Shown here: one piece after another, positions 1 to 64,000 of the stretch | Numbering within the stretch: position 1 is the first letter of the stretch | Layout: each line of letters starts with the position of its first letter | Assembly (NCBI RefSeq): GCF_044324875.1 | Contig: NZ_CP172185.1 | Strand: one strand, 5' to 3' | DNA: 64,000 bases | From: Escherichia coli | GTDB lineage: Bacteria > Pseudomonadota > Gammaproteobacteria > Enterobacterales > Enterobacteriaceae | Made by a program: the position numbers and the translations under genes | Notes under the pieces: model-generated | Database searches by the model: none | The model's input: the letters and a program-made list of their open reading frames with translations, nothing else | What the model was told of the DNA's origin: nothing

Positions 1-1725
<1,725 letters not shown>

Positions 1726-1793
1726 GTCTGAATCCGGCCGACCCAAAATTTTCCCCCAAGCTTCTCCCGGTATCTTTTAAGAGTATTGATTAC

Positions 1794-3002
1794 ATGAACG
1801 ACACCGTTTTAAACGTAATCCCGGTGCCTGTACGCACTTGGGTGGCTATAGCAGCGCTCGGTATCAGTGCATTTTCGATTGTGACCAGCGAGCTTGCGCC
1901 TGTTGGCATGCTTAGTATGCTAGCAAAGGACCTGAACCAGACTGAATCGGACACGGACCTTGTCGTGACTGCATACGGCTGGGTTGGGGCTCTGGCAGCA
2001 CTTTTGTCTGGATTGATACCAGCGAGAATTTCACGTAAGTCTTTGTTAGTGACTCTTATGGTAGTGTTTGCTTTGTCTTGTGTGGCGGCGACACAGTCAT
2101 CACTCGATGACCCTATTTATGGGGGCGCGTATGACAGGCGCTTTAGCACATGGTGCTTTCTGGGCTTTGATTGGAGCAGTGGCTTCACAGCTTGTTCCGG
2201 CTGAAAAACTAGGACTGGCCACCTCAGTTATTTTTGGCGGCGTTTCGGCTGCCAGCGTTCTGGGTGTGCCACTGTCGAGTTTTATTGCGGATATGGCCGG
2301 GTGGCGGAGTGCGTTTACGGCGATTTCTCTGCTGTCACTTGCCGCCGCCTGTGCTCTATTCTGGACGCTCCCCACACTGACGGTGCCACAACCACTGAGG
2401 CTGCGTGTTTACTACGGGATATTCAAAAACCCGGTGCTCCTTTCCCTCTATGGTGCCACTGCCTGTATTATTTCGGCTCATTTTGCGGCATTCACTTACC
2501 TCCAACCACTACTGACGAAGACTCAGGAAGTACCGACGGCTTCGATTTCTGGCCTACTGCTGATGTCCGGGCTCTCCGGTCTGGCCGGAAATATCATTGC
2601 CGGAAAGCTGATCGACCGTCATATCAAAGGGCTGATTTTCGCTTCACTGCTCCTGAGCGCAGGTGCGCTCGGCATACTTGGTATGAGGAGCGCTGCACCA
2701 CTGCCTTTCTGGTTCACAGGCATACTGCTCGCAGTTTGGGGCGCGGGTATCGCCATTGTATTCGTTGGGTTGCAGACAGGTTGCTCCGTAGCGCCGGGGA
2801 TGCTGTACAACCGGCGTCAGCCATTTACGTTACAATTTTTAACGCAGCGATCGGCACCGGTGCGCTTGTGGGAGGCCAGGTATTAGCCGTAAAAGGTATT
2901 CAGGGTATGGCCTTACTTGCTGCGGGCATCATTGCATGCAGCATAGCTCTGGTCGCAATGCTGAAAAGCCCCGCGAATAAGCTCAGGCCTGAAAGGTCGT
3001 GA
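1794..3002 (+). pseudogene. MFS-type efflux transporter gene disrupted by two apparent frameshifts
   Basis: Three overlapping ORFs (1722..2204, 2068..2886, 2301..3002) in alternating frames each encode hydrophobic MFS-like segments; frame switches near 2100 and near 2815. Confidence 0.6.
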
Positions 3003-3370
3003 CGAATTCAAAAACGCATTAACCGACAGTAATTAAATGAGAGGGACGTGTCAGAAGAGGCTTCCCCTTATTTTATACGTCCAGTTCGGTAAAGAGTATT
3101 AGCCCACAGGACGAGGCTTATCCGAAACTACAACTCTGAAGGATTTAGTTAATCGCTTTAGAATTTCCAACTTCCGTTCCTCGCTCACAGCAGACCTTAA
3201 GATCTAGGAGGGAGTCCGCTCAGTGCCATGGGCGGACCTTAAGCTTCAGTAATTTGATTAGCACAATCCCTATGATAAATAGACTGGCCCCCTGAATCTC
3301 CAGACAACCAGTATCACTTAAATAAGTGATAGTCTTAATACTAGTTTTTAGACTAGTCATTGGAGAACAG

Positions 3371-3736
3371 ATGATTGATGTCTTAGGGCCGGAGAAACGC
3401 AGACGGCGTACCACACAGGAAAAGATCGCAATTGTTCAGCAGAGCTTTGAACCGGGGATGACGGTCTCCCTCGTTGCCCGGCAACATGGTGTAGCAGCCA
3501 GCCAGTTATTTCTCTGGCGTAAGCAATACCAGGAAGGAAGTCTTACTGCTGTCGCCGCCGGAGAACAGGTTGTTCCTGCCTCTGAACTTGCTGCCGCCAT
3601 GAAGCAGATTAAAGAACTCCAGCGCCTGCTCGGCAAGAAAACGATGGAAAATGAACTCCTCAAAGAAGCCGTTGAATATGGACGGGCAAAAAAGTGGATA
3701 GCGCACGCGCCCTTATTGCCCGGGGATGGGGAGTAA
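3371..3736 (+). CDS. insC: IS2 transposase OrfA (InsC)
   Basis: 121-aa product [41 protein letters not shown]... matches IS2 InsC. Confidence 0.9.
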
Positions 3737-4599
3737 GCTTAGTCAGCCGTTGTCTCCGGGTCTCACGTGCGCAACTGCATGCCATGGCCCGTCGGTCGAA
3801 GGACTGGCAGGATCGTCGGTGCAAGCGCAAGCCTGATGATACTGACGCGCTGGCCCGTATCCATACCGTTATCGGCGATCTGCCCACCTATGGTTATCGT
3901 CGGGTATGGGCACTGCTGCGCAGACAATCAGAAACTGACGACATGGCGGTGATCAATGCCAAACGCGTATACCGCATCATGCGTCAGAATGCGCTGCTGC
4001 TTGAGCGTAAACCGGAAATACCGCCATCGAAGCGGGCGCATACAGGGAAAGTGGCCGTTGGAGAAAGTAACCAGCGGTGGTGCTCTGACGGCTTCGAGTT
4101 CAGCTGTGATAACGGTGAAAAACTGCGGGTCACGTTCGCTCTGGACTGTTGCGATCGCGAGGCACTTTACTGGGCGGCCAGTAACGGTGGATATGACAGT
4201 GAAACCGTGCAGGACGTCATGCTGGGTGCCGTGGAGCGTCGTTTCGGTAACAGCCTGCCGACATCCCCAGTTGAGTGGCTGACAGACAACGGTTCAGCCT
4301 ACCGTTCTTATCAGACGCGTCAGTTCGCCAGAATGGTAGGACTGGAGCCTAAACATACGGCGGTACGTAGCCCGGAAAGCAACGGGATGGCAGAGAGCTT
4401 CGTGAAAACGATGAAGCGCGATTACATCAGCATCATGCCGAAACCCGACGGGTTAACAGCGGTAAAGAACCTTGCGGAGGCCTTCGAACATTACAACGAA
4501 TGGCATCCGCATAGTGCACTGGGGTATCGTTCGCCACGGGAATATCTGCGGCGGCGAACCAGTAATGGGTTAAGTGATAAAAAGTGTATGGAAATATAG
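3694..4599 (+). CDS. insD: IS2 transposase OrfB (InsD), DDE integrase core
   Basis: 301-aa ORF overlapping insC in a different frame (programmed frameshift arrangement); sequence matches IS2 InsD. Confidence 0.9.
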
Positions 4600-4610
4600 G
4601 GGCCAATCCA

Positions 4611-4967
4611 ATTGCACTGTTTCGAGGCTATCCGGCGACGATAAGAACTGACCAGGGGCCGGAGTTCACTTGCCGTGCACTGGATCAATGGGCCTTTGAG
4701 CATGGTGTTGAGTTGCGCTTAATCCAGCCGGGCAAGCCAACGCAGAACGGATTTATTGAGAGCTTTAACGGACGATTTCGCGATGAATGTTTGAATGAGC
4801 TCTGGTTCAGCGATATCGTTCATGCCAGGAAAATTATTAATGACTGGCGGCAGGATTATAACGAATGCCGCCCGCACTCCACGCTGAATTATCAGACACT
4901 GTCTGAATTTGCAGCGGGCTGGAGAAAGGGTCATTCTGAGAATGAAGATTCCGACGTTACTAACTGA
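4611..4967 (+). pseudogene. C-terminal remnant of an IS3-family transposase (OrfB), 5' part absent or replaced by IS2
   Basis: Frame continuing from the IS2 right end encodes ...[58 protein letters not shown]...RPHSTLNY, the conserved C-terminal part of an IS3-family DDE transposase. Confidence 0.7.
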
Positions 4968-4980
4968 GTGTTGTATCTAA

Positions 4981-5646
4981 TCGTGGGGGCAGGTCACAGC
5001 TATACGGACACGGTCAAATAGAGCACTTGCTATAACTGATCTTAAACATCCTAAATTTGATGTTAGAGTTCAGATACATAGTTCTGCCGCAAGGTATGCA
5101 GATAAGTTAGCTGCTGAAATAGTTTCAGCATATTATGATAACTCTGAGCTGGCATATGAAAGCGATTCTCCGTTTCAATTTGGTGTTATTCGAGTTCCTC
5201 GTAACGCTACTCACTTTGAGCATTCATTATATGAAAAGTACTCAGGACTTAATAAGTTCGAGGCTCCTTTTGCTGAGGCTTTAGATAGGTCTGGTTACCC
5301 TTGGCACAGAAACCTGAGCAGTGGCGGTTTTCATATCCCACTATTGACAGAGGGTGATACAAGCTCATTTTATCCAGACTTTTTAGTATGGAAGTCAGAC
5401 CTTGTCTATTGCCTTGATACCAAGGGGGGCCATCTATTGACTGCTGCCGTAGCGCGCAAGCTTTTTAATATTCATGAAGATGGTCGGAGTAAGATTCTAG
5501 TGAGATTTATCACAGAAGGAAAGCAGACAGAGCTGCGCGGCAAAGCAACAAAGGGAGGATATACTGTATGGAAAATGAAATCTGGGCATCCTACCCCAAT
5601 TTATGTGGCGGATTTAGACAAAGCTGTTAGGGAATGTCTAAAATAG
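4981..5646 (+). pseudogene. 3' fragment of a gene of unknown function with a PD-(D/E)xK-like motif; no in-frame start for its first ~120 codons
   Basis: Frame is open from the stop at 4978..4980 to 5646 but has no ATG/GTG/TTG until 5344; translation contains YPDFLVWKSDLVYCLDTKG (PD...DxK spacing typical of restriction-endonuclease-fold nucleases). Lies immediately after the IS3-family remnant. Confidence 0.4.
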
Positions 5647-5787
5647 CGAAGCCATAGCATAGAATTTTTAATGGCATTATGATCAGGACATAAAGGACTT
5701 CATGCAGGGAAAAAATATCCCAAAAGAAACTGGTCATGTCAGCACACCAAAGGATCCTCGCCGGATCCTTTGGTTTTTCTCAGCCAC

Positions 5788-5830
5788 AATCGCTTAACGT
5801 GAGTTTTCGTTCCACTGAGCGTCAGACCCC
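5788..5830. other. 43-bp segment nearly identical to the region just upstream of the ColE1/pMB1-type replication origin RNAs
   Basis: AATCGCTTAACGTGAGTTTTCGTTCCACTGAGCGTCAGACCCC differs at one position from the pBR322/pUC sequence AATCCCTTAACGTGAGTTTTCGTTCCACTGAGCGTCAGACCCC as I recall it; flanks diverge. Confidence 0.4.
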
Positions 5831-5905
5831 TATAAACACCTTAGTGAAGTCATCCTCGCAGGTAAGGCAACACATCCGTAAGGTATTTGGCCAAATCAAA
5901 TACAA

Positions 5906-6901
5906 CTAGATTGACTCGCGGGGAAGCCAGGGACTCTCAACTATCACTTTATCCCGGTGGGTGTCACCATTGATAATGTGCAGTGTACTTAAGCGCCCAA
6001 TTTCATAATGCGGTAGCTGGACCGTGGATAATGGGGGTAAAAATAAGTTTCCAATGCCTACAAGATTGTCATAGCCAAGAACGGCAATATCCTGTGGGAT
6101 TCTGATACCCTGCGTTAACAATGTTTGATACACCATAAATGCAATACGATCGTTACCACAGATGACCGAATCAAATCGCGGTTTCCCCTGTTCGATATGC
6201 GCCAGCAACATCTCCGGAATATCTCGGTAGTGCTCATCGCCGAATTGCATATAGCAGTGCTCAAGCGTATCAGGATCGATACTGGCTTCCCTGCAGGCGC
6301 GATCAAGCCCACGACGACGACGACGCGTCGCCAGATGGTTGACGGGTAAATGCAGGCATAGAGGGCGGCTGTATCCTGCTGCCAGCAGTGCCTGTACGGC
6401 CGTATACTGGCCATGTTCATCGTCAGGTATATAGCTGGCAACCGGCTCTCCCTTGTTCTCGCAGTTGGCCAGAACGCAAGGAAGCTCCAGTAACCGGGGA
6501 GGAATACTGACTTCACGCAGCCCCATGGTAGTAAAAATGATCCCCCCGGGTCGATGGGCGAGCAGCAGGTCGACAATATCGTCAGGATTATCATCGGTAA
6601 ACATATTCACCACAAAGCTGTTCCAGCCATACGCCCGCGCGGTTTCTTCAATAGACAGCGTGATTTCTACTGAAAAAGGAGTGGTGACCGTATCCAGCGC
6701 AAGCACACCAATCGTTTTGTTCCGGGTGCCAACACGACGAATCTGCTGGGCAGAAAGGTCTGGCACATAATTTAACTGCGTGATCGCCTCCTGCACCCGA
6801 GCCAGAGTCTCAGGCTTTACGCGTTTCGGGTCATTCAGCACCCGTGAAACCGTCATGAGCGATACATTGGCCAGTTTGGCCACATCCTTTAAAGACGCCA
6901 T
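5906..6901 (-). CDS. fosR: LacI/GalR-family repressor, CscR-like (FosR-like), divergent from the transporter operon
   Basis: 331 aa; N-terminal HTH MASLKDVAKLANVSLMTVSRVLN; strong similarity across its length to the E. coli sucrose repressor CscR from memory; gene symbol by recalled synteny with the fos locus. Confidence 0.75.
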   Translation of the reverse strand: MASLKDVAKLANVSLMTVSRVLNDPKRVKPETLARVQEAITQLNYVPDLSAQQIRRVGTRNKTIGVLALDTVTTPFSVEITLSIEETARAYGWNSFVVNMFTDDNPDDIVDLLLAHRPGGIIFTTMGLREVSIPPRLLELPCVLANCENKGEPVASYIPDDEHGQYTAVQALLAAGYSRPLCLHLPVNHLATRRRRRGLDRACREASIDPDTLEHCYMQFGDEHYRDIPEMLLAHIEQGKPRFDSVICGNDRIAFMVYQTLLTQGIRIPQDIAVLGYDNLVGIGNLFLPPLSTVQLPHYEIGRLSTLHIINGDTHRDKVIVESPWLPRESI

Positions 6902-7033
6902 AGTTTTCCATTATCTGAATGCATACACCCGGTAAGGTGTTGTGAGCAAATGCGAATGCCCTATTCTAGGCACGGACACCCAGGGTTATGCAGACCACTC
7001 TGATAAATTTGAGCTAGATCTCAACATTTCAAT

Positions 7034-7045
7034 GTTAACGTTAAC
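7034..7045. promoter_or_regulatory. Candidate LacI-family operator, perfect 12-bp palindrome centred on CG
   Basis: GTTAACGTTAAC is its own reverse complement; about 100 bp upstream of the transporter start, in the divergent fosR/fosT intergenic region. Confidence 0.4.
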
Positions 7046-7095
7046 TTTTGTGATTAACATCGACAAACAAATCAAAATCGAGTGTCCCCCCAAAA

Positions 7096-7109
7096 TGATA
7101 ACGTTACCA
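7096..7109. promoter_or_regulatory. Candidate LacI-family operator (TGATAACGTTACCA)
   Basis: Near-palindrome fitting the TGnAAnCGnTTnCA pattern of LacI/GalR operators; about 35 bp upstream of the transporter ATG at 7142. Confidence 0.4.
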
Positions 7110-7141
7110 TATTAGCATATCCTTCTTACGAGATTACGTAG

Positions 7142-8380
7142 ATGAAAAAACGGCCTACTCGAAGTTACATGCTGCTCAGCGCTCTGCTGTTCTTTTTCTT
7201 TGTGACCTGGTCCTCATCAAGTTCACTGCTCTCAATCTGGCTTCACCAGGAAGTGGGGCTAAAAGCATCGGAAACCGGCATTATTTTTTCAGTATTATCC
7301 GTCTCCGCGCTCTTCGCGCAGGTCTGTTATGGCTTTATTCAGGACCGACTTGGTCTGCGCAAACATTTGTTATGGTTTATCACCGCGTTGTTGATCCTCT
7401 CCGGCCCGGCTTATCTGCTTTTTAGTTATTTGCTGAGCGTTAATATTCTGCTGGGCAGCGTATTCGGGGGCTTATTTATCGGGCTGACGTTTAATGGGGG
7501 TATCGGCGTTCTGGAGTCCTATACCGAGCGCGTCGCGCGTCAAAGTACCTTTGAGTTTGGGCGGGCACGCATGTGGGGGTCTCTGGGCTGGGCAGTTGCC
7601 ACGTTTTTTGCCGGGTTACTGTTTAATATCAACCCTGACCTTAACTTCCTGGTGGCTTCATGCTCAGGGTTAATCTTCTTCTGCCTCCTGGCCCGATTAA
7701 AGGTGGCCGCGCCGGCAAGCATGGAGAAACTCGAAATTGGCGCTAAAAAAGTTTCTCTGGAAGACGCCCTGCGTCTGCTTACTCTGCCGCGCTTCTGGGC
7801 ACTGATATTCTTCGTGGTCGGAACCTGCATTTACGGCGTATACGATCAGCAATTCCCGGTCTATTTCTCATCACAGTTCCCGACATTACGCGAAGGGAAC
7901 GAGATGTTTGGCTATTTAAACTCTTTCCAGGTCTTTCTCGAGGCCGCAGGTATGTTTTGTGCGCCGTGGCTGGTTAATCGCATTGGTGCTAAAAATGGTC
8001 TGATATTCGCAGGAATGGTGATGGCGCTGCGCATGATTACTTCAGGGCTGGTGGAAGGCCCCCTGCTTATCTCCATTACCAAACTGCTTCACGCGGTCGA
8101 ACTGCCAATATTGTTAGTCGCCATATTTAAATACAACAGTCTGAATTTCGACAAACGTCTCTCCTCCACCATTTATCTGGTGGGATTTGCCTGCACCAGC
8201 TCCGTCATTGGTACCGTATTGTCCCCGCTGGCAGGCTTTAGCTATGAGAGATTTGGCTTCGCCCAATCCTATCTGATCATGGGCATCATGGTGTTCAGCA
8301 CCACGTTTATTTCCATTTTCCTTTTGCGCTCAACTAAATCCTCATCTGAGCCATCTTTTCTGCAGCAAAAAGCTGTGTAA
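7142..8380 (+). CDS. fosT: Oligosaccharide:H+ symporter, MFS (LacY/CscB-like)
   Basis: 412 aa, 12-TM hydrophobic profile, similar to CscB sucrose permease (…FQVFLEA…, …KLLHAVELP…); first gene of a tightly spaced operon. Confidence 0.8.
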   Translation: MKKRPTRSYMLLSALLFFFFVTWSSSSSLLSIWLHQEVGLKASETGIIFSVLSVSALFAQVCYGFIQDRLGLRKHLLWFITALLILSGPAYLLFSYLLSVNILLGSVFGGLFIGLTFNGGIGVLESYTERVARQSTFEFGRARMWGSLGWAVATFFAGLLFNINPDLNFLVASCSGLIFFCLLARLKVAAPASMEKLEIGAKKVSLEDALRLLTLPRFWALIFFVVGTCIYGVYDQQFPVYFSSQFPTLREGNEMFGYLNSFQVFLEAAGMFCAPWLVNRIGAKNGLIFAGMVMALRMITSGLVEGPLLISITKLLHAVELPILLVAIFKYNSLNFDKRLSSTIYLVGFACTSSVIGTVLSPLAGFSYERFGFAQSYLIMGIMVFSTTFISIFLLRSTKSSSEPSFLQQKAV

Positions 8381-8399
8381 TGTACTGAGAATAAAGACG

Positions 8400-9833
8400 A
8401 TGACATCCTTATTAGAACAGGCTGAACAGGTGCTTGAAAAAGCACAATCCGGGATTAATCCGCGCTGGTATCCGCGCTATCACCTCGCCCCTCGCGCAGG
8501 CTGGATGAATGATCCTAATGGCCTGGTATGGTTTGACGGCTGGTATCACGCCTTTTATCAACACCATCCCTACTCCCCGAAATGGGGTCCGATGCACTGG
8601 GGGCACGCCCGAAGCAAAGATCTGGTGCATTGGGAACATTTGCCCGTCGCGCTAGCGCCGGAAGGCCCGGCGGACAAAGACGGCTGTTTCTCAGGTTCCG
8701 CCGTGGTGGACGGCGATACGCTGGCGCTCATCTATACCGGACATAAATTTCACGGCCCGTCGGACACTGACGACAACCTCTACCAGGTGCAGTGTCTGGC
8801 GACCAGTCGTGACGGCATCCATTTTGAACGGCACGGCAAGGTGATTGATACACCGCCCGGACTGCATCACTTTCGCGATCCGAAGGTGTGGCGCGAAGGT
8901 GAGTTCTGGTACATGGTTGTCGGTTCCCGCGTGGAAAATACCGGTCAGGTGCGCCTGTACCGTTCCACCGATCTCCGCGAATGGCATGACGAAGGTATTT
9001 TCGCCGAGGCTGATGAAGGCAAGGGCTTTATGTGGGAATGCCCGGATTTCTTCCCCCTGGGAGAGAAGCGTGTCCTGATGTTCTCGCCGCAGGGCATGGC
9101 GGCGGAAGGGTATCACTATCGCAACCTGTTCCAGAGCGGTTATTTACTTGGGGACTGGCAGCCAGGTCAACCGTTCACCCACAGCGGACAATTTACTGAG
9201 CTGGACCACGGCCACGACTTTTATGCCCCGCAGAGTTTCCTGACCCCGGATGGCCGACGCATTGTCATCGGGTGGCTGGATATGTGGGAATCATCGATGC
9301 CCGAACAGCAGGATGGCTGGGCCGGAATGCTCTCGCTTCCTCGCGAATTAAGCCTTGTCGATGGTCGTGTGAGAATGAAACCTGCTGCCGAAGTGACCGC
9401 GCTGCGTGGCAGCTATTATCCCACGCCCGTCCGCTGTCTGAACAATCAGAACGTCCTTGTCGCGGCAAATGCCGACGCGGTCGAAGTTCAGTTGGCATGG
9501 GATTTGAGCGCATCGACGGCTGAACAGTTTGGTATCGCGTTGGGCGACGGGTTGAGAATTTACGTCGATGATCAGGCTGGGCGTCTGGTGGTGGAGCGCC
9601 GCTATCCGGAATATTCGCTGGAAGGCACTCGCAGTATTCCGCTTCCAGCAGACAGCGTTCTGTCACTGCGAATTTTTATTGACCGCTCATCGGTGGAAGT
9701 TTTTGTTAACGATGGTGACGCTTGCTTAAGCAGTCGTATTTATCCGCAGCCGGGCGAGCGTGATATTTCATTGTTTGCAAATCTGGGGAAGGCCTCATTA
9801 TACGATGCGGGATACTGGTCTTTAGATAAATAA
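8400..9833 (+). CDS. fosGH1: GH32 beta-fructofuranosidase / sucrose-6-phosphate hydrolase-like, no signal peptide (cytoplasmic)
   Basis: 477 aa with GH32 motifs WMNDPNGL, FRDPKV and WECPD; 19 bp after fosT. Confidence 0.8.
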   Translation: MTSLLEQAEQVLEKAQSGINPRWYPRYHLAPRAGWMNDPNGLVWFDGWYHAFYQHHPYSPKWGPMHWGHARSKDLVHWEHLPVALAPEGPADKDGCFSGSAVVDGDTLALIYTGHKFHGPSDTDDNLYQVQCLATSRDGIHFERHGKVIDTPPGLHHFRDPKVWREGEFWYMVVGSRVENTGQVRLYRSTDLREWHDEGIFAEADEGKGFMWECPDFFPLGEKRVLMFSPQGMAAEGYHYRNLFQSGYLLGDWQPGQPFTHSGQFTELDHGHDFYAPQSFLTPDGRRIVIGWLDMWESSMPEQQDGWAGMLSLPRELSLVDGRVRMKPAAEVTALRGSYYPTPVRCLNNQNVLVAANADAVEVQLAWDLSASTAEQFGIALGDGLRIYVDDQAGRLVVERRYPEYSLEGTRSIPLPADSVLSLRIFIDRSSVEVFVNDGDACLSSRIYPQPGERDISLFANLGKASLYDAGYWSLDK

Positions 9834-9925
9834 TTCTCCGTTCCGACCTGTTTCTTGCAGGGTGAGTTTTTATTTCTGCCAGTCTCTGGCTGGCATGTTA
9901 TTGTCTGGAATAATGAGAGAGCAAA

Positions 9926-11191
9926 ATGGATGAAAGCGTAATACCTCAAAATTGCATTACCTCGAAAGATAAAAATATATTTGTTCCAGGAAAACAGATG
10001 CTGGCATTAATGGTGACATTAGCAGCATTTCCTGCCATTGCTGAAGACGTTACAGGAAACTATCAAAGCTATTTTCAGGATGAATCAGACACCAACGGTA
10101 CGAGTGTTTCATTAGCCAATCAAGGCAATGAAAAATCATCCCTTAGCGCTTCATCTTCTCCGGTTGCTGCAGGTCAAAAACCTGAACTCACGACCTCGTC
10201 AAAGCCAGTGACGTTATCGGCACCAATGGAGAATAAGAAAACTGCAGTAGAAAAACGTCCTAAAGGGGATAACCCTAAAGATGTCAGTCTGTTGCGTTTA
10301 AGGCAGGAAGATCCGCCGGTTCACTGGAACAGTATTGGTCGTAACATGGAAGTGGGTAGCTTGCATGGGAACATTGGATCTCAGATAGAAATTGACGATG
10401 TTCGCTGGAGCAATAATAAGAAAAACAGCGGCAAGTTTAAACTCGCCACCATTCAGGCTTTTTTAAGGCACGATGAATTGCCTAACTGGTATTTCGGTTT
10501 CTGGAATGCCAGAGAAGACAGTTATAAAGGACAGTTCAGTAATCAGGACTATAAAGGCACCAATACCATCAATGAATTTTTTGTGGGCCATATTTTCGAA
10601 ACCTGGCGGGGTAATATCGGTACGGAAGTCATGGTCGGCTCCGAAACGGCAACTAAACGCTGGAAAAACCGGTTCAAAGTCTGGCAGGACCTGCGACTGT
10701 CCAACAAATGGAGCCTGGCCGGATACGCGTATGGCGAGTATCAGCCTCAGGGGAACGAACCGGGGAATGGCGATCTGGAGCAGTACATTTTCGAAATTGA
10801 GCCAGCCATTCAATACCGCGTGAATCCGGATCTCGGACTCTATTTGCGGCCCTATTATTACCATAACCGCCAGGAGCGTCAGAGCTGGGGCGACATTGTA
10901 GAAGAAGAATGGAAAGTCACGGCCGGGCTCTGGCGAAACTGGTATCCATTATTAACCTCCCTGTATGTTGGATTTGGCCAGGACAAAATAGATAACGCCA
11001 GCAATGCCAGCGAAGTTTTCTATGACGGCCGTTATAAGTTTATCGGTGGAACGCTGAGTTATCCGGTATTTGGTGAGGTGCGATTATATGGTGAATTCAA
11101 GGCACAATTTACGAAAGAAACCGGACTTTGGACATCAACCGGTCACTCATGGAATCCGTTTACCGTGGTTGGCGTGAATTATAACTTCTGA
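9926..11191 (+). CDS. fosX: Predicted outer-membrane beta-barrel protein (putative oligosaccharide channel); start probably internal near 9995
   Basis: Signal-peptide-like MLALMVTLAAFPAIA, Ser/Thr-rich linker, alternating-hydrophobic beta-strand pattern, C-terminal ...VGVNYNF with terminal Phe; paralogous to the ORF at 12712..13725. Confidence 0.6.
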   Translation: MDESVIPQNCITSKDKNIFVPGKQMLALMVTLAAFPAIAEDVTGNYQSYFQDESDTNGTSVSLANQGNEKSSLSASSSPVAAGQKPELTTSSKPVTLSAPMENKKTAVEKRPKGDNPKDVSLLRLRQEDPPVHWNSIGRNMEVGSLHGNIGSQIEIDDVRWSNNKKNSGKFKLATIQAFLRHDELPNWYFGFWNAREDSYKGQFSNQDYKGTNTINEFFVGHIFETWRGNIGTEVMVGSETATKRWKNRFKVWQDLRLSNKWSLAGYAYGEYQPQGNEPGNGDLEQYIFEIEPAIQYRVNPDLGLYLRPYYYHNRQERQSWGDIVEEEWKVTAGLWRNWYPLLTSLYVGFGQDKIDNASNASEVFYDGRYKFIGGTLSYPVFGEVRLYGEFKAQFTKETGLWTSTGHSWNPFTVVGVNYNF

Positions 11192-11205
11192 TATTCAGGT
11201 GTAGC

Positions 11206-12699
11206 ATGAAAAAATTAATAGTTGCGGCATCTTTCGCTCTGCTTGCGCTTTCGCTCGGCAATAACCCTGCCTGGTCACAGCCTTCGAAAGAGACATTACA
11301 GAATAAAAGCATCACCCATATTAATGGCTTTTTTCCGAGGGTTGAAGGTTCATTCGTGGGCGACCCTATGCCCGTTTTTAACGATGGCAAATTTGATATT
11401 TATTATCTTAATGATGTCCGAGGCGGCAGCGATCTGGGGGTACATGCTTTTCATCTCTTGTCGAGTGCCAACTTGTATGATTATCAGAACCATTCGGAAG
11501 TGATCCCCTACGTTAACGACGTTGACGATCCTGAACTGTTATTGGGAACCGGTTCGATTATTAAAGTCGGCGATACCTGGCATGCCTGGTACACCGCACA
11601 CAATGAAAATGTGTTCCCGGTTGAGTCTGTTATGCACGCGACCAGTAAGGACCGCCTTCACTGGGTGAAACACCCGCAGGACACCCTGTTACCCGGCGGT
11701 AACTATCGGGGTAATGATTTCAGGGACCCTCACGTCGTTTGGGTTGAGGAAAAGAAAGAATACTGGATGTTAATTACTACGCGCAGTAATGGTCGTGGGG
11801 TTATTGCCCGATACAGTTCAACGGATTTAAAGCACTGGGAAGATCGCGGCGTATTTTTTGATAACGACACCATCACCAGCAATGCCAACCTCGAATGCCC
11901 GACACTGGTTTACTTCAACGGACGCTGGTATCTCAGCTTTAGCGACCAATGGCCGTTACGCCTGACACAATACCGGGTTGCGGACAATCCGGAGGGGCCG
12001 TGGCGGAAACTGGACAATTATGTGGTCGACGGCTCAGGTTTTTACGCGGGTAAACTGGTTCTCAAAAACGATCGGCTGTTTGTTTTCGGCTGGATCCCGA
12101 CGAAAGCCGGTAACCGTGACAGCGGCAACATTGATTGGGCAGGGAATCTGGTTGCTCATGAGCTCACCGCAGATGCCCAGGGCCAGCTCAACAGCATCCT
12201 CCCCCAGGAGCTTCAGAAGGTCATCAGTGAGAATCCTGGCCCGGAAACCACCTTGACGAGCACTAAGACACTCAAAACGGACACGTCGTTCGGCCCCTTA
12301 CAGTCGGCGCTGTACCCGGCCTTGCCTGAGCGCGGTGAGTTGAGTGCAACCATCGATGTTCCTTCTGCCGGAATGGTGATGAGCTTTGGTCTGACCGACG
12401 ACAGAGTCAGTGATGCGATGCTGAACGTTGTGTTCAATAAGAGCAAAGGAAAAGTCTATTTTTTCAACGCGCCGCTAGCGTCGATTCATCAGGCTAACGC
12501 GGAATCCTGGGTGGACATTCCGATCGGGGAAAAAATTGAGTTACGCGTTCTCATACAAAACTCAATTGCTGTCTTTTATATAAACAACAAAGTGGCATTC
12601 AGTACCCGGATGTATTCCATGCAGGAGAAACCGTGGAGTATTAGCCTGCCTCAAAACGACCATTTTCACGCGACGTTGAAAATAAAAGAAATGATTTAA
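11206..12699 (+). CDS. fosGH2: GH32 beta-fructofuranosidase (levanase/inulinase-like) with N-terminal signal peptide (exported)
   Basis: 497 aa; signal peptide MKKLIVAASFALLALSLGNNPAWSQP; GH32 catalytic motifs (FRDPHV, ECP); 14 bp after the preceding gene. Confidence 0.8.
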   Translation: MKKLIVAASFALLALSLGNNPAWSQPSKETLQNKSITHINGFFPRVEGSFVGDPMPVFNDGKFDIYYLNDVRGGSDLGVHAFHLLSSANLYDYQNHSEVIPYVNDVDDPELLLGTGSIIKVGDTWHAWYTAHNENVFPVESVMHATSKDRLHWVKHPQDTLLPGGNYRGNDFRDPHVVWVEEKKEYWMLITTRSNGRGVIARYSSTDLKHWEDRGVFFDNDTITSNANLECPTLVYFNGRWYLSFSDQWPLRLTQYRVADNPEGPWRKLDNYVVDGSGFYAGKLVLKNDRLFVFGWIPTKAGNRDSGNIDWAGNLVAHELTADAQGQLNSILPQELQKVISENPGPETTLTSTKTLKTDTSFGPLQSALYPALPERGELSATIDVPSAGMVMSFGLTDDRVSDAMLNVVFNKSKGKVYFFNAPLASIHQANAESWVDIPIGEKIELRVLIQNSIAVFYINNKVAFSTRMYSMQEKPWSISLPQNDHFHATLKIKEMI

Positions 12700-12711
12700 C
12701 GGGATATTATT

Positions 12712-13725
12712 ATGAAAAACTATCATGCCCTGTCTGTTATTTTTACTCTTATGTTACCCGCGCTGGCGAATGCGAGCATGAGCATCATGAAGGATCCGTC
12801 TGGAAAGGTTATCGCCGTGGACCCTTGGTCATATCTTGATGAAGATGTTATGTGGACCTCAGCCCGCTCCTCCAATCCTGCCGGTGGCCGCGTTCATGGC
12901 CAACTGAAAATGAAATATGCCATTGAGGATAATAACTGGCGTAACAGCCATTTCCACAACGGGAATGATTCGCTGACGTTTGTACAAGGTGTGATGCGGC
13001 ACGATGCGTTACCCGGTTGGTATCTGGCTTTCTCTGAGGGCAGAACCACTAACTATAACGGGACGTGGGAGGATCAGTCTTACCTCAGCCAAAACCAGTG
13101 GACTCAGTTGATCATCGGCCATGAATATTTTTACAAGCGTCTGCGCTATGGCTGGGATGTGATGGGAGGAAGCGCCTCAATCGAAGACCGCTGGCAAGGC
13201 CGCGTTAAGTTCTTTACCGATCTTCGGGTTACGGATAATTTCTCATTCTTTAACTACCTGTATCAGCAGATCGATCACCGGCGCAGCGGTGGGTCGCAAA
13301 ACGACCGTGACGTGCGTTCATTTCAGATTGAGCCAGGCGTGCAATACATTATTAATAACAACACCGGTGTCTGGTTCCGCCAGCAGTTCGCATCTGCCAT
13401 TTTAGACAGGGCGCAGTGGGGCGATATCGACGAAAAAAGCTGGACCACGTCAGTCGGCGTCTGGCGAAACTGGGGGAAGTTATCCACAACGCTCAGCGGC
13501 GGTTATGGTCATTATAAGAAATACAATGCGCAACCTGAGGATGGCGAAGTCTTTCAGAATACCCGCAATCGCTTCCTGAAGGTATCGGCAAATTATCCTT
13601 TGACCTCTCGTTTTACCGTGTCCGGAGAAGTTACTGGTTCGTTGATCAAACAGAACGGAAGTTGGGTCACTAACGGTGAGGCCATTACCACTGAGTATAA
13701 GCTGATGCTGGATTATAACTTTTAA
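12712..13725 (+). CDS. fosY: Predicted outer-membrane beta-barrel protein, paralogue of fosX
   Basis: 337 aa; signal peptide MKNYHALSVIFTLMLPALANA; shared motifs with the 9926 ORF (HDxLPxWY, WGDIxExxWxxxxGxWRNW); C-terminal ...LMLDYNF. Confidence 0.6.
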   Translation: MKNYHALSVIFTLMLPALANASMSIMKDPSGKVIAVDPWSYLDEDVMWTSARSSNPAGGRVHGQLKMKYAIEDNNWRNSHFHNGNDSLTFVQGVMRHDALPGWYLAFSEGRTTNYNGTWEDQSYLSQNQWTQLIIGHEYFYKRLRYGWDVMGGSASIEDRWQGRVKFFTDLRVTDNFSFFNYLYQQIDHRRSGGSQNDRDVRSFQIEPGVQYIINNNTGVWFRQQFASAILDRAQWGDIDEKSWTTSVGVWRNWGKLSTTLSGGYGHYKKYNAQPEDGEVFQNTRNRFLKVSANYPLTSRFTVSGEVTGSLIKQNGSWVTNGEAITTEYKLMLDYNF

Positions 13726-13838
13726 ACCGTACGCTGGATAATCCATGCCACCTGAACACGCTGAAGCGTTAGTAAAAATAGTGACCTTACCGCAGGTCAC
13801 GTTTAAAAAAACAAGTTAATTATTATTAAGGAAATATC

Positions 13839-14801
13839 ATGAATATCTGGACTCTTGGCGATGCTGTTGTTGATCTTCTACCCCTTACAGATATGCAATT
13901 TCGTGCTTGTGCAGGAGGTGCGCCATTTAATGTTGCGATAGGTACTGCACAATTGAAATGTCGTACCGGCTTTATAGGTCGCGTAGGGGATGACGATTTT
14001 GGCCATTTCCTGAGAAAAACTCTCGAAGATTCAGGAGTTTCTACACAATGTATCCAAATGGATAAATATCATCGTACAAGTACAGTACTGGTTTCTCTTA
14101 AAGATCAGGGAGAACGTGGTTTTACATTTCTTACGAACCCTTCAGCCGACCAATTTCTAACACAAGATGCCCTTCCAGCTTTTAGTGATGATATCCTGCA
14201 TTTTTGTTCACTTGCGCTGGTTGCTGCAGATTGCCGCACGACTTTGACTAAAGCAGTCCAGGAAGTCATTGACCACGGTGGACTTATCAGCTTTGATGTT
14301 AATTTACGAGACCAAATGTGGCGTGATAAGGAAGAAATGTTTGCGACAGTGAGTCAATTCGCTGAAAAAGCCGATATCCTTAAACTCTCTGAAGAAGAGT
14401 GGTACTGGTTAATGGGTACACATGATTATACAGAGGCGTTAGAAGCACTCAAAACCCATCCTGCCAGATTAAAAGTGGTCACCTTTGGTGCGAGAGGTTC
14501 ATTGGTATTATGGCAAGATATGGTGATACATTTCAGAGGATTTAATGTTAAAAGTATTGACACAACAGGCGCTGGAGATGCTTTTATGGCTGGGTTACTT
14601 GCCAGCATCGCCAATAAAGGTTTGCCAATGAATTTTCCAGAACTTCAATTAGCAATCACTCAGGCCAGTGCCACCGGAGCGCTCGCAACTACCAAAAAAG
14701 GTGCACTTACCGCCCTTCCTGATACAGCCGCACTGGAAACGTTCATTAATCATTTTCCATTACCGGGCTATGAGATCCTTGGAGCAACCGCTACGGTGTA
14801 A
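13839..14801 (+). CDS. fosK: Fructokinase, PfkB/ribokinase family (CscK-like)
   Basis: 320 aa; N-terminal GD motif (MNIWTLGDAVVDLL) and C-terminal TTGAGDAF anion-hole motif; visibly more AT-rich than upstream genes. Confidence 0.8.
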   Translation: MNIWTLGDAVVDLLPLTDMQFRACAGGAPFNVAIGTAQLKCRTGFIGRVGDDDFGHFLRKTLEDSGVSTQCIQMDKYHRTSTVLVSLKDQGERGFTFLTNPSADQFLTQDALPAFSDDILHFCSLALVAADCRTTLTKAVQEVIDHGGLISFDVNLRDQMWRDKEEMFATVSQFAEKADILKLSEEEWYWLMGTHDYTEALEALKTHPARLKVVTFGARGSLVLWQDMVIHFRGFNVKSIDTTGAGDAFMAGLLASIANKGLPMNFPELQLAITQASATGALATTKKGALTALPDTAALETFINHFPLPGYEILGATATV

Positions 14802-14909
14802 CAACTTTTCATGCTGTATGGTGTAGGAATATAGCAAACGTATCTTCAATTGTTAGTTATGACCTCTAGAAGTATGAGATATCTTTTGTAGATAATCATG
14901 GCTGTGTAT

Positions 14910-14936
14910 GGGCAGCCTTATACTGCCCCTTTTTCT
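14910..14936 (+). terminator. Rho-independent terminator downstream of the fos-like operon
   Basis: GGGCAG-ccttatact-CTGCCC hairpin followed by CTTTTTC. Confidence 0.5.
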
Positions 14937-15081
14937 ATTACCTTAAGAAAGATAAGTACAGTTTGCTTTCCTGGAGATTAATGCATGCTCTGGATAGCAA
15001 TCCTCAACTATCAGCAGAAAGTAGATAAAATTTCAGGGTGGCCCTATAAAAATCATTAGATGCGTTTCTGACGTTACTTAG

Positions 15082-15393
<312 letters not shown>

Positions 15394-15454
15394 TTACTGA
15401 TTTAGTGTATGATGGTGATTTTAAGTAAGCGACTCGTCAGAACCGTATTGATAT

Positions 15455-17026
15455 TTACTGAGAGCTCAGATCAACTTTCCAGGGCAACAGATCGCGTACC
15501 CGGTTTGCCGGCCAGTCCTGGATATGTTCAATGACGTAACGCAGCCACTTTTCTGGCTCCACATTGTTCAGACGGCATGTGCCGATCAGCGAGTACAACA
15601 CCGCCGCATGTTCACCACCGCTGTCGGAACCCGCGAACATCCAGTTTTTCCGGCCTACGGCCACTCCCCGTAAGGCGTTCTCTGCGATGTTGTTGTCGAT
15701 TTCCACCCAGCCATTACTGCAGTACACGTTCAGTGCATCCCACTGTTTCAGCAGGTATGCGAACGCTTTTGCCGTATCTGAGTGACGCGACAGTGTTTTC
15801 ATCTGTTGCTGTATCCAGTCATACAGTGACTGCATCAGTGGCGCGGCTCTGGCTTTTCTTGCCGCCAGACGCTGTTCTGCTGAACAGCCCCGGACCTCTG
15901 CCTCGATGGCATACAGTTCACCGATACGCTGCAGGGCTTCCGTGGTGATGTAGGTGGGCGCTCTTGCATGCACATCGTGGATTTTTCTCCGGGCATGAGC
16001 CATACACGCGGCTTCCGTTATTCTGCCGGATTCGTATAACGCCCGGTAACCACCGTAAGCATCGGCCTGAAGCACACCGCTGTAACCGGCCAGGTGATTT
16101 TGTGGATGGATACCTTTCCGGTCCGGACTGTACGCGAACCAGACCGCCGGGGGCATCTGTGAACCGGCGTTACGGTCATCACGGACGTAGACCCACAGCC
16201 GGGCTGTCCGGGTTTTACCGCTGCCCGGCTCCTGGACCGGGACGGGGATATCATCAGCATGGACTTTACCGGGCATCAGCACATACTGGCGCAGGACGTC
16301 ATACAGCGGCTCCAGCAGTTCAGCAACAGCACCTGTCCAGCGCCCCAGTGTGGCACGGCTCAGCTCCACTCCCTGACGACGGTATATTTCTGACTGGCGG
16401 TATAACGGCAGATGGTCTGCATATTTCCCGGTGACAACATGGGCCAGAAGCCCCGCTCCGGCATAACTGCGTGCAATGGGTTTTGAAGGTACTGGTGCCT
16501 GCACGATATGGTCGCACCGGCAACAGGCCTGTTTCGGACGTTGTGTTTCGATAACCTTAAAGGCGCTGCTGATAAGCTCCAGTTGCTCTGACACATCACA
16601 TCCCAGAGAACTGAGTTCACCACCACAGGCAGGACAGCATTCCTCTTCCGGCCGGATAACCCGGGTTTCACGGGGAAGTGAGGCCGGTAACGGTTTACGG
16701 GCTGAAGACTGGCGCAGGGCGGATGGCAGTACCGGGTCATATTGCTCACCCAGCGTTTCCGCCATTTCTTCCTGAAGTGCGCTGATTCGCTCCTGTGCTT
16801 CCTGTATCTGCCGTTCGGTTTTTGCACGAAGTTTTTCTGAGCTTTTACCGAACTGCATACGTTGCAGTTTCGCAACCAGCGCCTTCAGCCGGTTGATTTC
16901 GGAAGCATAAGCCGCCACCCGCTGTGAGAGCAGGCGGTTGTATTCAGCCATCTGGCGGATGGTGTCCTGTTGCGTCTGCAACAGTGCCCGCAGGCGGGCG
17001 TTCTCATGAGCAAGTGAGGTGTCCAT
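15455..17026 (-). CDS. tnpC: IS66-family transposase TnpC
   Basis: 523 aa with N-terminal coiled-coil/leucine-zipper region, CxxC zinc motif and DDE core typical of IS66 transposases. Confidence 0.85.
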
Positions 17027-17045
17027 ATCCTCACTTTACAACGGG

Positions 17046-17393
17046 TTATATGCGGATTCCAGCGCGTTCCGTTCGTTTCGGGTGCTTCCAGTTGATACCT
17101 TCAAGAAGCATGGATAACTGAGCCGGAGTAAGGTGCACCTTGCCGTCACGGGTGACTGGCCAGACGAAGCGGCCCCGCTCCAGGCGTTTGGTGAAGAGGC
17201 ACAGTCCGTCACTGTCAGCCCACAACACTTTTATCTGGTCACCCCGGCGTCCGCGGAAGATGAACAGGTGTCCGGAGAACGGGTCATCCTTCAGGACGTT
17301 CTGAACTTTTGATGCCAGGCCGTTAAAGCCATTTCGCATATCGGTGATACCTGCAACCAGCCAGATACGCGAACCTGCAGGGAGAGATATCAT
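17046..17393 (-). CDS. tnpB: IS66-family Orf2 (TnpB)
   Basis: 115 aa; MISLPAGSRIWLVAGITDMRNGFNGL... is the conserved IS66 Orf2. Confidence 0.85.
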   Translation of the reverse strand: MISLPAGSRIWLVAGITDMRNGFNGLASKVQNVLKDDPFSGHLFIFRGRRGDQIKVLWADSDGLCLFTKRLERGRFVWPVTRDGKVHLTPAQLSMLLEGINWKHPKRTERAGIRI

Positions 17394-18070
17394 CAGTGGC
17401 TGCTCCCTTTTATTTCGCGGATAAGTGTCTGTAATAACGCCGGCGTCAGTTTACCTTTAAGCCTGAGAGTTCCGGCCGGCAGAACCAGCTCACAACACAG
17501 ACTGTCGGACGGTGTATTTATCTGCTCTGGTTCCTGTGCGGGGGCCGGGATTTTATTATCCGGCTCCGGCGTTAACGTCACGGGAAGCAGTGCCGGCATA
17601 TTTTTTCCGGAAGGCAGCAGGCCACCTTTCCGGTATTGATGGCGCCAGTTGAAGAGCAGGTTATCGTTGATTCCGTTTTCCCGGGCGATCTGCGCCACAC
17701 AGGCTCCGGGCTGCAGTGACTGCTCCACTAAGGCGATTTTAAACTCATAAGGGAAGTTGGGCCGCCGGGGACGTTTTTTTACCACGGGGGCTTCGGATAT
17801 AACGGTGCTTTCAGGACGTACGACTGGTACCGTGGAAAATTGTCCGTAAAGGCAGGCATCAAGTTCCTGCTCCGACATGCCTGCGGGCAAAGGCCACGAA
17901 AGGCCAGCTCTCCGAAAGCGCACGAACATACTACAAACTGTTGATTTTGGTACACCCAGGCGACGCCCGGCCACAACCCGGGGTAAATGTTCTTCAAAGT
18001 GAAGACGTAAAGCTTCAGTGATCCAGGTCCGGTGTTTCATACGATAGTGTCCATTAAAAATGATGGACAT
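17393..18070 (-). CDS. tnpA: IS66-family accessory protein (TnpA); true start uncertain, probably internal
   Basis: ORF immediately upstream of and overlapping tnpB (ATGA overlap) in the canonical IS66 arrangement. Confidence 0.6.
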   Translation of the reverse strand: MSIIFNGHYRMKHRTWITEALRLHFEEHLPRVVAGRRLGVPKSTVCSMFVRFRRAGLSWPLPAGMSEQELDACLYGQFSTVPVVRPESTVISEAPVVKKRPRRPNFPYEFKIALVEQSLQPGACVAQIARENGINDNLLFNWRHQYRKGGLLPSGKNMPALLPVTLTPEPDNKIPAPAQEPEQINTPSDSLCCELVLPAGTLRLKGKLTPALLQTLIREIKGSSH

Positions 18071-18140
18071 TATTTTTGTAGAGCCGGAGGAAACAGACCA
18101 GACGGTTTAAATGAGCCGGTTACGATTTTAAGGTGCTTGC

Positions 18141-18416
18141 GTGGCTTCCATTTCCATCAGATGTCCTTCCTGCTCCGCTACTGAAGGCGTGGTGCGTAAC
18201 GGCAAAAGCACTGCCGGACATCAGCGCTATCTCTGCTCTCATTGCCGTAAAACATGGCAACTACAGTTCACTTACACCGCCTCTCAGCCCGGTACGCACC
18301 AGAAAATCATTGATATGGCCATGAATAGCGTCGGATGTCGCGCCAGTGCACGCATTATGGGCGTTGGCCTCAACACGGTTTTACGTCACTTAAAAAACTC
18401 AGGCCGCAGTCGGTAA
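18141..18416 (+). CDS. insA: IS1 InsA
   Basis: 91 aa, [43 protein letters not shown]... matches IS1 InsA. Confidence 0.9.
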
Positions 18417-18790
18417 CCTCGCGCATACAACCGGGCAGTGATGTGATTGTCTGCGCTGAAATGGACGAACAGTGGGGCTACGTCGGTGCTAAATCACGTC
18501 AGCGCTGGCTGTTTTACGCGTATGACAGGATACGGAGGACGGTTGTGGCGCACGTCTTCGGTGAACGCACTCTGGCCACACTGGAGCGTCTTCTGAGCCT
18601 GCTGTCGGCCTTTGAGGTCGTGGTATGGATGACGGATGGCTGGCCGCTGTATGAATCACGCCTGAAGGGAAAGCTGCACGTTATCAGCAAGCGTTACACT
18701 CAGCGCATTGAGCGACATAATCTGAATCTGAGATCTGGCAAGGCTGGGACGGAAGTCACTGTCGTTCTCAAAATCGGTGGAGCTGCATGA
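18335..18790 (+). CDS. insB: IS1 insB' frame (expressed as InsAB' transposase by -1 frameshift)
   Basis: Overlaps insA in another frame; translation matches IS1 InsB. Confidence 0.85.
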
Positions 18791-19430
18791 CAAGGTCATC
18801 GGGCATTATCTGAACATAAAACACTATCAGTAAGTTGGAGTCATTACCAACGGTAAATATCCATAAGTGTGGGCTTGCGGAATAAATAGTTTGGTTAAAG
18901 ATAAGGTGGTTTAATACTGCTGAGTATTTTATAGGAGATATGATGTTGTTTTATAAACAAACTAAAAAACATGAAGTTTAATTGATAGGGGACAATGAAA
19001 TCTCCTTTTTAAACTCAATTGCTATGTTGGGTTTATGGGGTTGCTATAAACGGTTTTGAATAAACGCTTTACTATTCTCATGAAAACAGTGTTATGTTGT
19101 TATTTTAACAACCCCGCATTGTTTTTTGATGGGATGGGTATTAAGACTTTAGAGAAACTTTATAAATAAATATATGTATTCAATAGTGGCGAAAATAATA
19201 ACCCATCTTATTATTACATTGTGGAAGTGCTCTTTTTTATTATCGCTCATGTTTTACCTTTCTGTTAAAACATATTCTTTCGGATATGTAAAATGGTAAG
19301 AGATAGTTAATCTACGTATGCATGGGGGCGTTTCATTGCATGGCGTTATAATCTGGCTTGTATATAAAGGCACTATAAGTTTTACTCTTACAGTGCCTTT
19401 ATTTGGCCATGATTTACCCTCTACAATAAA

Positions 19431-21818
19431 TTAATCATTACAGGATAGGTTCATATTCCATTCATAAGCCTCAATGCCGTTAATCAGTAGTTGACGACTT
19501 TCTCCCTGAGGAATTATCACTTTCAATGTTTCCCATGCAGGGCGATAATCTCCATGAGTGTTTATTCTTAACTCAATTGTAGTGGCTGTGCAGTCCAGCT
19601 CCCATTCAAGCCACAGAGCATTACCTTCAGTATATCCCCAAGTTTCGCCATCATCTTCAAACAGAAGTCCGGTGGATTTACCCGTTCCTTTAATTGGGAA
19701 TAATTTCAATTTACGATGATTATCTTCCGCTTCACTCACGTATGTTATACGTTCACTAAGAGGAATACCTGCACCTGCACGTACTAATAATGGTAGTTTT
19801 TCCAGTGGCGCGTCGATTGTTATCCATTGACCACCACAGAACCATTCGCCATTGTAAAAGTCGTACCATCCTGTTTTGTTGTCGGGTAACCATACTCGTC
19901 GTTGTCGTTGCCCTGCTTCCACGACACTTGCAACCAGAATATCGCGTCCCAGCATAAAATCATCACATTCTTCAAATGTCTGAACATCGTGCTCATGATC
20001 AAGGAAGGTTGGACGTAATATTGGCTCATCATCGGCATGTGCCTGCCACAATAATGTATATAAATAAGGCATAAGACGATAACGTAACTCAATTGCACTA
20101 CGAATCGCGGGTGTTACTTCCGGATACATCCATGGTTCATTGACAGTATGATCATCATTCCACGAGTGGATCGTAAATCGGGGGTGCATAACACCGTTCT
20201 GAACCCAACGAACAAATAATTCTGGATCAGGCTTATCACCAGAAAAACCACCGACATCATGACCAATGTTATACAATCCTGAGAGGCTCATTCCCAGCCC
20301 CATGCGGGTGTTGTATCGAAGGGTATCCCAGTTAGTTCGGTTGTCCCCACTCCATGTCTGAACATAACGCTGCAATCCGGCGCATCCAGAGCGGGAAATC
20401 AAATATGGTCGTTTGTTCGGTGCAAATTTTTGCTGTGCTTCCATAGATGCTCTGCACATTAAAAGAGGCATTACTGGCCGAATGTGTTTAATGGCGATTT
20501 CTTTGCCAAAACCATGACAGCGCGCTTCCCCATCCCATACTTCAAACTCATTGTTATCATTCCAGGTGGAATCAATTCCCATTTCAAGTAGTTGTGTGGT
20601 TACACCTTCCTGCCACCATGCGACTGTTTGTGGGTTCGTAAAGTCCAGATGAGAACCCTCATCATCCCAGAAGCTGGAGCGTTCCGGGACGTTGTATTCA
20701 GAGTCACGAATAAAGAGCTCTTGTTCTGCTACTTCGTTATAGCGAGGATGATCCTGCAATAAACATGGTTTTATATTAGCGGCCAGGTGTATCCCTGCAT
20801 TATGAAACTCCTGACTCATCATTTTAGGGTGTGGAACTTTGTCGTAATTCCAGTTGAATACGTAGCGTTTACCATTAATAGAAGTATAACCAGAAGATAG
20901 CTGGAAAGAATCACATGGAATAGCATGTTCCTTACAAAGACGAATAAACTGCATCAATTGATTCTGAGCATCCGGTGCATCTGTATAGTGCATCGTGGAA
21001 CCGCTGTACCCAAGACTCCATTTTGGACCGAAGAGTGTTTTCCCCGTCAAACGAACAAAGGCTTTGGTGATATCAAGTACACATCTGCCAGTGAAAAGAT
21101 AATAATCAATATCTCCCGCCTCAGCCTGCCAACGGCGGTAAGTTGTATGATAATTATCTATTTCATTACCTAAATCCAGCCAACTATTGCTGAGGTTATC
21201 ATAAAATAATCCAAAGCTAATATCGCTACGGTGAGTAATTGTAAATGGAATATGTTTATAAAGAGGGTCTGTACTTACTGCATTATATCCCATTGCGTCC
21301 AGGTTCCGCATTTCATAGCGTTTTCCTGTGCGTTGCAGATCCCCGGATTTATCACCAAGTCCATAAAAACGCTCGTCATTACGTCGACTTTGATAGTGTG
21401 CAACACCATCACCATGAGCGTTTATCAGATAAGCACTGGTAGGGCGATCATTAACAAGTTCCTGCCACTGACCAGCATTATCCTTATAATGCCATTCAAG
21501 CCATAAAGGCTTGTGAATAATTACGCGTAATGAACTGGTCGTGATTGTCAGTAATTCATCATTCTGCTCCATGTTCCAGGTCGGCAGTGAAAAACCGCTA
21601 ATATCTTCGCGATGACGCCCTTCCCACGGGACATCCTTTTCCGGAGCAATGCTCCAGGTTCGGTCCAGCGACAAAACCCCCTTCCGTTTTAATAGAACCC
21701 GGAACATATTTTCTTCGAGTATATACAGGCAAAGAGAATGCTGACCATCAACTAATAGCTCTATATGATGGGCTGACTGATTTTGTAGTTTCCAGTTTTT
21801 TAATGTTTTCATCTCCAC
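19431..21818 (-). CDS. GH31 alpha-glucosidase / alpha-xylosidase family glycoside hydrolase
   Basis: 795 aa; GH31 nucleophile-region motif GIDSTWNDNNEF (variant of WIDMNE); AT-rich codon usage; followed on the minus strand by a hairpin (19366..19400). Confidence 0.75.
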   Translation of the reverse strand: MEMKTLKNWKLQNQSAHHIELLVDGQHSLCLYILEENMFRVLLKRKGVLSLDRTWSIAPEKDVPWEGRHREDISGFSLPTWNMEQNDELLTITTSSLRVIIHKPLWLEWHYKDNAGQWQELVNDRPTSAYLINAHGDGVAHYQSRRNDERFYGLGDKSGDLQRTGKRYEMRNLDAMGYNAVSTDPLYKHIPFTITHRSDISFGLFYDNLSNSWLDLGNEIDNYHTTYRRWQAEAGDIDYYLFTGRCVLDITKAFVRLTGKTLFGPKWSLGYSGSTMHYTDAPDAQNQLMQFIRLCKEHAIPCDSFQLSSGYTSINGKRYVFNWNYDKVPHPKMMSQEFHNAGIHLAANIKPCLLQDHPRYNEVAEQELFIRDSEYNVPERSSFWDDEGSHLDFTNPQTVAWWQEGVTTQLLEMGIDSTWNDNNEFEVWDGEARCHGFGKEIAIKHIRPVMPLLMCRASMEAQQKFAPNKRPYLISRSGCAGLQRYVQTWSGDNRTNWDTLRYNTRMGLGMSLSGLYNIGHDVGGFSGDKPDPELFVRWVQNGVMHPRFTIHSWNDDHTVNEPWMYPEVTPAIRSAIELRYRLMPYLYTLLWQAHADDEPILRPTFLDHEHDVQTFEECDDFMLGRDILVASVVEAGQRQRRVWLPDNKTGWYDFYNGEWFCGGQWITIDAPLEKLPLLVRAGAGIPLSERITYVSEAEDNHRKLKLFPIKGTGKSTGLLFEDDGETWGYTEGNALWLEWELDCTATTIELRINTHGDYRPAWETLKVIIPQGESRQLLINGIEAYEWNMNLSCND

Positions 21819-21826
21819 ATACTCCC

Positions 21827-23128
21827 TCAGGTGCGTTTTTTGCGACGTTCTGCAATAAAAGTAACCAGAAAAAAAGCACCAATAAGATCAAAAAATCCCA
21901 TGGCGATAAATAGCGGGTTAAAGCCTATTTTGTCAGCAGTAACGCCAATAATCAGTGAGAACAAAAAGCTGGCAATCCATGCGGCTGAACCACGCATTCC
22001 ATTAACAGTGGCCATCTGCCCCTTATCAAAAGATTCAACGACCAGGGCACTTAACATGCAGGAAATTATCTGATGACCAAAACCACCAATGGAGATAAGT
22101 ACAATAGCAATATATGGATTGTCGATAAAAGCAATCACAGCAAGCGAAACCATTAGAAATGCTCCGCTTACAGAGGACGCAATAACAGAATTTACTCTGC
22201 TTAACCCAAACAGACGGGTATAGAGTTTTGTCAGATATCCGCTGGCAATACTTCCTAAATCAGCGCAAAGAAATGGTAACCATGCAAACAGAGCTATTTG
22301 TTTAAGGTCCATGCCATATGCTTTTGCAAGATATAATGGCACCCAAAAGCTCATTACAGCCCATGCTGGCTCTGCCATAAATGCAGGGATAGCGATTCCA
22401 TAAAAGCGTTTATTTTTACTAACTGTTTTTAACGCGGTCAGAAAAGGCATTTTTACCGGAGGAGCTTCGTTATCCTGTCGGATAAAGTTGAGCTCATTTT
22501 TACTTAAGTTTGGGTGCTCTTCTGGTGTGTTATAACACGCCCACCAAAGGAAAACCCAAAGAATTGCAAGTGCACCTGTAAACATAAATGCACCCTGCCA
22601 ACCAAATGACGCATGTGCAAAGTAAATAATTGGTGGTGCAAGCATTGCACCGATAGAAAAACCGACACCCGCCCAGCCAGCAGCAACAGGACGTTCAGAT
22701 TTTGGAAACCACTCACCTATAATTTTTGCATTTGCAGGTGTCGCAGAAGCCTCAGCACCTCCCATGAAAAAACGAAGCAACGCAAGCTGTATCCAGCTTC
22801 CTGCTCCTGCATGCAGAAGACAAGCAATTCCCCATAATGAAGCACAAATCATAAATCCAATCTTGAGCCCAATAACATCAATTAGCCATCCACAAAGTGG
22901 CTGAAAAAGGGTATATGCAAGCTGAAATCCACCAACAATCCAGGAGTATTGTTCAGTTGTAATTCCAAGGCTGTCTTTTAACTCTGGTGCCAAAATACCT
23001 AATGAGTTTCTGGTAATATAATTGACAGTGACACCCATTAGAAAAAGGATTAACATCCACCACCGTAGTTGTCTTATTATTCGACGGTGTTTGCTGACAG
23101 CTATATTATTATTTATATCCTGACTCAT
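21827..23128 (-). CDS. MFS sugar/sugar-acid transporter (ExuT/ACS-like)
   Basis: Start taken at MSQDINNN (ATG complement at 23126..23128) with an upstream purine-rich SD-like sequence; 12-TM hydrophobic profile; 8 bp downstream gap to the GH31 gene. Confidence 0.7.
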   Translation of the reverse strand: MSQDINNNIAVSKHRRIIRQLRWWMLILFLMGVTVNYITRNSLGILAPELKDSLGITTEQYSWIVGGFQLAYTLFQPLCGWLIDVIGLKIGFMICASLWGIACLLHAGAGSWIQLALLRFFMGGAEASATPANAKIIGEWFPKSERPVAAGWAGVGFSIGAMLAPPIIYFAHASFGWQGAFMFTGALAILWVFLWWACYNTPEEHPNLSKNELNFIRQDNEAPPVKMPFLTALKTVSKNKRFYGIAIPAFMAEPAWAVMSFWVPLYLAKAYGMDLKQIALFAWLPFLCADLGSIASGYLTKLYTRLFGLSRVNSVIASSVSGAFLMVSLAVIAFIDNPYIAIVLISIGGFGHQIISCMLSALVVESFDKGQMATVNGMRGSAAWIASFLFSLIIGVTADKIGFNPLFIAMGFFDLIGAFFLVTFIAERRKKRT

Positions 23129-23389
23129 AATCACCCCACCGGATGTAATAAATGATCGAGCGACAACGCAGCTCGGGGTTGCCACATCCCACTTTACCTT
23201 TCGGCTTAATACTTAAACCGGAACTACTCATTCACAATAAAAGAGGGGGGCGATGAAAAAAAGTTGGTATTGTGCACGTTTTTTCATAAGTAGTTCATAT
23301 AAATTCTAAAAATAGTCAGAAGTCCTTGCAGTCAGGCTATTCCATCCCATGAGAATTTTTTCATTTTGAAATTAGAGATAGATCACAAT

Positions 23390-24460
23390 ATGGAAAAAAA
23401 ACTAAAGATTGCTGATATTGCCATGCGAACAGGCCTTTCATCCAGCACCGTGTCACGGGTTTTAGCGGGTAAAGCTAATACCAGTTATCGTGCCCGCGAG
23501 AAAGTATTGGCGTGTGCCAGAGAGCTTGGGGTTATGGATGGAATGGCATCCGGCCGTATGTTGTTAAACAACCTTGTCATTTTTGCTCCTCAACGGGCTT
23601 TTGATGAGCGAACAGACATTTTTTATTTCCGCGTAATCCAAAGCATCAGCAAGGCATTATCGCATTATGAGGTTCGGTTGCGTTACTGTGCCCTTGATGA
23701 GTTCGATAGTACACCTTCAAAATTCCTGGCGCGCATGAATGAGGCAGAAACACAGGCTGCAATATTGCTTGGTATTGATGATCCTCATATACATGATCTT
23801 GCAGCAGATTTTTCTAAGCCGTGCGTAATGATTAACTGCCATGATCGACGTATGCGTCTTCCCACAGTTGCTCCAGATCACAAAAACATTGGTGCTTTTG
23901 CGTCTCACTTTCTGTTTGAAATGGGGCATCGCAGAGTAATGAACATTATGTGTTTACGTCGATACACAATGGAACTGCGACTTGCCGGAATTAAAGAAGC
24001 ATGGGAGAGACAGAATCAGAACTTTAAAGATGACAGAGATTTACTCACTATTAATAGTTTCAGCGCCAAAGAAGCCGAAGAAAAAGTCGGAGCATGGCTG
24101 GATATGACAGAGAAAAGTATGCTACCGACTGCTTTTTTGGCAAGTGGGGACTTCATTGCTGCAGGTATAATTAACGCTTTAAAAAAACGTAATATACGAG
24201 TGCCACAAGATGTGTCCGTAATGAGTATTGATGGGTTTAATCTGGCTGCAATAGAAGATGTGCCACTTACGGCAGTACATGTACCTCGCGATGAACTGGG
24301 TACTGAAGCGGTACATATGTTACAACAAAGACTTGTACGTCCTGATGCAACTGTTGGTGCATTACTTTTGTATGGGAAACTGGTAATACGAGAATCTGTT
24401 CGCCGTATACGGCCAGGGAAAGAGCCAACTCCGATTAAAGGAGATGGACTGTATGACTGA
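23390..24460 (+). CDS. LacI/GalR-family transcriptional regulator, divergent from the MFS/GH31 operon
   Basis: N-terminal HTH LKIADIAMRTGLSSSTVSRVLAGK; periplasmic-binding-protein-like sugar-binding domain; start chosen at MEKKLK. Confidence 0.75.
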   Translation: MEKKLKIADIAMRTGLSSSTVSRVLAGKANTSYRAREKVLACARELGVMDGMASGRMLLNNLVIFAPQRAFDERTDIFYFRVIQSISKALSHYEVRLRYCALDEFDSTPSKFLARMNEAETQAAILLGIDDPHIHDLAADFSKPCVMINCHDRRMRLPTVAPDHKNIGAFASHFLFEMGHRRVMNIMCLRRYTMELRLAGIKEAWERQNQNFKDDRDLLTINSFSAKEAEEKVGAWLDMTEKSMLPTAFLASGDFIAAGIINALKKRNIRVPQDVSVMSIDGFNLAAIEDVPLTAVHVPRDELGTEAVHMLQQRLVRPDATVGALLLYGKLVIRESVRRIRPGKEPTPIKGDGLYD

Positions 24461-24857
24461 AACCACAGCCTCTGATTCTTCCGGTCAAGGGAAAATAAGC
24501 GTAATGTTCATCACCAGATTATGTACGATGAGTTTTCCACTGTTTATAGCAATTATCTTGCTAATAACCAGACAGGAGTAACCAGACCAACCGAAAACAC
24601 CGGGAAGGTGATTACCCGCTGGCAGAGGAAATCCGGTTTTTTTTGATGTCAGCCATAACGTGTTTGACAATAAAGCATTATGAAAGGGTGTTAATGAGTC
24701 CATGGGATAATTCATAAAAATAATTTACTGTGTTATCCTTTTCAAAAGAAATATTCAGAAGATAACCCCTGGCTGACAACCAGGGGAAGGGGACATTAAC
24801 AGTGTTATTATTGGTGGATAAATTATTACTTGTGTGCAGGATACACTAATGCAATAT

Positions 24858-25901
24858 CTACTGATACTGTATGCCAGTATGTTTCATGCCTGCCGCTGAA
24901 AACGGCAATATCCAGGGCCAGACATATTCACCATTCATATTTCTGCATTTCTGTACAATTTTTTCAGAAAGCGTCTCATCAATTCTTTCACGCAACTTCT
25001 CCTGCTGTCTTAAAATACTTTCGCATATTTCGAAATCACCTTCCTGCATCAGCATTTCGGCGCATTTAATGATTTCTGCCCGTTCATGCAGCACAGAGGA
25101 ATGATTATAGAGCCAGTTTACAAACAGCAATGCTTCCGGATATTGTCCCCATAATGGTGAGTATGTTGCATAGTAATCTTCTGCCGTATCCAGAGAGCCG
25201 GAGAAGTCATGCCACACAGCAAGTGGAAATGGATGCAGATTTCCGCACAGCATTTCTGCGATGTAAGTGTTTGTGGCAAAGCCATGGCGAAAATCTGTGG
25301 CGGCCTTAACATGTTCCCCGTTCAGAAAATGCAGGAGACCGAGTTCATACCAGTAAGGTGAAAATTCATCAGCATGCTCTTTCAGTACACTGAAGGCTCG
25401 CTCATGATCGCCGGTGCGTAACAGCTCTGAACCCAACAACCAGCGAGCCCCCTGATTATCTTCAGGATTGTATGCCAGTATTTTATCAGTGAGCATAACC
25501 GCATCCTGATGGCGCTGTAAGTGCACATTTGCGAGAATTGCTGCATAAAGCGCGCGCAGATAAGGCCGGTTTTCGGGATGCATCCAGATTATTTCACCAC
25601 AGAAACTTTCCGGGATGATACGATTACCTGCCGCCAGTCCTTTAAGAGCGGCGTTCAGTGCCTTACGCGGGGCATTCTGTTCCAGAAATGCATATGCCAG
25701 ATGAGCGTGTATATCAATAAAATCCGGCTCCCGTTGAGCAAGGCGTCGGAGTTTGTTGATGTAACTCGTCTCGCTGATTTCATCAGCGTCGTATGCATCA
25801 AGCACTTCTTCAAACTCCCCCAGCAATGGGCCAAACCAGGTATCCGGAAATACGAAATAACCCTGGTTATCGTGCACTTCAAAGCATAATCTATCGTTCA
25901 T
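24858..25901 (-). CDS. Hypothetical protein, helical repeat (TPR-like) architecture, function unknown
   Basis: 347-aa ORF, AT-rich; sequence is mostly helical-repeat-like with no catalytic motif I recognise. Confidence 0.5.
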   Translation of the reverse strand: MNDRLCFEVHDNQGYFVFPDTWFGPLLGEFEEVLDAYDADEISETSYINKLRRLAQREPDFIDIHAHLAYAFLEQNAPRKALNAALKGLAAGNRIIPESFCGEIIWMHPENRPYLRALYAAILANVHLQRHQDAVMLTDKILAYNPEDNQGARWLLGSELLRTGDHERAFSVLKEHADEFSPYWYELGLLHFLNGEHVKAATDFRHGFATNTYIAEMLCGNLHPFPLAVWHDFSGSLDTAEDYYATYSPLWGQYPEALLFVNWLYNHSSVLHERAEIIKCAEMLMQEGDFEICESILRQQEKLRERIDETLSEKIVQKCRNMNGEYVWPWILPFSAAGMKHTGIQYQ

Positions 25902-26311
25902 TTTCTGAGCCTGTAAAACATGTGGTGATATAGTCTGAGAGCATAAAAGTTGAGATTCTGTGTATCAAGTCCTGTCTTGGCACTGAATGAATATTGCTTA
26001 CAAAGCCCCTTCATGCTTTCCTTGAGAACAATAATTTTATCTTTATGTGAATCTCATTTTTTATAATGATGTCAGATGATTGAAATGCTAAATTATATCT
26101 GAATCAACTTTTCCTTTGCTAAAGGTATCGAAATAACTGCAAGGCTGTATTTTGTAATTGCCAATTTTAAAATGTCAATTTGCTTTTAATTATGTTTTTG
26201 TAATAAGTTTGAAGACGCAAAAAATAATATAATAACAAAAATCCTCCAGCCTTGTAGGCCAGAGGATAAAATACTTAATTGAGGAAAACATCAGGGAAAA
26301 GTATTTTTGAC

Positions 26312-27496
26312 TTAACTTTCCCGGCTGGAGAGTGAATCAATGTAATCAGCGTACCATTGCATCATTTCACGGCGGCCATCGAGATACAGGGCATGATTAT
26401 AGGTACCCCTGATGGAATTTTTATCCACATGAGCTAACTGCATTTCAATCCAGGCGGAATTAAAGCCTTGTTCATGCAGAATTGTACTCATGGTGTGTCT
26501 GAAACCGTGCCCTGTGAGTCTTCCCTTATATCCAAGTAATTCAATTACTTGGTTAATGCTTTCCTTACTAATTGGTTTGCGGGGATCATTTCTACCGATA
26601 AAGACTAGGGGATGATGTTTTGAGATTGGTTCAAGCTGCTTAAATAGCATAATGACCTGCTCAGAGAGCGGCACAATATGAGGTCGCTTCATCTTCATTA
26701 CTTCTGCCGGGATCTCCCACAATTTTGTCTCAAAATCGATATCTTCCCAGCGTGCAAAACGCAGTTCTTGTGTTCGTACGCCGGTTAACATAATGATCTG
26801 AGTAGCTGTCTTAGTGATTATACTTCCGGTATAACCCGCCAGATCGTTGAGGAAGTGGGGAAGTTCATTAGCAGTAAGAAAGGGAAAATGTACTTTTTTC
26901 GGTGTAGCTAAAGCACTGGCAAGATCGGGGGCTGGGTTATAGTCTGCCCGGCCAGTAACAATTGCATAGCGGAACACCTCACCACAGCGCTGGCGGACCT
27001 TGCGCATTTTCTCCAGAGCTCCACGTTTTTCCATTTTACGCAGTGCTTCCAGTAACTCCATTGGTTTGATTTCGGCAATAGGGCGCTTGCCAATGTAGGG
27101 AAAAATGTCTTTTTCAAAGGTATCAATGATTTCATCACGATAGCGTAATGACCACCGATCGGCTTTTGACTGGTGCCATTCGCGAGCAATAGCCTCGAAC
27201 GTATTTTGCAGACTCATTTGCTGCGCGATTTTTTCTTCCTTTTTTGCCTCCCCTGGATCGCCTCCAGCAGCGAGGAGTTTCCTGGCTTCACTGCGTTTCT
27301 CGCGAGCATCGGCTAGCGTTACATCGGGGTATACGCCAATAGAAAGCATCTTTTCTTTACCAGCAAAGCGGTACTTCATGCGCCAGTATTTAGAACCATT
27401 AGTGTTAATCAGTAGATACATACCGCCGCCATCAGCAAGCTTATAGGGTTTGTCTTTGGGTTTTGCGGTTTTCACTTTGATATCGGTTAATGCCAT
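26312..27496 (-). CDS. int: P4-type tyrosine integrase (island integrase)
   Basis: 394 aa; N-terminal MALTDIKVKTAKPKDKPYKLADGGGMYLLI... typical of P4-family integrases; C-terminal catalytic region with H-x-x-R and Tyr; about 300 bp from the tRNA-Sec 3' end. Confidence 0.9.
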   Translation of the reverse strand: MALTDIKVKTAKPKDKPYKLADGGGMYLLINTNGSKYWRMKYRFAGKEKMLSIGVYPDVTLADAREKRSEARKLLAAGGDPGEAKKEEKIAQQMSLQNTFEAIAREWHQSKADRWSLRYRDEIIDTFEKDIFPYIGKRPIAEIKPMELLEALRKMEKRGALEKMRKVRQRCGEVFRYAIVTGRADYNPAPDLASALATPKKVHFPFLTANELPHFLNDLAGYTGSIITKTATQIIMLTGVRTQELRFARWEDIDFETKLWEIPAEVMKMKRPHIVPLSEQVIMLFKQLEPISKHHPLVFIGRNDPRKPISKESINQVIELLGYKGRLTGHGFRHTMSTILHEQGFNSAWIEMQLAHVDKNSIRGTYNHALYLDGRREMMQWYADYIDSLSSRES

Positions 27497-27795
27497 GACA
27501 TCCTCCGGCTTTTGATGAATTCATGTTCCTGAGGGGGATTTCTGCCAGTAACTAACCTGATACCCCCAATACACCCCTTGTATAACAAAGATGTTGTTAA
27601 AAGCCGTTGTTATATATCATATTTTTCCTATTATGGGGGTGCTGGTATTTCAATAGGAAATAACACCCCCTAAAGTACCCCCAAAAGAAACTTGATACGG
27701 GGTGAAGTAGGTTGACCTCTGGATACAAATAAATACTGATATACAAGGGATTAGAAGAGATTTATTGACATTGGGAGAGTTCAGAAGAGGTAAAC

Positions 27796-27890
27796 TGGCG
27801 GAAGATCACAGGAGTCGAACCTGCCCGGGACCGCTGGCGGCCCCAACTGGATTTGAAGTCCAGCCGCCTCACCGGAGACGACGATCTTCC
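27796..27890 (-). tRNA. selC: tRNA-Sec (selenocysteine), anticodon UCA
   Basis: Minus-strand sequence GGAAGATCGTCGTCTCCGGTGAGGCGGCTGGACTTCAAATCCAGTTGGGGCCGCCAGCGGTCCCGGGCAGGTTCGACTCCTGTGATCTTCCGCCA matches E. coli selC; long variable arm. Confidence 0.95.
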
Positions 27891-28182
27891 GCGCCTCGAT
27901 TGCTACATGGAGGCGGGGCGCATTATAGCTACTTCCTTGAGTTTCTACATCCCCCAGATCAGTTTTTTCCGCCTAATACACGCAGCGTATTATCACGGAA
28001 GCATTATAATTCATATAAAACCCATATTTTACAATGATATATGAGCGGAATTAACGCTACCACGATCACATAAAACAAGAATCATAAATTAATAACCAGA
28101 TATCGGAATATTCGCTCTCACAGGGATGGTTTACAAAATGCGTTATCGGTCTCAGCACCCCTATAGCATCAAGGAAAAGCAG

Positions 28183-29565
28183 ATGAAGAGTGAAGTGTTG
28201 TCCGTTAAAGAGAAAATTGGTTATGGCATGGGAGACGCCGCCAGCCACATTATTTTCGATAACGTAATGTTATATATGATGTTCTTTTATACCGATATTT
28301 TTGGCATTCCTGCCGGATTTGTCGGAACTATGTTTTTGGTCGCTCGTGCACTGGATGCGATTTCCGATCCTTGCATGGGGTTGTTGGCCGATCGAGCGCG
28401 CTCTCGCTGGGGTAAATTTCGTCCGTGGGTACTGTTTGGCGCACTGCCATTTGGGATCGTCTGTGTACTGGCCTATAGCACGCCAGATCTCAGTATGAAC
28501 GGAAAAATGATTTATGCAGCAATTACTTACACCCTACTTACCTTACTTTATACCATCGTTAATATCCCTTACTGCGCATTGGGTGGTGTAATCACCAATG
28601 ACCCGACTCAGCGTATCTCGCTGCAATCCTGGCGTTTTGTGCTGGCGACCGCGGGAGGCATGCTCTCTACTGTGCTGATGATGCCGCTGGTTAATTTAAT
28701 TGGTGGTGATAATAAACCACTCGGTTTCCAGGGCGGTATCGCGGTCCTTTCCGTGGTGGCATTCATGATGCTGGCATTTTGTTTCTTTACCACTAAAGAA
28801 CGCGTTGAAGCACCACCTACAACGACGTCTATGCGGGAAGATTTACGTGATATCTGGCAAAACGATCAGTGGCGGATTGTCGGTTTACTGACCATTTTCA
28901 ATATTCTGGCGGTGTGCGTACGCGGCGGGGCGATGATGTATTACGTCACATGGATTTTGGGTACGCCGGAAGTGTTTGTCGCTTTTCTTACCACTTATTG
29001 CGTGGGTAACCTGATTGGTTCCGCACTGGCGAAACCGCTGACCGACTGGAAATGTAAAGTCACTATCTTCTGGTGGACGAACGCCCTGCTGGCAGTGATT
29101 AGCCTCGCGATGTTCTTTGTTCCTATGCAGGCCAGCATCACTATGTTTGTCTTCATCTTCGTGATTGGTGTGTTGCATCAACTGGTGACACCTATCCAGT
29201 GGGTAATGATGTCCGATACCGTCGACTACGGCGAGTGGTGCAATGGTAAACGCCTGACCGGGATCAGTTTTGCTGGCACGCTGTTTGTGCTCAAGCTGGG
29301 GTTGGCCTTCGGCGGCGCTCTTATCGGCTGGATGCTGGCTTATGGCGGATATGATGCGGCAGAAAAAGCGCAGAACAGCGCCACGATTAGCATCATTATC
29401 GCGCTATTCACGATTGTTCCGGCGATCTGTTATTTGCTGAGCGCGATTATCGCTAAACGCTACTACTCACTCACGACGCACAATCTGAAAACCGTTATGG
29501 AACAGCTGGCTCAGGGCAAACGCCGTTGCCAGCAACAATTCACCTCTCAAAATGTGCAGAACTAA
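28183..29565 (+). CDS. yicJ: GPH-family (glycoside-pentoside-hexuronide) cation symporter YicJ
   Basis: 460 aa from MKSEVLSVKEKIGYGMGDAASH...; matches E. coli YicJ from memory. Confidence 0.9.
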   Translation: MKSEVLSVKEKIGYGMGDAASHIIFDNVMLYMMFFYTDIFGIPAGFVGTMFLVARALDAISDPCMGLLADRARSRWGKFRPWVLFGALPFGIVCVLAYSTPDLSMNGKMIYAAITYTLLTLLYTIVNIPYCALGGVITNDPTQRISLQSWRFVLATAGGMLSTVLMMPLVNLIGGDNKPLGFQGGIAVLSVVAFMMLAFCFFTTKERVEAPPTTTSMREDLRDIWQNDQWRIVGLLTIFNILAVCVRGGAMMYYVTWILGTPEVFVAFLTTYCVGNLIGSALAKPLTDWKCKVTIFWWTNALLAVISLAMFFVPMQASITMFVFIFVIGVLHQLVTPIQWVMMSDTVDYGEWCNGKRLTGISFAGTLFVLKLGLAFGGALIGWMLAYGGYDAAEKAQNSATISIIIALFTIVPAICYLLSAIIAKRYYSLTTHNLKTVMEQLAQGKRRCQQQFTSQNVQN

Positions 29566-29574
29566 GGAACGGCA

Positions 29575-31893
29575 ATGAAAATTAGCGACGGAAACTGGTT
29601 GATTCAACCTGGCCTCAATTTGATTCACCCGCTTCAGGTGTTCGAGGTTGAACAGCAGGGTAATGAAATGGTGGTCTATGCTGCCCCTCGTGATGTGCGT
29701 GAACGTACCTGGCAGCTTGATACGCCTTTATTTACGCTGCGCTTTTTCTCCCCACAGGAAGGTATTGTCGGTGTACGGATTGAGCATTTTCAGGGGGCGC
29801 TGAATAACGGTCCTCATTACCCGCTCAATATTTTGCAGGACGTGAAGGTCACAATCGAAAACACAGAACGTTACGCTGAGTTTAAAAGTGGCAACTTAAG
29901 TGCGCGTGTCAGCAAAGGTGAGTTCTGGTCACTGGATTTTCTGCGTAACGGCGAACGTATTACCGGTAGTCAGGTGAAAAATAATGGCTACGTGCAGGAC
30001 ACGAATAATCAACGAAATTATATGTTTGAGCGGCTGGATCTTGGCGTTGGCGAAACAGTTTACGGTCTGGGAGAGCGCTTTACTGCGCTGGTGCGCAATG
30101 GCCAGACGGTAGAGACCTGGAACCGGGACGGCGGCACAAGTACTGAACAGGCGTATAAAAATATCCCGTTCTATATGACTAACCGTGGCTATGGGGTACT
30201 GGTCAATCATCCTCAATGCGTCTCTTTTGAAGTGGGATCGGAGAAAGTCTCCAAAGTGCAGTTCAGCGTTGAGAGTGAATATCTCGAATACTTTGTTATC
30301 GACGGCCCGACGCCGAAAGCGGTACTTGATCGTTATACCCGTTTTACTGGTCGTCCGGCGCTGCCGCCCGCGTGGTCCTTCGGCCTGTGGCTAACCACTT
30401 CATTTACCACCAACTACGACGAAGCGACGGTAAACAGTTTTATCGATGGTATGGCGGAACGCAATCTGCCACTGCATGTTTTCCACTTTGACTGTTTCTG
30501 GATGAAAGCCTTCCAGTGGTGCGATTTTGAGTGGGACCCGCTGACTTTCCCGGACCCGGAAGGGATGATCCGCCGCCTGAAAGCGAAAGGGCTAAAAATC
30601 TGCGTCTGGATTAACCCCTATATCGGGCAAAAATCCCCTGTCTTTAAAGAGTTACAAGAGAAAGGCTATTTACTCAAACGCCCGGACGGTTCGTTATGGC
30701 AGTGGGATAAATGGCAGCCAGGTCTGGCGATTTATGACTTTACCAATCCGGATGCCTGCAAATGGTACGCCGACAAACTGAAAGGTCTGGTCGCGATGGG
30801 CGTTGATTGCTTTAAGACCGACTTTGGCGAACGTATTCCAACCGATGTTCAGTGGTTTGACGGTTCCGATCCGCAGAAAATGCATAACCATTATGCGTAC
30901 ATCTACAACGAACTGGTGTGGAAAGTGCTCAAGGAAACCGTTGGCGAGGAAGAAGCCGTCTTGTTTGCTCGCTCGGCCTCCGTTGGTGCGCAGAAATTCC
31001 CGGTACACTGGGGTGGTGACTGTTACGCTAACTACGAATCAATGGCGGAAAGCCTGCGCGGTGGTTTGTCTATTGGCCTTTCAGGTTTTGGTTTCTGGAG
31101 CCACGATATCGGCGGCTTTGAGAATACCGCGCCGGCGCACGTTTACAAACGCTGGTGCGCGTTTGGTTTGCTCTCCAGCCATAGCCGTTTACACGGCAGC
31201 AAATCTTATCGTGTGCCGTGGGCCTACGATGATGAGTCCTGTGATGTGGTGCGCTTCTTCACGCAACTGAAATGCCGCATGATGCCGTATCTGTATCGTG
31301 AAGCTGCTCGTGCGAACGCGCGGGGTACGCCGATGATGCGGGCCATGATGATGGAGTTTCCGGACGATCCGGCTTGTGATTACCTTGACCGTCAATACAT
31401 GTTAGGCGACAACGTGATGGTTGCGCCTGTGTTCACTGAATCGGGCGATGTGCAGTTCTACTTGCCTGAAGGTCGCTGGACACACCTGTGGCACAACGAT
31501 GAACTCGATGGTAGTCGCTGGCATAAACAGCAGCACAGCTTCCTGAGTCTGCCCGTTTATGTGCGTGATAACACCCTACTGGCGCTGGGCAACAACGAGC
31601 AACGTCCCGATTACGCGTGGCACGAAGGCACGGCATTCCAGCTCTTTAATCTACAAGACGGGCATGAAGCCATCTGTGAAGTGCCCGCTGCTGACGGTTC
31701 CGTTCTTTTCACCCTGAAAGCGGCGCGTACTGGCAACACGATTACTGTGACTGGTGCGGGCGAGGCGAAGAACTGGACACTGTGCTTGCGCAATATTGTG
31801 AAAGTAAATGGTCTGCAAGGTGGTTCGCAGGCTGAAAGTGAGCAGGGACTGGTGGTGACTCCTCAAGGGAATGCGCTGACAATTACGTTGTAA
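29575..31893 (+). CDS. yicI: Alpha-xylosidase YicI (GH31)
   Basis: 772 aa; GH31 motifs ([14 protein letters not shown]); matches E. coli YicI. Confidence 0.9.
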
Positions 31894-32187
31894 TCTATTG
31901 AAGAATGCCGGATACGAATGGTTTTGTGTCGTATCCGGTAAATAATCTCACATCTGGTAATAAATATTTCTTCCATCGTATTTGCGAGCATGATCACGAT
32001 TATTCATCACGAAAATGTGATCTGTGCCGAAAAATATCTATTAACCGCCCCGTTTTGTTTTATACATGTCCGGACTACGGACAGATTTTAGTATTGTTGT
32101 GAAATTATTCTGCTTTATATTTACCCTCAGAGATGGCAACTGAAGCTCTTCCACATGGGGCTTCTTAATCTGTGATAAGGGTAAAAA

Positions 32188-33741
32188 ATGCAAATGATTA
32201 CCTCGCGACAAAACAGATTATTACGATTCCTTTTACCACGAAGGGAATATACGACTATTGTTACGATTGCCGGCTATTTAAATGTTTCGGAAAAAACCAT
32301 TCAACGTGATTTACGTTTACTTGAGCAATGGCTGGAACAATGGCGAATAACCGTTGAGAAGCGTGCTGGCGCAGGTGTGATGTTAGACTCGAAGAATATT
32401 ACTGATTTGCTGCATCTTGATCATTTGTTGGGAGCAGAATGTGAAGAGATTGATGGTGTAATGAATAATGCCAGGCGCGTTAAAATAGCGTCGCAGTTAT
32501 TAATTGAAACACCGAATGAAACGTCGATCAGTAAATTGTCAGAGCGCTATTTTATCAGTGGAGCCTCTATTGTTAATGACCTGAGAGTGATTGAGTCCTG
32601 GCTTGCGCCGTTGGGGTTATCATTGATCCGCAGCCCAAGTGGTACGCATATTGAAGGTAGTGAAGGGCAAGTCCGACAGGCAATGGCATTACTGATTAAC
32701 GGCATTATTAACCATAATGAGCCGCAAGGTGTCGTGTATTCACGTCTGGATCCCGGAAGTTATAAAGCATTAGTCCATTATTTTGGAGAAGAAGAGGTGT
32801 TATTTGTCCAGTCATTGTTACTGGATATGGAAAATGAATTAAGTTGGTCTTTGGGAGAGCCTTATTACGTTAACATTTTTACTCACATCCTTATTATGAT
32901 GTATCGCAACACGCACGGGAATGCGTTATCCAGAGAAGAAGATCAAACCAGGCAATATGATGAAAATATCTTTAATGTTGCCAGTCAGATGATTCATAAG
33001 ATAGAACAACGAATTGCACATACATTGCCCGATGATGAAGTCTGGTTTATTTATCAATATATCATTTCATCAGGTGTGGCGATTGATGGACAAAAAGATG
33101 TTAGCATTATTTCACATATGCAGGCCAGCAATGAAGCGCGTCTGATTACCTGGCGTTTAATTACGGTATTCAGTGACATCGTGGACTGCGATTTTAGTGA
33201 AGACAGCGCATTATATGATGGCTTGTTGGTTCATATTAAGCCGCTGATTAACCGACTAAATTATCGCATTCATATCCGTAATCCATTGCTGGAAGATATT
33301 AAAGCAGAATTAGCGGATGTCTGGCGGTTGACGCAATATGTGGTGAATCAGGTATTTAAAACCTGGGGTGAGAATGCAGTGAGCGAGGATGAAGTAGGTT
33401 ACCTGACCGTTCATTTTCAGGCTGCGATGGAGCGGCAAATTGCCCGTAAACGTGTATTACTGGTCTGTTCAACCGGAATCGGAACTTCGCATCTACTGAA
33501 AAGCCGTATTCTGCGAGCATTTCCTGAATGGACGATTGTTGATGTTATTTCAGCAGCGAATTTATCACAGGTTTTGCCTGACAATATCGAACTGATTATT
33601 TCGACCATTAATTTGCCTACAGTCACTATGCCGGTCGCTTATGTTACCGCTTTTTTTAATGATGCCGATATTAAGCGAGTCACTGAAATGGTGATTACGG
33701 GAAAATTACATCATGCGACATCTCGGGTCGTTGAAATTTAA
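32188..33741 (+). CDS. PRD-domain transcriptional activator with HTH and PTS EIIB/EIIA-like regulatory domains (MtlR/LicR type); first gene of the frz-like operon
   Basis: 517 aa; N-terminal HTH (TIAGYLNVSEKTIQRDLRLLEQ), central PRD-like region, C-terminal EII-like domains. Confidence 0.7.
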   Translation: MQMITSRQNRLLRFLLPRREYTTIVTIAGYLNVSEKTIQRDLRLLEQWLEQWRITVEKRAGAGVMLDSKNITDLLHLDHLLGAECEEIDGVMNNARRVKIASQLLIETPNETSISKLSERYFISGASIVNDLRVIESWLAPLGLSLIRSPSGTHIEGSEGQVRQAMALLINGIINHNEPQGVVYSRLDPGSYKALVHYFGEEEVLFVQSLLLDMENELSWSLGEPYYVNIFTHILIMMYRNTHGNALSREEDQTRQYDENIFNVASQMIHKIEQRIAHTLPDDEVWFIYQYIISSGVAIDGQKDVSIISHMQASNEARLITWRLITVFSDIVDCDFSEDSALYDGLLVHIKPLINRLNYRIHIRNPLLEDIKAELADVWRLTQYVVNQVFKTWGENAVSEDEVGYLTVHFQAAMERQIARKRVLLVCSTGIGTSHLLKSRILRAFPEWTIVDVISAANLSQVLPDNIELIISTINLPTVTMPVAYVTAFFNDADIKRVTEMVITGKLHHATSRVVEI

Positions 33742-33767
33742 TGTCAGAATTTTATGAGGTATGACGA

Positions 33768-34238
33768 ATGGACATAACAAAAATCCTGAATACGAATCGC
33801 GTTATTTTAGATATGCAAGCGACGAATAAAGCGGAGGCGATTGAAGAATTAACTAATCTTCTCAAAAAAGATGGTGCGATCGATTGTCGGGAAACCTTTA
33901 TTAAAGATGTCTGGCAGCGCGAAGCGGAAGGCTCGACTGGTTTTGAAAATCATATTGCGATCCCGCATGGTAAATCTTCTGCGGTAATTAATACCACGCT
34001 GGCTATCGGGCGTACCCGGCAGGATATTCCCTGGGAAACACTGGATGGCAGTAGCGTACGCTGTATTATTTTATTTGCGGTACGTCTTGAAGATCAAAAT
34101 ACCACTCATATCCGTTTACTTTCCCAGGTCGCGGGCGCGCTTGCAGATGATGACATCATAGCGCAATTGCTGGTTGAGACGAGCCCGCAAAAAATCATTG
34201 ATCTCTTTAGTCAGTATGCACAATCCGATGTCTACTAA
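33768..34238 (+). CDS. PTS EIIA component, fructose/mannitol family
   Basis: 156 aa with the conserved IAIPHGK histidine-phosphorylation motif. Confidence 0.8.
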   Translation: MDITKILNTNRVILDMQATNKAEAIEELTNLLKKDGAIDCRETFIKDVWQREAEGSTGFENHIAIPHGKSSAVINTTLAIGRTRQDIPWETLDGSSVRCIILFAVRLEDQNTTHIRLLSQVAGALADDDIIAQLLVETSPQKIIDLFSQYAQSDVY

Positions 34239-34255
34239 ATAACAGGGAGTATATC

Positions 34256-34570
34256 ATGAATATTGTCTGTGTTGCCGCCTGCACGGCGGGTATTGCTCAC
34301 ACCTATATTGCTCGTGAAAAGTTAATTAAAGGGGCAAAAGCACTGGGCCACACCATTAAAGTTGAAACCCAGGGAACCATTGGTACAGAAAACGAATTAC
34401 AGGCGGCAGAGATCTCTGCTGCTGACGTCGTGATTCTTGCTGTGGATGTGAAAATAAAAGGAGAAGAACGTTTTACCAATAAACGCATTGTGCGAGTAAA
34501 GACAGAGATCGTCATTAAATCGCCCGTTCAATTTCTTGAAAAGGTCGAAAAATCACTGGGAAATAAATGA
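34256..34570 (+). CDS. PTS EIIB component, fructose-type
   Basis: 104 aa; N-terminal Cys-containing motif VCVAACTAGIAHTY. Confidence 0.75.
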   Translation: MNIVCVAACTAGIAHTYIAREKLIKGAKALGHTIKVETQGTIGTENELQAAEISAADVVILAVDVKIKGEERFTNKRIVRVKTEIVIKSPVQFLEKVEKSLGNK

Positions 34571-34594
34571 TCCTTATACTGGAGGGATCTTAAT

Positions 34595-35686
34595 ATGAAA
34601 GAAAATGAAATTCCGGTTTCACAGGAAATTAAAAAACATTTATTAACCGGCATCTCGTGGATGATACCCCTTATTGTGGCCGCCGGGATATGTATTGCGT
34701 TGGGGCAAGTTCTTGGCGGTACAGATGTTGGTGAAAAAACAGGAACAATCCCGTGGATGCTTAATCAGATTGGCGGCTGGGGAATGGGGCTGATTGTGCC
34801 GCTGATTAGCGCGGCAATTGCCTATTCTATTGCCGATCGTCCCGGATTTGCCCCGGGCCTGATTGTCGGCTTTCTCTGTGGGCAAATCCATACCGGATTT
34901 ATTGGCGGTATGTTGGGTGGTTTCCTGGTGGGCTACACCATTTTGCTACTTAAACGCTATATTCGCCTGCCGCAGTCGATGCAAGGACTCATGCCAATCA
35001 TGGTGTTGCCGGTATTAAGCACCATTATCGGTGGGCTGTTAATGATGACGCTGATTGGTAAACCCATCGCCTGGTTACAAGAAGCACTGATTCATTTGCT
35101 CGAGTCGATGCAGGGCGGATCGCGCTTCCTGATGGGGGCCATACTTGGCGCGATGGCAACCTTCGATTTCGGTGGTCCGGTCAACAAAACCATGTCGCTG
35201 TTTTCCGATGGCTTGCTGGTCAGTGGCGTCTACGGACCAGAAGCCGTGAAATTTGTCGGCTCAATCATCCCTCCGTTTGGCATCACACTTTCGTTCTTAC
35301 TGACACGCCATAAATACACCCGTGCGGAGCGCGAGGCGCTGAAAGCCGCGTTTCCGATGGGGATCTGCATGATCACTGAAGGAGTCATTCCGATCGCCGC
35401 GCGTGACCTGTTGCGAGTAGTGGGATCTTGTGTGGTGGCATCGGCGGTCGCGGGCGGCTTAATCATGGTGTGGGGCGTGGAGAGTCCGGTTCCACATGGC
35501 GGCATGTTTGTTGTGCCTCTGTTCACCCATCCTCTGCTGTTTTGCCTGGCGCTGGGTATAGGCACGGTGATTTGTGGCGTGATGCTTTCACTCTGGAAGA
35601 AACCGGTAACGGAACGCGACGAAGAGTTTGACGAACTGAGCGATCAAAAGCTGAAAGATGAAGAGATCATTTTCACCCTCGAATAA
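34595..35686 (+). CDS. PTS EIIC permease, fructose-type
   Basis: 363 aa, polytopic membrane protein directly after the IIB gene. Confidence 0.75.
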   Translation: MKENEIPVSQEIKKHLLTGISWMIPLIVAAGICIALGQVLGGTDVGEKTGTIPWMLNQIGGWGMGLIVPLISAAIAYSIADRPGFAPGLIVGFLCGQIHTGFIGGMLGGFLVGYTILLLKRYIRLPQSMQGLMPIMVLPVLSTIIGGLLMMTLIGKPIAWLQEALIHLLESMQGGSRFLMGAILGAMATFDFGGPVNKTMSLFSDGLLVSGVYGPEAVKFVGSIIPPFGITLSFLLTRHKYTRAEREALKAAFPMGICMITEGVIPIAARDLLRVVGSCVVASAVAGGLIMVWGVESPVPHGGMFVVPLFTHPLLFCLALGIGTVICGVMLSLWKKPVTERDEEFDELSDQKLKDEEIIFTLE

Positions 35687-35697
35687 CCGGAGGCCCT

Positions 35698-36549
35698 ATG
35701 TTTGCCGATATGAAAAGTATGGTGATGAAAGCCTGGCATGAACATTACGCCTTGCTGGCGATCAACTGTATGAATCTGGAAAGTGCTCGCGCAGCTATCC
35801 GCGTGGCGGAGAAGAATCGCGCTCCGATCATTCTCAATCTCTATCAGGGGCATCTGGCGCATTTTCCTGCACCCGTCGCGGCGGCAGTGGTTAAAACGCT
35901 CGCGGAATCTGCCTCAGTACCGGTCACTCTGGCGCTTGATCATGGCAAAAATCCGGACTGTATTCGTCAGGCGTTTCGTGCTGGTTTCAGCGGATTAATG
36001 ATTGATGCTTCTGCTTTTCCCTTGGAGGAAAACGTGCGCCAGACCAAGGCGGTGGTGGAACTCGCCGCCAGCGCGCAGCTCTGCGTTGAAGGCGAACTGG
36101 GCCATCTGGCAGATGCGCCGCGTTACGACCAGGCCGCCAATGCAGACATGATGACGCAACCCACTGATGTGGAAGCGTTTATCGCGCAGACAGGCATTGA
36201 TCTACTGGCCGTTTCGGTAGGCACGGCGCACGGCATGTACGCGCCTGGTGTTGTACCTGCTATTGATTTTCAGCGTCTGGCGGAGATTTTCCACTGCTCG
36301 AGCGTGCCTCTGGCATTACATGGTTGTAGCGGTACGCCGTTCGATCAGCTCCAGCTCTGTACGACTCTGGGGGTAGCAAAAATCAACGTGGGGGCGGCCA
36401 TTTTTGAACGGGGGAAATCCGCGCTCCTGCATACCCTCTGTCACGATATATCCATTGAACTGGTGGACGCGCTGAAAGCTATGGAACTGGCCTTCGAAGA
36501 AGCGATTACACCGTATTTACAGGCGAGCGGCTCTATCGGCAAAGCCTGA
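35698..36549 (+). CDS. Class II ketose-bisphosphate aldolase (tagatose/fructose-1,6-bisphosphate aldolase family, GatY/KbaY-like)
   Basis: 283 aa; conserved LALDHG and LALHGCSG metal-binding motifs. Confidence 0.8.
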   Translation: MFADMKSMVMKAWHEHYALLAINCMNLESARAAIRVAEKNRAPIILNLYQGHLAHFPAPVAAAVVKTLAESASVPVTLALDHGKNPDCIRQAFRAGFSGLMIDASAFPLEENVRQTKAVVELAASAQLCVEGELGHLADAPRYDQAANADMMTQPTDVEAFIAQTGIDLLAVSVGTAHGMYAPGVVPAIDFQRLAEIFHCSSVPLALHGCSGTPFDQLQLCTTLGVAKINVGAAIFERGKSALLHTLCHDISIELVDALKAMELAFEEAITPYLQASGSIGKA

Positions 36550-36629
36550 TTCATTTTCTGTCATGGCCTTTATGCCAGTGCAATAACGCACCGGCAGGGC
36601 GGACTACACGCTGAAACTGGAGATTTAAC

Positions 36630-37490
36630 ATGTTAGTTTCGATGAAAGAATTACTGCAACCTACCCGCCAGCACGGCTTTGCCATTGGCGCATTTAATGT
36701 GGCGGATAACTGTTTCCTTCGCGCAGTCGTGGATGAAGCAGAAGCGACAAATACTCCGGCGATTATTGCCATCCATCCCAGCGAACATGATTTTGTGGGC
36801 GATGCCTTTTTCGCTCACGTTCGCGAAATTACCCAGCGTAGTCCGGTCCCGTTTGTACTGCACCTCGATCATGGTGCCTCTGTAGAGCATGTTTTGCGTG
36901 CGATTCGCTGCGGATTTACCTCAGTAATGATCGACGGTTCGCTGCTGCCGTATGAAGAAAACGTGGCGCTGACCGCAGAAGTGGTTCGCCTCGCTCACGC
37001 GGTTGGAGTGTCGGTTGAGGGTGAACTGGGAACCATCGGACAAACAGGAACGTCGGTAGAAGGTGGTGTTTCACAAGTGACCTACACAGATCCGGCGCAG
37101 GCCGCCGATTTTATTGCTCGTACAGGTGCCGACACTCTGGCTGTGGCGATTGGTACAGCGCATGGCATCTATCCAAAAGGGATGCAGCCGAAGCTGCAAA
37201 TGGACATTTTGCGCGACATTGCCGGACGTATTGATATTCCGCTGGTGCTACACGGTGGTTCGGCAAACCCGGACGCGGAGATTGCTGAATCAGTTACGCT
37301 CGGCGTCGGCAAAATCAATATCTCCAGCGATATGAAATACGCCTATTTCCAGAAAGTGCGTGAAATTCTCGCTAAAGAGAGCTGGTGGGACCCGAACGTC
37401 ATCTATCCGGATGCGATTAACGCGGCGCGGGAAGTCATTCGCCACAAAATGAAACTGTTCGGTTCGCTCGGTAAAGCATCACTGTACTAA
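36630..37490 (+). CDS. Class II ketose-bisphosphate aldolase, second paralogue
   Basis: 286 aa; VLHLDHGAS and LVLHGGSA motifs. Confidence 0.8.
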   Translation: MLVSMKELLQPTRQHGFAIGAFNVADNCFLRAVVDEAEATNTPAIIAIHPSEHDFVGDAFFAHVREITQRSPVPFVLHLDHGASVEHVLRAIRCGFTSVMIDGSLLPYEENVALTAEVVRLAHAVGVSVEGELGTIGQTGTSVEGGVSQVTYTDPAQAADFIARTGADTLAVAIGTAHGIYPKGMQPKLQMDILRDIAGRIDIPLVLHGGSANPDAEIAESVTLGVGKINISSDMKYAYFQKVREILAKESWWDPNVIYPDAINAAREVIRHKMKLFGSLGKASLY

Positions 37491-37537
37491 GCCAGAAGGG
37501 CGGGGTGACCCGCCTTTTACGCAACAAGGAACGAGAT

Positions 37538-38470
37538 ATGCACTATCTGGGGTTGGATATTGGTGGGACCAAAATCGCCGCCGTCGTCATGGATGCGCAT
37601 GGCTGGGAGATTCGCCGTTACCGCTGCCCGACGCAAAAGTCGACATATCAACAATTTGTCTCATGCGTTGTGGCGTTTATCGAGCAGATTAGGCGGGACG
37701 TTCAACGACCGATGCTGACAGGGATCGCCTTACCCGGCAGTATCTCGCCACTCACTGGCCTGATTAAAAACGCGAATATTCAGGTGATTAACGGTCATGC
37801 GTTACAGGCTGATTTGCAGCAATTGCTTGGGCAACCGGTGGTGATAGCCAATGATGGTAACTGTTTCGCGCTATCAGAAGCTTGCGACGGTGCCGGGCAA
37901 GATTATGACGTGGTATTTGGTATTACGCTTGGTACGGGCTGCGGCGGTGGCATTGCCATCAAGCAACGACCGTTTATAGGGGCCTGGGGAAATGCTGCCG
38001 AATGCGGTCATATCACGTTGCCAGGCTATACGGAGCAGGAAGATGGTCCATCAGTCAGTTGCTATTGCGGCAAACACAACTGCGTGGAGTCGTTTGTTTC
38101 CGGCAGCGGTTTTAGTGAACGCTATCAACAGATGACTGGTAACTTGCTCACTCCTGCGGCGATTGTCACCCTGGCACAACGTGGTGATGCTTGTGCCATG
38201 CAGCAGGTGGCACGTTTTCGCCAACAGCTTGCCCGCACGCTGGCAACCATCGTTAACGTTGTTGACCCTGGCGTGATTGTGATCGGCGGCGGGCTTTCGA
38301 ATGTGGAACTGCTTATCACCGCTCTGAACGCAGAAGTTGCTCCACTGGTTTTCACCGATCAATTCACCACTCCCATTGTAAAAGCACAGCACGGCGACAG
38401 TAGCGGAATGCGTGGCGCTGCCTGGCTTGCTATGCGCAACGGAGAAGCCAATGAAACGTTCACAAATTAA
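37538..38470 (+). CDS. ROK-family sugar kinase
   Basis: Start at MHYLGLDIGGTKIA; ROK zinc-binding cysteine motif (CYCGKHNCVE). Confidence 0.8.
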   Translation: MHYLGLDIGGTKIAAVVMDAHGWEIRRYRCPTQKSTYQQFVSCVVAFIEQIRRDVQRPMLTGIALPGSISPLTGLIKNANIQVINGHALQADLQQLLGQPVVIANDGNCFALSEACDGAGQDYDVVFGITLGTGCGGGIAIKQRPFIGAWGNAAECGHITLPGYTEQEDGPSVSCYCGKHNCVESFVSGSGFSERYQQMTGNLLTPAAIVTLAQRGDACAMQQVARFRQQLARTLATIVNVVDPGVIVIGGGLSNVELLITALNAEVAPLVFTDQFTTPIVKAQHGDSSGMRGAAWLAMRNGEANETFTN

Positions 38471-39131
38471 TTATGTTATTGATAAAGCACATGCCATTGC
38501 GCAGACCTTCCGCGTTTGTTTGCCAGAGTTCGCCTATTTTACGGTGGATGACTGGCTGCAGCGGGAACGGGATAACTGGCAAGAAGTGGTCGACTTACAG
38601 CTCGGTTGGGATATCACCGATTTTGGTCGTGGTGATTTCAACCAAACGGGACTAACACTGCTAACGATGCGCAACGGCGCGCTGGGGGCGGCGGCATATC
38701 CAAAACCGTATGCTGAGAAAATGTTGCAGATCCAACAAGATCAGCAGACTCCCTGGCATTTTCACACCCACAAAATGGAAGATATCCTCAATCGGGGCGG
38801 TGGAGACTTATGCATGCAGTTGGCCTGGGCCAACGAAGCCAATCTCTGTGATGATCAGCGGGTTATTACCGTGAGTGTTGATGGTCAGCGGCGTGCCGTG
38901 AAACCTGGTGAAACGCTGGTGCTAAAGCCGGGGCAGGGCATTTGCCTGCCGCCGCGTCTGTATCATCGCTTCTGGGCGGAAAAAGCGTTTGTTCTCGGCT
39001 GGGAAATTTCGATGGTAAATGATGACCAACATGATAACCATTTTCTTGAGCCGGGAGGACGTTTTCCGGCGATAGAAGAAGATGAACCGGTGAAATGGTT
39101 ATTGTGTAGTGAGTATGCTGTTTTGCGGTAA
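38451..39131 (+). CDS. Cupin-superfamily sugar isomerase (D-lyxose isomerase-like)
   Basis: About 226 aa starting MKRSQINYV; overlaps the end of the ROK kinase gene; last gene of the operon. Confidence 0.65.
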   Translation: MKRSQINYVIDKAHAIAQTFRVCLPEFAYFTVDDWLQRERDNWQEVVDLQLGWDITDFGRGDFNQTGLTLLTMRNGALGAAAYPKPYAEKMLQIQQDQQTPWHFHTHKMEDILNRGGGDLCMQLAWANEANLCDDQRVITVSVDGQRRAVKPGETLVLKPGQGICLPPRLYHRFWAEKAFVLGWEISMVNDDQHDNHFLEPGGRFPAIEEDEPVKWLLCSEYAVLR

Positions 39132-39173
39132 TAGCGGGGACGCTAACGTTGATATCCGTTAGCGCCCGCGTAT

Positions 39174-40883
39174 TTACTGCACCGGCTCCGTCGATGTAAC
39201 TTCGCCACTGGAAACGACGCCTGCATTCATGGTTTGAGTCACTTGCTGCTTTGTGGCGTTCATGGCATGCAATTGCCCGCTAACCGTAGGTTTCAGCGGG
39301 ATATTGGCCTGAATATCGCCGCTGGCGGTAAGCTGAATATTGCCGTCGCCAGTCAACGGTAATTCAGGCCATCCCCACTGTTGCAAAATATTCACCGGCA
39401 CACCGCGTCCATTCAGGCTGATATGGGTCTGACGTTGTGGCGTTTGTGAAACACTGGCGGTGGCTTCCAGAATGCCTTTTTCAGTAAATGCACTCAGTTC
39501 GCTGATATTCACCGTGCTGCTGTTGGCGGTCAGCGCCAGCGATGGGCGACGAACATCAACACGATTGAATGTCGCGGCGGCGGCATTCAGATTCGCCGAA
39601 CCACTCCAGACGCCCCATTTATGATCGGTAACCAGCGTCAGGTTGGCACCGTAACCATCGAGCGCGGTGAGCTGCCACGGGAAGTCAGGGTCGATATCAA
39701 TGATCAGATTGCGGCTGGCGCTAAATCTCTTCAGTTGCAGGCTGTTTAACCAGCCGGGTGTCGTTTCCATCCACAACTGTTGCCAGTTTTTCGGCAAGGT
39801 ATATTCCAGCCCGGCAATTGCCGCATCATCAAGGATCAACGTTTTCCCGTCACGCAGCCAGTTCCCTGACGTTCTGACCATGCCCCCTTCCCAGCGGCTG
39901 GTGAACTGGCGCAGCGCTACGCCCTGCGGGGAAAATTCCGCGTTTATAATCGGGTCAAATAAATGCAGCGAACCATAAATGAACTCGCTGGCGTTCATCG
40001 ACAGTTTGCCTTCCTGTGTCTGCCAGTCATCTTTACTGAAGGTCATGTTGCGCAAGCTGAGATCGAGGTCGGTCACCGCCCAGTCCGGACCTTGCAGACG
40101 AGCGTCAATGACTTCCAGGCGACCAATCTGCAACGACGGGACAGAGCGTAATGGCGCAAAGAAATCGGTTAGCGATTTTTCGCTTTGTAGACGGATATCC
40201 GCCATGCGCAGGTTTTCCACTTGCCAGCTGCCGTCAGCGTTACGCTGCGCGTTTCCGGTTAATGTCCCGCGGGCGATGTCGGCACCCAGGTTAGTCAGCG
40301 TAACGCGATCGTTATCAATACTGCCTTCAATCAGTACATTGGTGGCAGGAACATCATTGAGCGAAAGCGATCCGGCACTAAACTGAATCTGCGCCTTCGT
40401 ACCCAGCACTTTACCGGCTTCTGGTGACCACGGAACCACGCCGCCATTTACCCGCTGCGCGCTCAGTTTCCATTCGCTATTCGGGCTATTAAACGCCATC
40501 TCACGCAGTTGCAGACGATCGGCTTTGAACGGTAGCGGCGCGGTCTGGTCGGTGAGATTCAGCGTCCCGTTTTCCAGCAGGATGGTATCGACATGGCGTG
40601 GTTCGGTCAGTTGCCGACTGCTTAGCGCAATGTCGACACTTTTTGCCACCAGGGTCGCGGGCTGGCCATCACGGCCAAACGTGACGTTCTCCAGCACGAT
40701 ATGAGATGGCGCGGAAAAACGGTGATCCATCGCCCCGAAGGCCAGATGATAGTCGCTATTCTCGGAAACCCATGCGCTGATATGTTCTGCTCCCCAGCGG
40801 GTTTGCAGAAGAAAATAGAGGCCAGCGATCACCACTAACAGAGCGATGAAAATGTAGAGAAGCAGCTTCCCAATAAATTTCAT
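39174..40883 (-). CDS. yicH: AsmA-family inner membrane protein YicH
   Basis: 569 aa from MKFIGKLLLYIFIALLV...; matches E. coli YicH. Confidence 0.9.
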   Translation of the reverse strand: MKFIGKLLLYIFIALLVVIAGLYFLLQTRWGAEHISAWVSENSDYHLAFGAMDHRFSAPSHIVLENVTFGRDGQPATLVAKSVDIALSSRQLTEPRHVDTILLENGTLNLTDQTAPLPFKADRLQLREMAFNSPNSEWKLSAQRVNGGVVPWSPEAGKVLGTKAQIQFSAGSLSLNDVPATNVLIEGSIDNDRVTLTNLGADIARGTLTGNAQRNADGSWQVENLRMADIRLQSEKSLTDFFAPLRSVPSLQIGRLEVIDARLQGPDWAVTDLDLSLRNMTFSKDDWQTQEGKLSMNASEFIYGSLHLFDPIINAEFSPQGVALRQFTSRWEGGMVRTSGNWLRDGKTLILDDAAIAGLEYTLPKNWQQLWMETTPGWLNSLQLKRFSASRNLIIDIDPDFPWQLTALDGYGANLTLVTDHKWGVWSGSANLNAAAATFNRVDVRRPSLALTANSSTVNISELSAFTEKGILEATASVSQTPQRQTHISLNGRGVPVNILQQWGWPELPLTGDGNIQLTASGDIQANIPLKPTVSGQLHAMNATKQQVTQTMNAGVVSSGEVTSTEPVQ

Positions 40884-41003
40884 GGTCTTCCATCCCGTGA
40901 AATGCACATAAGGGAGTTATGCACGATTTACGCGCAATCCTCAAGGCGGGAATGGTGAAAGAGGTGAGACTGCGGCGGTAATTATCTTACCGCCGCCAGT
41001 GAA

Positions 41004-42395
41004 TTACTGTTTTTCTGGTGGGAAAATCAGATTCAGCACGATGGCAGTAATACCGCCCGCGGCGATCCCGGAGGAGAGCAGGTTTTTCAGCCACTCAGGG
41101 GCAAACTGCAAAATCAGCGGCTGCTGAGAGACGCCCAGACCAACCGCCAGCGACAGCGCGATAATCAGAATCGCCCGACGGTTCAGCGGCTCACGAGACA
41201 CAATGCGCACACCGGAGGCGGCGATGGTGCCAAACATTACAAGTGTTGCGCCGCCCAGAACCGGTTCTGGAATATGTTGTACAAAACCGCTCACTGCCGG
41301 GAACAGACCCAGCACGATCAACATCAGCGCGACGACAAAACCGACATAGCGGCTGGCAACCCCGGTCAACTGGATCACTCCGTTGTTCTGCCCGAAGCAG
41401 GAGTTCGGGAAGGTGTTAAACACCGCCGAAACAAACGAGTTCAGGCCGTTTGCTAGCACGCCGCCTTTCAGGCGTTTCATGTACAGTGGACCGGACACTG
41501 GCTGTTCGGAAACGTCAGAGGTCGCCGTGATATCGCCAATGGTTTCCAGTGAAGTGATCATAAAGACCAGCATCAGCGGCAGCAGCAGACTCCATTCAAT
41601 GCCAAGACCGTAATAGAGCGGCGTTGGCACCATAATCAGTTCTTGCGTCATCGGTTCGTTGCTTTCTGGCAACATGCCCATAAACCACGCCAGCGCATAT
41701 CCGGCCGCCATCGCAATCACCAGTGAGGCCACGCGTAAGTAAGGGTTACGTTGACGGTTAAGCAGGATAATTAAGGCTAAGACCACGCCTGCCAGCAGCA
41801 GATTTTTCGGTGCGCCGAAGGTGTTATCGCTCATGGCTGCGTAACCGCCGCCAATGGATGTTAGCCCCACCTGAATTAGCGACAGGCCGATAATCATCAC
41901 CACAACGCCAGAAACCAGCGGCGTAATAATGCGGCGCGCCAGATGCAGAACGCGGGAGATCACCATCTCGGTGCAACTTGCCAGCATCAACGTGCCGAAC
42001 AAAGCCGCCATCATGGTAGGAACATCAGCACCACCGGTTTTCAGCGCGGTACCGCCCATAATCAGTGGGGCAACAAAGTTGAAGCTGGTGCCCTGAATAG
42101 ACAACAGCCCGGAGCCAACCGGACCCCAGGCCTTAATTTGAATAATCGATGCCACACCGGAGGCAAACAGCGACATACTAATAATGTGTTGCGTGTCTTG
42201 TGCCGGTAAACCCAGCGCCTGGCAGATTAATAGCGCTGGCGTGATCACCGCAACGAACATCGCCAGCAAATGCTGACAGGCGGCAAACAGAGTTTGAGGA
42301 AGCGGCGGACGATCTTCAAGACGGTAAATCAGTTCGCTGTTTTGAGTCTGCGCAACCGGTTGCGCATTTTCTGACTCGAGGGTGGAAACAGACAT
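41004..42395 (-). CDS. xanP: Xanthine:H+ symporter XanP (NCS2 family)
   Basis: 463 aa from [16 protein letters not shown]...; matches E. coli XanP (YicE). Confidence 0.95.
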
Positions 42396-42673
42396 CGAAA
42401 ACAATCCCGTGGTAGCAAAGCGGGCATTTTAGCTGACCGAAAGAGAAAAGCAAACGTTTGCTACGGCCTCTGCTAAATATTTAAATGAGATAAATGCACT
42501 TTTTTATATAACTTTTGGTATTTTTCTGCTTAAAATCCATGCCATTTGTTCATTAACAGCTGAGAATTTGACCCAGGAAAGCATAACTCGATACCCGTCA
42601 TAGTTCATAAGTTGCCACTGCGCGATGAAGTATGACGAGTATGAAAGAGTGATGCGGATACAAAGGAGTAACT

Positions 42674-43879
42674 ATGTTTCATCTCGATACTTTAGCAACG
42701 CTTGTTGCCGCAACGCTGACGTTGCTGCTCGGGCGTAAGTTGGTCCATTCCGTCTCCTTTTTGAAGAAATACACCATACCGGAACCTGTTGCGGGTGGTT
42801 TGTTGGTGGCGCTGGCGCTACTGGTACTGAAAAAAAGCATGGGCTGGGAAGTCAACTTTGATATGTCCCTGCGCGATCCGTTAATGCTGGCTTTCTTCGC
42901 CACCATTGGCCTGAACGCCAACATTGCCAGTTTGCGTGCCGGTGGGCGTGTGGTTGGCATCTTCTTGATTGTGGTTGTTGGTCTGTTGGTGATGCAAAAT
43001 GCCATTGGCATTGGTATGGCTAGCCTGTTAGGGCTTGATCCGCTGATGGGGCTGTTGGCCGGTTCTATTACGCTTTCCGGCGGTCACGGTACGGGCGCTG
43101 CGTGGAGTAAATTGTTCATTGAACGCTATGGCTTCACCAATGCGACGGAAGTGGCGATGGCCTGTGCGACGTTTGGTCTGGTGCTGGGCGGCTTGATTGG
43201 CGGTCCGGTAGCGCGCTATCTGGTGAAACACTCCACCACGCCGAACGGTATTCCGGATGACCAGGAAGTCCCGACGGCGTTCGAAAAGCCGGATGTGGGC
43301 CGCATGATCACCTCGCTGGTGCTGATTGAAACTATCGCGCTGATTGCTATCTGCCTGACGGTGGGGAAAATTGTTGCGCAACTTTTGGCTGGCACTGCTT
43401 TTGAACTGCCGACCTTCGTCTGTGTACTGTTTGTTGGCGTGATTCTGAGCAACGGTCTGTCAATGATGGGCTTTTACCGCGTCTTTGAGCGTGCGGTATC
43501 CGTGCTGGGTAACGTAAGCCTGTCGTTGTTCCTGGCGATGGCGCTGATGGGGCTGAAACTATGGGAGCTGGCTTCGCTGGCGCTGCCGATGCTGGCGATT
43601 CTGGTGGTACAGACCATCTTCATGGCGTTGTATGCCATCTTCGTTACCTGGCGCATGATGGGCAAAAACTACGATGCGGCGGTGCTGGCTGCGGGTCATT
43701 GTGGTTTTGGCCTCGGTGCAACGCCAACGGCAATCGCCAACATGCAGGCGATCACTGAACGTTTTGGCCCGTCGCACATGGCGTTCCTGGTAGTGCCGAT
43801 GGTCGGTGCGTTCTTTATTGATATCGTTAACGCGCTGGTGATTAAGCTGTATTTAATGTTGCCGATTTTTGCCGGTTAA
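42674..43879 (+). CDS. gltS: Sodium/glutamate symporter GltS
   Basis: 401 aa, matches E. coli GltS. Confidence 0.95.
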   Translation: MFHLDTLATLVAATLTLLLGRKLVHSVSFLKKYTIPEPVAGGLLVALALLVLKKSMGWEVNFDMSLRDPLMLAFFATIGLNANIASLRAGGRVVGIFLIVVVGLLVMQNAIGIGMASLLGLDPLMGLLAGSITLSGGHGTGAAWSKLFIERYGFTNATEVAMACATFGLVLGGLIGGPVARYLVKHSTTPNGIPDDQEVPTAFEKPDVGRMITSLVLIETIALIAICLTVGKIVAQLLAGTAFELPTFVCVLFVGVILSNGLSMMGFYRVFERAVSVLGNVSLSLFLAMALMGLKLWELASLALPMLAILVVQTIFMALYAIFVTWRMMGKNYDAAVLAAGHCGFGLGATPTAIANMQAITERFGPSHMAFLVVPMVGAFFIDIVNALVIKLYLMLPIFAG

Positions 43880-43887
43880 CCGATGAA

Positions 43888-43914
43888 GCGGCGGTCTTCT
43901 CACCGCCGCCTTTT
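43888..43914. terminator. Hairpin between convergent gltS and recG (likely bidirectional terminator)
   Basis: GCGGCGGT-cttctc-ACCGCCGC followed by CTTTTA. Confidence 0.5.
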
Positions 43915-45994
43915 ACGCATTCGAGTAACGTTCCGTCTCCGGCATCCAGCGTTCTATCAGGGCTTTTGCTTGTTGTGGGTAACGTTCGTGAATATGTCGC
44001 GCCAGGCGCTGAACTTCCGGGATCATCGCCTGGTCGCGCAGTAAATCCGCCACTTTAAACTCAGCATTACCCGTCTGACGCGTACCTAACAGTTCACCCG
44101 GTCCGCGAATCTCTAAGTCTTTCTGTGCAATCACAAACCCGTCATTGCTGTCGCGCAGCACTTGCAGGCGAATTTGCGCCGTTTTAGAAAGCGGCGTTTT
44201 GTAGAGCAGCACGCAGTGAGAAGCCACCGCACCACGACCTACACGCCCGCGAAGCTGGTGTAACTGCGCCAGACCCAGACGCTCAGGGTTTTCGATAATC
44301 ATCAGACTGGCGTTAGGCACATCAACGCCGACTTCAATAACGGTAGTGGCAACCAGCAGGTGTAACTCGCCTTGTTTAAATGATGCCATGACGGCCTGCT
44401 TCTCGGCTGGTTTCATCCGTCCGTGTACCAGACCAACATTCAACTCTGGTAGCGCCAGTTTCAACTCTTCCCAGGTAGCTTCCGCCGCCTGCGCTTCCAG
44501 TAACTCTGACTCTTCAATCAACGTACAAACCCAGTATGCCTGACGACCTTCAGTTATGCAGGCGTGGCGCACGCGGTCAATAATGTCGGTACGGCGGGTA
44601 TCAGGAATAGCGACCGTAGTCACTGGCGTGCGGCCTGGCGGCAGCTCATCTATCACCGAGGTATCGAGATCAGCATACGCAGTCATTGCCAGCGTTCGGG
44701 GGATCGGCGTGGCGGTCATGATCAACTGATGAGGATGGAAGCCTTGCTGCTGGCCTTTCTCCCATAACGCCAGACGCTGATGCACGCCAAAACGATGCTG
44801 TTCGTCGATAATCACCAGCGCCAGGCCGTTAAACTGCACCTGTTCCTGGAAGATGGCGTGTGTTCCGACAATCATCTGCACCTGACCGCTGGCGATGGCT
44901 TCCTGCTGTGCCAGCCGCGCTTTACCTTTCTGCTTACCGGCGAGCCAGCCCACTTCGATACCGAGCGGTGCAAACCAGTTACGGAAGTTATTGGCGTGCT
45001 GTTCGGCGAGTAATTCGGTTGGTGCCATCAATGCCACCTGTTTGCCGTGGGCAATCGCACGCAGCGCGGCGATGGCAGCGACCAGCGTTTTACCGGAACC
45101 TACATCGCCCTGTACCAGGCGCATCATCGGCGCATCCAGCGCCATATCGCGCTCGATCTCCGCCACCACGCGTGCCTGTGCGCCCGTTGGCTTGAACGGT
45201 AAGGCTGCGAGGAGTTTATTTTTCAGCGCGTCATTGGCGCTCAGCGGCTGGGCATGGAAACGTTGTGCACCAGCGCGTAACGCCAACATGCTGAGGTTGT
45301 GCGCAAGCAGTTCTTCCAGAATCAGCCGGCGTTGTGCCGGATGCTGCCCGGTTTCCAGATCGCTAAGCTGTAGCGTCGGTGGCGGGCGGTGCAAAGTGCG
45401 CAACGCTTCCGGTAGCGTCATCATTCCTTGTGACAGTTCCGGCGGCAGGAGTTCTTCAATGGCGCAGGTGTCGAGCAGATCCAGCGCCTGGTCGGTTAAT
45501 TTACGCAGCGTGGCCTGCTTTACGCCTTCCGTTGTTGGGTAAACCGGCGTTAGCGTTTCCTGCAACTCTGGCGTACTGAGATCGCCCTGCACGCGGTATT
45601 CCGGGTGGATCATCTCCGCGCCATATTTACCGCGCTTTGCTTCTCCATAGGCCAGCACGCGGCGGCCCGTCGTCAGGCTATTTTTCATTGCCGCGTTGAA
45701 GTTGAAAAAGCGCATGGTGAGAATGCCGGAACCGTCGCTGATCTGGCAGGTCATCATCCGCCGACCGCCGAAGGAGATATTGCAGTTCAGTACTTCGCCT
45801 TCTACCGTGGCATAAACGCCCGGTAGTAGTTCTCCGATGGGGTAGAGATGGGTGCGATCTTCGTAGCGCAGGGGAAGGTGTAAGAGTAGATCCTGCACGG
45901 TATGCAGGTTGATTTTCGCCAGCTTGTTACTAAGCGCTGCACCAACGCCCGTTAGGGAACTGAGCGGGACAGCATCTAACAGGCGACCTTTCAT
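43913..45994 (-). CDS. recG: ATP-dependent DNA helicase RecG
   Basis: 693 aa from MKGRLLDAVPLSSLTGVG...; Walker A GDVGSGKT; matches E. coli RecG. Confidence 0.95.
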   Translation of the reverse strand: MKGRLLDAVPLSSLTGVGAALSNKLAKINLHTVQDLLLHLPLRYEDRTHLYPIGELLPGVYATVEGEVLNCNISFGGRRMMTCQISDGSGILTMRFFNFNAAMKNSLTTGRRVLAYGEAKRGKYGAEMIHPEYRVQGDLSTPELQETLTPVYPTTEGVKQATLRKLTDQALDLLDTCAIEELLPPELSQGMMTLPEALRTLHRPPPTLQLSDLETGQHPAQRRLILEELLAHNLSMLALRAGAQRFHAQPLSANDALKNKLLAALPFKPTGAQARVVAEIERDMALDAPMMRLVQGDVGSGKTLVAAIAALRAIAHGKQVALMAPTELLAEQHANNFRNWFAPLGIEVGWLAGKQKGKARLAQQEAIASGQVQMIVGTHAIFQEQVQFNGLALVIIDEQHRFGVHQRLALWEKGQQQGFHPHQLIMTATPIPRTLAMTAYADLDTSVIDELPPGRTPVTTVAIPDTRRTDIIDRVRHACITEGRQAYWVCTLIEESELLEAQAAEATWEELKLALPELNVGLVHGRMKPAEKQAVMASFKQGELHLLVATTVIEVGVDVPNASLMIIENPERLGLAQLHQLRGRVGRGAVASHCVLLYKTPLSKTAQIRLQVLRDSNDGFVIAQKDLEIRGPGELLGTRQTGNAEFKVADLLRDQAMIPEVQRLARHIHERYPQQAKALIERWMPETERYSNA

Positions 45995-45999
45995 GGTAC

Positions 46000-46689
46000 T
46001 TACCCTGCAGCTTGCATAGTGGCCCACCAGTCGGCATCGGCTTCAATTTCGCCCTGCTGATTGACGTGGGGGTAAGGCAGGCCTTTGCGTTTTGCGACTT
46101 TCGCCAGCACCGGATAGCCGCCTTCAAACAGCAGGCGTTGTTGCTCTGCTTCCGGCAACATGCTGTTTTCACGCAGGTACATGCCCGCATTTTGCCGCTG
46201 GCGCTGGGCTTCGTAAAGAATGAGGGCTGAGGCAACGGAAACATTCAGCGATTGCACCATGCCAATCATCGGAATGATGATGTCCCGATCCGCCAGGGCC
46301 AACGCTTCCTGCGTGATGCCTGTTTTCTCCTGTCCCATCAAAATACAGGTCGGGCGAGTGTAATCAATTTCGCGGAAATCGACAGCGTTATCAGAAAGAT
46401 GGGTTGCCAGAATCTGCATGCCCTGGCCTTTCAGATGAGCGACGGCATCGCCAATGGTGCGGTGCGTTTTCACCTGTACCCAGCTGTTACTACCCGCAGC
46501 TGCCGAAGCCATGGTGCGCATCCGGCTACCAGGCCAGACAGCATGAACTTCATGTACACCAACGGCATCTGCGGTACGAATAATCGCAGAAACGTTATGA
46601 GGTTTGTGGACCTGCTCCATGCAGACGGTCAGATCAGGCTGCCGCCTGGCGAGCATTTCGCAGATACGTGCATAACGTGTTGGGTTCAT
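46000..46689 (-). CDS. trmH: tRNA (Gm18) 2'-O-methyltransferase TrmH (SpoU)
   Basis: 229 aa, matches E. coli TrmH. Confidence 0.95.
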   Translation of the reverse strand: MNPTRYARICEMLARRQPDLTVCMEQVHKPHNVSAIIRTADAVGVHEVHAVWPGSRMRTMASAAAGSNSWVQVKTHRTIGDAVAHLKGQGMQILATHLSDNAVDFREIDYTRPTCILMGQEKTGITQEALALADRDIIIPMIGMVQSLNVSVASALILYEAQRQRQNAGMYLRENSMLPEAEQQRLLFEGGYPVLAKVAKRKGLPYPHVNQQGEIEADADWWATMQAAG

Positions 46690-46695
46690 AAAACA

Positions 46696-48804
46696 TTAAT
46701 TTCGGTTTCGGGTGACTTTAATCACGTCTGGCATCACGCGGATTTTGCGCATGATATTCGCCAGATGCACACGGTCACGGGCGGTCAGACGAATAAAGGC
46801 GCTGTAGACGCGACCATCTTTCTCTTCCGTATTCAAACTTTGAATATTCGAGGTGGTGGTGTTAATTGCCGCTGTCAGGTTTGCCAGCGCGCCCTGATGA
46901 TTGAACATCTCCACCTTGATTTCGGTGATGAACTCCTGCGCCGTCTCTTTATCCCATTCCACAGCCATAAACTTCTCTGGCTCTTTCTGGTAGCCACGGA
47001 TGTTACGGCAGGATTCATGGTGGATCACCAGACCTTTACCGGGGCTGACGTGGGCGATAATCGGGTCGCCAGGAATAGGGCGGCAGCATTTCGCAAAGGT
47101 GATCAACACGCCATCGGCACCTTTAATGGGCAGATGTCCGTGACTTTGGGTTGCCGGTGGAATGGAGGCGTCCCCATGTTGCAGATTTTTCGCGACCACC
47201 ACGCTCATTGCGTTACCAAGGCCGATTTCAGCCAGCAGATCGTCAAGCGTTGCCAGCTTCATGCGGTCCAGCTCGCGCTGAATATTTTCCTGCGGGATTT
47301 CATTGAGCTTGCGGCTGCCACCCAACGCATGGTTGAGCAGACGACGGCCCAGGCTTACAGAATCATCACGCTTGAGGTTTTTCAGCAATTGACGAATTTT
47401 GGCGCGCGCTTTCGAGCTAACGACAAAGTTCAGCCACGCGGCATTCGGGCGAGCGCCAGGTGCGGTAATAATTTCAACGGTTTGACCGCTGGTAAGCGGC
47501 TGCGACAGCGGGTAAGGCTGGCGGTCGACGCGTGCGCCCACGCAGGCATGACCGATATCGGTATGCACCGCATAAGCGAAGTCGACGGGCGTTGCACCGG
47601 CAGGCAGCTCTACAATGCGCCCTTCCGGTGTGAAAACGTAAATTTCATCCGGGAAGAGATCGGATTTAACGCTCTCGATAAATTCAAACGAGCTACCGGC
47701 ACTCTGTTGCAGCTCCAGCAGGCTTTGCATCCAGCGCTGGGCGCGGATTTGTGCGGTGGTACTGGTTTCGCCGTGCTCTTTATAAGCCCAGTGCGCGGCA
47801 ACACCCATCTCTGCCATCTGATCCATATCTTCGGTACGGATCTGGACCTCAACCGGCACGCCGTGCGGGCCAATCATCGAGGTGTGCAACGACTGATAGC
47901 CGTTTGCTTTGGGAATGGCGATGTAGTCTTTCACACGACCCGGACGCGGCTTGTACAGGCTATGCATTTGCCCGAGCACGCGATAACAGGTGTCGGAATC
48001 ATTGACGATCACGCGGAAGGCGTAGATGTCCATAATCGAGTGAAAACGCTGCTCTTTGAGCACCATTTTGCAGTAAATCGAATAAAGATGCTTCTCGCGA
48101 CCACTGACGCGGCACGGTATTCCCGCTTCCTGCAAACGCCCTTCGATTTCAGAGAGGATTTTTTGGATCATCTCTTTACGGTTGCCGCGCGCGGCTTTCA
48201 CCACTTCTTTGATTACGCGGTAACGGTTGGGATACAGCGCCTCAAAACCCAGCTCTTCGAGTTCGGTTTTAATGTGGTGGATACCTAAACGGTGCGCCAG
48301 CGGGCTGTAAATTTCGAGTGTTTCACGGGCGATGCGGCGACGTTTGTCCGGGCGAAGTGAGCCCAGCGTGCGCATGTTGTGGGTACGGTCGGCAAGTTTG
48401 ATGAGAATGACGCGGATATCCTGCACCATCGCCATAATCATCTTGCGAAAGTTTTCGGCCTGCGCCTCTTTCTTATCGCGGAACTTGAGCTTATCAAGTT
48501 TCGACACCCCCTCTACCAGCTCGGCGACGCTTTTACCAAAAAGCTGTTCCATGTCCTGGTAGGTGGCGGGAGTATCTTCAATCACGTCATGCAGCAGCGC
48601 CGCCATAAGCGTTTCATAGTCGAGTTTCATCTCGGCCAGAATGCAGGCAACCGCCACCGGGTGCGTGATATAGGGTTCACCGCTTGAACGTGTTTGCCCC
48701 TCGTGAGCATCACGTGCAACGAGATACGCCTGCCGCAGACGCTTGATTTGGTCTTCCGGCAGGTAGGTTTGAATCAGTTGATTCAGGCTTTCAAACAGAT
48801 ACAA
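46696..48804 (-). CDS. spoT: Bifunctional (p)ppGpp synthetase/hydrolase SpoT
   Basis: 702 aa, TTG start; HD hydrolase and synthetase domains; matches E. coli SpoT. Confidence 0.95.
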   Translation of the reverse strand: MYLFESLNQLIQTYLPEDQIKRLRQAYLVARDAHEGQTRSSGEPYITHPVAVACILAEMKLDYETLMAALLHDVIEDTPATYQDMEQLFGKSVAELVEGVSKLDKLKFRDKKEAQAENFRKMIMAMVQDIRVILIKLADRTHNMRTLGSLRPDKRRRIARETLEIYSPLAHRLGIHHIKTELEELGFEALYPNRYRVIKEVVKAARGNRKEMIQKILSEIEGRLQEAGIPCRVSGREKHLYSIYCKMVLKEQRFHSIMDIYAFRVIVNDSDTCYRVLGQMHSLYKPRPGRVKDYIAIPKANGYQSLHTSMIGPHGVPVEVQIRTEDMDQMAEMGVAAHWAYKEHGETSTTAQIRAQRWMQSLLELQQSAGSSFEFIESVKSDLFPDEIYVFTPEGRIVELPAGATPVDFAYAVHTDIGHACVGARVDRQPYPLSQPLTSGQTVEIITAPGARPNAAWLNFVVSSKARAKIRQLLKNLKRDDSVSLGRRLLNHALGGSRKLNEIPQENIQRELDRMKLATLDDLLAEIGLGNAMSVVVAKNLQHGDASIPPATQSHGHLPIKGADGVLITFAKCCRPIPGDPIIAHVSPGKGLVIHHESCRNIRGYQKEPEKFMAVEWDKETAQEFITEIKVEMFNHQGALANLTAAINTTTSNIQSLNTEEKDGRVYSAFIRLTARDRVHLANIMRKIRVMPDVIKVTRNRN

Positions 48805-48822
48805 GGGCGACCCGCTTTGTGA

Positions 48823-49098
48823 TTAACGACGACCTTCAGCAATAGCGGTAACGGCTTGTAATTCAGCGGCTTCCTGCTCTTGCTGTTCCTGGCGTTCACG
48901 AACGTCGAGGATCTGGTTGTTGATCAGACCTTCTTCGATTTCGCGCAGCGCGATTACAGTGGTTTTATCGTTTTCTTCCGGTACCAGCGGATCCTTTCCG
49001 CCTACCTGCATCTGACGAGCGCGACGCGCGGCGACCAGTACCAGGTCAAAACGGTTACCAATTTTCTCTACAGCGTCCTGAACAGTTACGCGTGCCAT
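48823..49098 (-). CDS. rpoZ: RNA polymerase omega subunit
   Basis: 91 aa [29 protein letters not shown]... Confidence 0.95.
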
Positions 49099-49152
49099 AC
49101 TTAAAAAGCTCCACAGGTGAAGAAATGACTGGGCATGATACTGAAATCAGGT

Positions 49153-49940
<788 letters not shown>

Positions 49941-49941
49941 C

Positions 49942-52330
<2,389 letters not shown>

Positions 52331-52620
52331 GGTTCTCTCCCTAAAAATCTGTCTGGCAGGGTAGCGATTTGTGCGTATTGTCACGATTGAGATTTTTTAA
52401 GGTGAGAGGAAATTGATAACTTGTAGTTATGTGAAATCGCTATTTTCTGTAGCGTAGATGCATTCTTCTGACTTCTTGTCTGAGAAAATGCATAAGAAAA
52501 AATAGGTTAAAATTGAGGGGTGGAAAAGAAAGGTGCAATGTTTAGCCATTGTGTTCACCGCACCTGGACTTTGGCTTACGCATCGGGTATCTCAATCAAC
52601 AAAAGAGTTTTTAGTTTCTG

Positions 52621-53445
52621 CTATTTCTTCTCTGTAATTTTTACACTGTTTTCCAACTGCTTGATGCTGACCTGCGGGGTCGGCAACTCCTCAGGCATGG
52701 TTCCGCCAAGTTCCTGAATGGTTTGCCTCACCTTGCTACCCACGTCAAAGTGTGTGGTATTAGCTTGCTGTTTTGAATTCACGCCATCCCGCTTGAGTTT
52801 TTCTTCTGTTTGGGTAGCTCGAAAGAGATTAGCCGCCAGTTCTGTTGAACCCATATGATCCAGGATCTTCTGACTCTTTTTCAGCCCCTTCCGCTGATGG
52901 ATGGCTTTCTGATCTAATCCACCATACAGCCCCCGGTAACCATGATTCTGAAATATGGCGAAATCGATAGCTGTCGCTACCCCAGCTTGCTGCGCTGCCT
53001 CAACTAATTGTTTGTTATGTTCTTTCAACTCATTTCTCAGAAAAAGACGCTTTTCGTCTTCACGAAGTTGCCTGAAAGCTTCATCGTCAGCCAGCTCCTG
53101 TCGTCGGGTCTGGATAGCAAAATAAGTTTGCCCTGCCGCAATAACCGGTTTCGCAGGGTCGCCGTTTTGTACTACCAGGTAACAGGCATAGCGGGAGAGT
53201 ACGATGTCTTTTAATGCTCTTTTGGCATTTGAGCCAATTTTGACCATATCGAGGATCTCCTCGAAATGGTCATCAATTGTGTGACCACTATTCAGACAAG
53301 CTTCTTTGGCGCGCGTTAATACAGGTATAAAGTGACGATACTCTGAATAACCCAGTAGTTTCCCAAGTTGTCTTGCTGACCATTGTTCTGCTCCGTTTGC
53401 ATTAATCAGCTTTATCTCTTCAAAAGGTTGATGATGTTCGTTCAT
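52621..53445 (-). CDS. dinD: DNA-damage-inducible protein D
   Basis: 274 aa from MNEHHQPFEEIKLINANGAEQWSARQLGKLLGY... Confidence 0.9.
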   Translation of the reverse strand: MNEHHQPFEEIKLINANGAEQWSARQLGKLLGYSEYRHFIPVLTRAKEACLNSGHTIDDHFEEILDMVKIGSNAKRALKDIVLSRYACYLVVQNGDPAKPVIAAGQTYFAIQTRRQELADDEAFRQLREDEKRLFLRNELKEHNKQLVEAAQQAGVATAIDFAIFQNHGYRGLYGGLDQKAIHQRKGLKKSQKILDHMGSTELAANLFRATQTEEKLKRDGVNSKQQANTTHFDVGSKVRQTIQELGGTMPEELPTPQVSIKQLENSVKITEKK

Positions 53446-53665
53446 TGCCCACTCCATGTGATATCGATTGCAAGGAAAGTAAGTCTACAACTGTGTTTAT
53501 ATACAGTTGTGAGTATCTCACGTTCTCACTGCGCTGGGCAAAAAAACATCGCAAAATCTGGAGCAGGCACGCAAAACAGAATTGAATGTTGCGGGGAAGA
53601 AAAATGCCGCTCTGTTTTAGTGGCGGCATTTGTGAAGGCGGAAAAGTAAGAATTGGCGTTACGAG

Positions 53666-54529
53666 TTACTCGATATTCTGGATCTGCTCGCGCATCTGCT
53701 CAATCAACACTTTCAGCTCAATCGCGGAGTTTGTCACTTCGGCATTGATAGACTTCGACGCAAGAGTGTTCGACTCGCGGTTGAATTCCTGCATCATAAA
53801 GTCCAGACGACGACCAACGGCTTCTTTTTTCTTCAGAATGTTGTAGGTCTCTTTGACATGCGCTTCTAGGCGGTCCAGTTCTTCGGCAACGTCAATTCGT
53901 TGTGCCAGCAGAACCAACTCCTGCTCCAGACGGTTGTTTTCCAACTGAACCTGAGCATCTTCCAGCTTCGCGACCAGACGCTCACGCTGCCATTGCAGGA
54001 TTTCCGGCATATGGGCGCGGACTTTGACCACTTCGGCGGTGACGCCTTCCAGACGCTGCTCGATCAATGCTTTCAGCGCCTGACCTTCGGTTTCGCGCGC
54101 GACGATAAAGTCGTCCAGCGTACCATCCAACGCCGCGAGAATTTCAGCGGCAATCGCGTCGAGATCCTGCTCCTGGGCTGCCATCACGCCCGGCCAGCGT
54201 AGAATATCAACCGGGTTGATTTCCCCTTCGTCACTCTGCATTTTTACCCAGTTCGCGGCAGTTACCAGCTGTTTAGCCAGTTTTTCGTTGAGGATCAGCT
54301 CACCTTGTGCGCTAACATCTGGTTCATAGCGCAGGGTACATTCCACTTTACCGCGCGTCAGGCGAGAACGAATACGCTCGCGAACGACAGGTTCAAGGCT
54401 ACGGAACTGCTCCGGCAGACGAAAGTAAGTTTCCAGATAACGCTGGTTTACCGAGCGCATTTCCCAGGTTGCGCTCCCCCATTCACCCTTGATTTCACGC
54501 CGGGCGTAGGCGGTCATACTGCGGATCAT
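53666..54529 (-). CDS. yicC: YicC-family stress-induced protein
   Basis: 287 aa MIRSMTAYARREIKGEWGSATWEMRSVNQRYLE... Confidence 0.9.
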   Translation of the reverse strand: MIRSMTAYARREIKGEWGSATWEMRSVNQRYLETYFRLPEQFRSLEPVVRERIRSRLTRGKVECTLRYEPDVSAQGELILNEKLAKQLVTAANWVKMQSDEGEINPVDILRWPGVMAAQEQDLDAIAAEILAALDGTLDDFIVARETEGQALKALIEQRLEGVTAEVVKVRAHMPEILQWQRERLVAKLEDAQVQLENNRLEQELVLLAQRIDVAEELDRLEAHVKETYNILKKKEAVGRRLDFMMQEFNRESNTLASKSINAEVTNSAIELKVLIEQMREQIQNIE

Positions 54530-54655
54530 AGACGTTCCTGTTTATAAAAGGAGAGGTGGAAGGATTATAGCCATCGATGCCTTGTCAGGATAGGAATAAC
54601 CGCCGGAAGTCCGTATAATGCGCAGCCACATTTGTTTCAAGCCGGAGATTTCAAT

Positions 54656-55372
54656 ATGCGTCCAGCAGGCCGTAGCAATAATCAGGTGCGTCCCGTTACC
54701 CTGACTCGTAACTATACAAAACATGCAGAAGGCTCGGTGCTGGTCGAATTTGGCGATACCAAAGTATTGTGTACCGCCTCTATTGAAGAAGGCGTGCCGC
54801 GCTTCCTGAAAGGTCTGGGCCAGGGCTGGATCACCGCAGAGTACGGCATGCTGCCACGTTCTACCCACACCCGTAACGCGCGTGAAGCGGCGAAAGGTAA
54901 GCAGGGTGGACGCACCATGGAAATCCAGCGTCTGATCGCCCGTGCTCTTCGTGCGGCAGTAGATTTGAAAGCGCTGGGTGAGTTCACTATTACGCTGGAC
55001 TGCGACGTGCTTCAGGCTGATGGTGGCACGCGTACCGCTTCGATTACGGGTGCCTGCGTGGCGCTGGCAGATGCGCTACAGAAGCTGGTGGAAAACGGCA
55101 AGCTGAAAACCAACCCGATGAAAGGGATGGTAGCCGCAGTTTCTGTCGGGATTGTGAACGGCGAAGCGGTTTGCGATCTGGAATACGTTGAAGACTCTGC
55201 CGCTGAAACGGACATGAACGTGGTGATGACTGAAGACGGGCGCATCATTGAAGTGCAGGGGACGGCAGAAGGCGAGCCGTTCACCCATGAAGAGCTTCTC
55301 ACCTTGTTGGCGCTGGCCCGAGGGGGAATCGAATCCATTGTAGCGACGCAGAAGGCGGCGCTGGCAAACTGA
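54656..55372 (+). CDS. rph: Ribonuclease PH, full length (no K-12 rph-1 frameshift)
   Basis: 238 aa from [16 protein letters not shown]... to ...[13 protein letters not shown]. Confidence 0.95.
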
Positions 55373-55377
55373 TTTTT

Positions 55378-55406
55378 AAGGCGACTGATGAGTCGCCTTT
55401 TTTTTG
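55378..55406 (+). terminator. pyrE attenuator hairpin in the rph-pyrE intergenic region
   Basis: AAGGCGACTGATGAGTCGCCTT followed by a T8 run, 6 bp after the rph stop and about 30 bp before pyrE; known UTP-sensitive attenuator position. Confidence 0.75.
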
Positions 55407-55437
55407 TCTGTAGAAAAGTAAGATGAGGAGCGAAGGC

Positions 55438-56079
55438 ATGAAACCATATCAGCGCCAGTTTATTGAATTTGCGCTTAGCAAGCAGGTGTTAAAGTTTGGC
55501 GAGTTTACGCTGAAATCCGGGCGCAAAAGCCCCTATTTCTTCAACGCCGGGCTGTTTAATACCGGGCGCGATCTGGCACTGTTAGGCCGTTTTTACGCTG
55601 AAGCATTGGTGGATTCCGGCATTGAGTTCGATCTGCTGTTTGGCCCTGCTTACAAAGGGATCCCGATTGCGACCACTACCGCCGTGGCGCTGGCGGAGCA
55701 TCATGACCTTGACCTGCCGTACTGCTTTAACCGCAAAGAGGCAAAATACCACGGTGAAGGCGGCAATCTGGTTGGTAGCGCGTTACAAGGACGCGTAATG
55801 CTGGTAGATGATGTGATCACCGCCGGAACGGCGATCCGCGAGTCGATGGAAATTATTCAGGCCAATGGCGCGACGCTTGCTGGCGTATTGATTTCGCTCG
55901 ATCGTCAGGAACGGGGGCGCGGCGAGATTTCGGCAATTCAGGAAGTTGAGCGTGATTACAACTGCAAAGTGATCTCTATCATCACCCTGAAAGACCTGAT
56001 TGCTTACCTGGAAGAGAAGCCGGAAATGGCGAAACATCTGGCGGCGGTTAAGGCCTATCGCGAAGAGTTCGGCGTTTAA
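55438..56079 (+). CDS. pyrE: Orotate phosphoribosyltransferase
   Basis: 213 aa from [29 protein letters not shown]... Confidence 0.95.
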
Positions 56080-56115
56080 AGAAACTCGCCGGATGAAAAG
56101 TCATCCGGCGTCATA

Positions 56116-56712
56116 TTACTGCAACTGTGCGGCAATTAGCGGCCAGCGGGCGTCAAAATCATCCGTCGGGCGGTATTTAAACTCGCTGCGGACAAAGCGT
56201 GACAGCATACCTTCACAGAAGGCCAGGATCTGGCTTGCCAGCAGGGTTTCATCGGTGGTGTAACCTTCACCCTCACGCATTCTCTTTTCGCGCAATACCT
56301 GACGCAACTGCGCTTCAATACGCTCGAACAGCTGGTTGATGCGCCCTTGCAGGCGATCCTGTTCAAACATTAGTGCATGACCAGTGAGGATGCGAGTCAG
56401 GCCAGGATTACGCTCACCAAAACCGAGAAGCAGCAACACAATCAGACGCAGGCGCGCTGTGGTGTCCTTCTCATCTTTCAGAATCAGATTGATGCGAGTA
56501 ATCAGGCTATCTTCGATAAACTCAATCAGGCTATCGAACATGCGGGTCTTACTGGGGAAGTGGCGATACAGTGCCGCTTCGGAAACGCCGACAGAGGCGG
56601 CCAGTTTTGCCGTCGTGATACGTTGGCTTCCATCGCTGGATTCCAGCATCAGCGCCAGAGACTGAAGTATTTCCTCGCGACGGTTCCTTTTCGCAGTTTG
56701 TTTTTCTGCCAT
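56116..56712 (-). CDS. slmA: Nucleoid occlusion factor SlmA (TetR family)
   Basis: 198 aa from [24 protein letters not shown]... Confidence 0.95.
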
Positions 56713-56818
56713 GTTACAAAATACCCCTGAAAATAAGCACTTGCCAGGCGGCACCCACGCTATGACCGCAAACGAAATGTTTGCGGCTATGTTATGACGT
56801 TATTCGGATGCGTATGTG

Positions 56819-57277
56819 TTACTGACGACCAGAGTGACCAAAGCCGCCTTCACCGCGGTCGGTGGCGTCGAAATCTTCCACCAGATTAAATTCAGCCTGT
56901 ACTACCGGAACAAAAATCATCTGGGCGATGCGTTCACCAGGTTGAATGGTGAAGCTGTCCTGACCACGGTTCCACACGGAAATCATTAACTGGCCCTGAT
57001 AGTCGGAATCGATCAATCCTACCAGGTTACCAAGCACGATACCGTGCTTATGTCCCAATCCGGAGCGCGGCAGCATCATTGCCGCCAGTGAAGGATCGGC
57101 AATATGAATCGCCAGCCCGGTCGGAACCAGCGTAGTGTCACCCGGAGCCAGTTCTACGGCGTCGTCGAGACAGGCACGCAGGTCAAGTCCGGCAGAGCCA
57201 GAGGTGGCATAAGTCGGGAGCGGAAATTCCTTCCCAACGCGCGGGTCCAGAATCTTAACGTCGATTTTTTTCATCAT
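56819..57277 (-). CDS. dut: dUTP diphosphatase
   Basis: 152 aa [36 protein letters not shown]...; the true start may be the second Met. Confidence 0.95.
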
Positions 57278-58475
57278 AACGGGTCACGATCTCGTCGAGT
57301 AATAATTGGCCAAGGAGCTCTTTGCGCTCAAGCGGTAAGACTTTATCTCCGTCCTGCCAGAAAAGGTGTAATGCGTTGTTGTCGCTGTTAAATCCTTGAG
57401 TTGGCTGGGAAACATCGTTCGCGCAGATCAGATCAAGGTTTTTACGGATACGTTTTTGCCGGGCGTATTCTTCCACATTATTTGTTTCGGCGGCAAATCC
57501 AACGACGTAGGGTCGATGGTCTTTTAGTGCGGCAACGCCTGCGACGATATCGGGGTTTTTAACCATTTTTATTGTTAATTCATCACCCTGCGTGGCCTGC
57601 TTTTTGATTTTTTCTGGGGCCACGGTAGCTGCGCGATAATCCGCCACGGCGGCGCAACCGATAAAAATATTTTGCTGCTGTACAGAAGCATTCACGGCGG
57701 CTTCCATTTCCAGCGCGGTCATCACATCAACACGTTTAACAAACGGTGGCGTCGGTAGTGAAACTGGACCTGATACCAGCGTGACGTTCGCGCCACGACG
57801 GGCAGCAGCGGCGGCGATAGCAAAACCCATCTTGCCGGAGCTGTGATTAGAGATATAACGCACCGGATCGAGCGGTTCACGCGTCGGGCCGGCGGTAATC
57901 ATAATGTTCAGATGTTTCAGGTCGTTGACGGGCGAAAAATGCGCTACTGCCATATCCACAATGGTTAACGGATCGAGCATTCGCCCAGGACCGATATCAC
58001 CACAAGCCTGACTGCCACTGTCTGGCCCCCAGATGAGCAAACCACGGGAAGCAAGCACCTCTAAATTATGCTGCGTGGCAGCGGCACGGTACATCTGCTG
58101 GTTCATGGCGGGGAGCACGGCTACAGGCGCAGGTGTAGCCAGACAAATCGTCGATACCAGGTCATTCGCCATTCCGGCAGCAACACGGGCAATCAAATCT
58201 GCCGTGGCAGGGGCGAGAATCACTAAATCAGCCCATTTACCCAGCTCAATATGGCCCATAGCGGCTTCGGCTGCCGGGTCCAGCAAACTGTCGGAAACGG
58301 GATAACCAGAAACCGCCTGCAAGCTAAGTGGGGTGATAAAGGCTTTTGCCGCTTCGGTCATGGCTACGCGGACGTCGGCCCCGCGATCGCGCAAACGACG
58401 CACCAGTTCAGGGGTTTTATAGGCAGCAATACCGCCGCTGACGCCGAGAACGATTTTTTTACCGGCCAGGCTCAT
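57255..58475 (-). CDS. coaBC: Bifunctional phosphopantothenoylcysteine decarboxylase / synthetase
   Basis: 406 aa from [28 protein letters not shown]...; 3' end overlaps the dut start. Confidence 0.95.
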
Positions 58476-58646
58476 GATGATTTTTCCTGTTTGGTGACAC
58501 CAGAAGTTGGCGATTTTATCACAATACTTTTGTTGTCGTGCCTTCACCTGAGAATCACTTTGCGAGGCGCTTTCCAGGATTGAAAACTGGCCGTCGATTT
58601 AACGGAACGGCTATGACAGGATGCGAGCACCACAAAGGAGGTGAAG

Positions 58647-59315
58647 GTGAAAAACAATTCACAGCTGTTGATGCCGCGCGAAAAAATGCTGAAGTTTGGT
58701 ATTAGCGCCTTAACGGATGTCGAGCTGCTGGCGCTATTTCTGCGTACCGGAACGCGCGGTAAAGATGTATTAACCCTGGCAAAAGAGATGCTGGAGAATT
58801 TCGGCTCTCTTTATGGCTTGTTAACCTCTGAATATGAACAATTTAGTGGCGTTCATGGAATTGGCGTGGCGAAATTTGCCCAGTTAAAGGGGATTGCTGA
58901 ACTGGCGCGGCGTTACTACAACGTGCGGATGCGTGAAGAAAGCCCTTTACTCAGCCCGGAGATGACGAGGGAATTTTTACAAAGCCAGCTCACGGGTGAG
59001 GAGCGGGAGATCTTTATGGTGATCTTTCTCGACTCCCAACACCGGGTTATAACGCATAGCCGCCTTTTTTCCGGCACGCTAAACCATGTTGAAGTCCATC
59101 CTCGGGAAATTATCCGCGAAGCGATAAAAATAAATGCCTCGGCGCTGATCCTTGCACATAATCACCCTTCGGGTTGTGCTGAACCCAGTAAAGCGGATAA
59201 ACTCATTACTGAACGGATAATAAAGAGTTGTCAGTTCATGGATTTACGCGTGCTCGACCATATCGTGATTGGGCGTGGAGAGTATGTTTCTTTTGCCGAA
59301 CGCGGCTGGATTTAA
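58647..59315 (+). CDS. radC: RadC-like JAB-domain protein (YicR, UPF0758)
   Basis: GTG start after a GGAGG SD; product [35 protein letters not shown]... with HNHPSG JAB motif. Confidence 0.85.
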
Positions 59316-59510
59316 CCCGCTATGCGCGATCCTTCGGGATCTTTGTCTGTTCGGGACTTGAGCACATCGCTGAGTCAGCGTATACTACGCCACCTTTGAG
59401 AATCTCGGGTTTGGCATTTGGGCCTGGCAATCGAGAGTTCACATAGAACTGCGATGACCGGGCTGTAAAGCCTGACGAGGCGCCAATACCCCATACGAAG
59501 CTCGAGCTAA

Positions 59511-59768
<258 letters not shown>

Positions 59769-59785
59769 GTACTTAGAGGAAATAA

Positions 59786-59956
<171 letters not shown>

Positions 59957-59975
59957 TTCTCGCTTTGATGTAACG

Positions 59976-60003
59976 AAAAACCTCGCTCCGGCGGGGTTTT
60001 TTG
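59976..60003 (+). terminator. Rho-independent terminator after rpmBG
   Basis: CCTCGC-tccg-GCGGGG hairpin followed by TTTTTTG. Confidence 0.6.
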
Positions 60004-60053
60004 TTATCTGCTTACCCCCATATTGATTGCATCTGTTCATTCCTGGAGATGCT

Positions 60054-60863
60054 ATGCCTGAATTACCCGAAGTTGAAACCAGCCGTCGCGGCATAGAACC
60101 GCATCTCGTTGGTGCAACCATTCTTCATGCGGTGGTGCGCAACGGACGCTTGCGCTGGCCGGTTTCAGAAGAGATTTACCGATTAAGTGATCAACCAGTG
60201 CTTAGCGTGCAGCGGCGGGCTAAATATCTGCTGCTGGAGCTGCCGGAGGGCTGGATTATCATTCATTTGGGGATGTCTGGCAGCCTGCGCATCCTTCCAG
60301 AAGAATTTCCCCCTGAAAAGCATGACCATGTTGATTTGGTGATGAGCAACGGTAAAGTGCTGCGCTACACCGATCCGCGCCGCTTTGGTGCCTGGCTGTG
60401 GACCAAAGAGCTGGAAGGGCATAATGTGCTGGCCCATCTTGGACCGGAGCCGCTTAGCGACGATTTCAACGGTGAGTACCTGCATCAGAAGTGCGCGAAG
60501 AAAAAAACGGCGATTAAACCGTGGCTGATGGATAACAAGCTGGTGGTAGGCGTAGGGAATATCTATGCCAGCGAATCTCTGTTTGCGGCGGGGATCCATC
60601 CGGATCGGCTGGCGTCATCACTGTCGCTGGCAGAGTGTGAATTGTTAACTCAGGTGATTAAAGCGGTGTTGCTGCGTTCGATTGAGCAGGGCGGTACAAC
60701 GCTGAAAGATTTTCTGCAAAGCGACGGTAAACCGGGCTATTTCGCTCAAGAATTGCAGGTTTACGGGCGAAAAGGCGAGCCGTGTCGGGTGTGCGGTACG
60801 CCGATTGTGGCGACTAAACATGCGCAGCGGGCAACGTTTTATTGTCGGCAGTGCCAGAAGTAA
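60054..60863 (+). CDS. mutM: Formamidopyrimidine-DNA glycosylase
   Basis: 269 aa from [23 protein letters not shown]... with C-terminal zinc finger [26 protein letters not shown]. Confidence 0.95.
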
Positions 60864-60901
60864 TTCATGCGCGCCGGATGGCGTACCATCCGGCATAAAC
60901 G

Positions 60902-62666
<1,765 letters not shown>

Positions 62667-63017
62667 AGTAAATAGCTGACTTATGGATGTGCTGGGGATT
62701 CTATGTATTTAGCTGTGGCTTTACCATTACTTTTCCCGTTTTTGACTTAAATAGCAATTTAGCCGCCAATTCTTGCTGAACATCTATACTTTTTTTGTAT
62801 TTTTATGCGTTTCATTGATTTCTGCAGTACGTGCAGGAAGGAATCGCAGAGCAACAGTGAAAGAATATGGTTGCTAATGATTTTATTTGATTGATTTCTT
62901 TATTGAAAATCAACAATGTGCTTAAAAATCATTCGGGTCGGATTGCCGCGAAAGAAGTGATACACTAGCGCGTCAATATCAGTGCGGTATCAGTATTCAG
63001 GTAGCTGTTGAGCCTGG

Positions 63018-63029
63018 GGCGGTAGCGTG
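63018..63029 (+). promoter_or_regulatory. ops element (GGCGGTAGCGTG) within the JUMPstart leader of the waaQ operon
   Basis: Exact ops consensus about 85 bp upstream of the waaQ start; known RfaH recruitment site. Confidence 0.8.
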
Positions 63030-63114
63030 CTTTTTCTGCTTCACCTTAATCGGATAATCTCAACAAAAAGAGTTACTTGTGGATAAGCCATTTCGAAGAA
63101 TTTTGCTCATTAAG

Positions 63115-64000
63115 ATGCGTTTTCATGGGGATATGTTATTAACTACTCCCGTCATTAGTTCGCTGAAAAAAAATTACCCTGACGCAAAAATCGATGTGCT
63201 GCTTTATCAGGACACCATCCCGATCCTATCTGAAAATCCAGAGATTAACGCGCTCTACGGCATAAAAAATAAAAAAGCAAAAGCCGCAGAAAAAATTGCC
63301 AACTTTTTTCATCTCATCAAGGTATTACGTGCCAATAAGTATGACCTTATCGTTAATCTTACCGAACAATGGATGGTTGCTATACTGGTTCGCTTATTAA
63401 ATGCCCGTGTGAAAATTTCCCAGGATTATCATCATCGGCAGTCTGCTTTTTGGCGTAATAGTTTCACTCATTTGGTGCCGTTGCAGGGTGGAAATGTGGT
63501 GGAAAGTAACTTATCCGTGCTGACACCATTGGGACTTGATTCGTTGGTGAAGCAGACAACCATGAGTTACCCGCCTGCAAGCTGGAAACGTATGCGTCGC
63601 GAACTTGATCACGCTGGTGTTGGACAAAATTATGTGGTTATCCAACCTACGGCGCGGCAAATCTTCAAATGTTGGGACAACGCCAAGTTTTCCGCTGTGA
63701 TTGATGCCTTACATGCTCGTGGTTATGAAGTCGTTCTGACGTCCGGCCCAGATAAAGACGATCTGGCCTGCGTCAATGAAATTGCGCAGGGATGCCAGAC
63801 GCCACCAGTAACGGCGCTGGCTGGAAAGGTGACCTTCCCGGAACTTGGTGCGTTAATCGATCATGCGCAGCTGTTTATTGGCGTTGATTCCGCACCGGCG
63901 CATATTGCCGCTGCAGTTAATACGCCGCTGATATCGCTGTTTGGTGCGACAGACCATATTTTCTGGCGTCCATGGTCAAATAACATGATTCAATTCTGGG
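63115..64000 (+). CDS. waaQ: LPS heptosyltransferase III WaaQ, 5' part (gene runs off window end)
   Basis: Translation from the ATG at 63115: MRFHGDMLLTTPVISSLKKNYPDAKIDVLLYQDTIPILSENPEINALYGI... Confidence 0.85.
   Translation, partial: MRFHGDMLLTTPVISSLKKNYPDAKIDVLLYQDTIPILSENPEINALYGIKNKKAKAAEKIANFFHLIKVLRANKYDLIVNLTEQWMVAILVRLLNARVKISQDYHHRQSAFWRNSFTHLVPLQGGNVVESNLSVLTPLGLDSLVKQTTMSYPPASWKRMRRELDHAGVGQNYVVIQPTARQIFKCWDNAKFSAVIDALHARGYEVVLTSGPDKDDLACVNEIAQGCQTPPVTALAGKVTFPELGALIDHAQLFIGVDSAPAHIAAAVNTPLISLFGATDHIFWRPWSNNMIQFW

Follow-up and report, generated by a model that had tools for sequence, protein, structure and literature searches.

The control region between the divergent genes fosR and fosT of Escherichia coli, analyzed here within a window of 64,000 nucleotides (the whole stretch of DNA, to which all positions refer), harbored a pair of palindromic elements at 7033-7046 and 7096-7109, which very probably are the operators O1 (distal) and O2 (proximal) of the FosR repressor at the fos promoter of strain BEN2908. 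The finding of two operators is correct and was already known and, since the regulation of fos was worked out experimentally in 2011, it adds no new biology.

In that work, carried out with BEN2908, Porcheron et al. (2011, Mol Microbiol 81:717) found, as summarized in PMC3325963, that FosR occupies two operators of the fos promoter in the absence of short-chain fructooligosaccharides (scFOS). The same summary states that deletion of fosR derepressed a fos promoter-luciferase fusion, that fos expression was subject to catabolite repression through the binding of CRP-cAMP at the promoter region, and that the fos locus of Klebsiella, although its intergenic region was only 54% identical, retained the CRP site along with both operators (1 and 2). 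The present assignment rests on this summary and on footprinting across orthologous loci. The published operators and those described here share the strain sequence, the intergenic region, the arrangement of two operators with a CRP-cAMP site and the conservation in Klebsiella, and no difference between them is known, the match being drawn from a secondary description. The preliminary description of this DNA had proposed two operators of the adjacent LacI-family repressor, and this proposal is borne out by the flanking genes, by the identity to BEN2908 together with PMC3325963, by the footprinting and by the match to the csc operators.

The fos locus and its distribution

The gene names fosR and fosT are those used in PMC3325963, by the discoverers of the fos locus, and the gene content found here was that of the locus as described there. 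The relevant features were the following:

5906-6901, minus strand: fosR, LacI/GalR-family repressor of 331 aa, with the Pfam domains LacI HTH (PF00356, 3.6e-19) and Peripla_BP_1 (5.5e-45)
7142-8380, plus strand: fosT, LacY-family oligosaccharide/H+ symporter of 412 aa (PF01306, 6.9e-126; NF007077 above cut-off), first gene of the operon
8400-9833, plus strand: GH32 gene (Pfam), start of the rest of the operon (8400-14801)
9926-11191, plus strand: OmpG-like porin gene (Pfam)
11206-12699, plus strand: second GH32 gene (Pfam)
12712-13725, plus strand: second OmpG-like porin gene (Pfam)
13839-14801, plus strand: PfkB fructokinase gene (Pfam), last of the operon
27796-27890, minus strand: tRNA-SeC, about 20 kb from the fos locus

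The fosR product matched no NCBIfam equivalog at or above cut-off, and a close homologue with a solved structure was 6ndi (E = 9e-172, full length, two chains). Both porins are likely to be outer-membrane channels for oligosaccharide uptake. The 240-bp gap between the divergent fosR and fosT holds both operator motifs.

The segment 5906-8380 was 100% identical to that of E. coli BEN2908 and was found at full length, either chromosomal or plasmid-borne, in 37 of 5426 complete E. coli genomes. The tRNA-SeC gene is possibly where the AGI-3 island, the carrier of fos according to PMC3325963, was inserted. In addition, Enterobacter sp. MGH 24 (NZ_KI535657.1) carried a fos locus whose FosR (100%), FosT (99.5%) and intergenic region (99%) were identical or nearly so to those of BEN2908, with which it also shared an unusual A at position 3 of O2; such near-identity points to a recent horizontal transfer between genera.

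Sequence of the two operators

7033-7046: O1, distal operator, TGTTAACGTTAACT as a 14-mer, with the inner 12-mer GTTAACGTTAAC at 7034-7045
7096-7109: O2, proximal operator, TGATAACGTTACCA

The inner 12-mer of O1 was a perfect palindrome centered on C7039/G7040, and the O1 14-mer was self-complementary at 12 of 14 positions, as was O2, whose central dinucleotide was C7102/G7103. The coordinates and the CG-centered palindrome given in the preliminary description were correct, and its estimates of the geometry were close: the operators, placed about 60 bp apart, were separated by 63 bp from center to center, and O2, placed about 35 bp before the transporter start, ended 33 bp before the fosT ATG at 7142, which is 39.5 bp from the O2 center. 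Its statement that O2 fits the LacI/GalR pattern TGnAAnCGnTTnCA held approximately and failed when taken strictly, since 2 of the 10 specified positions were mismatched in O2 (3 in O1) and no exact match to this pattern was found anywhere in the 64-kb window. The actual motif presented T/A instead of A/T at position +/-4, corresponding to the subfamily motif TGTTAACGTTAACA.

Perfect 12-bp palindromes were no rarity in the window, in which 18 were observed against 17.5 +/- 4 expected from first-order Markov simulations. The pair was another matter. The 8-bp core common to O1 and O2, TAACGTTA, had two copies in 64 kb, both of them in this intergenic region; moreover, O1 and O2 were the only matches in the window to TGNTAACGTTANCA with at most one mismatch and to the family consensus TGTTAACGTTAACA with at most two. 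Chance matches to TGTTAACGTTAACA were expected at 0.18 per 64 kb, and pairs within 100 bp at about 5e-5. A lone 12-bp palindrome is at chance level, whereas the operator pair exceeds chance. In a full-text search of the literature, TTAACGTTAAC was found only within unrelated primers.

Conservation across orthologous loci

Relatives of FosR with 75-95% identity were numerous across Enterobacterales, and an alignment of 22 sequences retrieved 80 loci, one per species, of which 54 had a divergent fosT orthologue and a spacer of 175-331 bp and constituted the footprinting set. Two exact TAACGTTA cores were present in 53 of these 54 control regions. Among the 53, the spacing between O1 and O2 was 64 bp in 39 loci, 63 bp in 13 and 62 bp in one, and the center of the proximal site was 37-42 bp from the transporter ATG. 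O1 read TGTTAACGTTAACT in 50 of the 53 orthologues and O2 read TGTTAACGTTACCA in 40, with the central CG being the same in every locus that had both sites. Column conservation reached 99.5% in O1 and 95.8% in O2, against 56% in the remaining spacer, and among the best 12 of the 14-column windows, 11 lay on O1/O2 and one on the adjoining block of CRP-like site B (described below). The operator invariance is matched by that of the regulator N-terminus, whose residues 1-23, including the recognition helix, were almost all invariant in the 22 sequences.

The O2 of BEN2908 (7098) carried an A at position 3 (TGATAAC...), where nearly all fos-type orthologues had T, and half-sites with GATAAC were common in a more distant csc-like group; O2 may therefore be weaker than O1 in BEN2908. 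The sole fos-type locus in which only one operator was found was that of Enterobacteriaceae bacterium UBA3516, with the ideal palindrome TGTTAACGTTAACA in a short 175-bp spacer.

Beyond the fos-type group, loci whose regulators were only 60-70% identical to FosR kept the paired sites 63-64 bp apart, or 71 bp apart in two Brenneria-type loci. These distant pairs preceded a GH32 gene, a gene for an OmpG-like porin (in locus L057, the one directly following the operator pair), or a pair formed by a LacY-type symporter and a GH32 gene, and they persisted with altered gene order, even where the regulator was located away from the promoter, as in Serratia. Since the pair was kept without an adjacent regulator, the sites follow the catabolic promoter. 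The module of two operators and CRP sites is conserved from E. coli to Aeromonas.

Relationship with the csc, scr and lac systems

About 2000 of the 5426 E. coli genomes had a weakly similar regulator gene, and the one such match examined, in the O103:H2 strain 12009, was cscR, located beside cscA, a kinase gene and a permease gene. CscR was 56% identical to FosR over 312 residues (E = 5e-126), with a near-identical N-terminus/HTH; it is a paralogue of FosR and not its orthologue, and FosR falls in the CscR clade. The preliminary description had pointed to the csc operators as a comparison, and the cscA-cscK spacer indeed contained TGTTAACGTTAACT twice, 64 bp apart, both copies identical to O1. 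Between them, and 17 bp from one of them, was TGCGATGAATATCACA, while the other copy was about 40 bp from the cscA ATG.

The two systems are alike in the double occurrence of the 12-bp repeat GTTAACGTTAAC in E. coli csc, in the CRP-like site 17 bp from the distal copy, in the distance of about 40 bp between the proximal copy and the first codon, and in the set of a LacY-type symporter, GH32 hydrolase and fructokinase. They differ in that the csc substrate is sucrose and that of fos is scFOS, in that the csc region separates cscA from cscKB, with cscR elsewhere, whereas the fos region separates fosR from the operon, and in that O2 of BEN2908, TGATAACGTTACCA, departs from the csc operator at two positions. 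According to the summary given in PMC11251922, Jahreis et al. (2002) found two 12-bp inverted repeats and a Crp site in csc, and a mutation in one repeat raised cscA expression; a spontaneous operator mutation that permits growth on low sucrose is described in PMC3938415. The fos operators are best described as csc-type operators, and the whole control module is homologous between the two systems. This common module consists of a CRP-like site, an operator, a CRP site, a variable spacer of about 30 bp, an operator, and about 40 bp to the ATG.

The scrY promoter of pUR400/Klebsiella belongs to a sucrose-type operon under the LacI-family repressor ScrR and is flanked by two 14-bp inverted repeats, with a CRP site upstream (Cowan 1991; Jahreis and Lengeler 1993, as summarized in PMC11251922). 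The Scr system uses the PTS route, as outlined in PMC3938415, in contrast with the LacY-type symporter of fos. ScrR belongs to another regulator subfamily, the score of FosR with the fructose/sucrose repressor model TIGR02417 being only 46 bits, and the likeness of the two systems is drawn from published descriptions.

The fos arrangement also resembles that of lac, in which a LacI-family repressor has its main operator over the core promoter or start and an auxiliary operator just upstream of the CRP site (-61.5). In lac, however, the operators are about 92 bp apart, compared with 63 bp here, and LacI forms a tetramer via a C-terminal helix that FosR does not have.

CRP-like sites and candidate promoter elements

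7008-7023: CRP-like site A, TTTGA-GCTAGA-TCTCA, center 7015.5, with 2 mismatches to TGTGA-N6-TCACA
7049-7064: CRP-like site B, TGTGA-TTAACA-TCGAC, center 7056.5, between O1 and O2
7105-7110, plus strand: TACCAT, putative -10 hexamer in conserved columns, overlapping O2
7130-7133, plus strand: GAGA, ribosome-binding site upstream of fosT, in a conserved GAGAT block

Two CRP-like sites, with centers 41 bp apart, flanked O1. The block of site A (7003-7023) had 85% column conservation, its center was 24 bp from that of O1 in 48 of the 54 regions, and it was near-consensus in some relatives, such as CGTGATAATGATCACA in a Serratia csc-like locus. Site A may serve the fosR promoter or act as a second CRP site. 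Site B, with 90% column conservation, was centered 17 bp from the O1 center in all 54 regions and 45-47 bp from the O2 center, and it aligned positionally with the csc site TGTGATATTCATCGCA of E. coli. Relative to the CRP core, site B deviated at 1-2 positions in most species and at 3 in BEN2908, where only its left half was good.

It was also observed that the block TTTTGTGATTAACATC (7047-7061) beside O1 hardly varied, even in TTAACA, the 6-bp spacer of the CRP-like site, which CRP should not constrain. The same held for loci L057, L058, L062, L063 and L066, and Aeromonas kept the block as GATGTTAATCAC on the other strand. The string ATTAACA resembles an operator half-site (GTTAACA). TTAACA (7054-7059) had been considered as a -35 element that would explain this invariance, and it was rejected because neither the window nor the consensus had, on either strand, a -10-like hexamer at a distance of 16-18 bp downstream. 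A fosR promoter driven from site A with the -10 hexamer TAGAAT (complement of 6963-6968) was also considered as a candidate; its geometry was not conserved, a 6-bp indel lying between the two elements in most species.

A scan of 6850-7200 with the sigma-70 consensus revealed no canonical promoter, which fits an activator-dependent promoter. If TACCAT served as the -10 hexamer, the conserved CAT at 7116-7118 would mark the approximate start of transcription, and the center of site B would fall at about -60.5 (BEN2908) or -61.5 (most relatives). On the csc model, the start would instead lie inside the proximal operator; in csc, as summarized in PMC11251922, transcription starts within the proximal operator and the -10 element is upstream of it.

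Proposed regulation of the fos operon

FosR repression, binding at two operators, CRP-cAMP binding and activation, and the dependence on scFOS were all reported in the summarized literature (PMC3325963); from the geometry of the region we infer the promoter position, the division of labor between the operators and any cooperation of two bound dimers. In the absence of scFOS, one FosR dimer would sit on each palindrome. As O2 is predicted to overlap the core promoter and start region of fosT, FosR bound there would block RNA polymerase, and this occlusion follows with either of the start options above. O1 touches the 22-bp CRP footprint expected at site B and is located between sites A and B, and its occupation would probably interfere with, or modulate, CRP-dependent activation; it may also influence the divergent fosR promoter. 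The scFOS inducer would release FosR from the operators, and CRP-cAMP would still be needed for full expression, which would lead to catabolite repression.

Possibly, O1 and its two flanking CRP-like sites constitute a CytR-like anti-activation unit instead of a simple auxiliary operator. In CytR promoters, the CRP sites are about 52-53 bp apart and the operators are weak and non-palindromic; in the fos region, O1 is flanked by two CRP-like sites, the centers of which are 41 bp apart.

Possible DNA looping between the operators

Alternatively, repression might rely on DNA looping, in which FosR molecules at O1 and O2 interact, as a tetramer or dimer to dimer, so that the intervening 63 bp form a loop that traps the promoter and the CRP site, as in lac O1-O3 or gal OE-OI. 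In favor of this model, 63 bp (64 in most relatives) corresponds to about six helical turns, the spacing was kept within +/-1 bp in 53 loci despite the divergence of the intervening sequence, and a CRP-like site is found inside the putative loop, as in lac. However, the alignment of FosR with LacI stopped at about LacI residue 300-326, and the C-terminal tetramerization helix was absent, with 26 FosR residues past the end of the alignment at LacI residue 300, compared with 60 in LacI. Furthermore, the operator spacing is the sum of two otherwise fixed distances (17 bp from O1 to site B in 54 of 54 regions, 45-47 bp from site B to O2), so that invariant distances from O1 to CRP and from CRP to the promoter explain it equally well. 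Two related loci had a 71-bp spacing, which puts the operators out of phase by about 0.7 turn; the 7 additional bp were located in the variable spacer. To our knowledge, a 63-bp loop would also be much shorter than the characterized LacI/GalR loops, which was counted against the model.

The suggestion in the preliminary description that the spacing would allow repressor looping therefore found no support, given the missing tetramerization helix, the alternative account of the spacing and the 71 bp seen in two loci. The data are explained without it, and looping or cooperativity between the two dimers, although possible, is regarded as unlikely.

Other possible binders and possible cross-talk between FosR and CscR

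The sites could in principle be targets of CscR, PurR or Cra, with FosR acting elsewhere. The identity of the CscR operators to O1 means that CscR could bind the fos region in csc-carrying strains, and PurR-type boxes, for example GCAAACGTTTGC at 42450, likewise have an AACGTT center. Nevertheless, in 53 of 54 loci the sites occurred together with a fosR-type regulator, an association that was also kept where the gene order was rearranged, and their flanks deviated from the PurR box at 2 of the 6 positions in each half-site. In addition, FosR binding in vitro was reported, as was the derepression of the promoter upon fosR deletion, according to the summary in PMC3325963. A binder other than FosR is accordingly considered very improbable. 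That the palindromes arose by chance and have no function is practically negligible, for perfect 12-bp palindromes did occur at the expected rate, but the core was unique to the region, the pair had the minute expectation given above, and the near-invariance across many genera, against the background of 56%, refutes it.

The element GCAAACGTTTGC at 42450-42461 is itself a perfect palindrome with the core of a PurR-type box. It precedes an NCS2-family xanthine-permease-like gene (41004-42404, minus strand) by 46 bp and is located in a spacer shared with a gltS-like gene, after which recG follows. It is probably an ordinary PurR operator.

FosR and CscR read the same operator in the same module though they are only 56% identical, and therefore, in E. 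coli strains with both loci, they could cross-repress each other's operons. One plasmid is of interest in this context. The E. coli plasmid p98223-contig_3 (NZ_CP173476.1) carried a fos-like cluster with a transporter gene of 83% DNA identity, GH32, kinase and porin genes, and no repressor gene; a transposase remnant was found upstream, and homology to the window began just before O1. Its operator sites were at 4003-4016 and 4066-4079, where O1 was intact and the proximal site read TGTTAACCTTACCA, in which CC replaced the central CG. This was the only change of the central CG that was seen, and it was found in a copy that had lost its repressor gene. The change could reflect operator decay, or escape from CscR or FosR acting in trans.

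It is conceivable, as a tentative and still doubtful idea, that FosR and CscR cross-repress in strains with both loci, integrating sucrose and fructooligosaccharide signals, that plasmid copies without fosR are under the control of chromosomal CscR in trans, with the CG-to-CC change being an escape mutation, or else that O1 acts in a CytR-like manner.

Implications

According to PMC3325963, fos enables an avian extra-intestinal pathogenic E. coli to utilize prebiotic fructooligosaccharides and aids gut colonization, and engineered conjugative plasmids now carry the locus as a metabolic module for selection (bioRxiv 10.64898/2026.02.25.707879). The additions made here to the published regulation are modest: the fos operator is that of csc, the control module is conserved from E. 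coli to Aeromonas, and FosR does not have the tetramerization domain that LacI-style looping chiefly requires. Knowledge of the fos operators matters for engineering fos expression and for interpreting it.

What the first reader, a model, noticed from the sequence alone, without database searches (positions are those of the whole stretch)
9926..13725. Two paralogous predicted outer-membrane beta-barrel proteins interleaved with the GH32 genes
Both ORFs have N-terminal signal peptides, end in ...YNF (C-terminal Phe is the usual OMP signature), show alternating hydrophobic beta-strand patterns and share several motifs (HDxLPxWY, WGDI-E--W-----G-WRNW). Neither resembles LamB or ScrY in a way I can recognise, so they may be a distinct family of substrate-specific channels for short fructans. 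The first carries an extra Ser/Thr-rich N-terminal extension. As far as I recall these two genes were left without assigned function.
Basis: inference. Interest (0 to 1): 0.6.

Follow-up and report, generated by a model that had tools for sequence, protein, structure and literature searches.

The report
Paired OmpG-like fructan porins, fos locus
Two related genes in the E. coli fructooligosaccharide (fos) operon, still called "unknown function" in the papers I could read, encode 14-stranded outer-membrane barrels of the OmpG/CymA type that most likely let fructan oligosaccharides into the periplasm; databases already label them OmpG-family porins, and I found no experimental test of them.

The parts
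9926..11191 (+). fosX CDS (421 aa): the long paralogue, an OmpG/CymA-like 14-strand barrel with an N-terminal extension
9926..10042 (+). FosX signal peptide (residues 1-39: a 24-residue n-region, a hydrophobic core at 25-39, and an AIA|E cleavage site)
   Evidence: Read from the sequence. The MDE.. start is conserved in orthologues. No signal-peptide predictor was run.
10061..10075 (+). Conserved aromatic motif YQSYF (residues 46-50; wider consensus Y-x-G-x-Y-Q-S-Y-F-x-[DE])
   Evidence: Present in 20 of 23 FosX-type proteins from Enterobacterales, Orbaceae and Anaerobiospirillum, and absent in the Brenneria group. The motif region is 60% identical on average across orthologues, against 21% for the linker.
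10085..10276 (+). Low-complexity, fast-evolving linker (residues 54-117)
   Evidence: AF2 pLDDT is below 50 for residues 1-143. The linker is 55-78% S/T/A/P/Q/N/G, and the motif-to-barrel spacing is 76-169 residues, typically 92-96. dN/dS for residues 1-117 is 0.23-0.62, against 0.02-0.06 in the barrel.
10277..10360 (+). FosX conserved pre-barrel segment (residues 118-145, ..VSLLRLRQEDPPVHWNSIGRNMEVGS)
   Evidence: Mean identity 68% across orthologues. It aligns with the FosY pre-barrel segment. AF2 confidence is low.
10361..11188 (+). FosX 14-strand beta-barrel (residues 146-421), ending in the C-terminal signal ..GVNYNF
   Evidence: AF2 places 14 strands at 146-420, with pLDDT about 90. dN/dS is 0.02-0.06.
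11206..12699 (+). fosGH2 (FosE2): GH32 with a Sec signal peptide (..PAWS|Q), the partner enzyme always found between the two barrel genes
   Evidence: Pfam GH32N plus GH32_BT1760-like_C. The closest solved relatives are BT1760 endo-levanase entries 6r3r/8a9y, E about 1e-45 (PMC6560043). Its position is conserved in all 26 distinct two-barrel loci.
12712..13725 (+). fosY CDS (337 aa): the short paralogue, an OmpG/CymA-like 14-strand barrel
12712..12774 (+). FosY signal peptide (residues 1-21, ANA|S)
   Evidence: Read from the sequence. No predictor was run.
12775..12891 (+). FosY pre-barrel segment (residues 22-60, SMSIMKDPSGKVIAVDPWSYLDEDVMWTSARSSNPAGG)
   Evidence: Mean identity is 79% across 21 orthologues, higher than the barrel's 73%. 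AF2 confidence is only 54-61.
12892..13722 (+). FosY 14-strand beta-barrel (residues 61-337), ending ..LDYNF
   Evidence: AF2 strands run from 61-76 through 322-336. hhalign pairs FosY 61-337 with OmpG 27-301. dN/dS is 0.02-0.06.
5906..6901 (-). fosR, the LacI-family repressor (context)
   Evidence: NCBIfam LacI-family hits; PMC3325963.
7142..8380 (+). fosT, an oligosaccharide:H+ MFS symporter (context; inner-membrane step)
   Evidence: TIGR00882 'oligosaccharide MFS transporter', E=1.4e-125. A fosT deletion mutant cannot use scFOS (PMC3325963).
8400..9833 (+). fosGH1 (FosE1), a cytoplasmic ScrB/BfrA-like GH32 with no signal peptide (context)
   Evidence: TIGR01322, E=5.6e-143. PDB 7vco, E=2.5e-163. 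No hydrophobic N-terminus.
13839..14801 (+). fosK, fructokinase (context)
   Evidence: NF006957 fructokinase, E=2.4e-103, below the curated cut-off; PMC3325963.

Best explanation
FosX and FosY are outer-membrane, probably monomeric, 14-stranded beta-barrel channels of the OmpG/CymA structural class. They are co-expressed with the fos operon. They let fructan oligosaccharides diffuse passively across the outer membrane. These include kestose, nystose and GF4 (504-828 Da) and probably longer chains, which are at or above the ~600 Da limit of general porins. In the periplasm the BT1760-like GH32 encoded between the two barrel genes shortens the chains. FosT then imports the products, the cytoplasmic ScrB-like GH32 hydrolyses them, and FosK phosphorylates the fructose. 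In this scheme FosX-FosGH2-FosY is the outer-membrane and periplasmic module and FosR-FosT-FosGH1-FosK is the inner module. This parallels LamB + MalS + MalFGK2, or CymA and the cym operon. What is shown here: paralogy, family membership, the predicted fold, remote homology to OmpG, gene linkage and purifying selection. What is inferred: localisation, channel activity, substrate, and the division of labour between the two paralogues.

For: Link to fructans. All 23 loci from 100,044 species genomes, plus three further distinct loci, keep the order FosX-GH32(signal peptide)-FosY, even where FosT, GH1 and FosK are absent or elsewhere. Distant members at 21-24% identity in Vibrio natriegens, V. 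variabilis and a metagenome also abut a GH32.

Selection. dN/dS is 0.02-0.06 for both barrels, as low as or lower than for the GH32.

Physiology from the literature. The locus confers growth on scFOS made of kestose, nystose and GF4, and a fosT deletion abolishes it, so oligosaccharides rather than free monosaccharides must reach the inner membrane (PMC3325963). The locus works when moved to K-12 on RP4 (bioRxiv 10.64898/2026.02.25.707879). General porins pass solutes below ~600 Da, OmpG supports sugar uptake when LamB is missing, and OmpG and CymA are 14-stranded monomers (PMC3706956). CymA is a passive cyclodextrin channel (PMC11186346).
Against: There is no experimental evidence for localisation, pore formation or sugar passage. 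I found no fosX or fosY mutants in the library, and the original 2009 description could not be read. Specificity rests on gene context alone, and OmpG itself is a wide, non-specific pore. One family member (P0048, L025) lies next to an ABC transporter and a GDE_C/GH100-like hydrolase rather than a GH32. Nothing yet explains why two paralogues are always kept: a strand-parity analysis found no excess of X-versus-Y differences at positions assigned to the lumen. The partner GH32 resembles a cell-surface endo-levanase and carries a lipoprotein-type signal in some relatives, which leaves room for an enzyme-handling role. AF2 could not place the conserved pre-barrel segments, so the pores might be plugged or gated.
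Confidence: 0.72

Rival explanations
1. FosX and FosY are wide, non-specific diffusion pores, as OmpG is. They are simply switched on with the fos operon to raise outer-membrane permeability, and have no fructan binding site or selectivity.
For: Whole-barrel remote homology and close structural similarity to OmpG. OmpG is itself encoded in a sugar-catabolic cluster (ycj), and a V. variabilis family member sits in a ycj-like locus with GH65, beta-PGM and ABC genes. One member is not next to a GH32.
Against: The family is coupled to GH32 genes very tightly: every context examined but one. Two diverged paralogues are retained under strong purifying selection, which is hard to explain for generic holes. 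The best structural match is the substrate-specific CymA. The pre-barrel segments are highly conserved.
Confidence: 0.15
2. The barrels handle the enzyme rather than the substrate. One or both would translocate, anchor or display the BT1760-like GH32 at the outer membrane, as Slam/DUF560 14-strand barrels do for surface lipoproteins, so that polymeric fructan is cut outside the cell.
For: The GH32 always sits between the two barrel genes. It is closest to BT1760, a cell-surface endo-levanase (PMC6560043, PMC5245892). In the single-barrel loci of V. natriegens (L026) and a metagenome (L029), the adjacent GH32 has a lipobox (LAAC, TAAC). Slam/DUF560 barrels appear among AFDB structural neighbours at TM about 0.58-0.60.
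Against: The E. coli GH32 has an ordinary signal peptide with no Cys. Slam-type similarity is weaker than that to OmpG (TM 0.67/0.74) and CymA, and only OmpG shows sequence-profile homology. No DUF560 or TPR match appeared in Pfam at E<=10, and the FosX N-terminus is predicted disordered rather than a TPR domain. A fosT deletion stops growth on scFOS, so the secreted GH32 does not simply release monosaccharides outside the cell. The locus works in K-12.
Confidence: 0.08
3. Only one paralogue is the working channel. The other, most likely FosX with its tether, would be a regulatory or scaffolding barrel, plugged or non-conducting, that positions the GH32 or gates its partner.
For: FosX alone carries a conserved terminal motif on a long disordered tether. 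Single-barrel loci exist in Vibrio, so one barrel is enough there. The FosX motif YQSYFQDE resembles the FosY pre-barrel core PWSYLDE.
Against: Both barrels are equally constrained (dN/dS 0.02-0.06), and both are modelled as open 14-strand barrels with the same top structural matches. The short-motif resemblance could be chance. No interaction test was possible.
Confidence: 0.05

Closest known systems
CymA, the cyclodextrin channel of Klebsiella oxytoca (PDB 4d5b)
   Different: Only 10% identity in the structural alignment. No sequence-level link was tested, because no CymA sequence was available, and the Pfam scans returned no CymA-type family at E<=10. The Fos pre-barrel segments are longer (about 28-39 residues, plus a ~78-residue extension in FosX) and could not be placed by AF2. 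The substrate is different. The Fos genes come as an obligate pair.
OmpG of E. coli (PF09381; PDB 2f1c)
   Different: It is a different Pfam family: OmpG matches PF09381 and not PF16946, and FosX/FosY match PF16946 and not PF09381. Neither phmmer nor an HMM of the Fos family finds OmpG in PDB even at E<=10. OmpG starts its first strand directly after the signal peptide and has no pre-barrel segment. OmpG is regarded as non-specific.
LamB / ScrY / RafY sugar porins
   Same: The same operon logic: a dedicated outer-membrane channel co-regulated with the enzymes and inner-membrane transporter for an oligosaccharide too large for general porins. ScrY also carries an N-terminal periplasmic extension that LamB lacks (my own knowledge, not tested here).
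KdgM / NanC family
   Same: Small monomeric oligosaccharide-specific channels encoded in catabolic loci.
Slam (DUF560) surface-lipoprotein translocators
   Same: 14-strand barrels, often encoded next to their lipoprotein substrates (my own knowledge). They are structural neighbours in AFDB at TM about 0.58-0.60. Some family members abut a GH32 with a lipobox.
   Different: No sequence match. FosX and FosY have no N-terminal TPR domain. The E. coli GH32 is not a lipoprotein. The similarity is weaker than to OmpG or CymA.
Bacteroides levan utilisome (SusCD BT1762-63 + BT1760 endo-levanase)
   Same: It couples a BT1760-type GH32 to an outer-membrane import barrel for fructan oligosaccharides. The Fos GH32 is homologous to BT1760 (E about 1e-45).
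   Different: SusC is a 22-strand TonB-dependent active transporter with a SusD lid, and its enzyme sits on the cell surface. Here the barrels are small passive-type pores, and the enzyme is predicted to be periplasmic.

Membership tests
Pfam PF16946 (Porin_OmpG_1_2; PGAP name 'OmpG porin family protein') | Full-length match to the family HMM | tested here: met
   FosX residues 118-421 cover model positions 2-294 of 294, E=4.7e-130. FosY residues 43-337 cover 1-294 of 294, E=9.5e-129. RefSeq uses this name.
OmpG proper (PF09381; 'OmpG family monomeric porin') | Match to the OmpG HMM, or direct sequence similarity to OmpG | tested here: not met
   Neither protein hits PF09381 at E<=10. E. coli OmpG hits PF09381 (E=5.6e-98) and not PF16946. 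phmmer and a family HMM against PDB sequences do not find OmpG.
OmpG proper (PF09381; 'OmpG family monomeric porin') | 14-stranded barrel homologous over its whole length | tested here: met
OmpG proper (PF09381; 'OmpG family monomeric porin') | Monomeric state and pH-dependent gating by an extracellular loop | not testable with these tools
   This needs biochemistry and electrophysiology.
CymA-type cyclodextrin channels | 14-strand monomeric barrel of the CymA fold | tested here: met
CymA-type cyclodextrin channels | N-terminal segment folded into the lumen as a mobile plug | tested here: inconclusive
   Conserved pre-barrel segments exist (FosY 22-60 at 79% identity, FosX 118-145 at 68%), but AF2 places them with pLDDT below 62.
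CymA-type cyclodextrin channels | Sequence homology to CymA | not tested
   No CymA sequence was available for a profile comparison. Structural-alignment identity is 10%. No other Pfam porin family scored at E<=10 apart from weak OMP_b-brl hits.
LamB/ScrY sugar porins | 18-strand trimeric barrel with loop L3 folded into the pore | tested here: not met
KdgM/NanC porins | 12-strand barrel and a KdgM-family HMM match | tested here: not met
Slam / DUF560 translocators | DUF560 barrel plus an N-terminal periplasmic TPR domain | tested here: not met
   No DUF560 or TPR Pfam hit. The FosX N-terminus is predicted disordered and FosY has only 39 pre-barrel residues. The only link is distant structural similarity.
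Gram-negative outer-membrane beta-barrel proteins (general) | Sec signal peptide, C-terminal aromatic beta-signal, no long hydrophobic helix, few Cys | tested here: met
   AxA cleavage sites..VNYNF and ..LDYNF termini, 1 and 0 Cys, 15-17% aromatic residues. The signal peptides are read by rule, not by a predictor.
Substrate-specific fructan channel (functional class) | Saturable, selective passage of fructan oligosaccharides | not testable with these tools
   Only genomic coupling to GH32 genes is available.

The most novel reading that the evidence does not exclude
FosX, FosGH2 and FosY form one physical outer-membrane and periplasmic fructan-harvesting unit. The conserved YQSYF peptide at the end of FosX's ~90-residue disordered tether would dock the BT1760-like GH32, or plug or gate the partner pore, whose pre-barrel core PWSYLDE it resembles. 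That would hold an endo-fructanase directly under the channels so that long fructan chains threading through are cut and ratcheted inward. This would be a passive, proteobacterial counterpart of the Bacteroides levan utilisome. In the single-barrel Vibrio-type loci the same job would be done by lipid-anchoring the enzyme.
Probability: 0.12. Interest if true: 0.7.

Novelty: new member of a known kind. Interest (0 to 1): 0.4.

Why it matters
The fos locus is a mobile colonisation trait. It lies on a selC-linked island in the window and occurs at >=99% identity on 43 plasmids, 37 of them conjugative, in Escherichia, Klebsiella, Salmonella and Kosakonia. It lets enterobacteria, including extra-intestinal pathogenic E. 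coli, consume prebiotic fructans (PMC3325963), and it is already being engineered into delivery plasmids as a selectable fitness module (bioRxiv 10.64898/2026.02.25.707879). The outer-membrane step of that pathway has never been assigned in the papers I could read. Assigning it to FosX and FosY completes the transport scheme. It also explains why the FosX-GH32-FosY triad moves as a unit, and it identifies the minimal gene set needed to transfer the trait. For porin biology, it would add a third, sequence-distinct branch of the OmpG/CymA class of 14-strand monomeric oligosaccharide channels. That branch would come with an obvious natural substrate and with unusual N-terminal modules that can be tested directly. 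Such monomeric wide pores are also of interest as nanopore sensors.

Tried and rejected
1. Direct sequence links to solved porins. phmmer with either protein, and an HMM of the family, against all PDB sequences found nothing relevant even at E<=10. Only profile-profile and structural comparison reach OmpG and CymA.

2. NCBIfam has no model for these proteins, so the PGAP name presumably derives from the Pfam model. That is an inference.

3. Literature searches for PF16946, 'OmpG porin family', or OmpG + GH32 + fructan + porin found no study of these proteins. The original 2009 description (PMC2612441) is not held, so I cannot exclude that it reports something on fosX or fosY.

4. Lumen versus lipid face. 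The assignment is weak for 5 of 14 strands. Positions assigned to the lumen are more often conserved (52/110 against 29/109), but X-versus-Y differences are not enriched there (21/52 against 11/29). This is inconclusive on why there are two paralogues.

5. Complementarity between a lipobox on the GH32 and the FosX tether motif. The single-barrel loci and two of the three motif-less Brenneria-type loci have a Cys at the GH32 cleavage site. But L016-L018 have both the motif and a possible LSSC lipobox, so the pattern is not clean.

6. The hairpin in the 92-nt spacer before fosX (9877-9895). Its folding energy is not unusual (z=-1.74), and the promoter and terminator scans are at background level, so there is no evidence for a separate transcription unit.

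7. P0046 (1,796 aa, Cys-rich repeats) from the exhaustive search is a spurious low-complexity match and was discarded.

8. The first attempt at a genome scan failed because the 18-sequence alignment had no conserved stretch. A 7-sequence alignment worked. Its patterns were centred on the RHDxLPxWY region, so very divergent members may have been missed in that scan.
Full report
WHAT IS THERE. Window 5906-14801 holds a divergent LacI-family regulator followed by six same-strand genes. These are an oligosaccharide:H+ MFS symporter (7142-8380), a ScrB-like GH32 without a signal peptide (8400-9833), ORF-A (9926-11191, 421 aa), a second GH32 with a signal peptide (11206-12699), ORF-B (12712-13725, 337 aa) and a fructokinase (13839-14801). 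The gaps between ORF-A, the GH32 and ORF-B are only 14 and 12 nt. The region is 100% identical to loci in complete E. coli genomes. It occurs in 52 of 5,426 of them, at 35 chromosomal and 18 plasmid places. It matches the published fos locus for short-chain fructooligosaccharide (scFOS) use in avian ExPEC strain BEN2908 (island AGI-3, GenBank AY857617), where ORF-A and ORF-B are FosX and FosY, 'two proteins of unknown function' (PMC3325963). A 2026 preprint that re-uses the locus still gives them no function. A tRNA-SeC gene at 27796-27890 fits a selC-associated island, and the AFDB entry for FosY is 'Aec42' of E. coli.

CHECK OF THE OBSERVATION. The two proteins are clear paralogues: 31% identity over 329 residues, E=1e-52. 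Both have N-terminal hydrophobic cores followed by AxA sites. I read these by rule and ran no signal-peptide predictor. FosX has an unusually long 24-residue n-region, but the MDE.. start is conserved in orthologues. Its extension is 26% Ser+Thr against 11% in the rest of the protein.

WHAT THEY ARE. Both proteins match Pfam PF16946 (Porin_OmpG_1_2) over the entire model at E about 1e-130, and RefSeq/PGAP names them 'OmpG porin family protein'. So they are not an unrecognised family. The gap is between the databases and the experimental literature.

The 'OmpG' label needs qualifying. Genuine OmpG and its homologues belong to a different Pfam family, PF09381, and do not match PF16946. FosX and FosY do not match PF09381. 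Neither single sequences nor a family HMM find OmpG or any other porin in PDB sequences. A profile-profile comparison does connect them: 94.7% probability, E=5.7e-8, 256 columns, pairing FosY 61-337 with OmpG 27-301, that is, first strand to terminal Phe (92.7% against the single OmpG sequence). They are therefore remote homologues of OmpG in a separate family.

HOW BIG AND HOW FOCUSED THE FAMILY IS. An exhaustive phmmer search of 1.84 billion cluster representatives found only 18 clusters at E<=0.001, one of them spurious. A scan of one genome for each of 100,044 species found 23 loci. They lie in Enterobacter, Citrobacter, Buttiauxella, Phytobacter, Hafnia, Pantoea, Kosakonia, Erwinia, Cedecea, Klebsiella, Lelliottia, Brenneria, Affinibrenneria and Anaerobiospirillum. 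Other members come from Orbaceae (insect gut) and from Vibrio natriegens and V. variabilis. All are Gammaproteobacteria.

In all 23 genome loci, and in three further distinct loci (Orbus wheelerorum, an Orbaceae metagenome contig and one unplaced contig), the order FosX-type, then signal-peptide GH32, then FosY-type is kept. This holds even in Brenneria, Affinibrenneria and Anaerobiospirillum, where FosT, the cytoplasmic GH32 and FosK are absent from the neighbourhood or relocated. Conversely, PMC3325963 describes Klebsiella loci with only FosR, FosT and FosE1, and some plasmids keep only the first 440 nt of fosX. The locus is thus built of two modules: an outer module (FosX-GH32-FosY) and an inner module (FosT, the cytoplasmic GH32 and FosK).

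The most distant members, at 21-24% identity, occur singly. Even so, they directly abut a FosGH2-like GH32 in V. natriegens and in a metagenome contig (with ABC transporter, LacI and a cytoplasmic GH32), or a GH32 within a GH65/beta-PGM/ABC locus in V. variabilis that recalls the E. coli ycj-ompG cluster. Only one member (P0048) lacks a GH32 neighbour. It sits with an ABC transporter and a GDE_C/GH100-like hydrolase.

SELECTION. Against ten orthologous loci, dN/dS is 0.02-0.06 for the FosX barrel and 0.02-0.06 for FosY, compared with 0.02-0.09 for the GH32 between them (saturated comparisons excluded). Both paralogues are therefore maintained as functional genes.

MOST LIKELY MECHANISM. scFOS are kestose, nystose and fructosyl-nystose (PMC3325963), with masses of 504-828 Da by my calculation. 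That is at or above the general-porin limit. A fosT deletion cannot use scFOS. This means the secreted GH32 does not simply turn the substrate into free fructose and glucose, which E. coli would take up by other routes (inference). Oligosaccharides must reach FosT.

The simplest scheme follows the established LamB + periplasmic MalS + MalFGK2 logic (textbook knowledge). FosX and FosY admit fructan oligosaccharides. The periplasmic GH32 shortens them. FosT imports the products. The ScrB-like GH32 (best PDB match 7vco, E=2.5e-163) hydrolyses them, and FosK phosphorylates the fructose.

One relevant twist concerns the enzyme between the barrels. It is closest (E about 1e-45, residues 37-480) to PDB 6r3r/6r3u and 7znr/8a9y/8aa0, and only weakly similar (E about 1e-7) to exo-acting beta-fructosidases. 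It also carries the GH32_BT1760-like C-terminal domain. Entry 6R3R is the BT1760 endo-levanase of Bacteroides thetaiotaomicron (PMC6560043). I believe the other entries are BT1760 mutants and the levan utilisome, but I did not verify that. So the natural substrates entering through FosX and FosY may be longer, or differently linked, than commercial scFOS. I put 0.72 on the channel explanation. Localisation, conductance and specificity all remain inferences.

RIVALS. (a) Non-specific OmpG-like pores that are merely co-expressed (0.15). This is favoured by the OmpG kinship and by the one non-GH32 context. It is disfavoured by the near-exclusive GH32 linkage and by the retention of two diverged paralogues. 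(b) Barrels that export, anchor or display the GH32 (0.08). The partner resembles a surface enzyme, it has a lipobox in the single-barrel loci (LAAC in L026, TAAC in L029), and Slam/DUF560 barrels appear as AFDB neighbours (TM about 0.58-0.60). Against this, the E. coli enzyme has a plain signal peptide, the proteins have no TPR or DUF560 signature, OmpG and CymA are closer, and the fosT deletion phenotype argues against extracellular release of monosaccharides. (c) Only one paralogue conducts and the other is a scaffold or gate (0.05).

UNEXPLAINED FEATURES. FosX-type proteins have a fixed architecture. After the signal peptide comes a conserved aromatic motif, Y-x-G-x-YQSYF-x-[DE], found in 20 of 23 proteins and absent in the Brenneria group. 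Next is a low-complexity linker whose sequence is not conserved (21% mean identity; dN/dS 0.23-0.62 for residues 1-117), while the spacing from motif to barrel is 76-169 residues, typically 92-96. Then come a conserved 28-residue pre-barrel segment and the barrel. FosY-type proteins have a 39-residue pre-barrel segment (SMSIMKDPSGKVIAVDPWSYLDEDVMWTSARSSNPAGG) that is more conserved than the barrel itself (79% against 73% mean identity over 21 orthologues). AF2 does not place it confidently. Single-barrel family members and OmpG lack such segments.

With an even number of strands, these segments must be periplasmic or inserted into the lumen from the periplasmic side. By analogy with the N-terminal plugs of CymA (PMC11186346) and VhChiP (PMC10406626 abstract), they may gate the pores. 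The long FosX tether could instead dock the GH32.

NOVELTY AND SCORE. The fold class, the Pfam family and the database name already exist, and the operon logic is classical. This is a new, functionally uncharacterised member of a known kind, the monomeric 14-strand oligosaccharide channels, rather than a new kind. What is new relative to the papers I could read is the assignment of FosX and FosY, the recognition that FosX-GH32-FosY is the conserved and mobile core, the near-exclusive coupling of this small family to GH32 enzymes, and the N-terminal modules. The triad occurs at >=99% identity on 43 plasmids, 37 of them conjugative. Interest is 0.4: useful and directly testable, but not surprising to a porin specialist.

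Noticed in passing
window 11206-12699 (+): The signal-peptide GH32 between the two barrel genes is closest to the Bacteroides thetaiotaomicron endo-levanase BT1760 (PDB 6r3r and related entries, E about 1e-45 over residues 37-480; it also has the Pfam GH32_BT1760-like C-terminal domain). It is only weakly similar to exo-acting beta-fructosidases. It may be an endo-fructanase, so the locus may target longer or beta-2,6-linked fructans as well as scFOS.
   Followed up: partly
window 12712-12816 (+): The UniProt/AFDB entry for FosY (Q5I3M1, 'Aec42') is 302 aa, 35 residues shorter than the ORF here and the RefSeq protein. That start would fall at Val36 and remove the signal peptide, which may have helped hide the protein's outer-membrane nature in the original annotation.
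   Followed up: partly
window 10061-10084 and 12823-12846 (+): The FosX tether motif (YQSYFQDE) resembles the most conserved core of the FosY pre-barrel segment (PWSYLDED). Both have the pattern aromatic-S-Y-[F/L]-(x)-D-E. The stretch is short enough for this to be chance.
   Followed up: no
L026:6282-7847, L029:3460-4968; also L021:6419-7927, L022:6401-7915, L016-L018: FosGH2-like GH32 enzymes next to single family barrels in Vibrio natriegens and a metagenome contig carry lipoprotein-type signals (..LAAC..TAAC). Two of the three Brenneria-type loci that lack the FosX motif also have a Cys at the cleavage site. But three loci with the motif (L016-L018) have a possible LSSC lipobox too, so lipid anchor and FosX tether are not cleanly complementary.
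   Followed up: partly
L036 (Vibrio variabilis BBMS01000004.1), around 3381-10320: A family member sits in a locus with GH65 phosphorylase, HAD/beta-PGM-like, ABC-transporter, GH32 and GH13 genes. The gene content recalls the E. coli ycj-ompG cluster (kojibiose phosphorylase, beta-phosphoglucomutase, ompG). Many genes in this assembly are fragmented.
   Followed up: no
window 15455-18790: An IS66-family element (three ORFs on the minus strand: 15455-17026, 17046-17393, 17393-18070) lies directly downstream of fosK, followed by IS1-like ORFs at 18141-18790. In E. coli O78 strain 3 an IS1 occupies the equivalent position and an IS3-family element lies upstream of fosR. The fos module is bracketed by insertion sequences, which fits its presence on 43 plasmids.
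   Followed up: partly
window 19431-24460 and 27796-27890: A GH31 glycosidase (19431-21818, minus strand), an MFS transporter (21827-23185, minus strand) and a LacI-type regulator ORF (23366-24460) form a second sugar-utilisation module between the fos locus and a tRNA-SeC gene (27796-27890, minus strand).
   Followed up: no
window 9834-9925 (+): The 92-nt spacer before fosX contains a G+C-rich hairpin (9877-9895) followed by a T-rich stretch. It was flagged by the terminator scan, but the folding energy of the spacer is not unusual (z=-1.74) and the scan as a whole is near background.
   Followed up: yes
plasmids NZ_OQ534118.1 and NZ_OQ534117.1 (hits H26, H27): Some E. coli plasmids retain only the first 440 nt of fosX. 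These are truncated loci that have lost the FosX-GH32-FosY module. They parallel the Klebsiella loci with only FosR, FosT and FosE1 described in PMC3325963.
   Followed up: no

Follow-up and report, generated by a model that had tools for sequence, protein, structure and literature searches.

A fructokinase gene of apparently separate ancestry closes the fos operon of Escherichia coli

The studied window, a 64,000-nt stretch of an Escherichia coli genome (contig NZ_CP172185.1), contains seven genes (Table 1) whose set and order match the fos locus, with a divergent fosR followed by fosT-fosE1-fosX-fosE2-fosY-fosK, as seen from the ORFs, the annotation of E. coli BEN2908 and PMC3325963; the latter is also the source of the gene roles, including that of FosR as a repressor. 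The fos locus is an operon for the utilisation of short-chain fructooligosaccharides (scFOS), described from the genomic island AGI-3 of BEN2908 (Chouikha 2006; Schouler 2009; Porcheron 2011, 2012). The locus in the window and that of BEN2908 are 100.0% identical over 9601 bases, and 100% identity over 9.6 kb is also observed in 36 other complete E. coli genomes. By its sequence, the region 5906–14801 is the published fos locus itself and not merely “fos-like”, as it had been called in the sequence-only reading.

Table 1. Features of the fos locus and its right-hand flank, with GC content and third-position GC (GC3).
Feature	Position	Strand	GC	GC3	Basis
fosR, LacI-family repressor, divergently transcribed	5906..6901	-	0.515	0.536	ORF; BEN2908 annotation as LacI family regulator; PMC3325963
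fosT, LacY-like MFS oligosaccharide transporter	7142..8380	+	0.495	0.586	NCBIfam NF007077 and TIGR00882, both above cut-off
fosE1 (fosGH1), cytoplasmic-type GH32 beta-fructofuranosidase	8400..9833	+	0.556	0.600	TIGR01322 scrB_fam, 476.9 bits (cut-off 356)
fosX, OmpG-type porin	9926..11191	+	0.456	0.472	PF16946 on orthologues
fosE2 (fosGH2), second GH32 enzyme, N-terminal signal-like sequence	11206..12699	+	0.493	0.572	translation; PF00251 on orthologues
fosY, second OmpG-type porin	12712..13725	+	0.492	0.577	91–92% aa identity to Yersinia/Citrobacter loci
fosY-fosK spacer, 113 bp, conserved RBS region	13726..13838	+	0.381		junction alignment, fold
fosK, PfkB-family fructokinase, 320 aa	13839..14801	+	0.437	0.321	PF00294; NF006957 as best NCBIfam match; PDB 5ey7
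fosK 3' untranslated tail	14802..14966	+	0.358		terminator scan, alignments
Terminator-like hairpin with T-run	14910-14928	+			terminator scan
IS5/IS1182-family transposase fragment, right end of 9.55-kb plasmid-shared unit	15229..15378	-			BEN2908 annotation, mapped

The genomic setting is shared as well. In BEN2908 the identical gene set adjoins tRNA-Sec and an integrase according to the annotation, and in the window tRNA-SeC is found at 27796–27890, as in a selC-associated island, with an integrase-sized ORF at 26312–27496; thus, the seven genes, their order and the tRNA-Sec/integrase neighbourhood are the same, and the sequences of the two loci show no differences. The difference lies downstream of fos, where the window has an IS66-family element (15455–18070) and BEN2908 has IS1. 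Other AT-rich genes of the island, with GC3 of 0.33–0.37, are located at 19431–24460. A 9.55-kb unit (5831–15379) occurs on IncHI1 and other plasmids with 99.7–99.8% identity, the plasmid matches spanning positions 32–9580 of the query. As for regulation, PMC3325963 credits Porcheron 2011 with FosR operators and a CRP site between fosR and fosT; since the sequence is identical to that of BEN2908, both are implied, and would be expected, in the window.

The last gene, fosK, has been assigned as a fructokinase (PMC3325963). Based on the literature and homology, its product is an ATP-dependent PfkB fructokinase acting on intracellular fructose released by hydrolysis of imported short-chain fructooligosaccharides. 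The PfkB domain PF00294 is found in the database protein identical to FosK, the alignment with the fructokinase of Vibrio cholerae (PDB 5EY7) covers residues 2–303 (E = 8e-77), and the Salmonella aminoimidazole riboside kinase (PDB 1TYY), another PfkB-family protein, is also homologous over the full length (E = 1e-57). By these alignments both are only distant relatives of FosK, sharing with it the DTTGAGDA motif, and the substrate specificity of FosK is taken from the literature. In an alignment of 28 sequences, G26 and G27 of the GG dipeptide region and D241-T-T-G-A-G-D247 (DTxGAGD with the catalytic Asp) are invariant. The “fructokinase” equivalog NF006957 is the best NCBIfam match, with a score of 345.8 bits, below the curated cut-off of 450, and the RefSeq names for FosK are “aminoimidazole riboside kinase” or “PfkB family carbohydrate kinase”.

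The sequence-only reading had described fosK as visibly AT-rich compared to its neighbours, and indeed we observe GC content of 43.7% vs. 45.6–55.6%, and GC3 of 0.321 vs. 0.47–0.60; the AT-rich string quoted there is found in fosK at 13926–13961, and the quoted GC-rich string, in a GH32 gene at 8462–8500. Its description of the GH32 and transporter genes as GC-rich clearly applies only to fosE1, the most GC-rich gene of the locus, while the GC content of the transporter gene matches the window average (0.497). It had also proposed that a difference within about 3% would speak against AT-richness of fosK: the difference is 5.5–11.9 points for fosY, fosE2, fosT, fosE1 and fosR, and only 1.9 points for fosX, whose GC3, however, is 15 points above that of fosK. 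GC1 (0.564) and GC2 (0.427) of fosK are similar to those of the neighbouring genes, therefore the GC deficit resides at synonymous sites. Among the 43 long ORFs of the window, fosK has the lowest GC3. Compared with the 27 ORFs located on the core side of selC, whose GC3 averages 0.563 (sd 0.059), it lies 4.1 standard deviations lower (z = –4.1), and its GC3 counts differ from those of the other six fos genes (chi2 = 63.6, P = 1.5e-15). An index of codon-usage similarity, with the core-side ORFs as reference, is likewise lowest in the locus for fosK (z = –2.7).

Chance, that is, low GC within the normal gene-to-gene scatter, or an artefact of amino acid composition could be suggested by fosX, which is also below the operon average, and by the AT-rich island genes mentioned above. 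We reject this explanation and regard its probability as practically negligible, as only GC3 is shifted while GC1 and GC2 are normal, the GC3 statistics are extreme (see the z and P values above), and the compositional step coincides with an independently obtained divergence breakpoint, described below. A separate candidate was fosX as a second foreign part, given its GC3 of 0.472; it was rejected, as fosX GC3 is moderately low in the other seven-gene loci too (0.405–0.526) and the fosX tree agrees with that of the locus (264/300 replicates).

The seven-gene order R / T-E1-X-E2-Y-K is also present in Yersinia intermedia (L008), Citrobacter braakii (L010) and C. werkmanii (L011). These loci resemble the window in gene order and in the proteins from FosR to FosY (75–96% identity), but not in fosK, which has GC3 of 0.50–0.60 (0.546, 0.603 and 0.495, respectively), encodes 316 residues vs. 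320, and is 70–72% identical at the amino acid level, with the C-terminal tail and the downstream sequence unrelated to those of the window. For example, between the window and L010 the identity is 89% for FosR, 96% for FosT, 90% for FosE1, 82% for FosX, 87% for FosE2, 91% for FosY and 70% for FosK, while between L008 and L010 FosK (81%) is in line with FosR (81%), FosE1 (85%) and FosE2 (84%). The same is seen at the nucleotide level: window vs. L010, dN is 0.209 in fosK and 0.025–0.099 in the other fos genes, dS being saturated in fosK and 0.59–1.04 in the others; L008 vs. L010, fosK (dN 0.113, dS 1.04) is concordant with the other genes. The dN excess of fosK relative to the GC-type loci is 2- to 8-fold. 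An AT-rich fosK, with GC3 of 0.31–0.33, is found in closer loci, L002 (Enterobacter), L004 (Klebsiella oxytoca-type) and L006. Moreover, one fos-type locus, L091, is AT-rich throughout (GC3 of 0.355 in fosX, 0.341 in fosE2, 0.385 in fosY and 0.279 in fosK), with flanks of 0.55 GC.

The position of the step was mapped by the maximum chi-square method. The breakpoint falls at 13726/13727, at the first base of the spacer, with none of 200 permutations reaching the observed value; divergence rises from 0.13–0.15 on its left side to 0.33 on its right, approximately doubling directly after the fosY stop codon, and the sliding-window identity plot has a step at the same place. At the fosY stop codon the step in composition and the step in divergence fall together, and fosY appears to be the last gene sharing the history of the locus. 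Still, AT-type and GC-type loci agree well in the RBS region and over ~60 nt at the start of fosK, so that the left junction is known only within ~170 bp; the conserved start could mean that crossing-over actually took place within fosK, or be due to selection acting at the translation start. On the right, homology to L008 and L010 is lost at ~14774, and the 3' tail (14802–14966) is conserved with the AT-type loci L002, L004 and L006, and not with the GC-type loci; it seems to mark the right-hand part of a replaced block, whose right end is at ~14774–14966.

The operon gaps are, in order, 19, 92, 14, 12 and 113 bp, so the statement that fosK follows the largest one is correct. Its use as a sign of splicing does not stand, as a similar gap is present in loci with GC-normal fosK: of five further seven-gene loci that were measured, four have it at 106–115 bp, L008 and L010 among them, and the spacer is shorter in a sixth, C. 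werkmanii. Therefore we rejected the 113-bp gap as a recombination scar. Within the spacer there is a hairpin with a 7-bp stem at 13781–13800, with no T-run on the plus strand, the fold of the spacer is not better than that of shuffled sequence (z = –1.3), and no promoter-like site is seen on the plus strand within 13726–13838.

Phylogenetic trees were constructed by neighbour-joining on Kimura distances with few taxa, support being counted out of 300 replicates. The FosR+T+E1 tree (outgroup L009) and the FosX+E2+Y tree (outgroup L091) have the same topology, (L008,((L010,L011),E. coli-type)), each in 294/300 replicates. In contrast, the FosK tree places L008, L010 and L011 together with the E. 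coli-type clade outside (272/300), and in the 26-taxon FosK tree L008, L010, L011, L009 and fructokinases of several other genera exclude the E. coli-type clade (291/300); the locus topology is recovered for FosK in 0–2 of 300 replicates. The E. coli-type FosK is on a long branch, and long-branch attraction to the outgroup may be a source of this placement. The tree incongruence, with its bootstrap support, the dN excess and saturated dS of fosK, and the coincident steps in composition and divergence bear out the part of the sequence-only reading that ascribed different histories to parts of the locus, and the ancestry of fosK seems to differ from that of its six neighbours.

One may ask whether fosK could have changed in place, as a vertical orthologue that drifted or was selected towards AT-rich codons along with faster protein evolution; possible reasons are throttled translation of the last gene, attraction of H-NS or relaxed constraint. 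In favour of this, AT-type and GC-type loci share a conserved gap, RBS region and opening ~60 nt of fosK, FosK ranks with the faster-evolving fos proteins in comparisons of GC-type loci too (81%), and GC3 is held at 0.31–0.33 across four diverged loci. However, GC3 would have to fall from ~0.55 to 0.32 in a single gene of a co-transcribed operon, with a sharp limit at the fosY stop and no known mutational cause, while normal GC3 is retained in orthologues that serve the same purpose in this operon, hence AT-rich codons are not required by the function. The FosK distances are at odds with the locus topology, the E. coli-type clade falls outside fructokinases of several other genera, and the differing L004 and L006 alleles (see below) indicate that distinct AT-rich alleles are in circulation. 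Overall, we consider change in place very improbable.

In our opinion, the data are probably best explained by replacement of the block comprising fosK and its terminator (~13726–14966), in a complete operon, by an allele of a homologous AT-rich locus as yet unsampled. The sequence-only reading had suggested that the locus was assembled from parts; the mixed histories hold, but a one-gene replacement in an already assembled seven-gene operon fits better than original assembly, since the same order is found in Yersinia and Citrobacter with composition-normal fosK. The seven-gene operon would have been complete before the event, which would have taken place after the split of the E. coli-type from the Citrobacter-type loci and before the radiation into E. 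coli, Enterobacter and Klebsiella. The left end of the replaced block would be the fosY stop codon or, alternatively, a point within the opening ~60 nt of fosK, and the block would take in fosK together with the terminator. The likely mechanism is homologous recombination at the conserved left side, with the right end of the exchange beyond the operon end.

The direction might be the reverse, with the AT-rich fosK being original and the GC-normal fosK of Yersinia and Citrobacter being the replacement. GC-type fosK indeed appears mobile itself, as FosK of L009 and L010 are 85.6% identical (dS 0.57), while FosR, FosT and FosE1 are 69–84% identical, with dS at least 1.2 or saturated; besides, L091 demonstrates that low GC occurs within the family too. 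On the other hand, both trees of the other six genes nest the E. coli-type loci inside the GC-type ones, with L008 outside (294/300), so the reverse direction requires that fosK was replaced independently at least twice, once in the lineage of L008 and once in that of L010/L011. Moreover, fosK dS among L008, L010 and L011 (0.87–1.04) agrees with the rest of the locus (0.62–1.16), and GC-type fosK matches the composition of its own operon, while AT-type fosK does not. This makes the reverse direction unlikely.

For the replacement of fosK in the E. coli-type lineage, the donor would be a homologous, AT-rich locus. L091 is a plausible kind of donor; as the donor itself it was rejected, its FosK being only 65% identical. 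A search of 5.8 billion proteins yielded no FosK between 73% and 88–89% identity, and blastn of the AT-rich block against PLSDB plasmids gave matches only at ≥95% or at ≤ ~70% identity. In the FosK alignment search of genome contigs, no donor was found among the matches listed, which are mostly distant PfkB kinases; the closest of them is C. werkmanii (70%), the other useful ones being from Providencia (59%) and from an Orbaceae genome (57%).

Exchange of fosK is not limited to this case. L004 and L006 are 97.6% identical over fosR-fosY and 87.6% identical in fosK, with a breakpoint near 14003 and dS of 0.48 in fosK vs. 0.06–0.10 in the other genes. The low fosK dS between L009 and L010, given above, points to another exchange. 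In total, three independent fosK exchanges are observed among the eight loci where fosK is comparable to other fos genes, and fosK seems to act as an exchangeable terminal cassette in fos-type loci. The wider family points in the same direction. Sucrose regulons of the csc and scr types and truncated fos-like loci consist of the same blocks, a LacI repressor, a LacY-like permease, GH32 and a PfkB fructokinase (PMC3325963), but differ from fos in that they lack the OmpG-type porins and the second GH32, with the fructokinase absent or moved; gene orders of the truncated loci are R-T-E1 in Klebsiella, R / T-E1-porin-K in Enterobacter hormaechei (L009) and T-E1-K-porin...R on an E. coli IncK plasmid (L092). 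As the kinase is absent or differently placed in these loci, comparison of gene orders shows it to be a movable module in the fos/csc/scr family.

At the same time, fosK GC3 stays at 0.31–0.33 across four lineages differing by dS of 0.2–0.5. Such steadiness in hosts of 50–55% GC is somewhat surprising and awkward for the replacement explanation. Singleton third-position changes in fosK comprise 39 AT-to-GC vs. 23 GC-to-AT, a weak net drift dominated by the recombinant L006 allele. It seems quite unlikely, if conceivable, that fosK is a recurrent cassette whose AT-rich allele is actively maintained, tuning kinase expression or silencing the operon through recruited H-NS; in that case, the composition of this AT-rich 1.2-kb operon end would be functional as well as historical.

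In the fos literature, setting aside the original J Bacteriol papers (PMC1347334, PMC2612441), we found no mention of the per-gene composition of fos. The locus itself is already known, and mosaicism within an operon is an ordinary, common evolutionary process, so the in-operon gene replacement with a mappable breakpoint would be a clean small example and not a new kind of phenomenon. The locus confers a measured gut-colonisation advantage on E. coli, is carried on resistance plasmids and is now built into engineered conjugative vectors. The kinase gene would be a later, separately acquired module with a poor codon fit to E. coli, which is of modest value for reconstructing how the operon was built up and spread. 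Finally, fosK may be the expression-limiting gene, which would be relevant to re-engineering of the operon.

The terminal fructokinase gene of the fos locus, fosK, is a real ORF and is AT-rich compared with the other fos genes, as the sequence-only reading had claimed (for GC3 against the other six genes, chi2 = 63.6, P = 1.5e-15). Its GC3 is the minimum among the 43 long ORFs of the window and lies 4.1 sd under the mean of a reference set (27 ORFs from the core-genome flank of selC; mean 0.563, sd 0.059). Since GC1 (0.564) and GC2 (0.427) are ordinary, the deficit is restricted to synonymous positions. The sliding-window GC profile has a dip from about 13600 to 15200 covering fosK, and with the core-side ORFs as training set the codon-usage similarity index is the lowest in the locus for fosK (0.583, z = –2.7). 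The two strings quoted as examples of contrasting composition are each present once, at 13926–13961 in fosK and 8462–8500 in the upstream GH32 gene. The description of the upstream genes as GC-rich holds clearly for fosE1, but the transporter gene fosT is at the window mean of 0.497.

Features of the window, with overall (GC) and third-position (GC3) G+C content
Feature	Position	Strand	GC	GC3
fosR	5906-6901	-	0.515	0.536
fosT	7142-8380		0.495	0.586
fosE1	8400-9833		0.556	0.600
fosX	9926-11191		0.456	0.472
Hypervariable segment, N-terminal part of fosX	10050-10330			
fosE2	11206-12699		0.493	0.572
fosY	12712-13725		0.492	0.577
7-bp inverted repeat in fosY-fosK spacer	13781-13800			
fosK (320 aa)	13839-14801	+	0.437	0.321
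AT-rich tail 3' of fosK	14802-14966		0.358	
Terminator-like hairpin and T-run	14910-14928			
IS1-like stretch followed by complete IS66-family element	15380-18070	-		
tnpC (IS66-family)	15455-17026	-		
tnpB (IS66-family)	17046-17393	-		
tnpA (IS66-family)	17393-18070	-		
AT-rich stretch before second sugar module	18800-19400		down to 0.31-0.32	
Second sugar module	19431-24460			
tRNA-SeC	27796-27890			
517-aa ORF, core side of selC	32188-33741		0.412	0.386

FosK is a PfkB-family kinase (Pfam PF00294); its top NCBIfam match is NF006957 "fructokinase" (345.8 bits, under the 450-bit equivalog cut-off), its nearest solved relative is Vibrio cholerae fructokinase 5EY7 (E = 8e-77), and neither the GG nor the DTTGAGD motif varies across 28 aligned homologues.

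The locus is known from island AGI-3, where it has been published as the fos locus and described as a six-gene operon including the MFS transporter FosT and two GH32 hydrolases, with divergent fosR encoding a LacI/GalR repressor (PMC3325963). The 9.6 kb at 5800–15400 are 100% identical to E. coli BEN2908, where the seven fos genes lie in an island adjoining tRNA-Sec and an integrase, and are 100% identical in 36 further complete genomes out of 5,426 E. coli genomes searched. The fos locus itself is thus already known, genomic islands commonly contain mosaic operons, and per-ORF G+C values of AGI-3 may already have been published. Plasmids of E. coli and Klebsiella michiganensis, IncHI1 plasmids among them, also carry the unit 5831–15379 at 99.7–99.8% identity; hence the locus is currently mobile as one piece, fosK included. 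All plasmid copies match precisely this 9.55-kb unit (query positions 32–9580), and its right end is the edge of an IS5-family fragment; the fixed ends and this edge suggest IS-mediated capture.

Directly past the IS5-family fragment, a short stretch from 15380 to about 15420 resembles an IS1 terminal inverted repeat (GGTAATGCTGCCAACTTACTGATTTAGTGTATGATGGTG), and a complete IS66-family element comes next. BEN2908, in contrast, has IS1 where the window has the IS66-family element, so the window belongs to another strain, one that has gained an IS66 insertion. The second sugar module of the same island, beyond the IS66 element, is AT-rich throughout (GC3 0.367 for a GH31 hydrolase, 0.329 for an MFS transporter, 0.345 for a LacI regulator). 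The 517-aa ORF on the core side of selC stands out by its low GC, as its neighbors have GC3 of 0.52–0.65.

In a search of 5.8 billion proteins, FosK relatives form a tight group with 88–100% identity, the next one being at 73%. Along with the window, three seven-gene loci are of the AT-rich, E. coli type: L002 (Enterobacter sp. JBIWA008 chromosome), L004 (its FosK, P0005, assigned by NCBI to Klebsiella oxytoca) and L006, with fosK GC3 of 0.312–0.333. Homologues with 70–73% identity are encoded in seven-gene fos loci of Yersinia intermedia (L008), Citrobacter braakii (L010) and C. werkmanii (L011), where fosK GC3 (0.546, 0.603 and 0.495, respectively) matches that of its own neighbors. The compositional anomaly of fosK therefore tracks the clade, not the function. 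Moderately low GC3 of fosX is found in every seven-gene locus (0.405–0.526), and hence is a property of fosX. The hypervariable segment of fosX encodes a Ser/Thr/Pro/Lys-rich stretch ahead of an OmpG-type barrel; it is 54–65% identical to the Yersinia and Citrobacter loci and 80–88% to L002, L004 and L006, which are elsewhere 94–98% identical. Homologues in the 70–73% range are also encoded in two variant arrangements, L009 from Enterobacter hormaechei (4582–14093; R / T-E1-porin (Porin_8)-K-GH32-MFS, adjoining an integrase) and L092 on the E. coli IncI-gamma/K1 (IncK) conjugative plasmid NZ_CP141751 (7805–14863; T-E1-K-carbohydrate porin...R). Klebsiella loci with R-T-E1 alone have been described (PMC3325963). 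L009 and L092 have common building blocks, with the kinase position different in each.

The divergence of fosK differs from that of the rest of the locus. Amino acid identity of the window is 69.7% for FosK vs. L010 (R 89.4, T 95.6, E1 90.4, X 82.1, E2 86.7, Y 90.8) and 71.6% vs. L008 (R 80.9, T 93.9, E1 85.1, X 74.5, E2 85.3, Y 91.7), while between L008 and L010 FosK (80.7) is unremarkable beside R, E1 and E2 (81.1, 84.5 and 83.9). By the Nei–Gojobori method, fosK of the window and L010 has dN 0.209 and saturated dS, compared to dN 0.025–0.099 and dS 0.59–1.04 for the other six genes; between L008 and L010 the fosK values (dN 0.113, dS 1.04) are inside the range of the other genes. In neighbor-joining trees (the only type built; Kimura distance, 300 bootstraps), both FosR+T+E1, rooted with L009, and FosX+E2+Y, rooted with L091, yield (L008,((L010,L011),E. 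coli-type loci)) in 294/300 replicates. This topology is seen in 0–2/300 replicates for FosK, whose tree groups L008, L010 and L011 and leaves the E. coli-type clade, a long branch, outside (272/300). With 26 taxa, the FosK tree has a clade of L008, L010, L011, L009 and fructokinases of other genera (annotated as Pectobacterium, Rahnella, Aeromonas, Yokenella, Plesiomonas and others) that leaves out E. coli-type FosK in 291/300 replicates.

The divergence step and the tree conflict at fosK bear out the claim that parts of the locus have different histories; the proposed assembly from parts, however, is better described as a later swap, in which fosK would have been replaced as the terminal gene of an already complete operon. 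The six other genes nest the E. coli-type loci among the GC-type ones, and parsimony therefore favors a single replacement, which would have taken place on the branch leading to the E. coli-type clade. The reverse direction, with the GC-type fosK being the replacement, requires at least two replacements and gives no reason why fosK of L008, L010 and L011 should have diverged to an extent in line with their other fos genes.

By maximum chi-square scanning, the breakpoint falls at 13726–13727, the first bases past the fosY stop codon, with divergence of 0.13–0.15 to the left and 0.33 to the right (observed value reached in 0/200 permutations). Nucleotide identity to L008 and L010 is about 82–92% in fosT–fosY, goes down to 61–75% past the fosY stop, and homology ends entirely at about 14774. 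The fosY–fosK spacer (GC 0.381) is weakly conserved between the two types; conservation is strong in the ribosome-binding region and over the first ~60 nt of fosK, which could reflect a crossover within the 5' end of fosK or selection on the initiation region, and the left junction is therefore given as 13726 to about 13900. The fosK tail is conserved among the window, L002, L004 and L006, and not in the GC-type loci; the proposed replaced block as a whole, 13726–14966, has GC 0.421 vs. 0.498 for fosT–fosY. The gap before fosK is indeed the largest in the operon (113 bp vs. 19, 92, 14 and 12 bp), but it is no scar of the replacement: a gap of 106–115 bp is seen in four of the five other seven-gene loci measured, including ones with GC-normal fosK. 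In L002, L004 and L006 it is 111–114 bp. The inverted repeat in this spacer (GTGACCT…AGGTCAC) is perfect, kept in L002 and changed in L004 and L006; as its A-run is upstream on the plus strand, it has a terminator score on the minus strand only.

No donor of the AT-type fosK was found in the 5.8 billion proteins, the listed genome-contig matches, or plasmids. L091 (Logan SRR31200918 contig, 509–5345) carries the fos-type arrangement X-E2-Y-K with GC3 of 0.355, 0.341, 0.385 and 0.279, respectively, in surrounding DNA of 0.55 GC, and this locus in its entirety seems to have been acquired recently from a low-GC source. It is rejected as the donor because its FosK is just 65% identical; still, it shows that low-GC forms of the whole fos locus exist.

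AT-type fosK has GC3 of 0.31–0.33 in four lineages differing by dS 0.2–0.5. Singleton third-position changes in fosK have a weak net flow (39 toward GC vs. 23 toward AT), and in all other six genes the net flow is toward AT. One explanation is that most of the divergence between alleles arose in the donor lineage and that there were several separate entries, as the exchange between L004 and L006 suggests; the alternative is that something maintains the composition. L004 and L006 are 97.6% identical in fosR–fosY and 87.6% in fosK (both alleles AT-rich), with a breakpoint near window position 14003 and dS of 0.48 in fosK vs. 0.06–0.10 elsewhere. Similarly, FosK of L009 and L010 is 85.6% identical (dS 0.57), compared to 69–84% for FosR, FosT and FosE1 (dS at least 1.2 or saturated). 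With the main event, this makes three fosK exchanges among the eight loci comparable for fosK and other fos genes. Because of its terminal position, fosK can be replaced with just one homologous crossover within the operon, and low-GC fos loci could provide the homologous allele through ordinary recombination.

Follow-up and report, generated by a model that had tools for sequence, protein, structure and literature searches.

A divergent LacI-type regulator, ExuT-like transporter and GH31 glycosidase cassette in an AGI-3-type selC island of Escherichia coli: comparative evidence suggesting an alpha-glucuronide substrate

The cassette and its boundaries

Within the 64-kb stretch of E. coli DNA that was analyzed as a whole (the window), a LacI-family gene diverges from an operon that encodes an MFS transporter and a GH31 hydrolase. 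An earlier note on this DNA had described such a trio, with the regulator on the plus strand and the two other genes on the minus strand, and all three open reading frames are in place (LacI, 23366..24460, plus; MFS, 21827..23185, minus; GH31, 19431..21818, minus). The N-termini of orthologues and the placement of Shine-Dalgarno sequences favor RefSeq-style starts at 23390, 23128 and 21812, respectively, so that the regulator gene occupies 23390..24460 (plus) and the operon 23128..19431 (minus). With these starts, aec-35 encodes a LacI-family transcriptional regulator of 356 residues (23390..24460, plus), aec-36 an ACS-family MFS transporter of 433 residues (21827..23128, minus) and aec-37 a cytoplasmic GH31 glycosidase of 793 residues belonging to the LfaA clade (19431..21812, minus), while the divergent control region measures 261 bp (23129..23389; 38.7% GC). 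The gap of 8 bp first reported between the MFS and GH31 genes holds only for a GTG start at 21818; with the better-supported ATG at 21812 it becomes 14 bp, which is probably the true spacing. The description of the cassette as AT-rich is borne out by a GC content of 41.6%, against 49.7% for the whole window, and by GC3 values of 0.32-0.37 in its genes, against 0.57 in core yicI.

The AT-rich stretch at 18849..19430 (31.6% GC), which had been taken for an upstream region, in fact sits on the opposite side, downstream (3') of the minus-strand operon and beyond the GH31 stop codon. It begins directly after an IS1 remnant (18124..18848) that bounds the cassette on its distal (left) side and was recognized from the annotation of strain BEN2908, whose 'IS1 family transposase' aligns with window positions 18141..18833, and from a reading of the IS1 end sequence. 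The stretch contains a small ORF of 33 codons (19149..19250, minus), to which RefSeq gives the name of the small membrane protein 'YkgR' and whose translation is MSDNKKEHFHNVIIRWVIIFATIEYIYLFIKFL, as well as a stem-loop with a 16-bp stem (19364..19402, minus) approximately 27 nt past the GH31 stop codon. Folding of this hairpin gives -28.3 kcal/mol (z = -6.3), a value that none of 200 shuffled sequences attained, making it a candidate terminator or 3' stabilizer with a weak U-tract.

Identity, insertion site and distribution

The cassette is the aec-35/aec-36/aec-37 cluster of the E. coli selC island AGI-3, the same cluster and not merely a similar one, and it occupies the end nearest selC of a genomic island of the AGI-3 type. 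This cluster was reportedly described in 2006 by Chouikha et al. (J Bacteriol 188:977) in AGI-3 of E. coli BEN2908. The DNA of 18849-24460 is 100% identical to that of strain 7/2, and the accessions of the three cassette proteins (WP_001313395.1, WP_001329026.1 and WP_000412404.1) are common to strain 7/2 and BEN2908; the window genes are therefore Aec-35, Aec-36 and Aec-37 themselves. Direct comparison with the BEN2908 chromosome gives 100% coverage and 99.8% identity for positions 1-24500, and 100% identity for 23390-27890. Beyond the LacI gene lie a hypothetical island gene for a product of 76 residues (24485..24715, minus), the gene of a tetratricopeptide-repeat (TPR) protein (24858..25901, minus) and the tyrosine recombinase that serves as island integrase (26312..27496, minus), the last two thus separating the regulator from tRNA-Sec (selC; 27796..27890, minus), the site of integration. 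The layout of tRNA-Sec and integrase is the same in BEN2908, CFT073 and strain 7/2.

The parallel drawn in the earlier note with a cluster from avian pathogenic E. coli, likewise carried by a selC island, was thus correct but understated, in view of the 100% identical DNA, the shared accessions and the adjoining integrase and tRNA-Sec. The possibility that the three genes also occur elsewhere, in genomes that lack the island, was not borne out: the cassette is present in approximately 335 (329-337) of 5,426 complete E. coli genomes, always at selC, and LacI, TPR, integrase and tRNA-Sec form one contiguous block in about 335 E. coli genomes. As an object, therefore, the cassette has already been published, and it is the substrate hypothesis that is new. 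In PMC7549927, deletion of the aec genes is reported to be linked to altered assimilation of carbohydrates, including the neutral alpha-glucoside trehalose, and to attenuated virulence in chickens.

The transporter and its gene neighborhoods

Aec-36 is a paralogue of the hexuronate transporter ExuT, with which it shares 43% identity in E. coli K-12 over its full length (414 residues; E = 5e-120). Its best NCBIfam match, TIGR00893, scores 266 bits, below the curated cut-off of 395, and its family carries the database name 'ACS family hexuronate transporter-like'.

The company kept by the GH31 gene was surveyed in 79 species, taking into account genes within five of it. An ExuT-like MFS transporter is found in 49 of the 79 loci and the TRAP subunit DctM in 25, while enzymes of glucuronate catabolism recur beside the GH31 gene (UxaC in 26, UxuB in 22 and UxuA in 19), as do UxuR/ExuR-like regulators (26) and a GH2 beta-glucuronidase-like protein (14). 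The gene order DctQ-DctM-GH31-UxuB-UxaC is a recurring one, and in Edwardsiella the cassette adjoins uidABC; in E. coli and most Enterobacterales it is not beside uxu genes. Dickeya lfaA is the orthologue of aec-37, its product (AJC66752.1, given as LfaA in PMC4522980) being 71% identical and encoded in the same cassette. ExuT is a carrier of free hexuronates, as are those TRAP binding proteins to which the co-located DctP is most similar, and Aec-36 might therefore import the monosaccharide rather than a glycoside.

ExuT carries both hexuronates, which evokes the question of whether Aec-36 could bring in galacturonate or digalacturonate, with Aec-37 acting as an alpha-galacturonidase in an oligogalacturonide system. 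The mutant of the 2006 study reportedly grew more slowly on galacturonate, its phenotype being reported to involve galacturonate rather than glucuronate; in addition, many hosts of the cassette are plant-associated, including Dickeya, Pectobacterium, Erwinia and Pseudomonas syringae. However, the recurrent neighbors UxuA and UxuB are glucuronate-branch proteins, UxaA, which is specific to galacturonate, is found in only 1 of the 79 loci, and UxuR is the regulator that scores above its curated cut-off, all of which makes a galacturonide substrate very unlikely.

The regulator and its control region

Aec-35 gives full-length NCBIfam matches to RbsR, CytR and PurR, and its orthologues carry PF00356, PF00532 and PF13377, corresponding to an N-terminal HTH and an effector domain of the periplasmic-binding-protein type. 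A candidate LacI-type operator, O1 (TGAGAATTTTTTCA; consensus TGAAAANNTTTTCA), is located at 23350..23363, 27 bp ahead of the start codon of the LacI gene, and is the sole match to the consensus with at most one mismatch in the 64-kb window. Of 42 intergenic regions between orthologous LacI and MFS genes, 27 contain the palindrome TGAAAANNTTTTCA; its density there is 3.09 hits/kb, compared with 0.0135 hits/kb in the remainder of the same loci, an enrichment of about 230-fold. A weaker candidate operator, O2 (23273..23286; minus-strand TGAAAAAACGTGCA), has three mismatches and one perfect half-site and is centered 77 bp from O1; spacings of 77-78 bp between two sites are also present in orthologous loci of other genera. 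A UxuR-type box, TTGGTnnACCAA, precedes the MFS gene in 7 of the 8 loci without LacI (type B) and in 11 of the 42 with it (type A), and was not found at up to two mismatches in 23129..23389 of the window.

The GH31 glycosidase

The GH31 orthologues carry PF13802, PF01055, PF21365 and PF17137, and the AF2 model of Aec-37 (pLDDT 94) displays a confident GH31 fold that Foldseek matches to 6jr6 with E = 7e-74. The protein has no signal peptide. Its nucleophile, D419 (WNDNNE), aligns with YicI D416 and YihQ D405, and its acid/base, D490 (WSGDN), with YicI D482 and YihQ D472; neither residue varies within the clade, and R474, D519 and H549 of the catalytic set are likewise kept in Aec-37. The distinction drawn earlier between the nucleophile motifs holds, Aec-37 having TWNDNNEFE and the YicI encoded in the window (29575..31893) KTDFGE.

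Aec-37 is a member of a large clade within GH31, known from Dickeya under the name LfaA, for which a search for characterized members or biochemical data returned none. The canonical motif 'LDIDY..MD' is rewritten as 'LSSGY..(K/R)R' in about 90 of 106 full-length representatives of the clade, and the clade-specific residues of Aec-37 are S306, S307, R316, N346, K348, N420 and R545. Conservation is complete at S307, G308, R316, N346, K348 and N420 and reaches 99% at R545, and all of these lie at, or close to, the counterparts of the YicI pocket residues D306, C307, W345 and F417. Canonical GH31 alpha-glucosidases (WxDMNE / DxDY type) have an Asp after strand 3 that binds the sugar hydroxyls (the position of YicI D306) and a Met next to the nucleophile; among 15 canonical representatives the D is found in 100% and the M in 87%, whereas the residues at these two places in the clade are S306 (89%) and N420 (100%). 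Assignment as a YicI-type alpha-xylosidase was also rejected, since KTDFGE, C307, W345, K414 and F417 are absent, Aec-37 having S307, N346, W417 and N420.

This remodeling bears directly on the idea of an ordinary alpha-glucoside cassette, in which Aec-36 would import, and Aec-37 hydrolyze, a neutral sugar such as trehalose, nigerose, kojibiose or isomaltose. In databases the enzyme goes by the names 'alpha-glucosidase' and 'glucan 1,3-alpha-glucosidase', its best NCBIfam and PDB relatives are alpha-glucosidases, and trehalose use is tied to the aec deletion in PMC7549927. Against this reading, the Asp and Met are replaced throughout the clade, Aec-36 belongs to an anion-symporter family, the TRAP systems that stand in for the MFS transporter in other taxa require, as a rule, an acidic substrate (PMC5507952), and the neighbors are genes for glucuronate rather than for glucose or maltose. 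We thus regard an ordinary alpha-glucoside as an unlikely substrate.

The alpha-glucosidase-like overall similarity could be reconciled with an acidic substrate if the glucuronate occupied the reducing (+1) side of a disaccharide, as in alpha-glucosyl- or alpha-N-acetylglucosaminyl-glucuronate; GH31 would remove the neutral alpha-sugar and GH2, where present, would handle beta-linked glucuronate. Such a substrate would suit both an anion transporter and the Uxu context, as well as the GH2 beta-glucuronidase-like gene of 14 loci. Nevertheless, the clade substitutions are found at positions of the -1 subsite (YicI D306, C307, W345 and F417, plus the counterpart of YihQ R301) and not at known +1 positions, and a GH2 partner is absent from E. 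coli and from most type A loci; a +1 glucuronate is therefore possible but also improbable.

R316 aligns, by both MAFFT and profile HMM, with Arg301 of YihQ, which binds the sulfonate, and both enzymes have a lengthened loop after strand 3, features that could point to a diverged enzyme of the sulfoquinovosidase kind whose substrate is a different sugar with an anionic group at C6 (sulfonate, sulfate or phosphate). The YihQ-type triad Arg301/Trp304/Tyr508 is reduced to its Arg, however, with W304 replaced by F319 and Y508 by F523, while Q288 has become Ser; furthermore, no sulfoglycolysis gene was found in any of the 79 neighborhoods, and the transporter is ExuT-like, which leaves this proposal with very little probability. 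A lyase activity appears equally remote. The invariant N346 does occupy the position at which GH31 alpha-glucan lyases have an Asn (N459) and hydrolases an Ile (PMC12441222), but the acid/base D490 and the remaining hydrolase machinery are kept, none of the 62 PDB matches at E <= 1e-20 is a solved lyase, and the Uxu context leads one to expect free glucuronate as the product.

Proposed function

Taken together, the ExuT paralogy, the linkage to glucuronate genes and the altered active site suggest as substrate not an ordinary glucoside but a glycoside of alpha-linked glucuronic acid. The statement that the substrate is not obvious from sequence stands for a single sequence, but comparative genomics does yield a specific glucuronide lead. 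The scheme that we consider somewhat more probable than its negation comprises Aec-35-repressed uptake through Aec-36 and cytoplasmic cleavage of an alpha-D-glucuronide by Aec-37, with the glucuronate passing into the core Uxu pathway. Aec-35 would bind the TGAAAANNTTTTCA palindrome, and probably the second, weaker site 77 bp away, within the 261-bp control region, shutting off its own gene and the aec-36/aec-37 operon until a sugar effector is present. Aec-36, as an anion:cation symporter for which import is the presumed direction, would bring in a carboxylate-bearing sugar, and Aec-37, a predicted retaining glycosidase, would cut its alpha-glycosidic bond to give D-glucuronate. The glucuronate moiety may be accommodated in the -1 subsite, its C6 carboxylate held by R316 and K348; the placement of R316, K348 and R545 relative to C6 is a prediction from sequence alignment. 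The glucuronate thus released could be catabolized through UxaC, UxuB and UxuA of core E. coli.

To our knowledge, there is no known GH31 alpha-glucuronidase. The database name alpha-glucosidase, and the identity of the closest relatives of solved structure, a dextranase and ER glucosidase II, run counter to a glucuronide substrate. The presence of trehalose in the published mutant phenotype, as given in PMC7549927, points the same way, as do the reported involvement of galacturonate instead of glucuronate in the 2006 study, the position of the cassette away from uxu genes in E. coli and most Enterobacterales, and the absence of a UxuR box from the control region in the window. LfaA has, on the other hand, been placed under glucuronate utilization by Leyn et al. 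(2017, PMC5507952), who speculated that it hydrolyzes glucuronides, so that such a role had already been contemplated before the present hypothesis.

Comparison with known systems

AGI-3 of BEN2908 has identical proteins, the same gene order and divergent layout, and the same position beside integrase and tRNA-Sec, and its fos locus is also present in the window. The two nevertheless differ in that the window has an intact IS66 at 15425..18124, whereas BEN2908 has a degraded IS66 copy elsewhere in the island, and the window flanks are 98.6-99.9% identical, indicating that the window is not BEN2908 itself. LfaA of Dickeya and Pectobacterium is of the same orthologous family (70-74% identical) and lies in the same LacI-MFS-GH31 cassette, but the E. 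coli copy is island-borne and AT-rich, has no UxuR box and does not adjoin uxu genes.

Among solved structures, the nearest are FjDex31A dextranase and ER glucosidase II, which share with Aec-37 the GH31 fold (TM-score 0.82-0.85) and the catalytic residues; identity is only 25-26%, and both retain the canonical Asp and Met lost in the Aec-37 clade. The alpha-xylosidase YicI and its partner YicJ, likewise a two-gene operon of a GH31 enzyme and a cation symporter, form a core operon on the opposite side of selC in the same window. Their transporter is of the GPH type, and YicI, from which Aec-37 had rightly been set apart as a different paralogue, shows a similarity of only about 124 bits, a KTDFGE nucleophile motif and pocket residues (D306, C307, W345, K414 and F417) that are all replaced in Aec-37. 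YihQ, the GH31 sulfoquinovosidase of E. coli K-12 that is associated with the yihOP transporters, is also cytoplasmic and acts on an imported C6-anionic sugar, as proposed for Aec-37, and has an Arg at the aligned position of its lengthened loop (R301; R316 in Aec-37). Similarity amounts to only about 110 bits, W304, Y508 and Q288 are not conserved, the transporter is GPH rather than ACS, and sulfoglycolysis takes the downstream place proposed here for Uxu. Finally, the uidABC and exuT-uxaCA/uxuAB systems of E. coli show the logic that is proposed for the cassette, with import of a glucuronide or hexuronate, cytoplasmic release of glucuronate and catabolism by UxaC, UxuB and UxuA, and Aec-36 is a paralogue of ExuT; they differ in being controlled by UidR, UxuR or ExuR instead of a local LacI-type repressor and, in the case of uidABC, in employing a GH2 rather than a GH31 enzyme, of what would be the opposite anomeric specificity.

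The cassette at selC

The three genes considered here, encoding a LacI-family regulator, an MFS transporter and a GH31 hydrolase, are the aec-35/36/37 cluster of AGI-3, the selC genomic island of avian pathogenic E. coli (APEC) BEN2908, and the object is thereby one already known. This identity follows from comparison with BEN2908 and strain 7/2 and from the layout at selC. The BEN2908 chromosome covers positions 1-24500 of the window completely at 99.8% identity, the sole rearrangement being an IS66 element placed differently, and 23390-27890 is 100% identical; the DNA of strain 7/2 is 100% identical over the cassette, and its three proteins share WP accessions with those of BEN2908. Between the LacI-family gene and tRNA-Sec (selC, 27796..27890) lie genes for an integrase, a TPR protein and a small hypothetical protein, in the same order as in CFT073, strain 7/2 and BEN2908. 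An earlier note had pointed to a similar cluster from an APEC selC island; sequence identity and the tRNA-Sec context make it not merely similar, but the AGI-3 cluster itself. The cassette is present in 337 of 5,426 complete E. coli genomes, and in about 335 genomes the LacI-TPR-integrase-tRNA-Sec stretch is one contiguous block, so that the refuting case named in the same note, the three genes sitting elsewhere in island-free core genomes, does not apply.

AGI-3 has been described as a 49.6-kb selC island carrying sugar transporters and metabolic functions (PMC2704930), and aec35-37 are tracked in APEC typing, where the cassette serves as a fitness and virulence marker (PMC10189387). Deletion of aec-35/36/37 is reported to lower trehalose use and virulence (PMC7549927). 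In the literature of the 20 years since its description, no report of the substrate of the cassette was found. The deletion mutant of Chouikha et al. 2006 is said to be slower also on galacturonate, with seven carbohydrates affected.

Other elements of the island and its flanks lie within the window. The IS66-family element (15425..18124), first guessed from ORF sizes at 15.4-18.1 kb and then confirmed, carries intact tnpA, tnpB and tnpC ORFs (225, 115 and 523 aa) between the fos locus and an IS1 remnant, and is irrelevant to the function of the cassette. In BEN2908, by contrast, a 98.6% identical copy lies about 12 kb deeper in the island, where the annotation treats it as frameshifted pseudogenes; the intact and differently placed element thus indicates that the window derives from a close relative of BEN2908, and not from BEN2908. 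The AGI-3 fos locus for short-chain fructo-oligosaccharides is complete (5906..14801), is 99.96% identical to that of BEN2908 (PMC3325963), and comprises a LacI-family fosR on the minus strand, the MFS gene fosT, a pair of GH32 genes with an OmpG-like porin gene after each, and a gene for a sugar kinase. On the other side of selC, directly downstream of yicI, lies the frz operon (32188..39131), a published ExPEC fitness locus (PMC12928451) that encodes a BglG-type antiterminator, PTS fructose-family IIA, IIB and IIC components, two aldolases, a ROK kinase and a lyxose/mannose-type isomerase. In other E. coli, the TPR-integrase part occurs at about 88-90% identity beside a phosphoethanolamine transferase gene (matches H35 and H36), which points to an integrase module whose cargo differs by strain.

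Gene layout and composition

All three ORFs were found as the earlier note had placed them: the GH31 ORF at 19431..21818 and the MFS ORF at 21827..23185 on the minus strand, and the LacI-family ORF at 23366..24460 on the plus strand. Shorter starts, at 21812, 23128 and 23390, respectively, are favoured by the RefSeq annotation of identical DNA, by orthologue N-termini (all MKTLK) and by the placement of a GGGAG Shine-Dalgarno motif; the 8-bp gap described between the MFS and GH31 genes holds with the long ORF starts, but widens to 14 bp with the favoured ones. The cassette is indeed AT-rich, with 41.6% GC as compared to 49.7% for the window overall, and its GC3 values of 0.32-0.37 compare with 0.57 for core yicI in the window. 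A donor search by GC content yielded no close orthologue as AT-rich as the E. coli copy. The AT-rich stretch at 18849..19430 (31.6% GC), which begins directly after the IS1 remnant and had been taken to lie upstream, is actually 3' of the minus-strand operon, the control region proper being the 261 bp between the MFS and LacI-family genes (23129..23389). Within this tail are a 16-bp hairpin (19364..19402, z = -6.3) and, just past the GH31 gene, a 33-codon minus-strand ORF (19149..19250) labelled in RefSeq as 'ykgR', a small membrane protein. That label gave rise to a first idea that the cassette lay in the ykg region; the annotated context is selC instead.

Neighbourhoods of the GH31 clade

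A scan of species-representative genomes for relatives of the hydrolase returned 80 loci (given L-numbers below), and neighbours were counted over 79 of them, ORFs within five genes of the GH31 gene being clustered without prior labels and the clusters then named by NCBIfam. Directly upstream of the GH31 gene stands an ExuT-like MFS gene in 49 of the 79 loci and, in its place, the TRAP component gene dctM in 25. A LacI-family regulator is found in 42 loci, glucuronate isomerase UxaC and a UxuR/ExuR-like regulator in 26 each, fructuronate reductase UxuB in 22, mannonate dehydratase UxuA in 19 and a GH2 beta-glucuronidase-like protein in 14. UxaA, of the galacturonate branch, appears near the GH31 gene in only 1 of the 79 loci, and a reading of the cassette as an alpha-galacturonide system is downgraded for this reason.

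Three arrangements are found repeatedly among the loci. Type A (LacI< MFS> GH31>), which is that of E. coli, occurs in Enterobacterales and Pseudomonas. Type B (UxuR< UxaC< UxuB< UxuA< MFS> GH31>) occurs in Pantoea, Erwinia, some Enterobacter and Klebsiella, Aeromonas and Zophobihabitans. Type C (UxuA< UxuR< GH2< DctP< DctQ> DctM> GH31> UxuB> UxaC>) occurs in Vibrio, Marinomonas, Pasteurellaceae, Halomonadaceae, many marine Alphaproteobacteria and a Firmicute. In Edwardsiella the cassette adjoins uidABC, and in Erwinia amylovora a 77%-identical MFS gene diverges from uxuA-uxaC-uxuR.

The type C GH2 protein (loci L051-L088, e.g., L084:5116-6930) scores 224 bits on the UidA beta-glucuronidase model, for which the cut-off is 544, and probably belongs to a separate, uncharacterised GH2 clade with a specificity of its own. 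Enterobacter, Citrobacter, Kosakonia, Pluralibacter and their relatives (L009-L016, L030, L042, L050, L056, L057, L069) carry the cassette in a conserved chromosomal neighbourhood, with a PFL2-3 family glycyl-radical enzyme, a Cof-type HAD hydrolase and an unnamed 421-aa protein encoded upstream and an ABC-F ATPase and an L,D-transpeptidase downstream; in these genera it thus has the look of a native locus, and E. coli alone seems to carry it on an island. It is also of note that the 90%-identity protein cluster holding the window's GH31 protein contains its MFS transporter as well, a database artefact likely due to a chimeric or mis-called representative (P0012, 641 aa), which could mislead cluster-based counts.

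Control of the cassette

Scans of the E. coli control region for simple inverted repeats found nothing, and scans for sigma-70 and terminator consensus sequences did no better than shuffles (20 promoter-like sites as against 15.9 expected); the candidate operator emerged only through cross-genus comparison. A 14-bp palindrome, TGAAAANNTTTTCA, turns up in 27 of the 42 type A LacI-MFS intergenic regions when one mismatch at most is allowed, often as a pair of sites 77-78 bp apart, and is absent from the type B regions. Its density in type A intergenic regions is 3.09 hits/kb, versus 0.0135 hits/kb in the other 815 kb of the same loci. The 64-kb window holds exactly one match, at 23350..23363, 27 bp upstream of the LacI-family start codon, and a candidate degenerate second site with one perfect half-site lies at the conserved 77-bp distance (23273..23286).

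Of the 8 type B regions, 7 instead have AAATTGGTTAACCAAAT palindromes of the UxuR/ExuR type (FadR-subfamily GntR), singly or in pairs, and both kinds of site occur in 11 type A regions, from Yersinia, Serratia, Pectobacterium, Budvicia and Hafnia. The presence of such boxes in many species indicates that the operon there belongs to the hexuronate regulon. In loci of these genera (L024, L026, L027, L029, L033-L035, L037, L047, L073), a UxuR/ExuR-type TTGGTAAACCAATTT box stands at a fixed offset beside the LacI-type palindromes, which suggests a dual control that in E. coli was either lost or never acquired. No UxuR/ExuR box was found in the E. coli control region of the window, where the local LacI-type repressor appears, from the sites present, to act alone.

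The transporter and the hydrolase

Aec-36 matches best to TIGR00893, an anion:cation symporter subfamily, with a score of 266 bits that stays below the cut-off of 395, and it aligns over its full length with the K-12 hexuronate transporter ExuT (43% identity, E = 5e-120); it already appears in some sources as 'ACS family hexuronate transporter-like'. Carriers of the ExuT-like and TRAP kinds may take up the monosaccharide itself, and in favour of this stand the solved proteins nearest to the co-located DctP, which are hexuronate binders.

The predicted GH31 fold of Aec-37 is confident (pLDDT 94). The nearest solved structures, F. johnsoniae dextranase FjDex31A and ER glucosidase II, share only 25-26% identity with it, and none was found from within its own clade. 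As had been proposed, the enzyme is a paralogue distinct from YicI, the nucleophile motif being TWNDNNEFE as opposed to KTDFGE in the window's YicI. In an alignment of 106 full-length representatives of a 50%-identity library with the window YicI and K-12 YihQ, about 90 of the representatives form one large clade with Aec-37, which accounts for most of its nearest 50%-identity representatives and spans many phyla. In the residue map, the catalytic positions of YicI (D416/D482) and those of YihQ (D405/D472, R301, Y508) come out with their published numbers, which supports the alignment register.

The clade keeps the nucleophile D419, the acid/base D490, and R474, D519 and H549; a reading of Aec-37 as a GH31 lyase is unlikely. 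The canonical 'LDIDY..MD' has become 'LSSGY..(K/R)R', and S306, S307, G308, R316, N346, K348, N420, H355 and R545 are clade-specific and invariant or nearly so. Among these, S306 replaces a canonical Asp (YicI D306), N346 a canonical Ile (YicI W345) and N420 a canonical Met (YicI F417), while K348 stands where canonical GH31 enzymes have Asp. R316 was aligned by MAFFT and, independently, by a profile HMM with YihQ Arg301, the sulfonate-binding arginine of that sulfoquinovosidase. YihQ W304 and Y508 correspond to Phe in the clade, and it is unlikely that Aec-37 is itself a sulfoquinovosidase. By this alignment, the -1 pocket would have lost two acidic residues and gained basic ones on the side toward C4-C6 of the sugar, a change that fits the need of a sugar with a C6-carboxylate.

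A proposed route to glucuronate

We consider it fairly probable that the cassette is a glucuronate-yielding alpha-glycoside system. In the scheme proposed, Aec-35 would repress both promoters via the palindromes until an effector binds, Aec-36 would bring in an anionic sugar, and cytoplasmic Aec-37 would split its alpha-glycosidic bond to release D-glucuronate, which the core enzymes UxaC, UxuB and UxuA would convert to KDG. That Aec-37 is an alpha-glucuronidase, holding the uronate in its -1 subsite, is a more tentative assignment, drawn from genomic context and aligned residues. To our knowledge, no such specificity is known in GH31, and searching the literature for an alpha-glucuronidase of this family, or for an enzyme that hydrolyses glucuronosyl-glycerol, turned up nothing relevant. 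Speculatively, natural substrates might include xylan-derived aldouronates and the alpha-glucuronosyl-glycerol that forms the head group of GlcADG, a documented lipid (PMC3586718) of plants, algae and bacteria, among others.

Against the glucuronide reading stand the overall similarity of Aec-37 to alpha-glucosidases, the reported trehalose phenotype of the deletion (PMC7549927), the E. coli copy itself, which has neither uxu linkage nor a UxuR box, and the chance that the ExuT-like and TRAP carriers bring in free hexuronate. Should the prediction fail, what remains is an ordinary island-borne sugar cassette, and as a sugar module its design is ordinary. Its residual interest lies in the testable, only partly anticipated idea of a new GH31 specificity and of an APEC island module as a glucuronide-harvesting device. 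If correct, this would provide a function for a clade spanning many phyla, an entry for alpha-glucuronides into the classical hexuronate pathway, and a reason for a second ExuT-like transporter on an ExPEC island; harvesters of alpha-glucuronides would then be found among Enterobacterales, pseudomonads, vibrios, Pasteurellaceae and marine Alphaproteobacteria.

Relation to known systems

The link to glucuronate is not new. Under 'Glucuronate utilization', Leyn et al. 2017 put 'LfaA', the cytoplasmic GH31 enzyme of a Rhodobacteraceae strain, between UxuB and UxuA, and speculated that it acts on glucuronides (PMC5507952). The Dickeya orthologue goes by lfaA in PMC4522980, where a table lists it as an alpha-glucosidase under the accession of the protein from locus L058. 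Literature searches found nothing that ties this link to the E. coli aec genes, nor the active-site argument, nor biochemistry. Aec-37/LfaA may be the founding member of a GH31 alpha-D-glucuronidase clade, the carboxylate counterpart of YihQ, which with an ExuT-like or TRAP importer would harvest alpha-glucuronides; in E. coli the trait would travel on a selC island associated with virulence in birds.

At selC, two operons that each combine a transporter with a GH31 enzyme flank the tRNA gene (28126..31893 and 19431..23128): on the core side, yicJ-yicI encodes a GPH symporter and an alpha-xylosidase, whereas on the island side aec-36/aec-37 encodes an ACS symporter and an LfaA-type GH31 enzyme.

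Follow-up and report, generated by a model that had tools for sequence, protein, structure and literature searches.

The locus described here lies within a 64-kb stretch of Escherichia coli DNA (the window) and is composed of the tRNA gene selC, a gene for a P4-family tyrosine integrase, and the spacer that separates the two (27497-27795, 299 bp, 39% G+C). The integrase gene adjoins the tRNA-Sec gene's 3' end and is read in the same orientation, on the minus strand, as is found for P4-family attachment sites. The 3' part of selC is the core side of attL. The same spacer is found in ~1,300 complete E. coli genomes. The features of the locus, from the tRNA gene toward the integrase gene, are listed below.

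27796-27890, minus strand: selC (tRNA-Sec), the integration target (ARAGORN; Rfam RF01852, 83.8 bits)
27804-27819, minus strand: core/crossover segment TTCGACTCCTGTGATC, 16 bp of selC, a pattern that occurs once in the window
27691-27716, minus strand: three pentamers, GTCAAC, TTCACC, and ATCAAG, with 10-11 bp phasing, just upstream of P'1
27676-27684, minus strand: P'1, direct repeat 1 of module A, TTGGGGGTA, 6/7 columns invariant
27664-27672, minus strand: P'2, direct repeat 2 of module A, TAGGGGGTG, 12 bp after P'1
27633-27641, plus strand: P'3, inverted copy of module A, ATGGGGGTG, 6/7 columns invariant
27583-27602, minus strand: IHF-site segment, TTTAACAACATCTTTGTTAT, a 20-mer identical to that of PAI I-536 (primers MC125 versus MC124)
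27571-27579, minus strand: direct copy 1 of module B, AAGGGGTGT, equal to the 5' end of primer MC124 (Chitto et al.)
27561-27569, minus strand: direct copy 2 of module B, TTGGGGGTA, 11 bp after copy 1 and identical to P'1
27531-27539, plus strand: degenerate inverted copy of module B, GAGGGGGAT (ATCCCCCTC on the integrase strand), mean conservation 0.74
26312-27496, minus strand: P4-family tyrosine integrase, 394 aa (Pfam PF13356, PF22022, and PF00589)

A cluster of C-rich motifs between the integrase gene and selC had been reported in a sequence-only reading of this DNA, and the cluster was found to be real. The pattern ACCCCC/GGGGGT occurs 16 times on the two strands of the 64-kb window, and four of these copies are inside the 299-bp spacer, where 0.075 would be expected (Poisson P ~1e-6). 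No second stretch of 299 bp with four copies was found within the window. When the spacer was shuffled with its dinucleotides preserved, 0.14% of the shuffles reached four copies. On the integrase strand, the motif reads as the heptamer GGGGGTR, with the wider form WWGGGGGTR, and the copies fall into two groups, module A (27633-27684) and module B (27561-27579).

The positions given in the earlier reading required some revision. Two of the four direct copies are exactly where they had been placed, TACCCCC at 27561-27567 and ACACCCC at 27571-27577. The coordinates of the other two were displaced by ~11 bp. The stretch at 27652-27659, listed as a copy, reads AATAGGAA, and the true third copy is ACACCCCC at 27663-27670; the copy listed at 27665-27671 overlaps this third copy, and the true fourth copy is TACCCCC at 27676-27682. 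The description of the set as four equivalent direct copies is replaced here by a canonical triple and an extra pair, and the degenerate inverted copy at 27531-27539 is an addition to the list. The inverted GGGGTG has two matches. The match at 27636-27641, within ATGGGGGTG, is conserved, whereas that at 27699-27704 is not. The latter was dropped as a candidate arm site; most of the relatives have GGGTTG at this position, and it falls within the middle pentamer of the TTCAMC repeat family. Spacers of the 243-bp and 209-bp classes do have a perfect ACCCCC close to this position.

In many loci, pentamers of the type TCAAC, TCAAT, or TCAAG were also observed at constant distances from the tRNA end, at ~28 and then as a phased triple at ~81, ~91, and ~101. 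A further pentamer of the TCAAC family is found in the window at 27764-27768. In other lineages, the pentamer co-varies and appears as GTCTAC or TCCAT (loci L008-L087). The TCAAC-type pentamers are a separate repeat family and are possibly sites for an excisionase (Vis/AlpA-type) or for IHF.

Conservation of the sites and the far ends of the islands

Relatives of the locus were collected by using one genome per species, and this provided 80 loci with integrases that are 58-100% identical. The integrase gene is beside selC in 29 of the 80 loci; the others are beside tRNA-Arg, Ser, Thr, Gly, Phe, or Asn, or have no tRNA gene in range. The junctions were searched for a triple consisting of two direct heptamers 10-14 bp apart and a downstream inverted copy. 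The triple was found in 81 of 82 junctions (the 80 loci, phage P4, and the window) and in 20% of the shuffled spacers. All three copies vary in step, as GGGGGCA/TGCCCCC, GGGGGTR/YACCCCC, TGTATAG/CTATACA, or GTGTATA/TATACAC, and this is true even within the set of integrases that have selC as their target.

In the window, P'1 starts 111 nt past the 3' end of selC, and P'3, which reads CACCCCCAT on the integrase strand, is ~30 nt beyond P'2. In 59 loci, the first direct repeat was placed either 112-116 or 122-125 nt from the tRNA end, and the longer class is one helical turn beyond the shorter. The distance from the triple to the ATG is variable (39-186 nt). Since the distance to the tRNA is constant and the distance to the ATG is not, the triple is anchored to the tRNA and the core rather than to the gene. 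This tRNA-anchored spacing is what an intasome of fixed geometry predicts.

Conservation within the spacer class of the window was measured in an alignment of 14 spacers of 289-300 bp, which come from E. coli variants (including strain 536) and 8 other named genera. The aligned loci from outside E. coli are from Photorhabdus, Trabulsiella, Yokenella, Pseudocitrobacter, Yersinia, Lelliottia, and two unclassified Enterobacteriaceae; one metagenome-assembled genome among the sources is unclassified. In these 14 spacers, 79% of the columns in the five main sites are invariant, compared with 38% elsewhere (permutation p ~0.001), and no other columns of the spacer are as well conserved as those of the motifs. 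The sites are retained in three of the 14 loci even though the tRNA-proximal segment has been replaced there. The direct pair of module B is an extra pair that was seen in the 289- to 300-bp spacer class. Its inverted copy is weakly conserved and has been deleted in strain 536.

Two other loci were noted during this comparison. In E. coli O145:H28 RM13514 (L005 1400-1800), there is a spacer copy whose motifs have decayed, accompanied by a truncated 3' fragment of selC. This copy adjoins an IS3 remnant and the LEE gene espF, has no adjacent integrase gene or full tRNA gene, and looks like the relic of a tandem or secondary insertion. In Kluyvera georgiana (L022), two tRNA-Sec genes that have similar upstream segments are 386 bp apart, and the first is a diverged 93-nt copy. 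The segment at L022 1765-2338 was considered as an att remnant and was dropped, being a duplicated selC with its own upstream region.

If the heptamers are arm sites, a direct pair is expected ~62 nt before the far-end copy of the core. Because no far att site was found for the island in the window, this prediction was tested on the islands of strains Nissle and 536. The integrase strand at the far end of PAI I-536, ~77 kb from int, contains GGGGGTtcttatGGGGGTt, in which the second run of G residues begins 61 nt ahead of TTCGACTCCTGTGATC, the 16-bp repeat of the selC 3' end. The selC island of Nissle (19.5 kb) has the same GGGGGTtcttatGGGGGTt pair, 61 nt before a 15-mer repeat of selC. The far-end pairs in these two islands agree with the prediction and cannot be explained by linkage. 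In E. coli 536, a truncated and frameshifted second integrase pseudogene was also observed directly downstream of intI (L093 49445-49878).

The island of the window is ~39 kb and ends, beyond the start of the window, at a copy of IS1A that abuts yicS (NZ_CP025851.1 2465093-2466287; L090 17094-18288). A search of the window and of 49 kb beyond L001, a stretch that takes in the far end, gave neither a repeat of selC nor a P-arm pair. The sole other match to the selC 3' end in the window is at 51695, with 3 mismatches, on the side away from the island. None of the genes setC, yicL, and nlpA is annotated at the island end beside yicS. The island has probably lost its far att site and with it the ability to excise precisely, though int is intact. 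The window thus probably holds attL as the surviving half of a decayed and immobilized element, and the sites in this island may serve only in regulation or may be relics. The cargo (window ~1-26000; L001 1-19600; L090 1-9200) is made up of sugar-utilization genes, which include two GH32 enzymes, two OmpG-family porins, a GH31 enzyme, MFS transporters, LacI regulators, and a kinase. The cargo is broken up by IS66, IS21, IS1, and IS3 elements, and McrBC is found further out.

Arm-site motifs and the integrase N-terminal domain

The integrase begins with a match to the Pfam domain Arm-DNA-bind_3 (PF13356; DUF4102) at residues 3-88 (2.8e-30), which is followed by the central and catalytic domains. 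The N-terminal 91 residues align to PDB entry 3JU0 at 4e-32, and 3JU0, 3JTZ, and 3RMP are the top hits. In the AlphaFold model, residues 1-93 have a mean pLDDT of 90 and superpose on these three structures with an rmsd of 0.6-1.1 Angstrom. The title of 3RMP refers to "recognition of attP substrates by P4-like integrases". In global alignments, the integrase of the window is 94.2% identical to IntI of PAI I-536, 95.2% identical to the selC integrase of O157:H7, and 95.4% identical to that of Nissle 1917. It is 44.7% identical to P4 Int (tblastn).

The type of motif in the spacer was found to track the N-terminal domain of the integrase, and not the tRNA target or the C-terminal domains. The G5 motifs are paired with KYWR(M/L)KYR and the TATA motifs with K(G/A)WR(F/Y)RY. 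Residue 50 is M, L, or V in all 20 of the distinct GGGGGT-type sequences and R or K in all 30 of the distinct GGGGGC-type sequences, and it is the only column of the alignment that separates the two types completely. In the window, residue 50 is a methionine (in KEKML; codon at ~27347-27349), and the model of the domain places it in the final beta strand. From these alignments, base 6 of the arm site may be read by residue 50, which would specify C when it is R or K and T when it is M, L, or V.

In a tree constructed from residue 101 onward, the motif types are interleaved among C-terminal parts that are nearly identical. Pairs of loci with near-identical C-termini and different arm domains and motifs are L014/L017, L018/L021, L027/L029, L070/L076, and L043/L058. 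This interleaving indicates that the arm domain and its sites have been exchanged repeatedly as a unit. The arm sites are 50-350 bp from the codons of the N-terminal domain, and thus the co-variation could partly reflect co-transfer during recombination rather than functional coupling.

Module B and regulation of the integrase gene

The literature searched contains no binding experiment that pairs this integrase with these heptamers. The work of Chitto et al. on PAI I-536 (2020, PMC7286903) bears on module B. IntI was reported to strongly repress its own promoter, and IHF was reported to bind a site upstream of intI in electrophoretic mobility shift assays. Removal of the IHF site resulted in more promoter firing and more loss of the island. 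The primer table of that paper (PMC7286903) places the IHF site within TTTAACAACATCTTTGTTAT, and the IHF-deleted fragments start at AGGGGTGTATTGGGGTATCA, which is module B. The repressed construct pMC5 starts at the IHF site (TTTAACAACATC) and is without module A and with module B, and it is still tightly repressed. The constructs from strain 536 place the promoter and the operator within ~100 bp of the ATG, which is where module B is located. Neither integrase binding sites nor arm sites are mentioned by Chitto et al., and arm sites are not discussed in the paper on the ICEKp1 promoter.

A natural deletion in the spacer is found in E. coli O157:H7 (JEONG-1266, L006), where the selC spacer is 195 bp. 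By comparison with L004 and with 27571-27684 of the window, a deletion of 105 bp has occurred between the GGGGTGCATT sequences in the first sites of modules A and B, and what remains is a single hybrid pair, still at the canonical distance to selC. Autorepression by the O157 integrase, IntL, is 4-fold only and was seen only upon induction.

A consensus scan of 27300-28000 identified no promoter for int on the integrase strand and no terminator, and a manual search for -35 and -10 elements around both modules gave only weak, unconserved matches. From the repression experiments in strain 536 and the position of the sites, we infer that module B is most likely the operator for integrase autorepression. 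With this candidate assignment the roles would be split, such that module A would function in recombination and module B in autorepression.

Interpretation and comparison with known systems

We think it most likely that the spacer is the integrase-proximal P' arm of the attL of a P4-family genomic island inserted at selC and that the GGGGGTR heptamers are arm-type sites for the Arm-DNA-bind_3 domain of the integrase. The sequence-only reading had suggested arm-type sites, and this suggestion is supported by the conservation of the motifs, by a layout like that of P4, and by an integrase with the appropriate N-terminal domain. A lack of conservation in homologous integrase-tRNA junctions would have counted against arm sites, and the alignments gave the opposite result. 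Physical contact between the integrase and the heptamers would be predicted from indirect evidence, namely the co-variation with residues of the N-terminal domain and the genetics of strain 536.

In the mechanism that we propose, the integrase would be heterobivalent. The C-terminal domains would bind and cut the core within the 3' end of selC while the N-terminal domains would hold the arm sites of module A. Host proteins that bend DNA, such as IHF, would fold the segment between the core and the arm sites. The resulting intasome would be needed for integration; excision would require it as well, along with the pair in the P arm at the far end. Module B is a second, partly degenerate copy beside the IHF site, just upstream of the start of int, and most likely serves as the operator by which the integrase represses its own gene.

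Other explanations for the heptamers were considered. A chance or compositional origin, in which the C-runs have no function, gains something from the shortness of the motif and from the match at 27699-27704, which is indeed coincidental, but its probability is negligible given the frequencies obtained (Poisson P ~1e-6 and shuffle P 0.0014), the conservation of the sites across genera despite flanks that diverge or have been replaced, and their fixed position relative to the tRNA. The conserved element might instead be a hairpin of RNA or single-stranded DNA in the int leader that acts as an attenuator or in translational control. Complementarity between direct repeat 2 and the inverted copy is seen in every lineage, the two are paired in the minimum-energy fold, the inverted copy abuts the start codon in relatives with short spacers, and premature termination and post-transcriptional control have reportedly been found for P4 int. 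However, the folding energy is no better than that of shuffled sequences (z of -0.7 and -1.0), the Rfam search matched tRNA-Sec only, and in the window the hairpin would be ~140 nt upstream of the ribosome binding site. A hairpin would also leave unexplained the first direct copy at 12-bp phasing, the anchoring to the tRNA, and the pair at the far end, and we regard this possibility as very unlikely.

It is somewhat easier to envision that the heptamers are bound by a different protein, either an excisionase of the Vis/AlpA type or a nucleoid or host protein, although this too is unlikely. Phased direct repeats in att arms are also targets of excisionases, and the promoter of P4 int, Pint, is said to be repressed by Vis as well as by Int. 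An excisionase gene would be inherited with the island lineage, and therefore the co-variation alone does not discriminate between the two proteins. The P4 record, however, labels these repeats as att arm repeats, and in several backgrounds the type of motif tracks a single class of residue, located in a beta strand of the integrase arm domain. The phased TCAAC-type family is already at the position expected for excisionase or IHF sites, and IntI by itself is enough to repress a fragment in which module B is the only module.

The assignment of the heptamers as integrase arm sites allows a more speculative proposal, to which we would give less than an even chance: that in this selC lineage the set of arm sites has been duplicated into two modules with separate jobs, and that the reading of base 6 by residue 50 constitutes a specificity code. 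The core-phased module would then serve in the assembly of the intasome and the IHF-adjacent module in autorepression. If this is correct, regulation of the integrase would be reset when the two modules recombine, as in O157:H7, and the code at residue 50 would enable the arm sites to be predicted from the protein and P4-family integrases to be re-targeted.

Likely integrase sites are now mapped at base resolution for the selC islands, including PAI I-536 and the island of the LEE-associated integrase of O157:H7. Published work had established autorepression and the IHF site, with the positions of integrase binding unmapped. The site map provides targets for experiments on the stability and loss of these islands, and the co-variation provides a rule for finding arm sites beside any P4-type integrase.

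The closest precedent for module A is phage P4. Arm repeats have reportedly been described for the attP site of this phage. In the P4 record (X51522), six features are annotated as 'attP arm sequence repeat'. The P' arm has two adjacent direct 12-mers, TTGGGGGCATAA and TTGGGGGCATCT, which start 112 nt past the core, and the P arm has two adjacent direct 12-mers, AGTGGGGGCACA and AAAGGGGGCATA, the second G-run of which is 62 nt before the 20-bp core. One inverted arm repeat is just before the start of int and one copy is inside int. In a second P4 record, the -10 element of Pint, CATAAT, coincides with the junction of the two P' direct repeats. Module A and the P4 P' arm have the same number of sites, the same orientation, the same 12-bp phasing, and the same distance from the core, and in both cases an inverted copy precedes int; the inverted arm repeat of P4 (L088 889-900) is the counterpart of P'3 in the window. 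The repeats, WKGGGGGCAYA in P4 and WWGGGGGTR in the window, share the G5 core and differ at position 6, which is C in P4 and T in the window. Intermediate lineages have GGGGGCA at selC. The two systems differ in their targets (leuX for P4 and selC for the window) and in the distance of the triple from the ATG, which is 8-50 nt in P4 and 145-188 nt in the window. The spacer of the window has 137 extra bp that carry the second pair, and the copy inside P4 int has no counterpart in the window.

PAI I-536 also resembles the window, with a spacer of the same class of layout (289 bp), modules A and B, and an identical 20-mer at the IHF site. It differs in that it keeps the far att site and excises, whereas the island of the window is without that site, and in that strain 536 is without the inverted copy of module B, of which the window has a degenerate one. 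The domains by which the HPI and HAI7 integrases bind arm-type sites (3JTZ, 3JU0, and 3RMP) are like that of the integrase in the window when compared at the protein level, but the islands have other tRNA targets. The P'1-P'3 sites of lambda Int and the P' sites of KplE1 IntS are also comparable in that a heterobivalent integrase uses arm sites that lie between the core and int in attL. Negative autoregulation has been described for intS of KplE1, where the tRNA gene precedes int in the same orientation (PMC2951348). The arm-binding fold and the motif of lambda and KplE1 are unrelated to those of the window, and the likeness is in mechanism only. Judged from the sequence comparisons, the sites in the window are most likely the selC-lineage (GGGGGTR) version of the P4-type arm repeats and would thus belong to a textbook kind of element.
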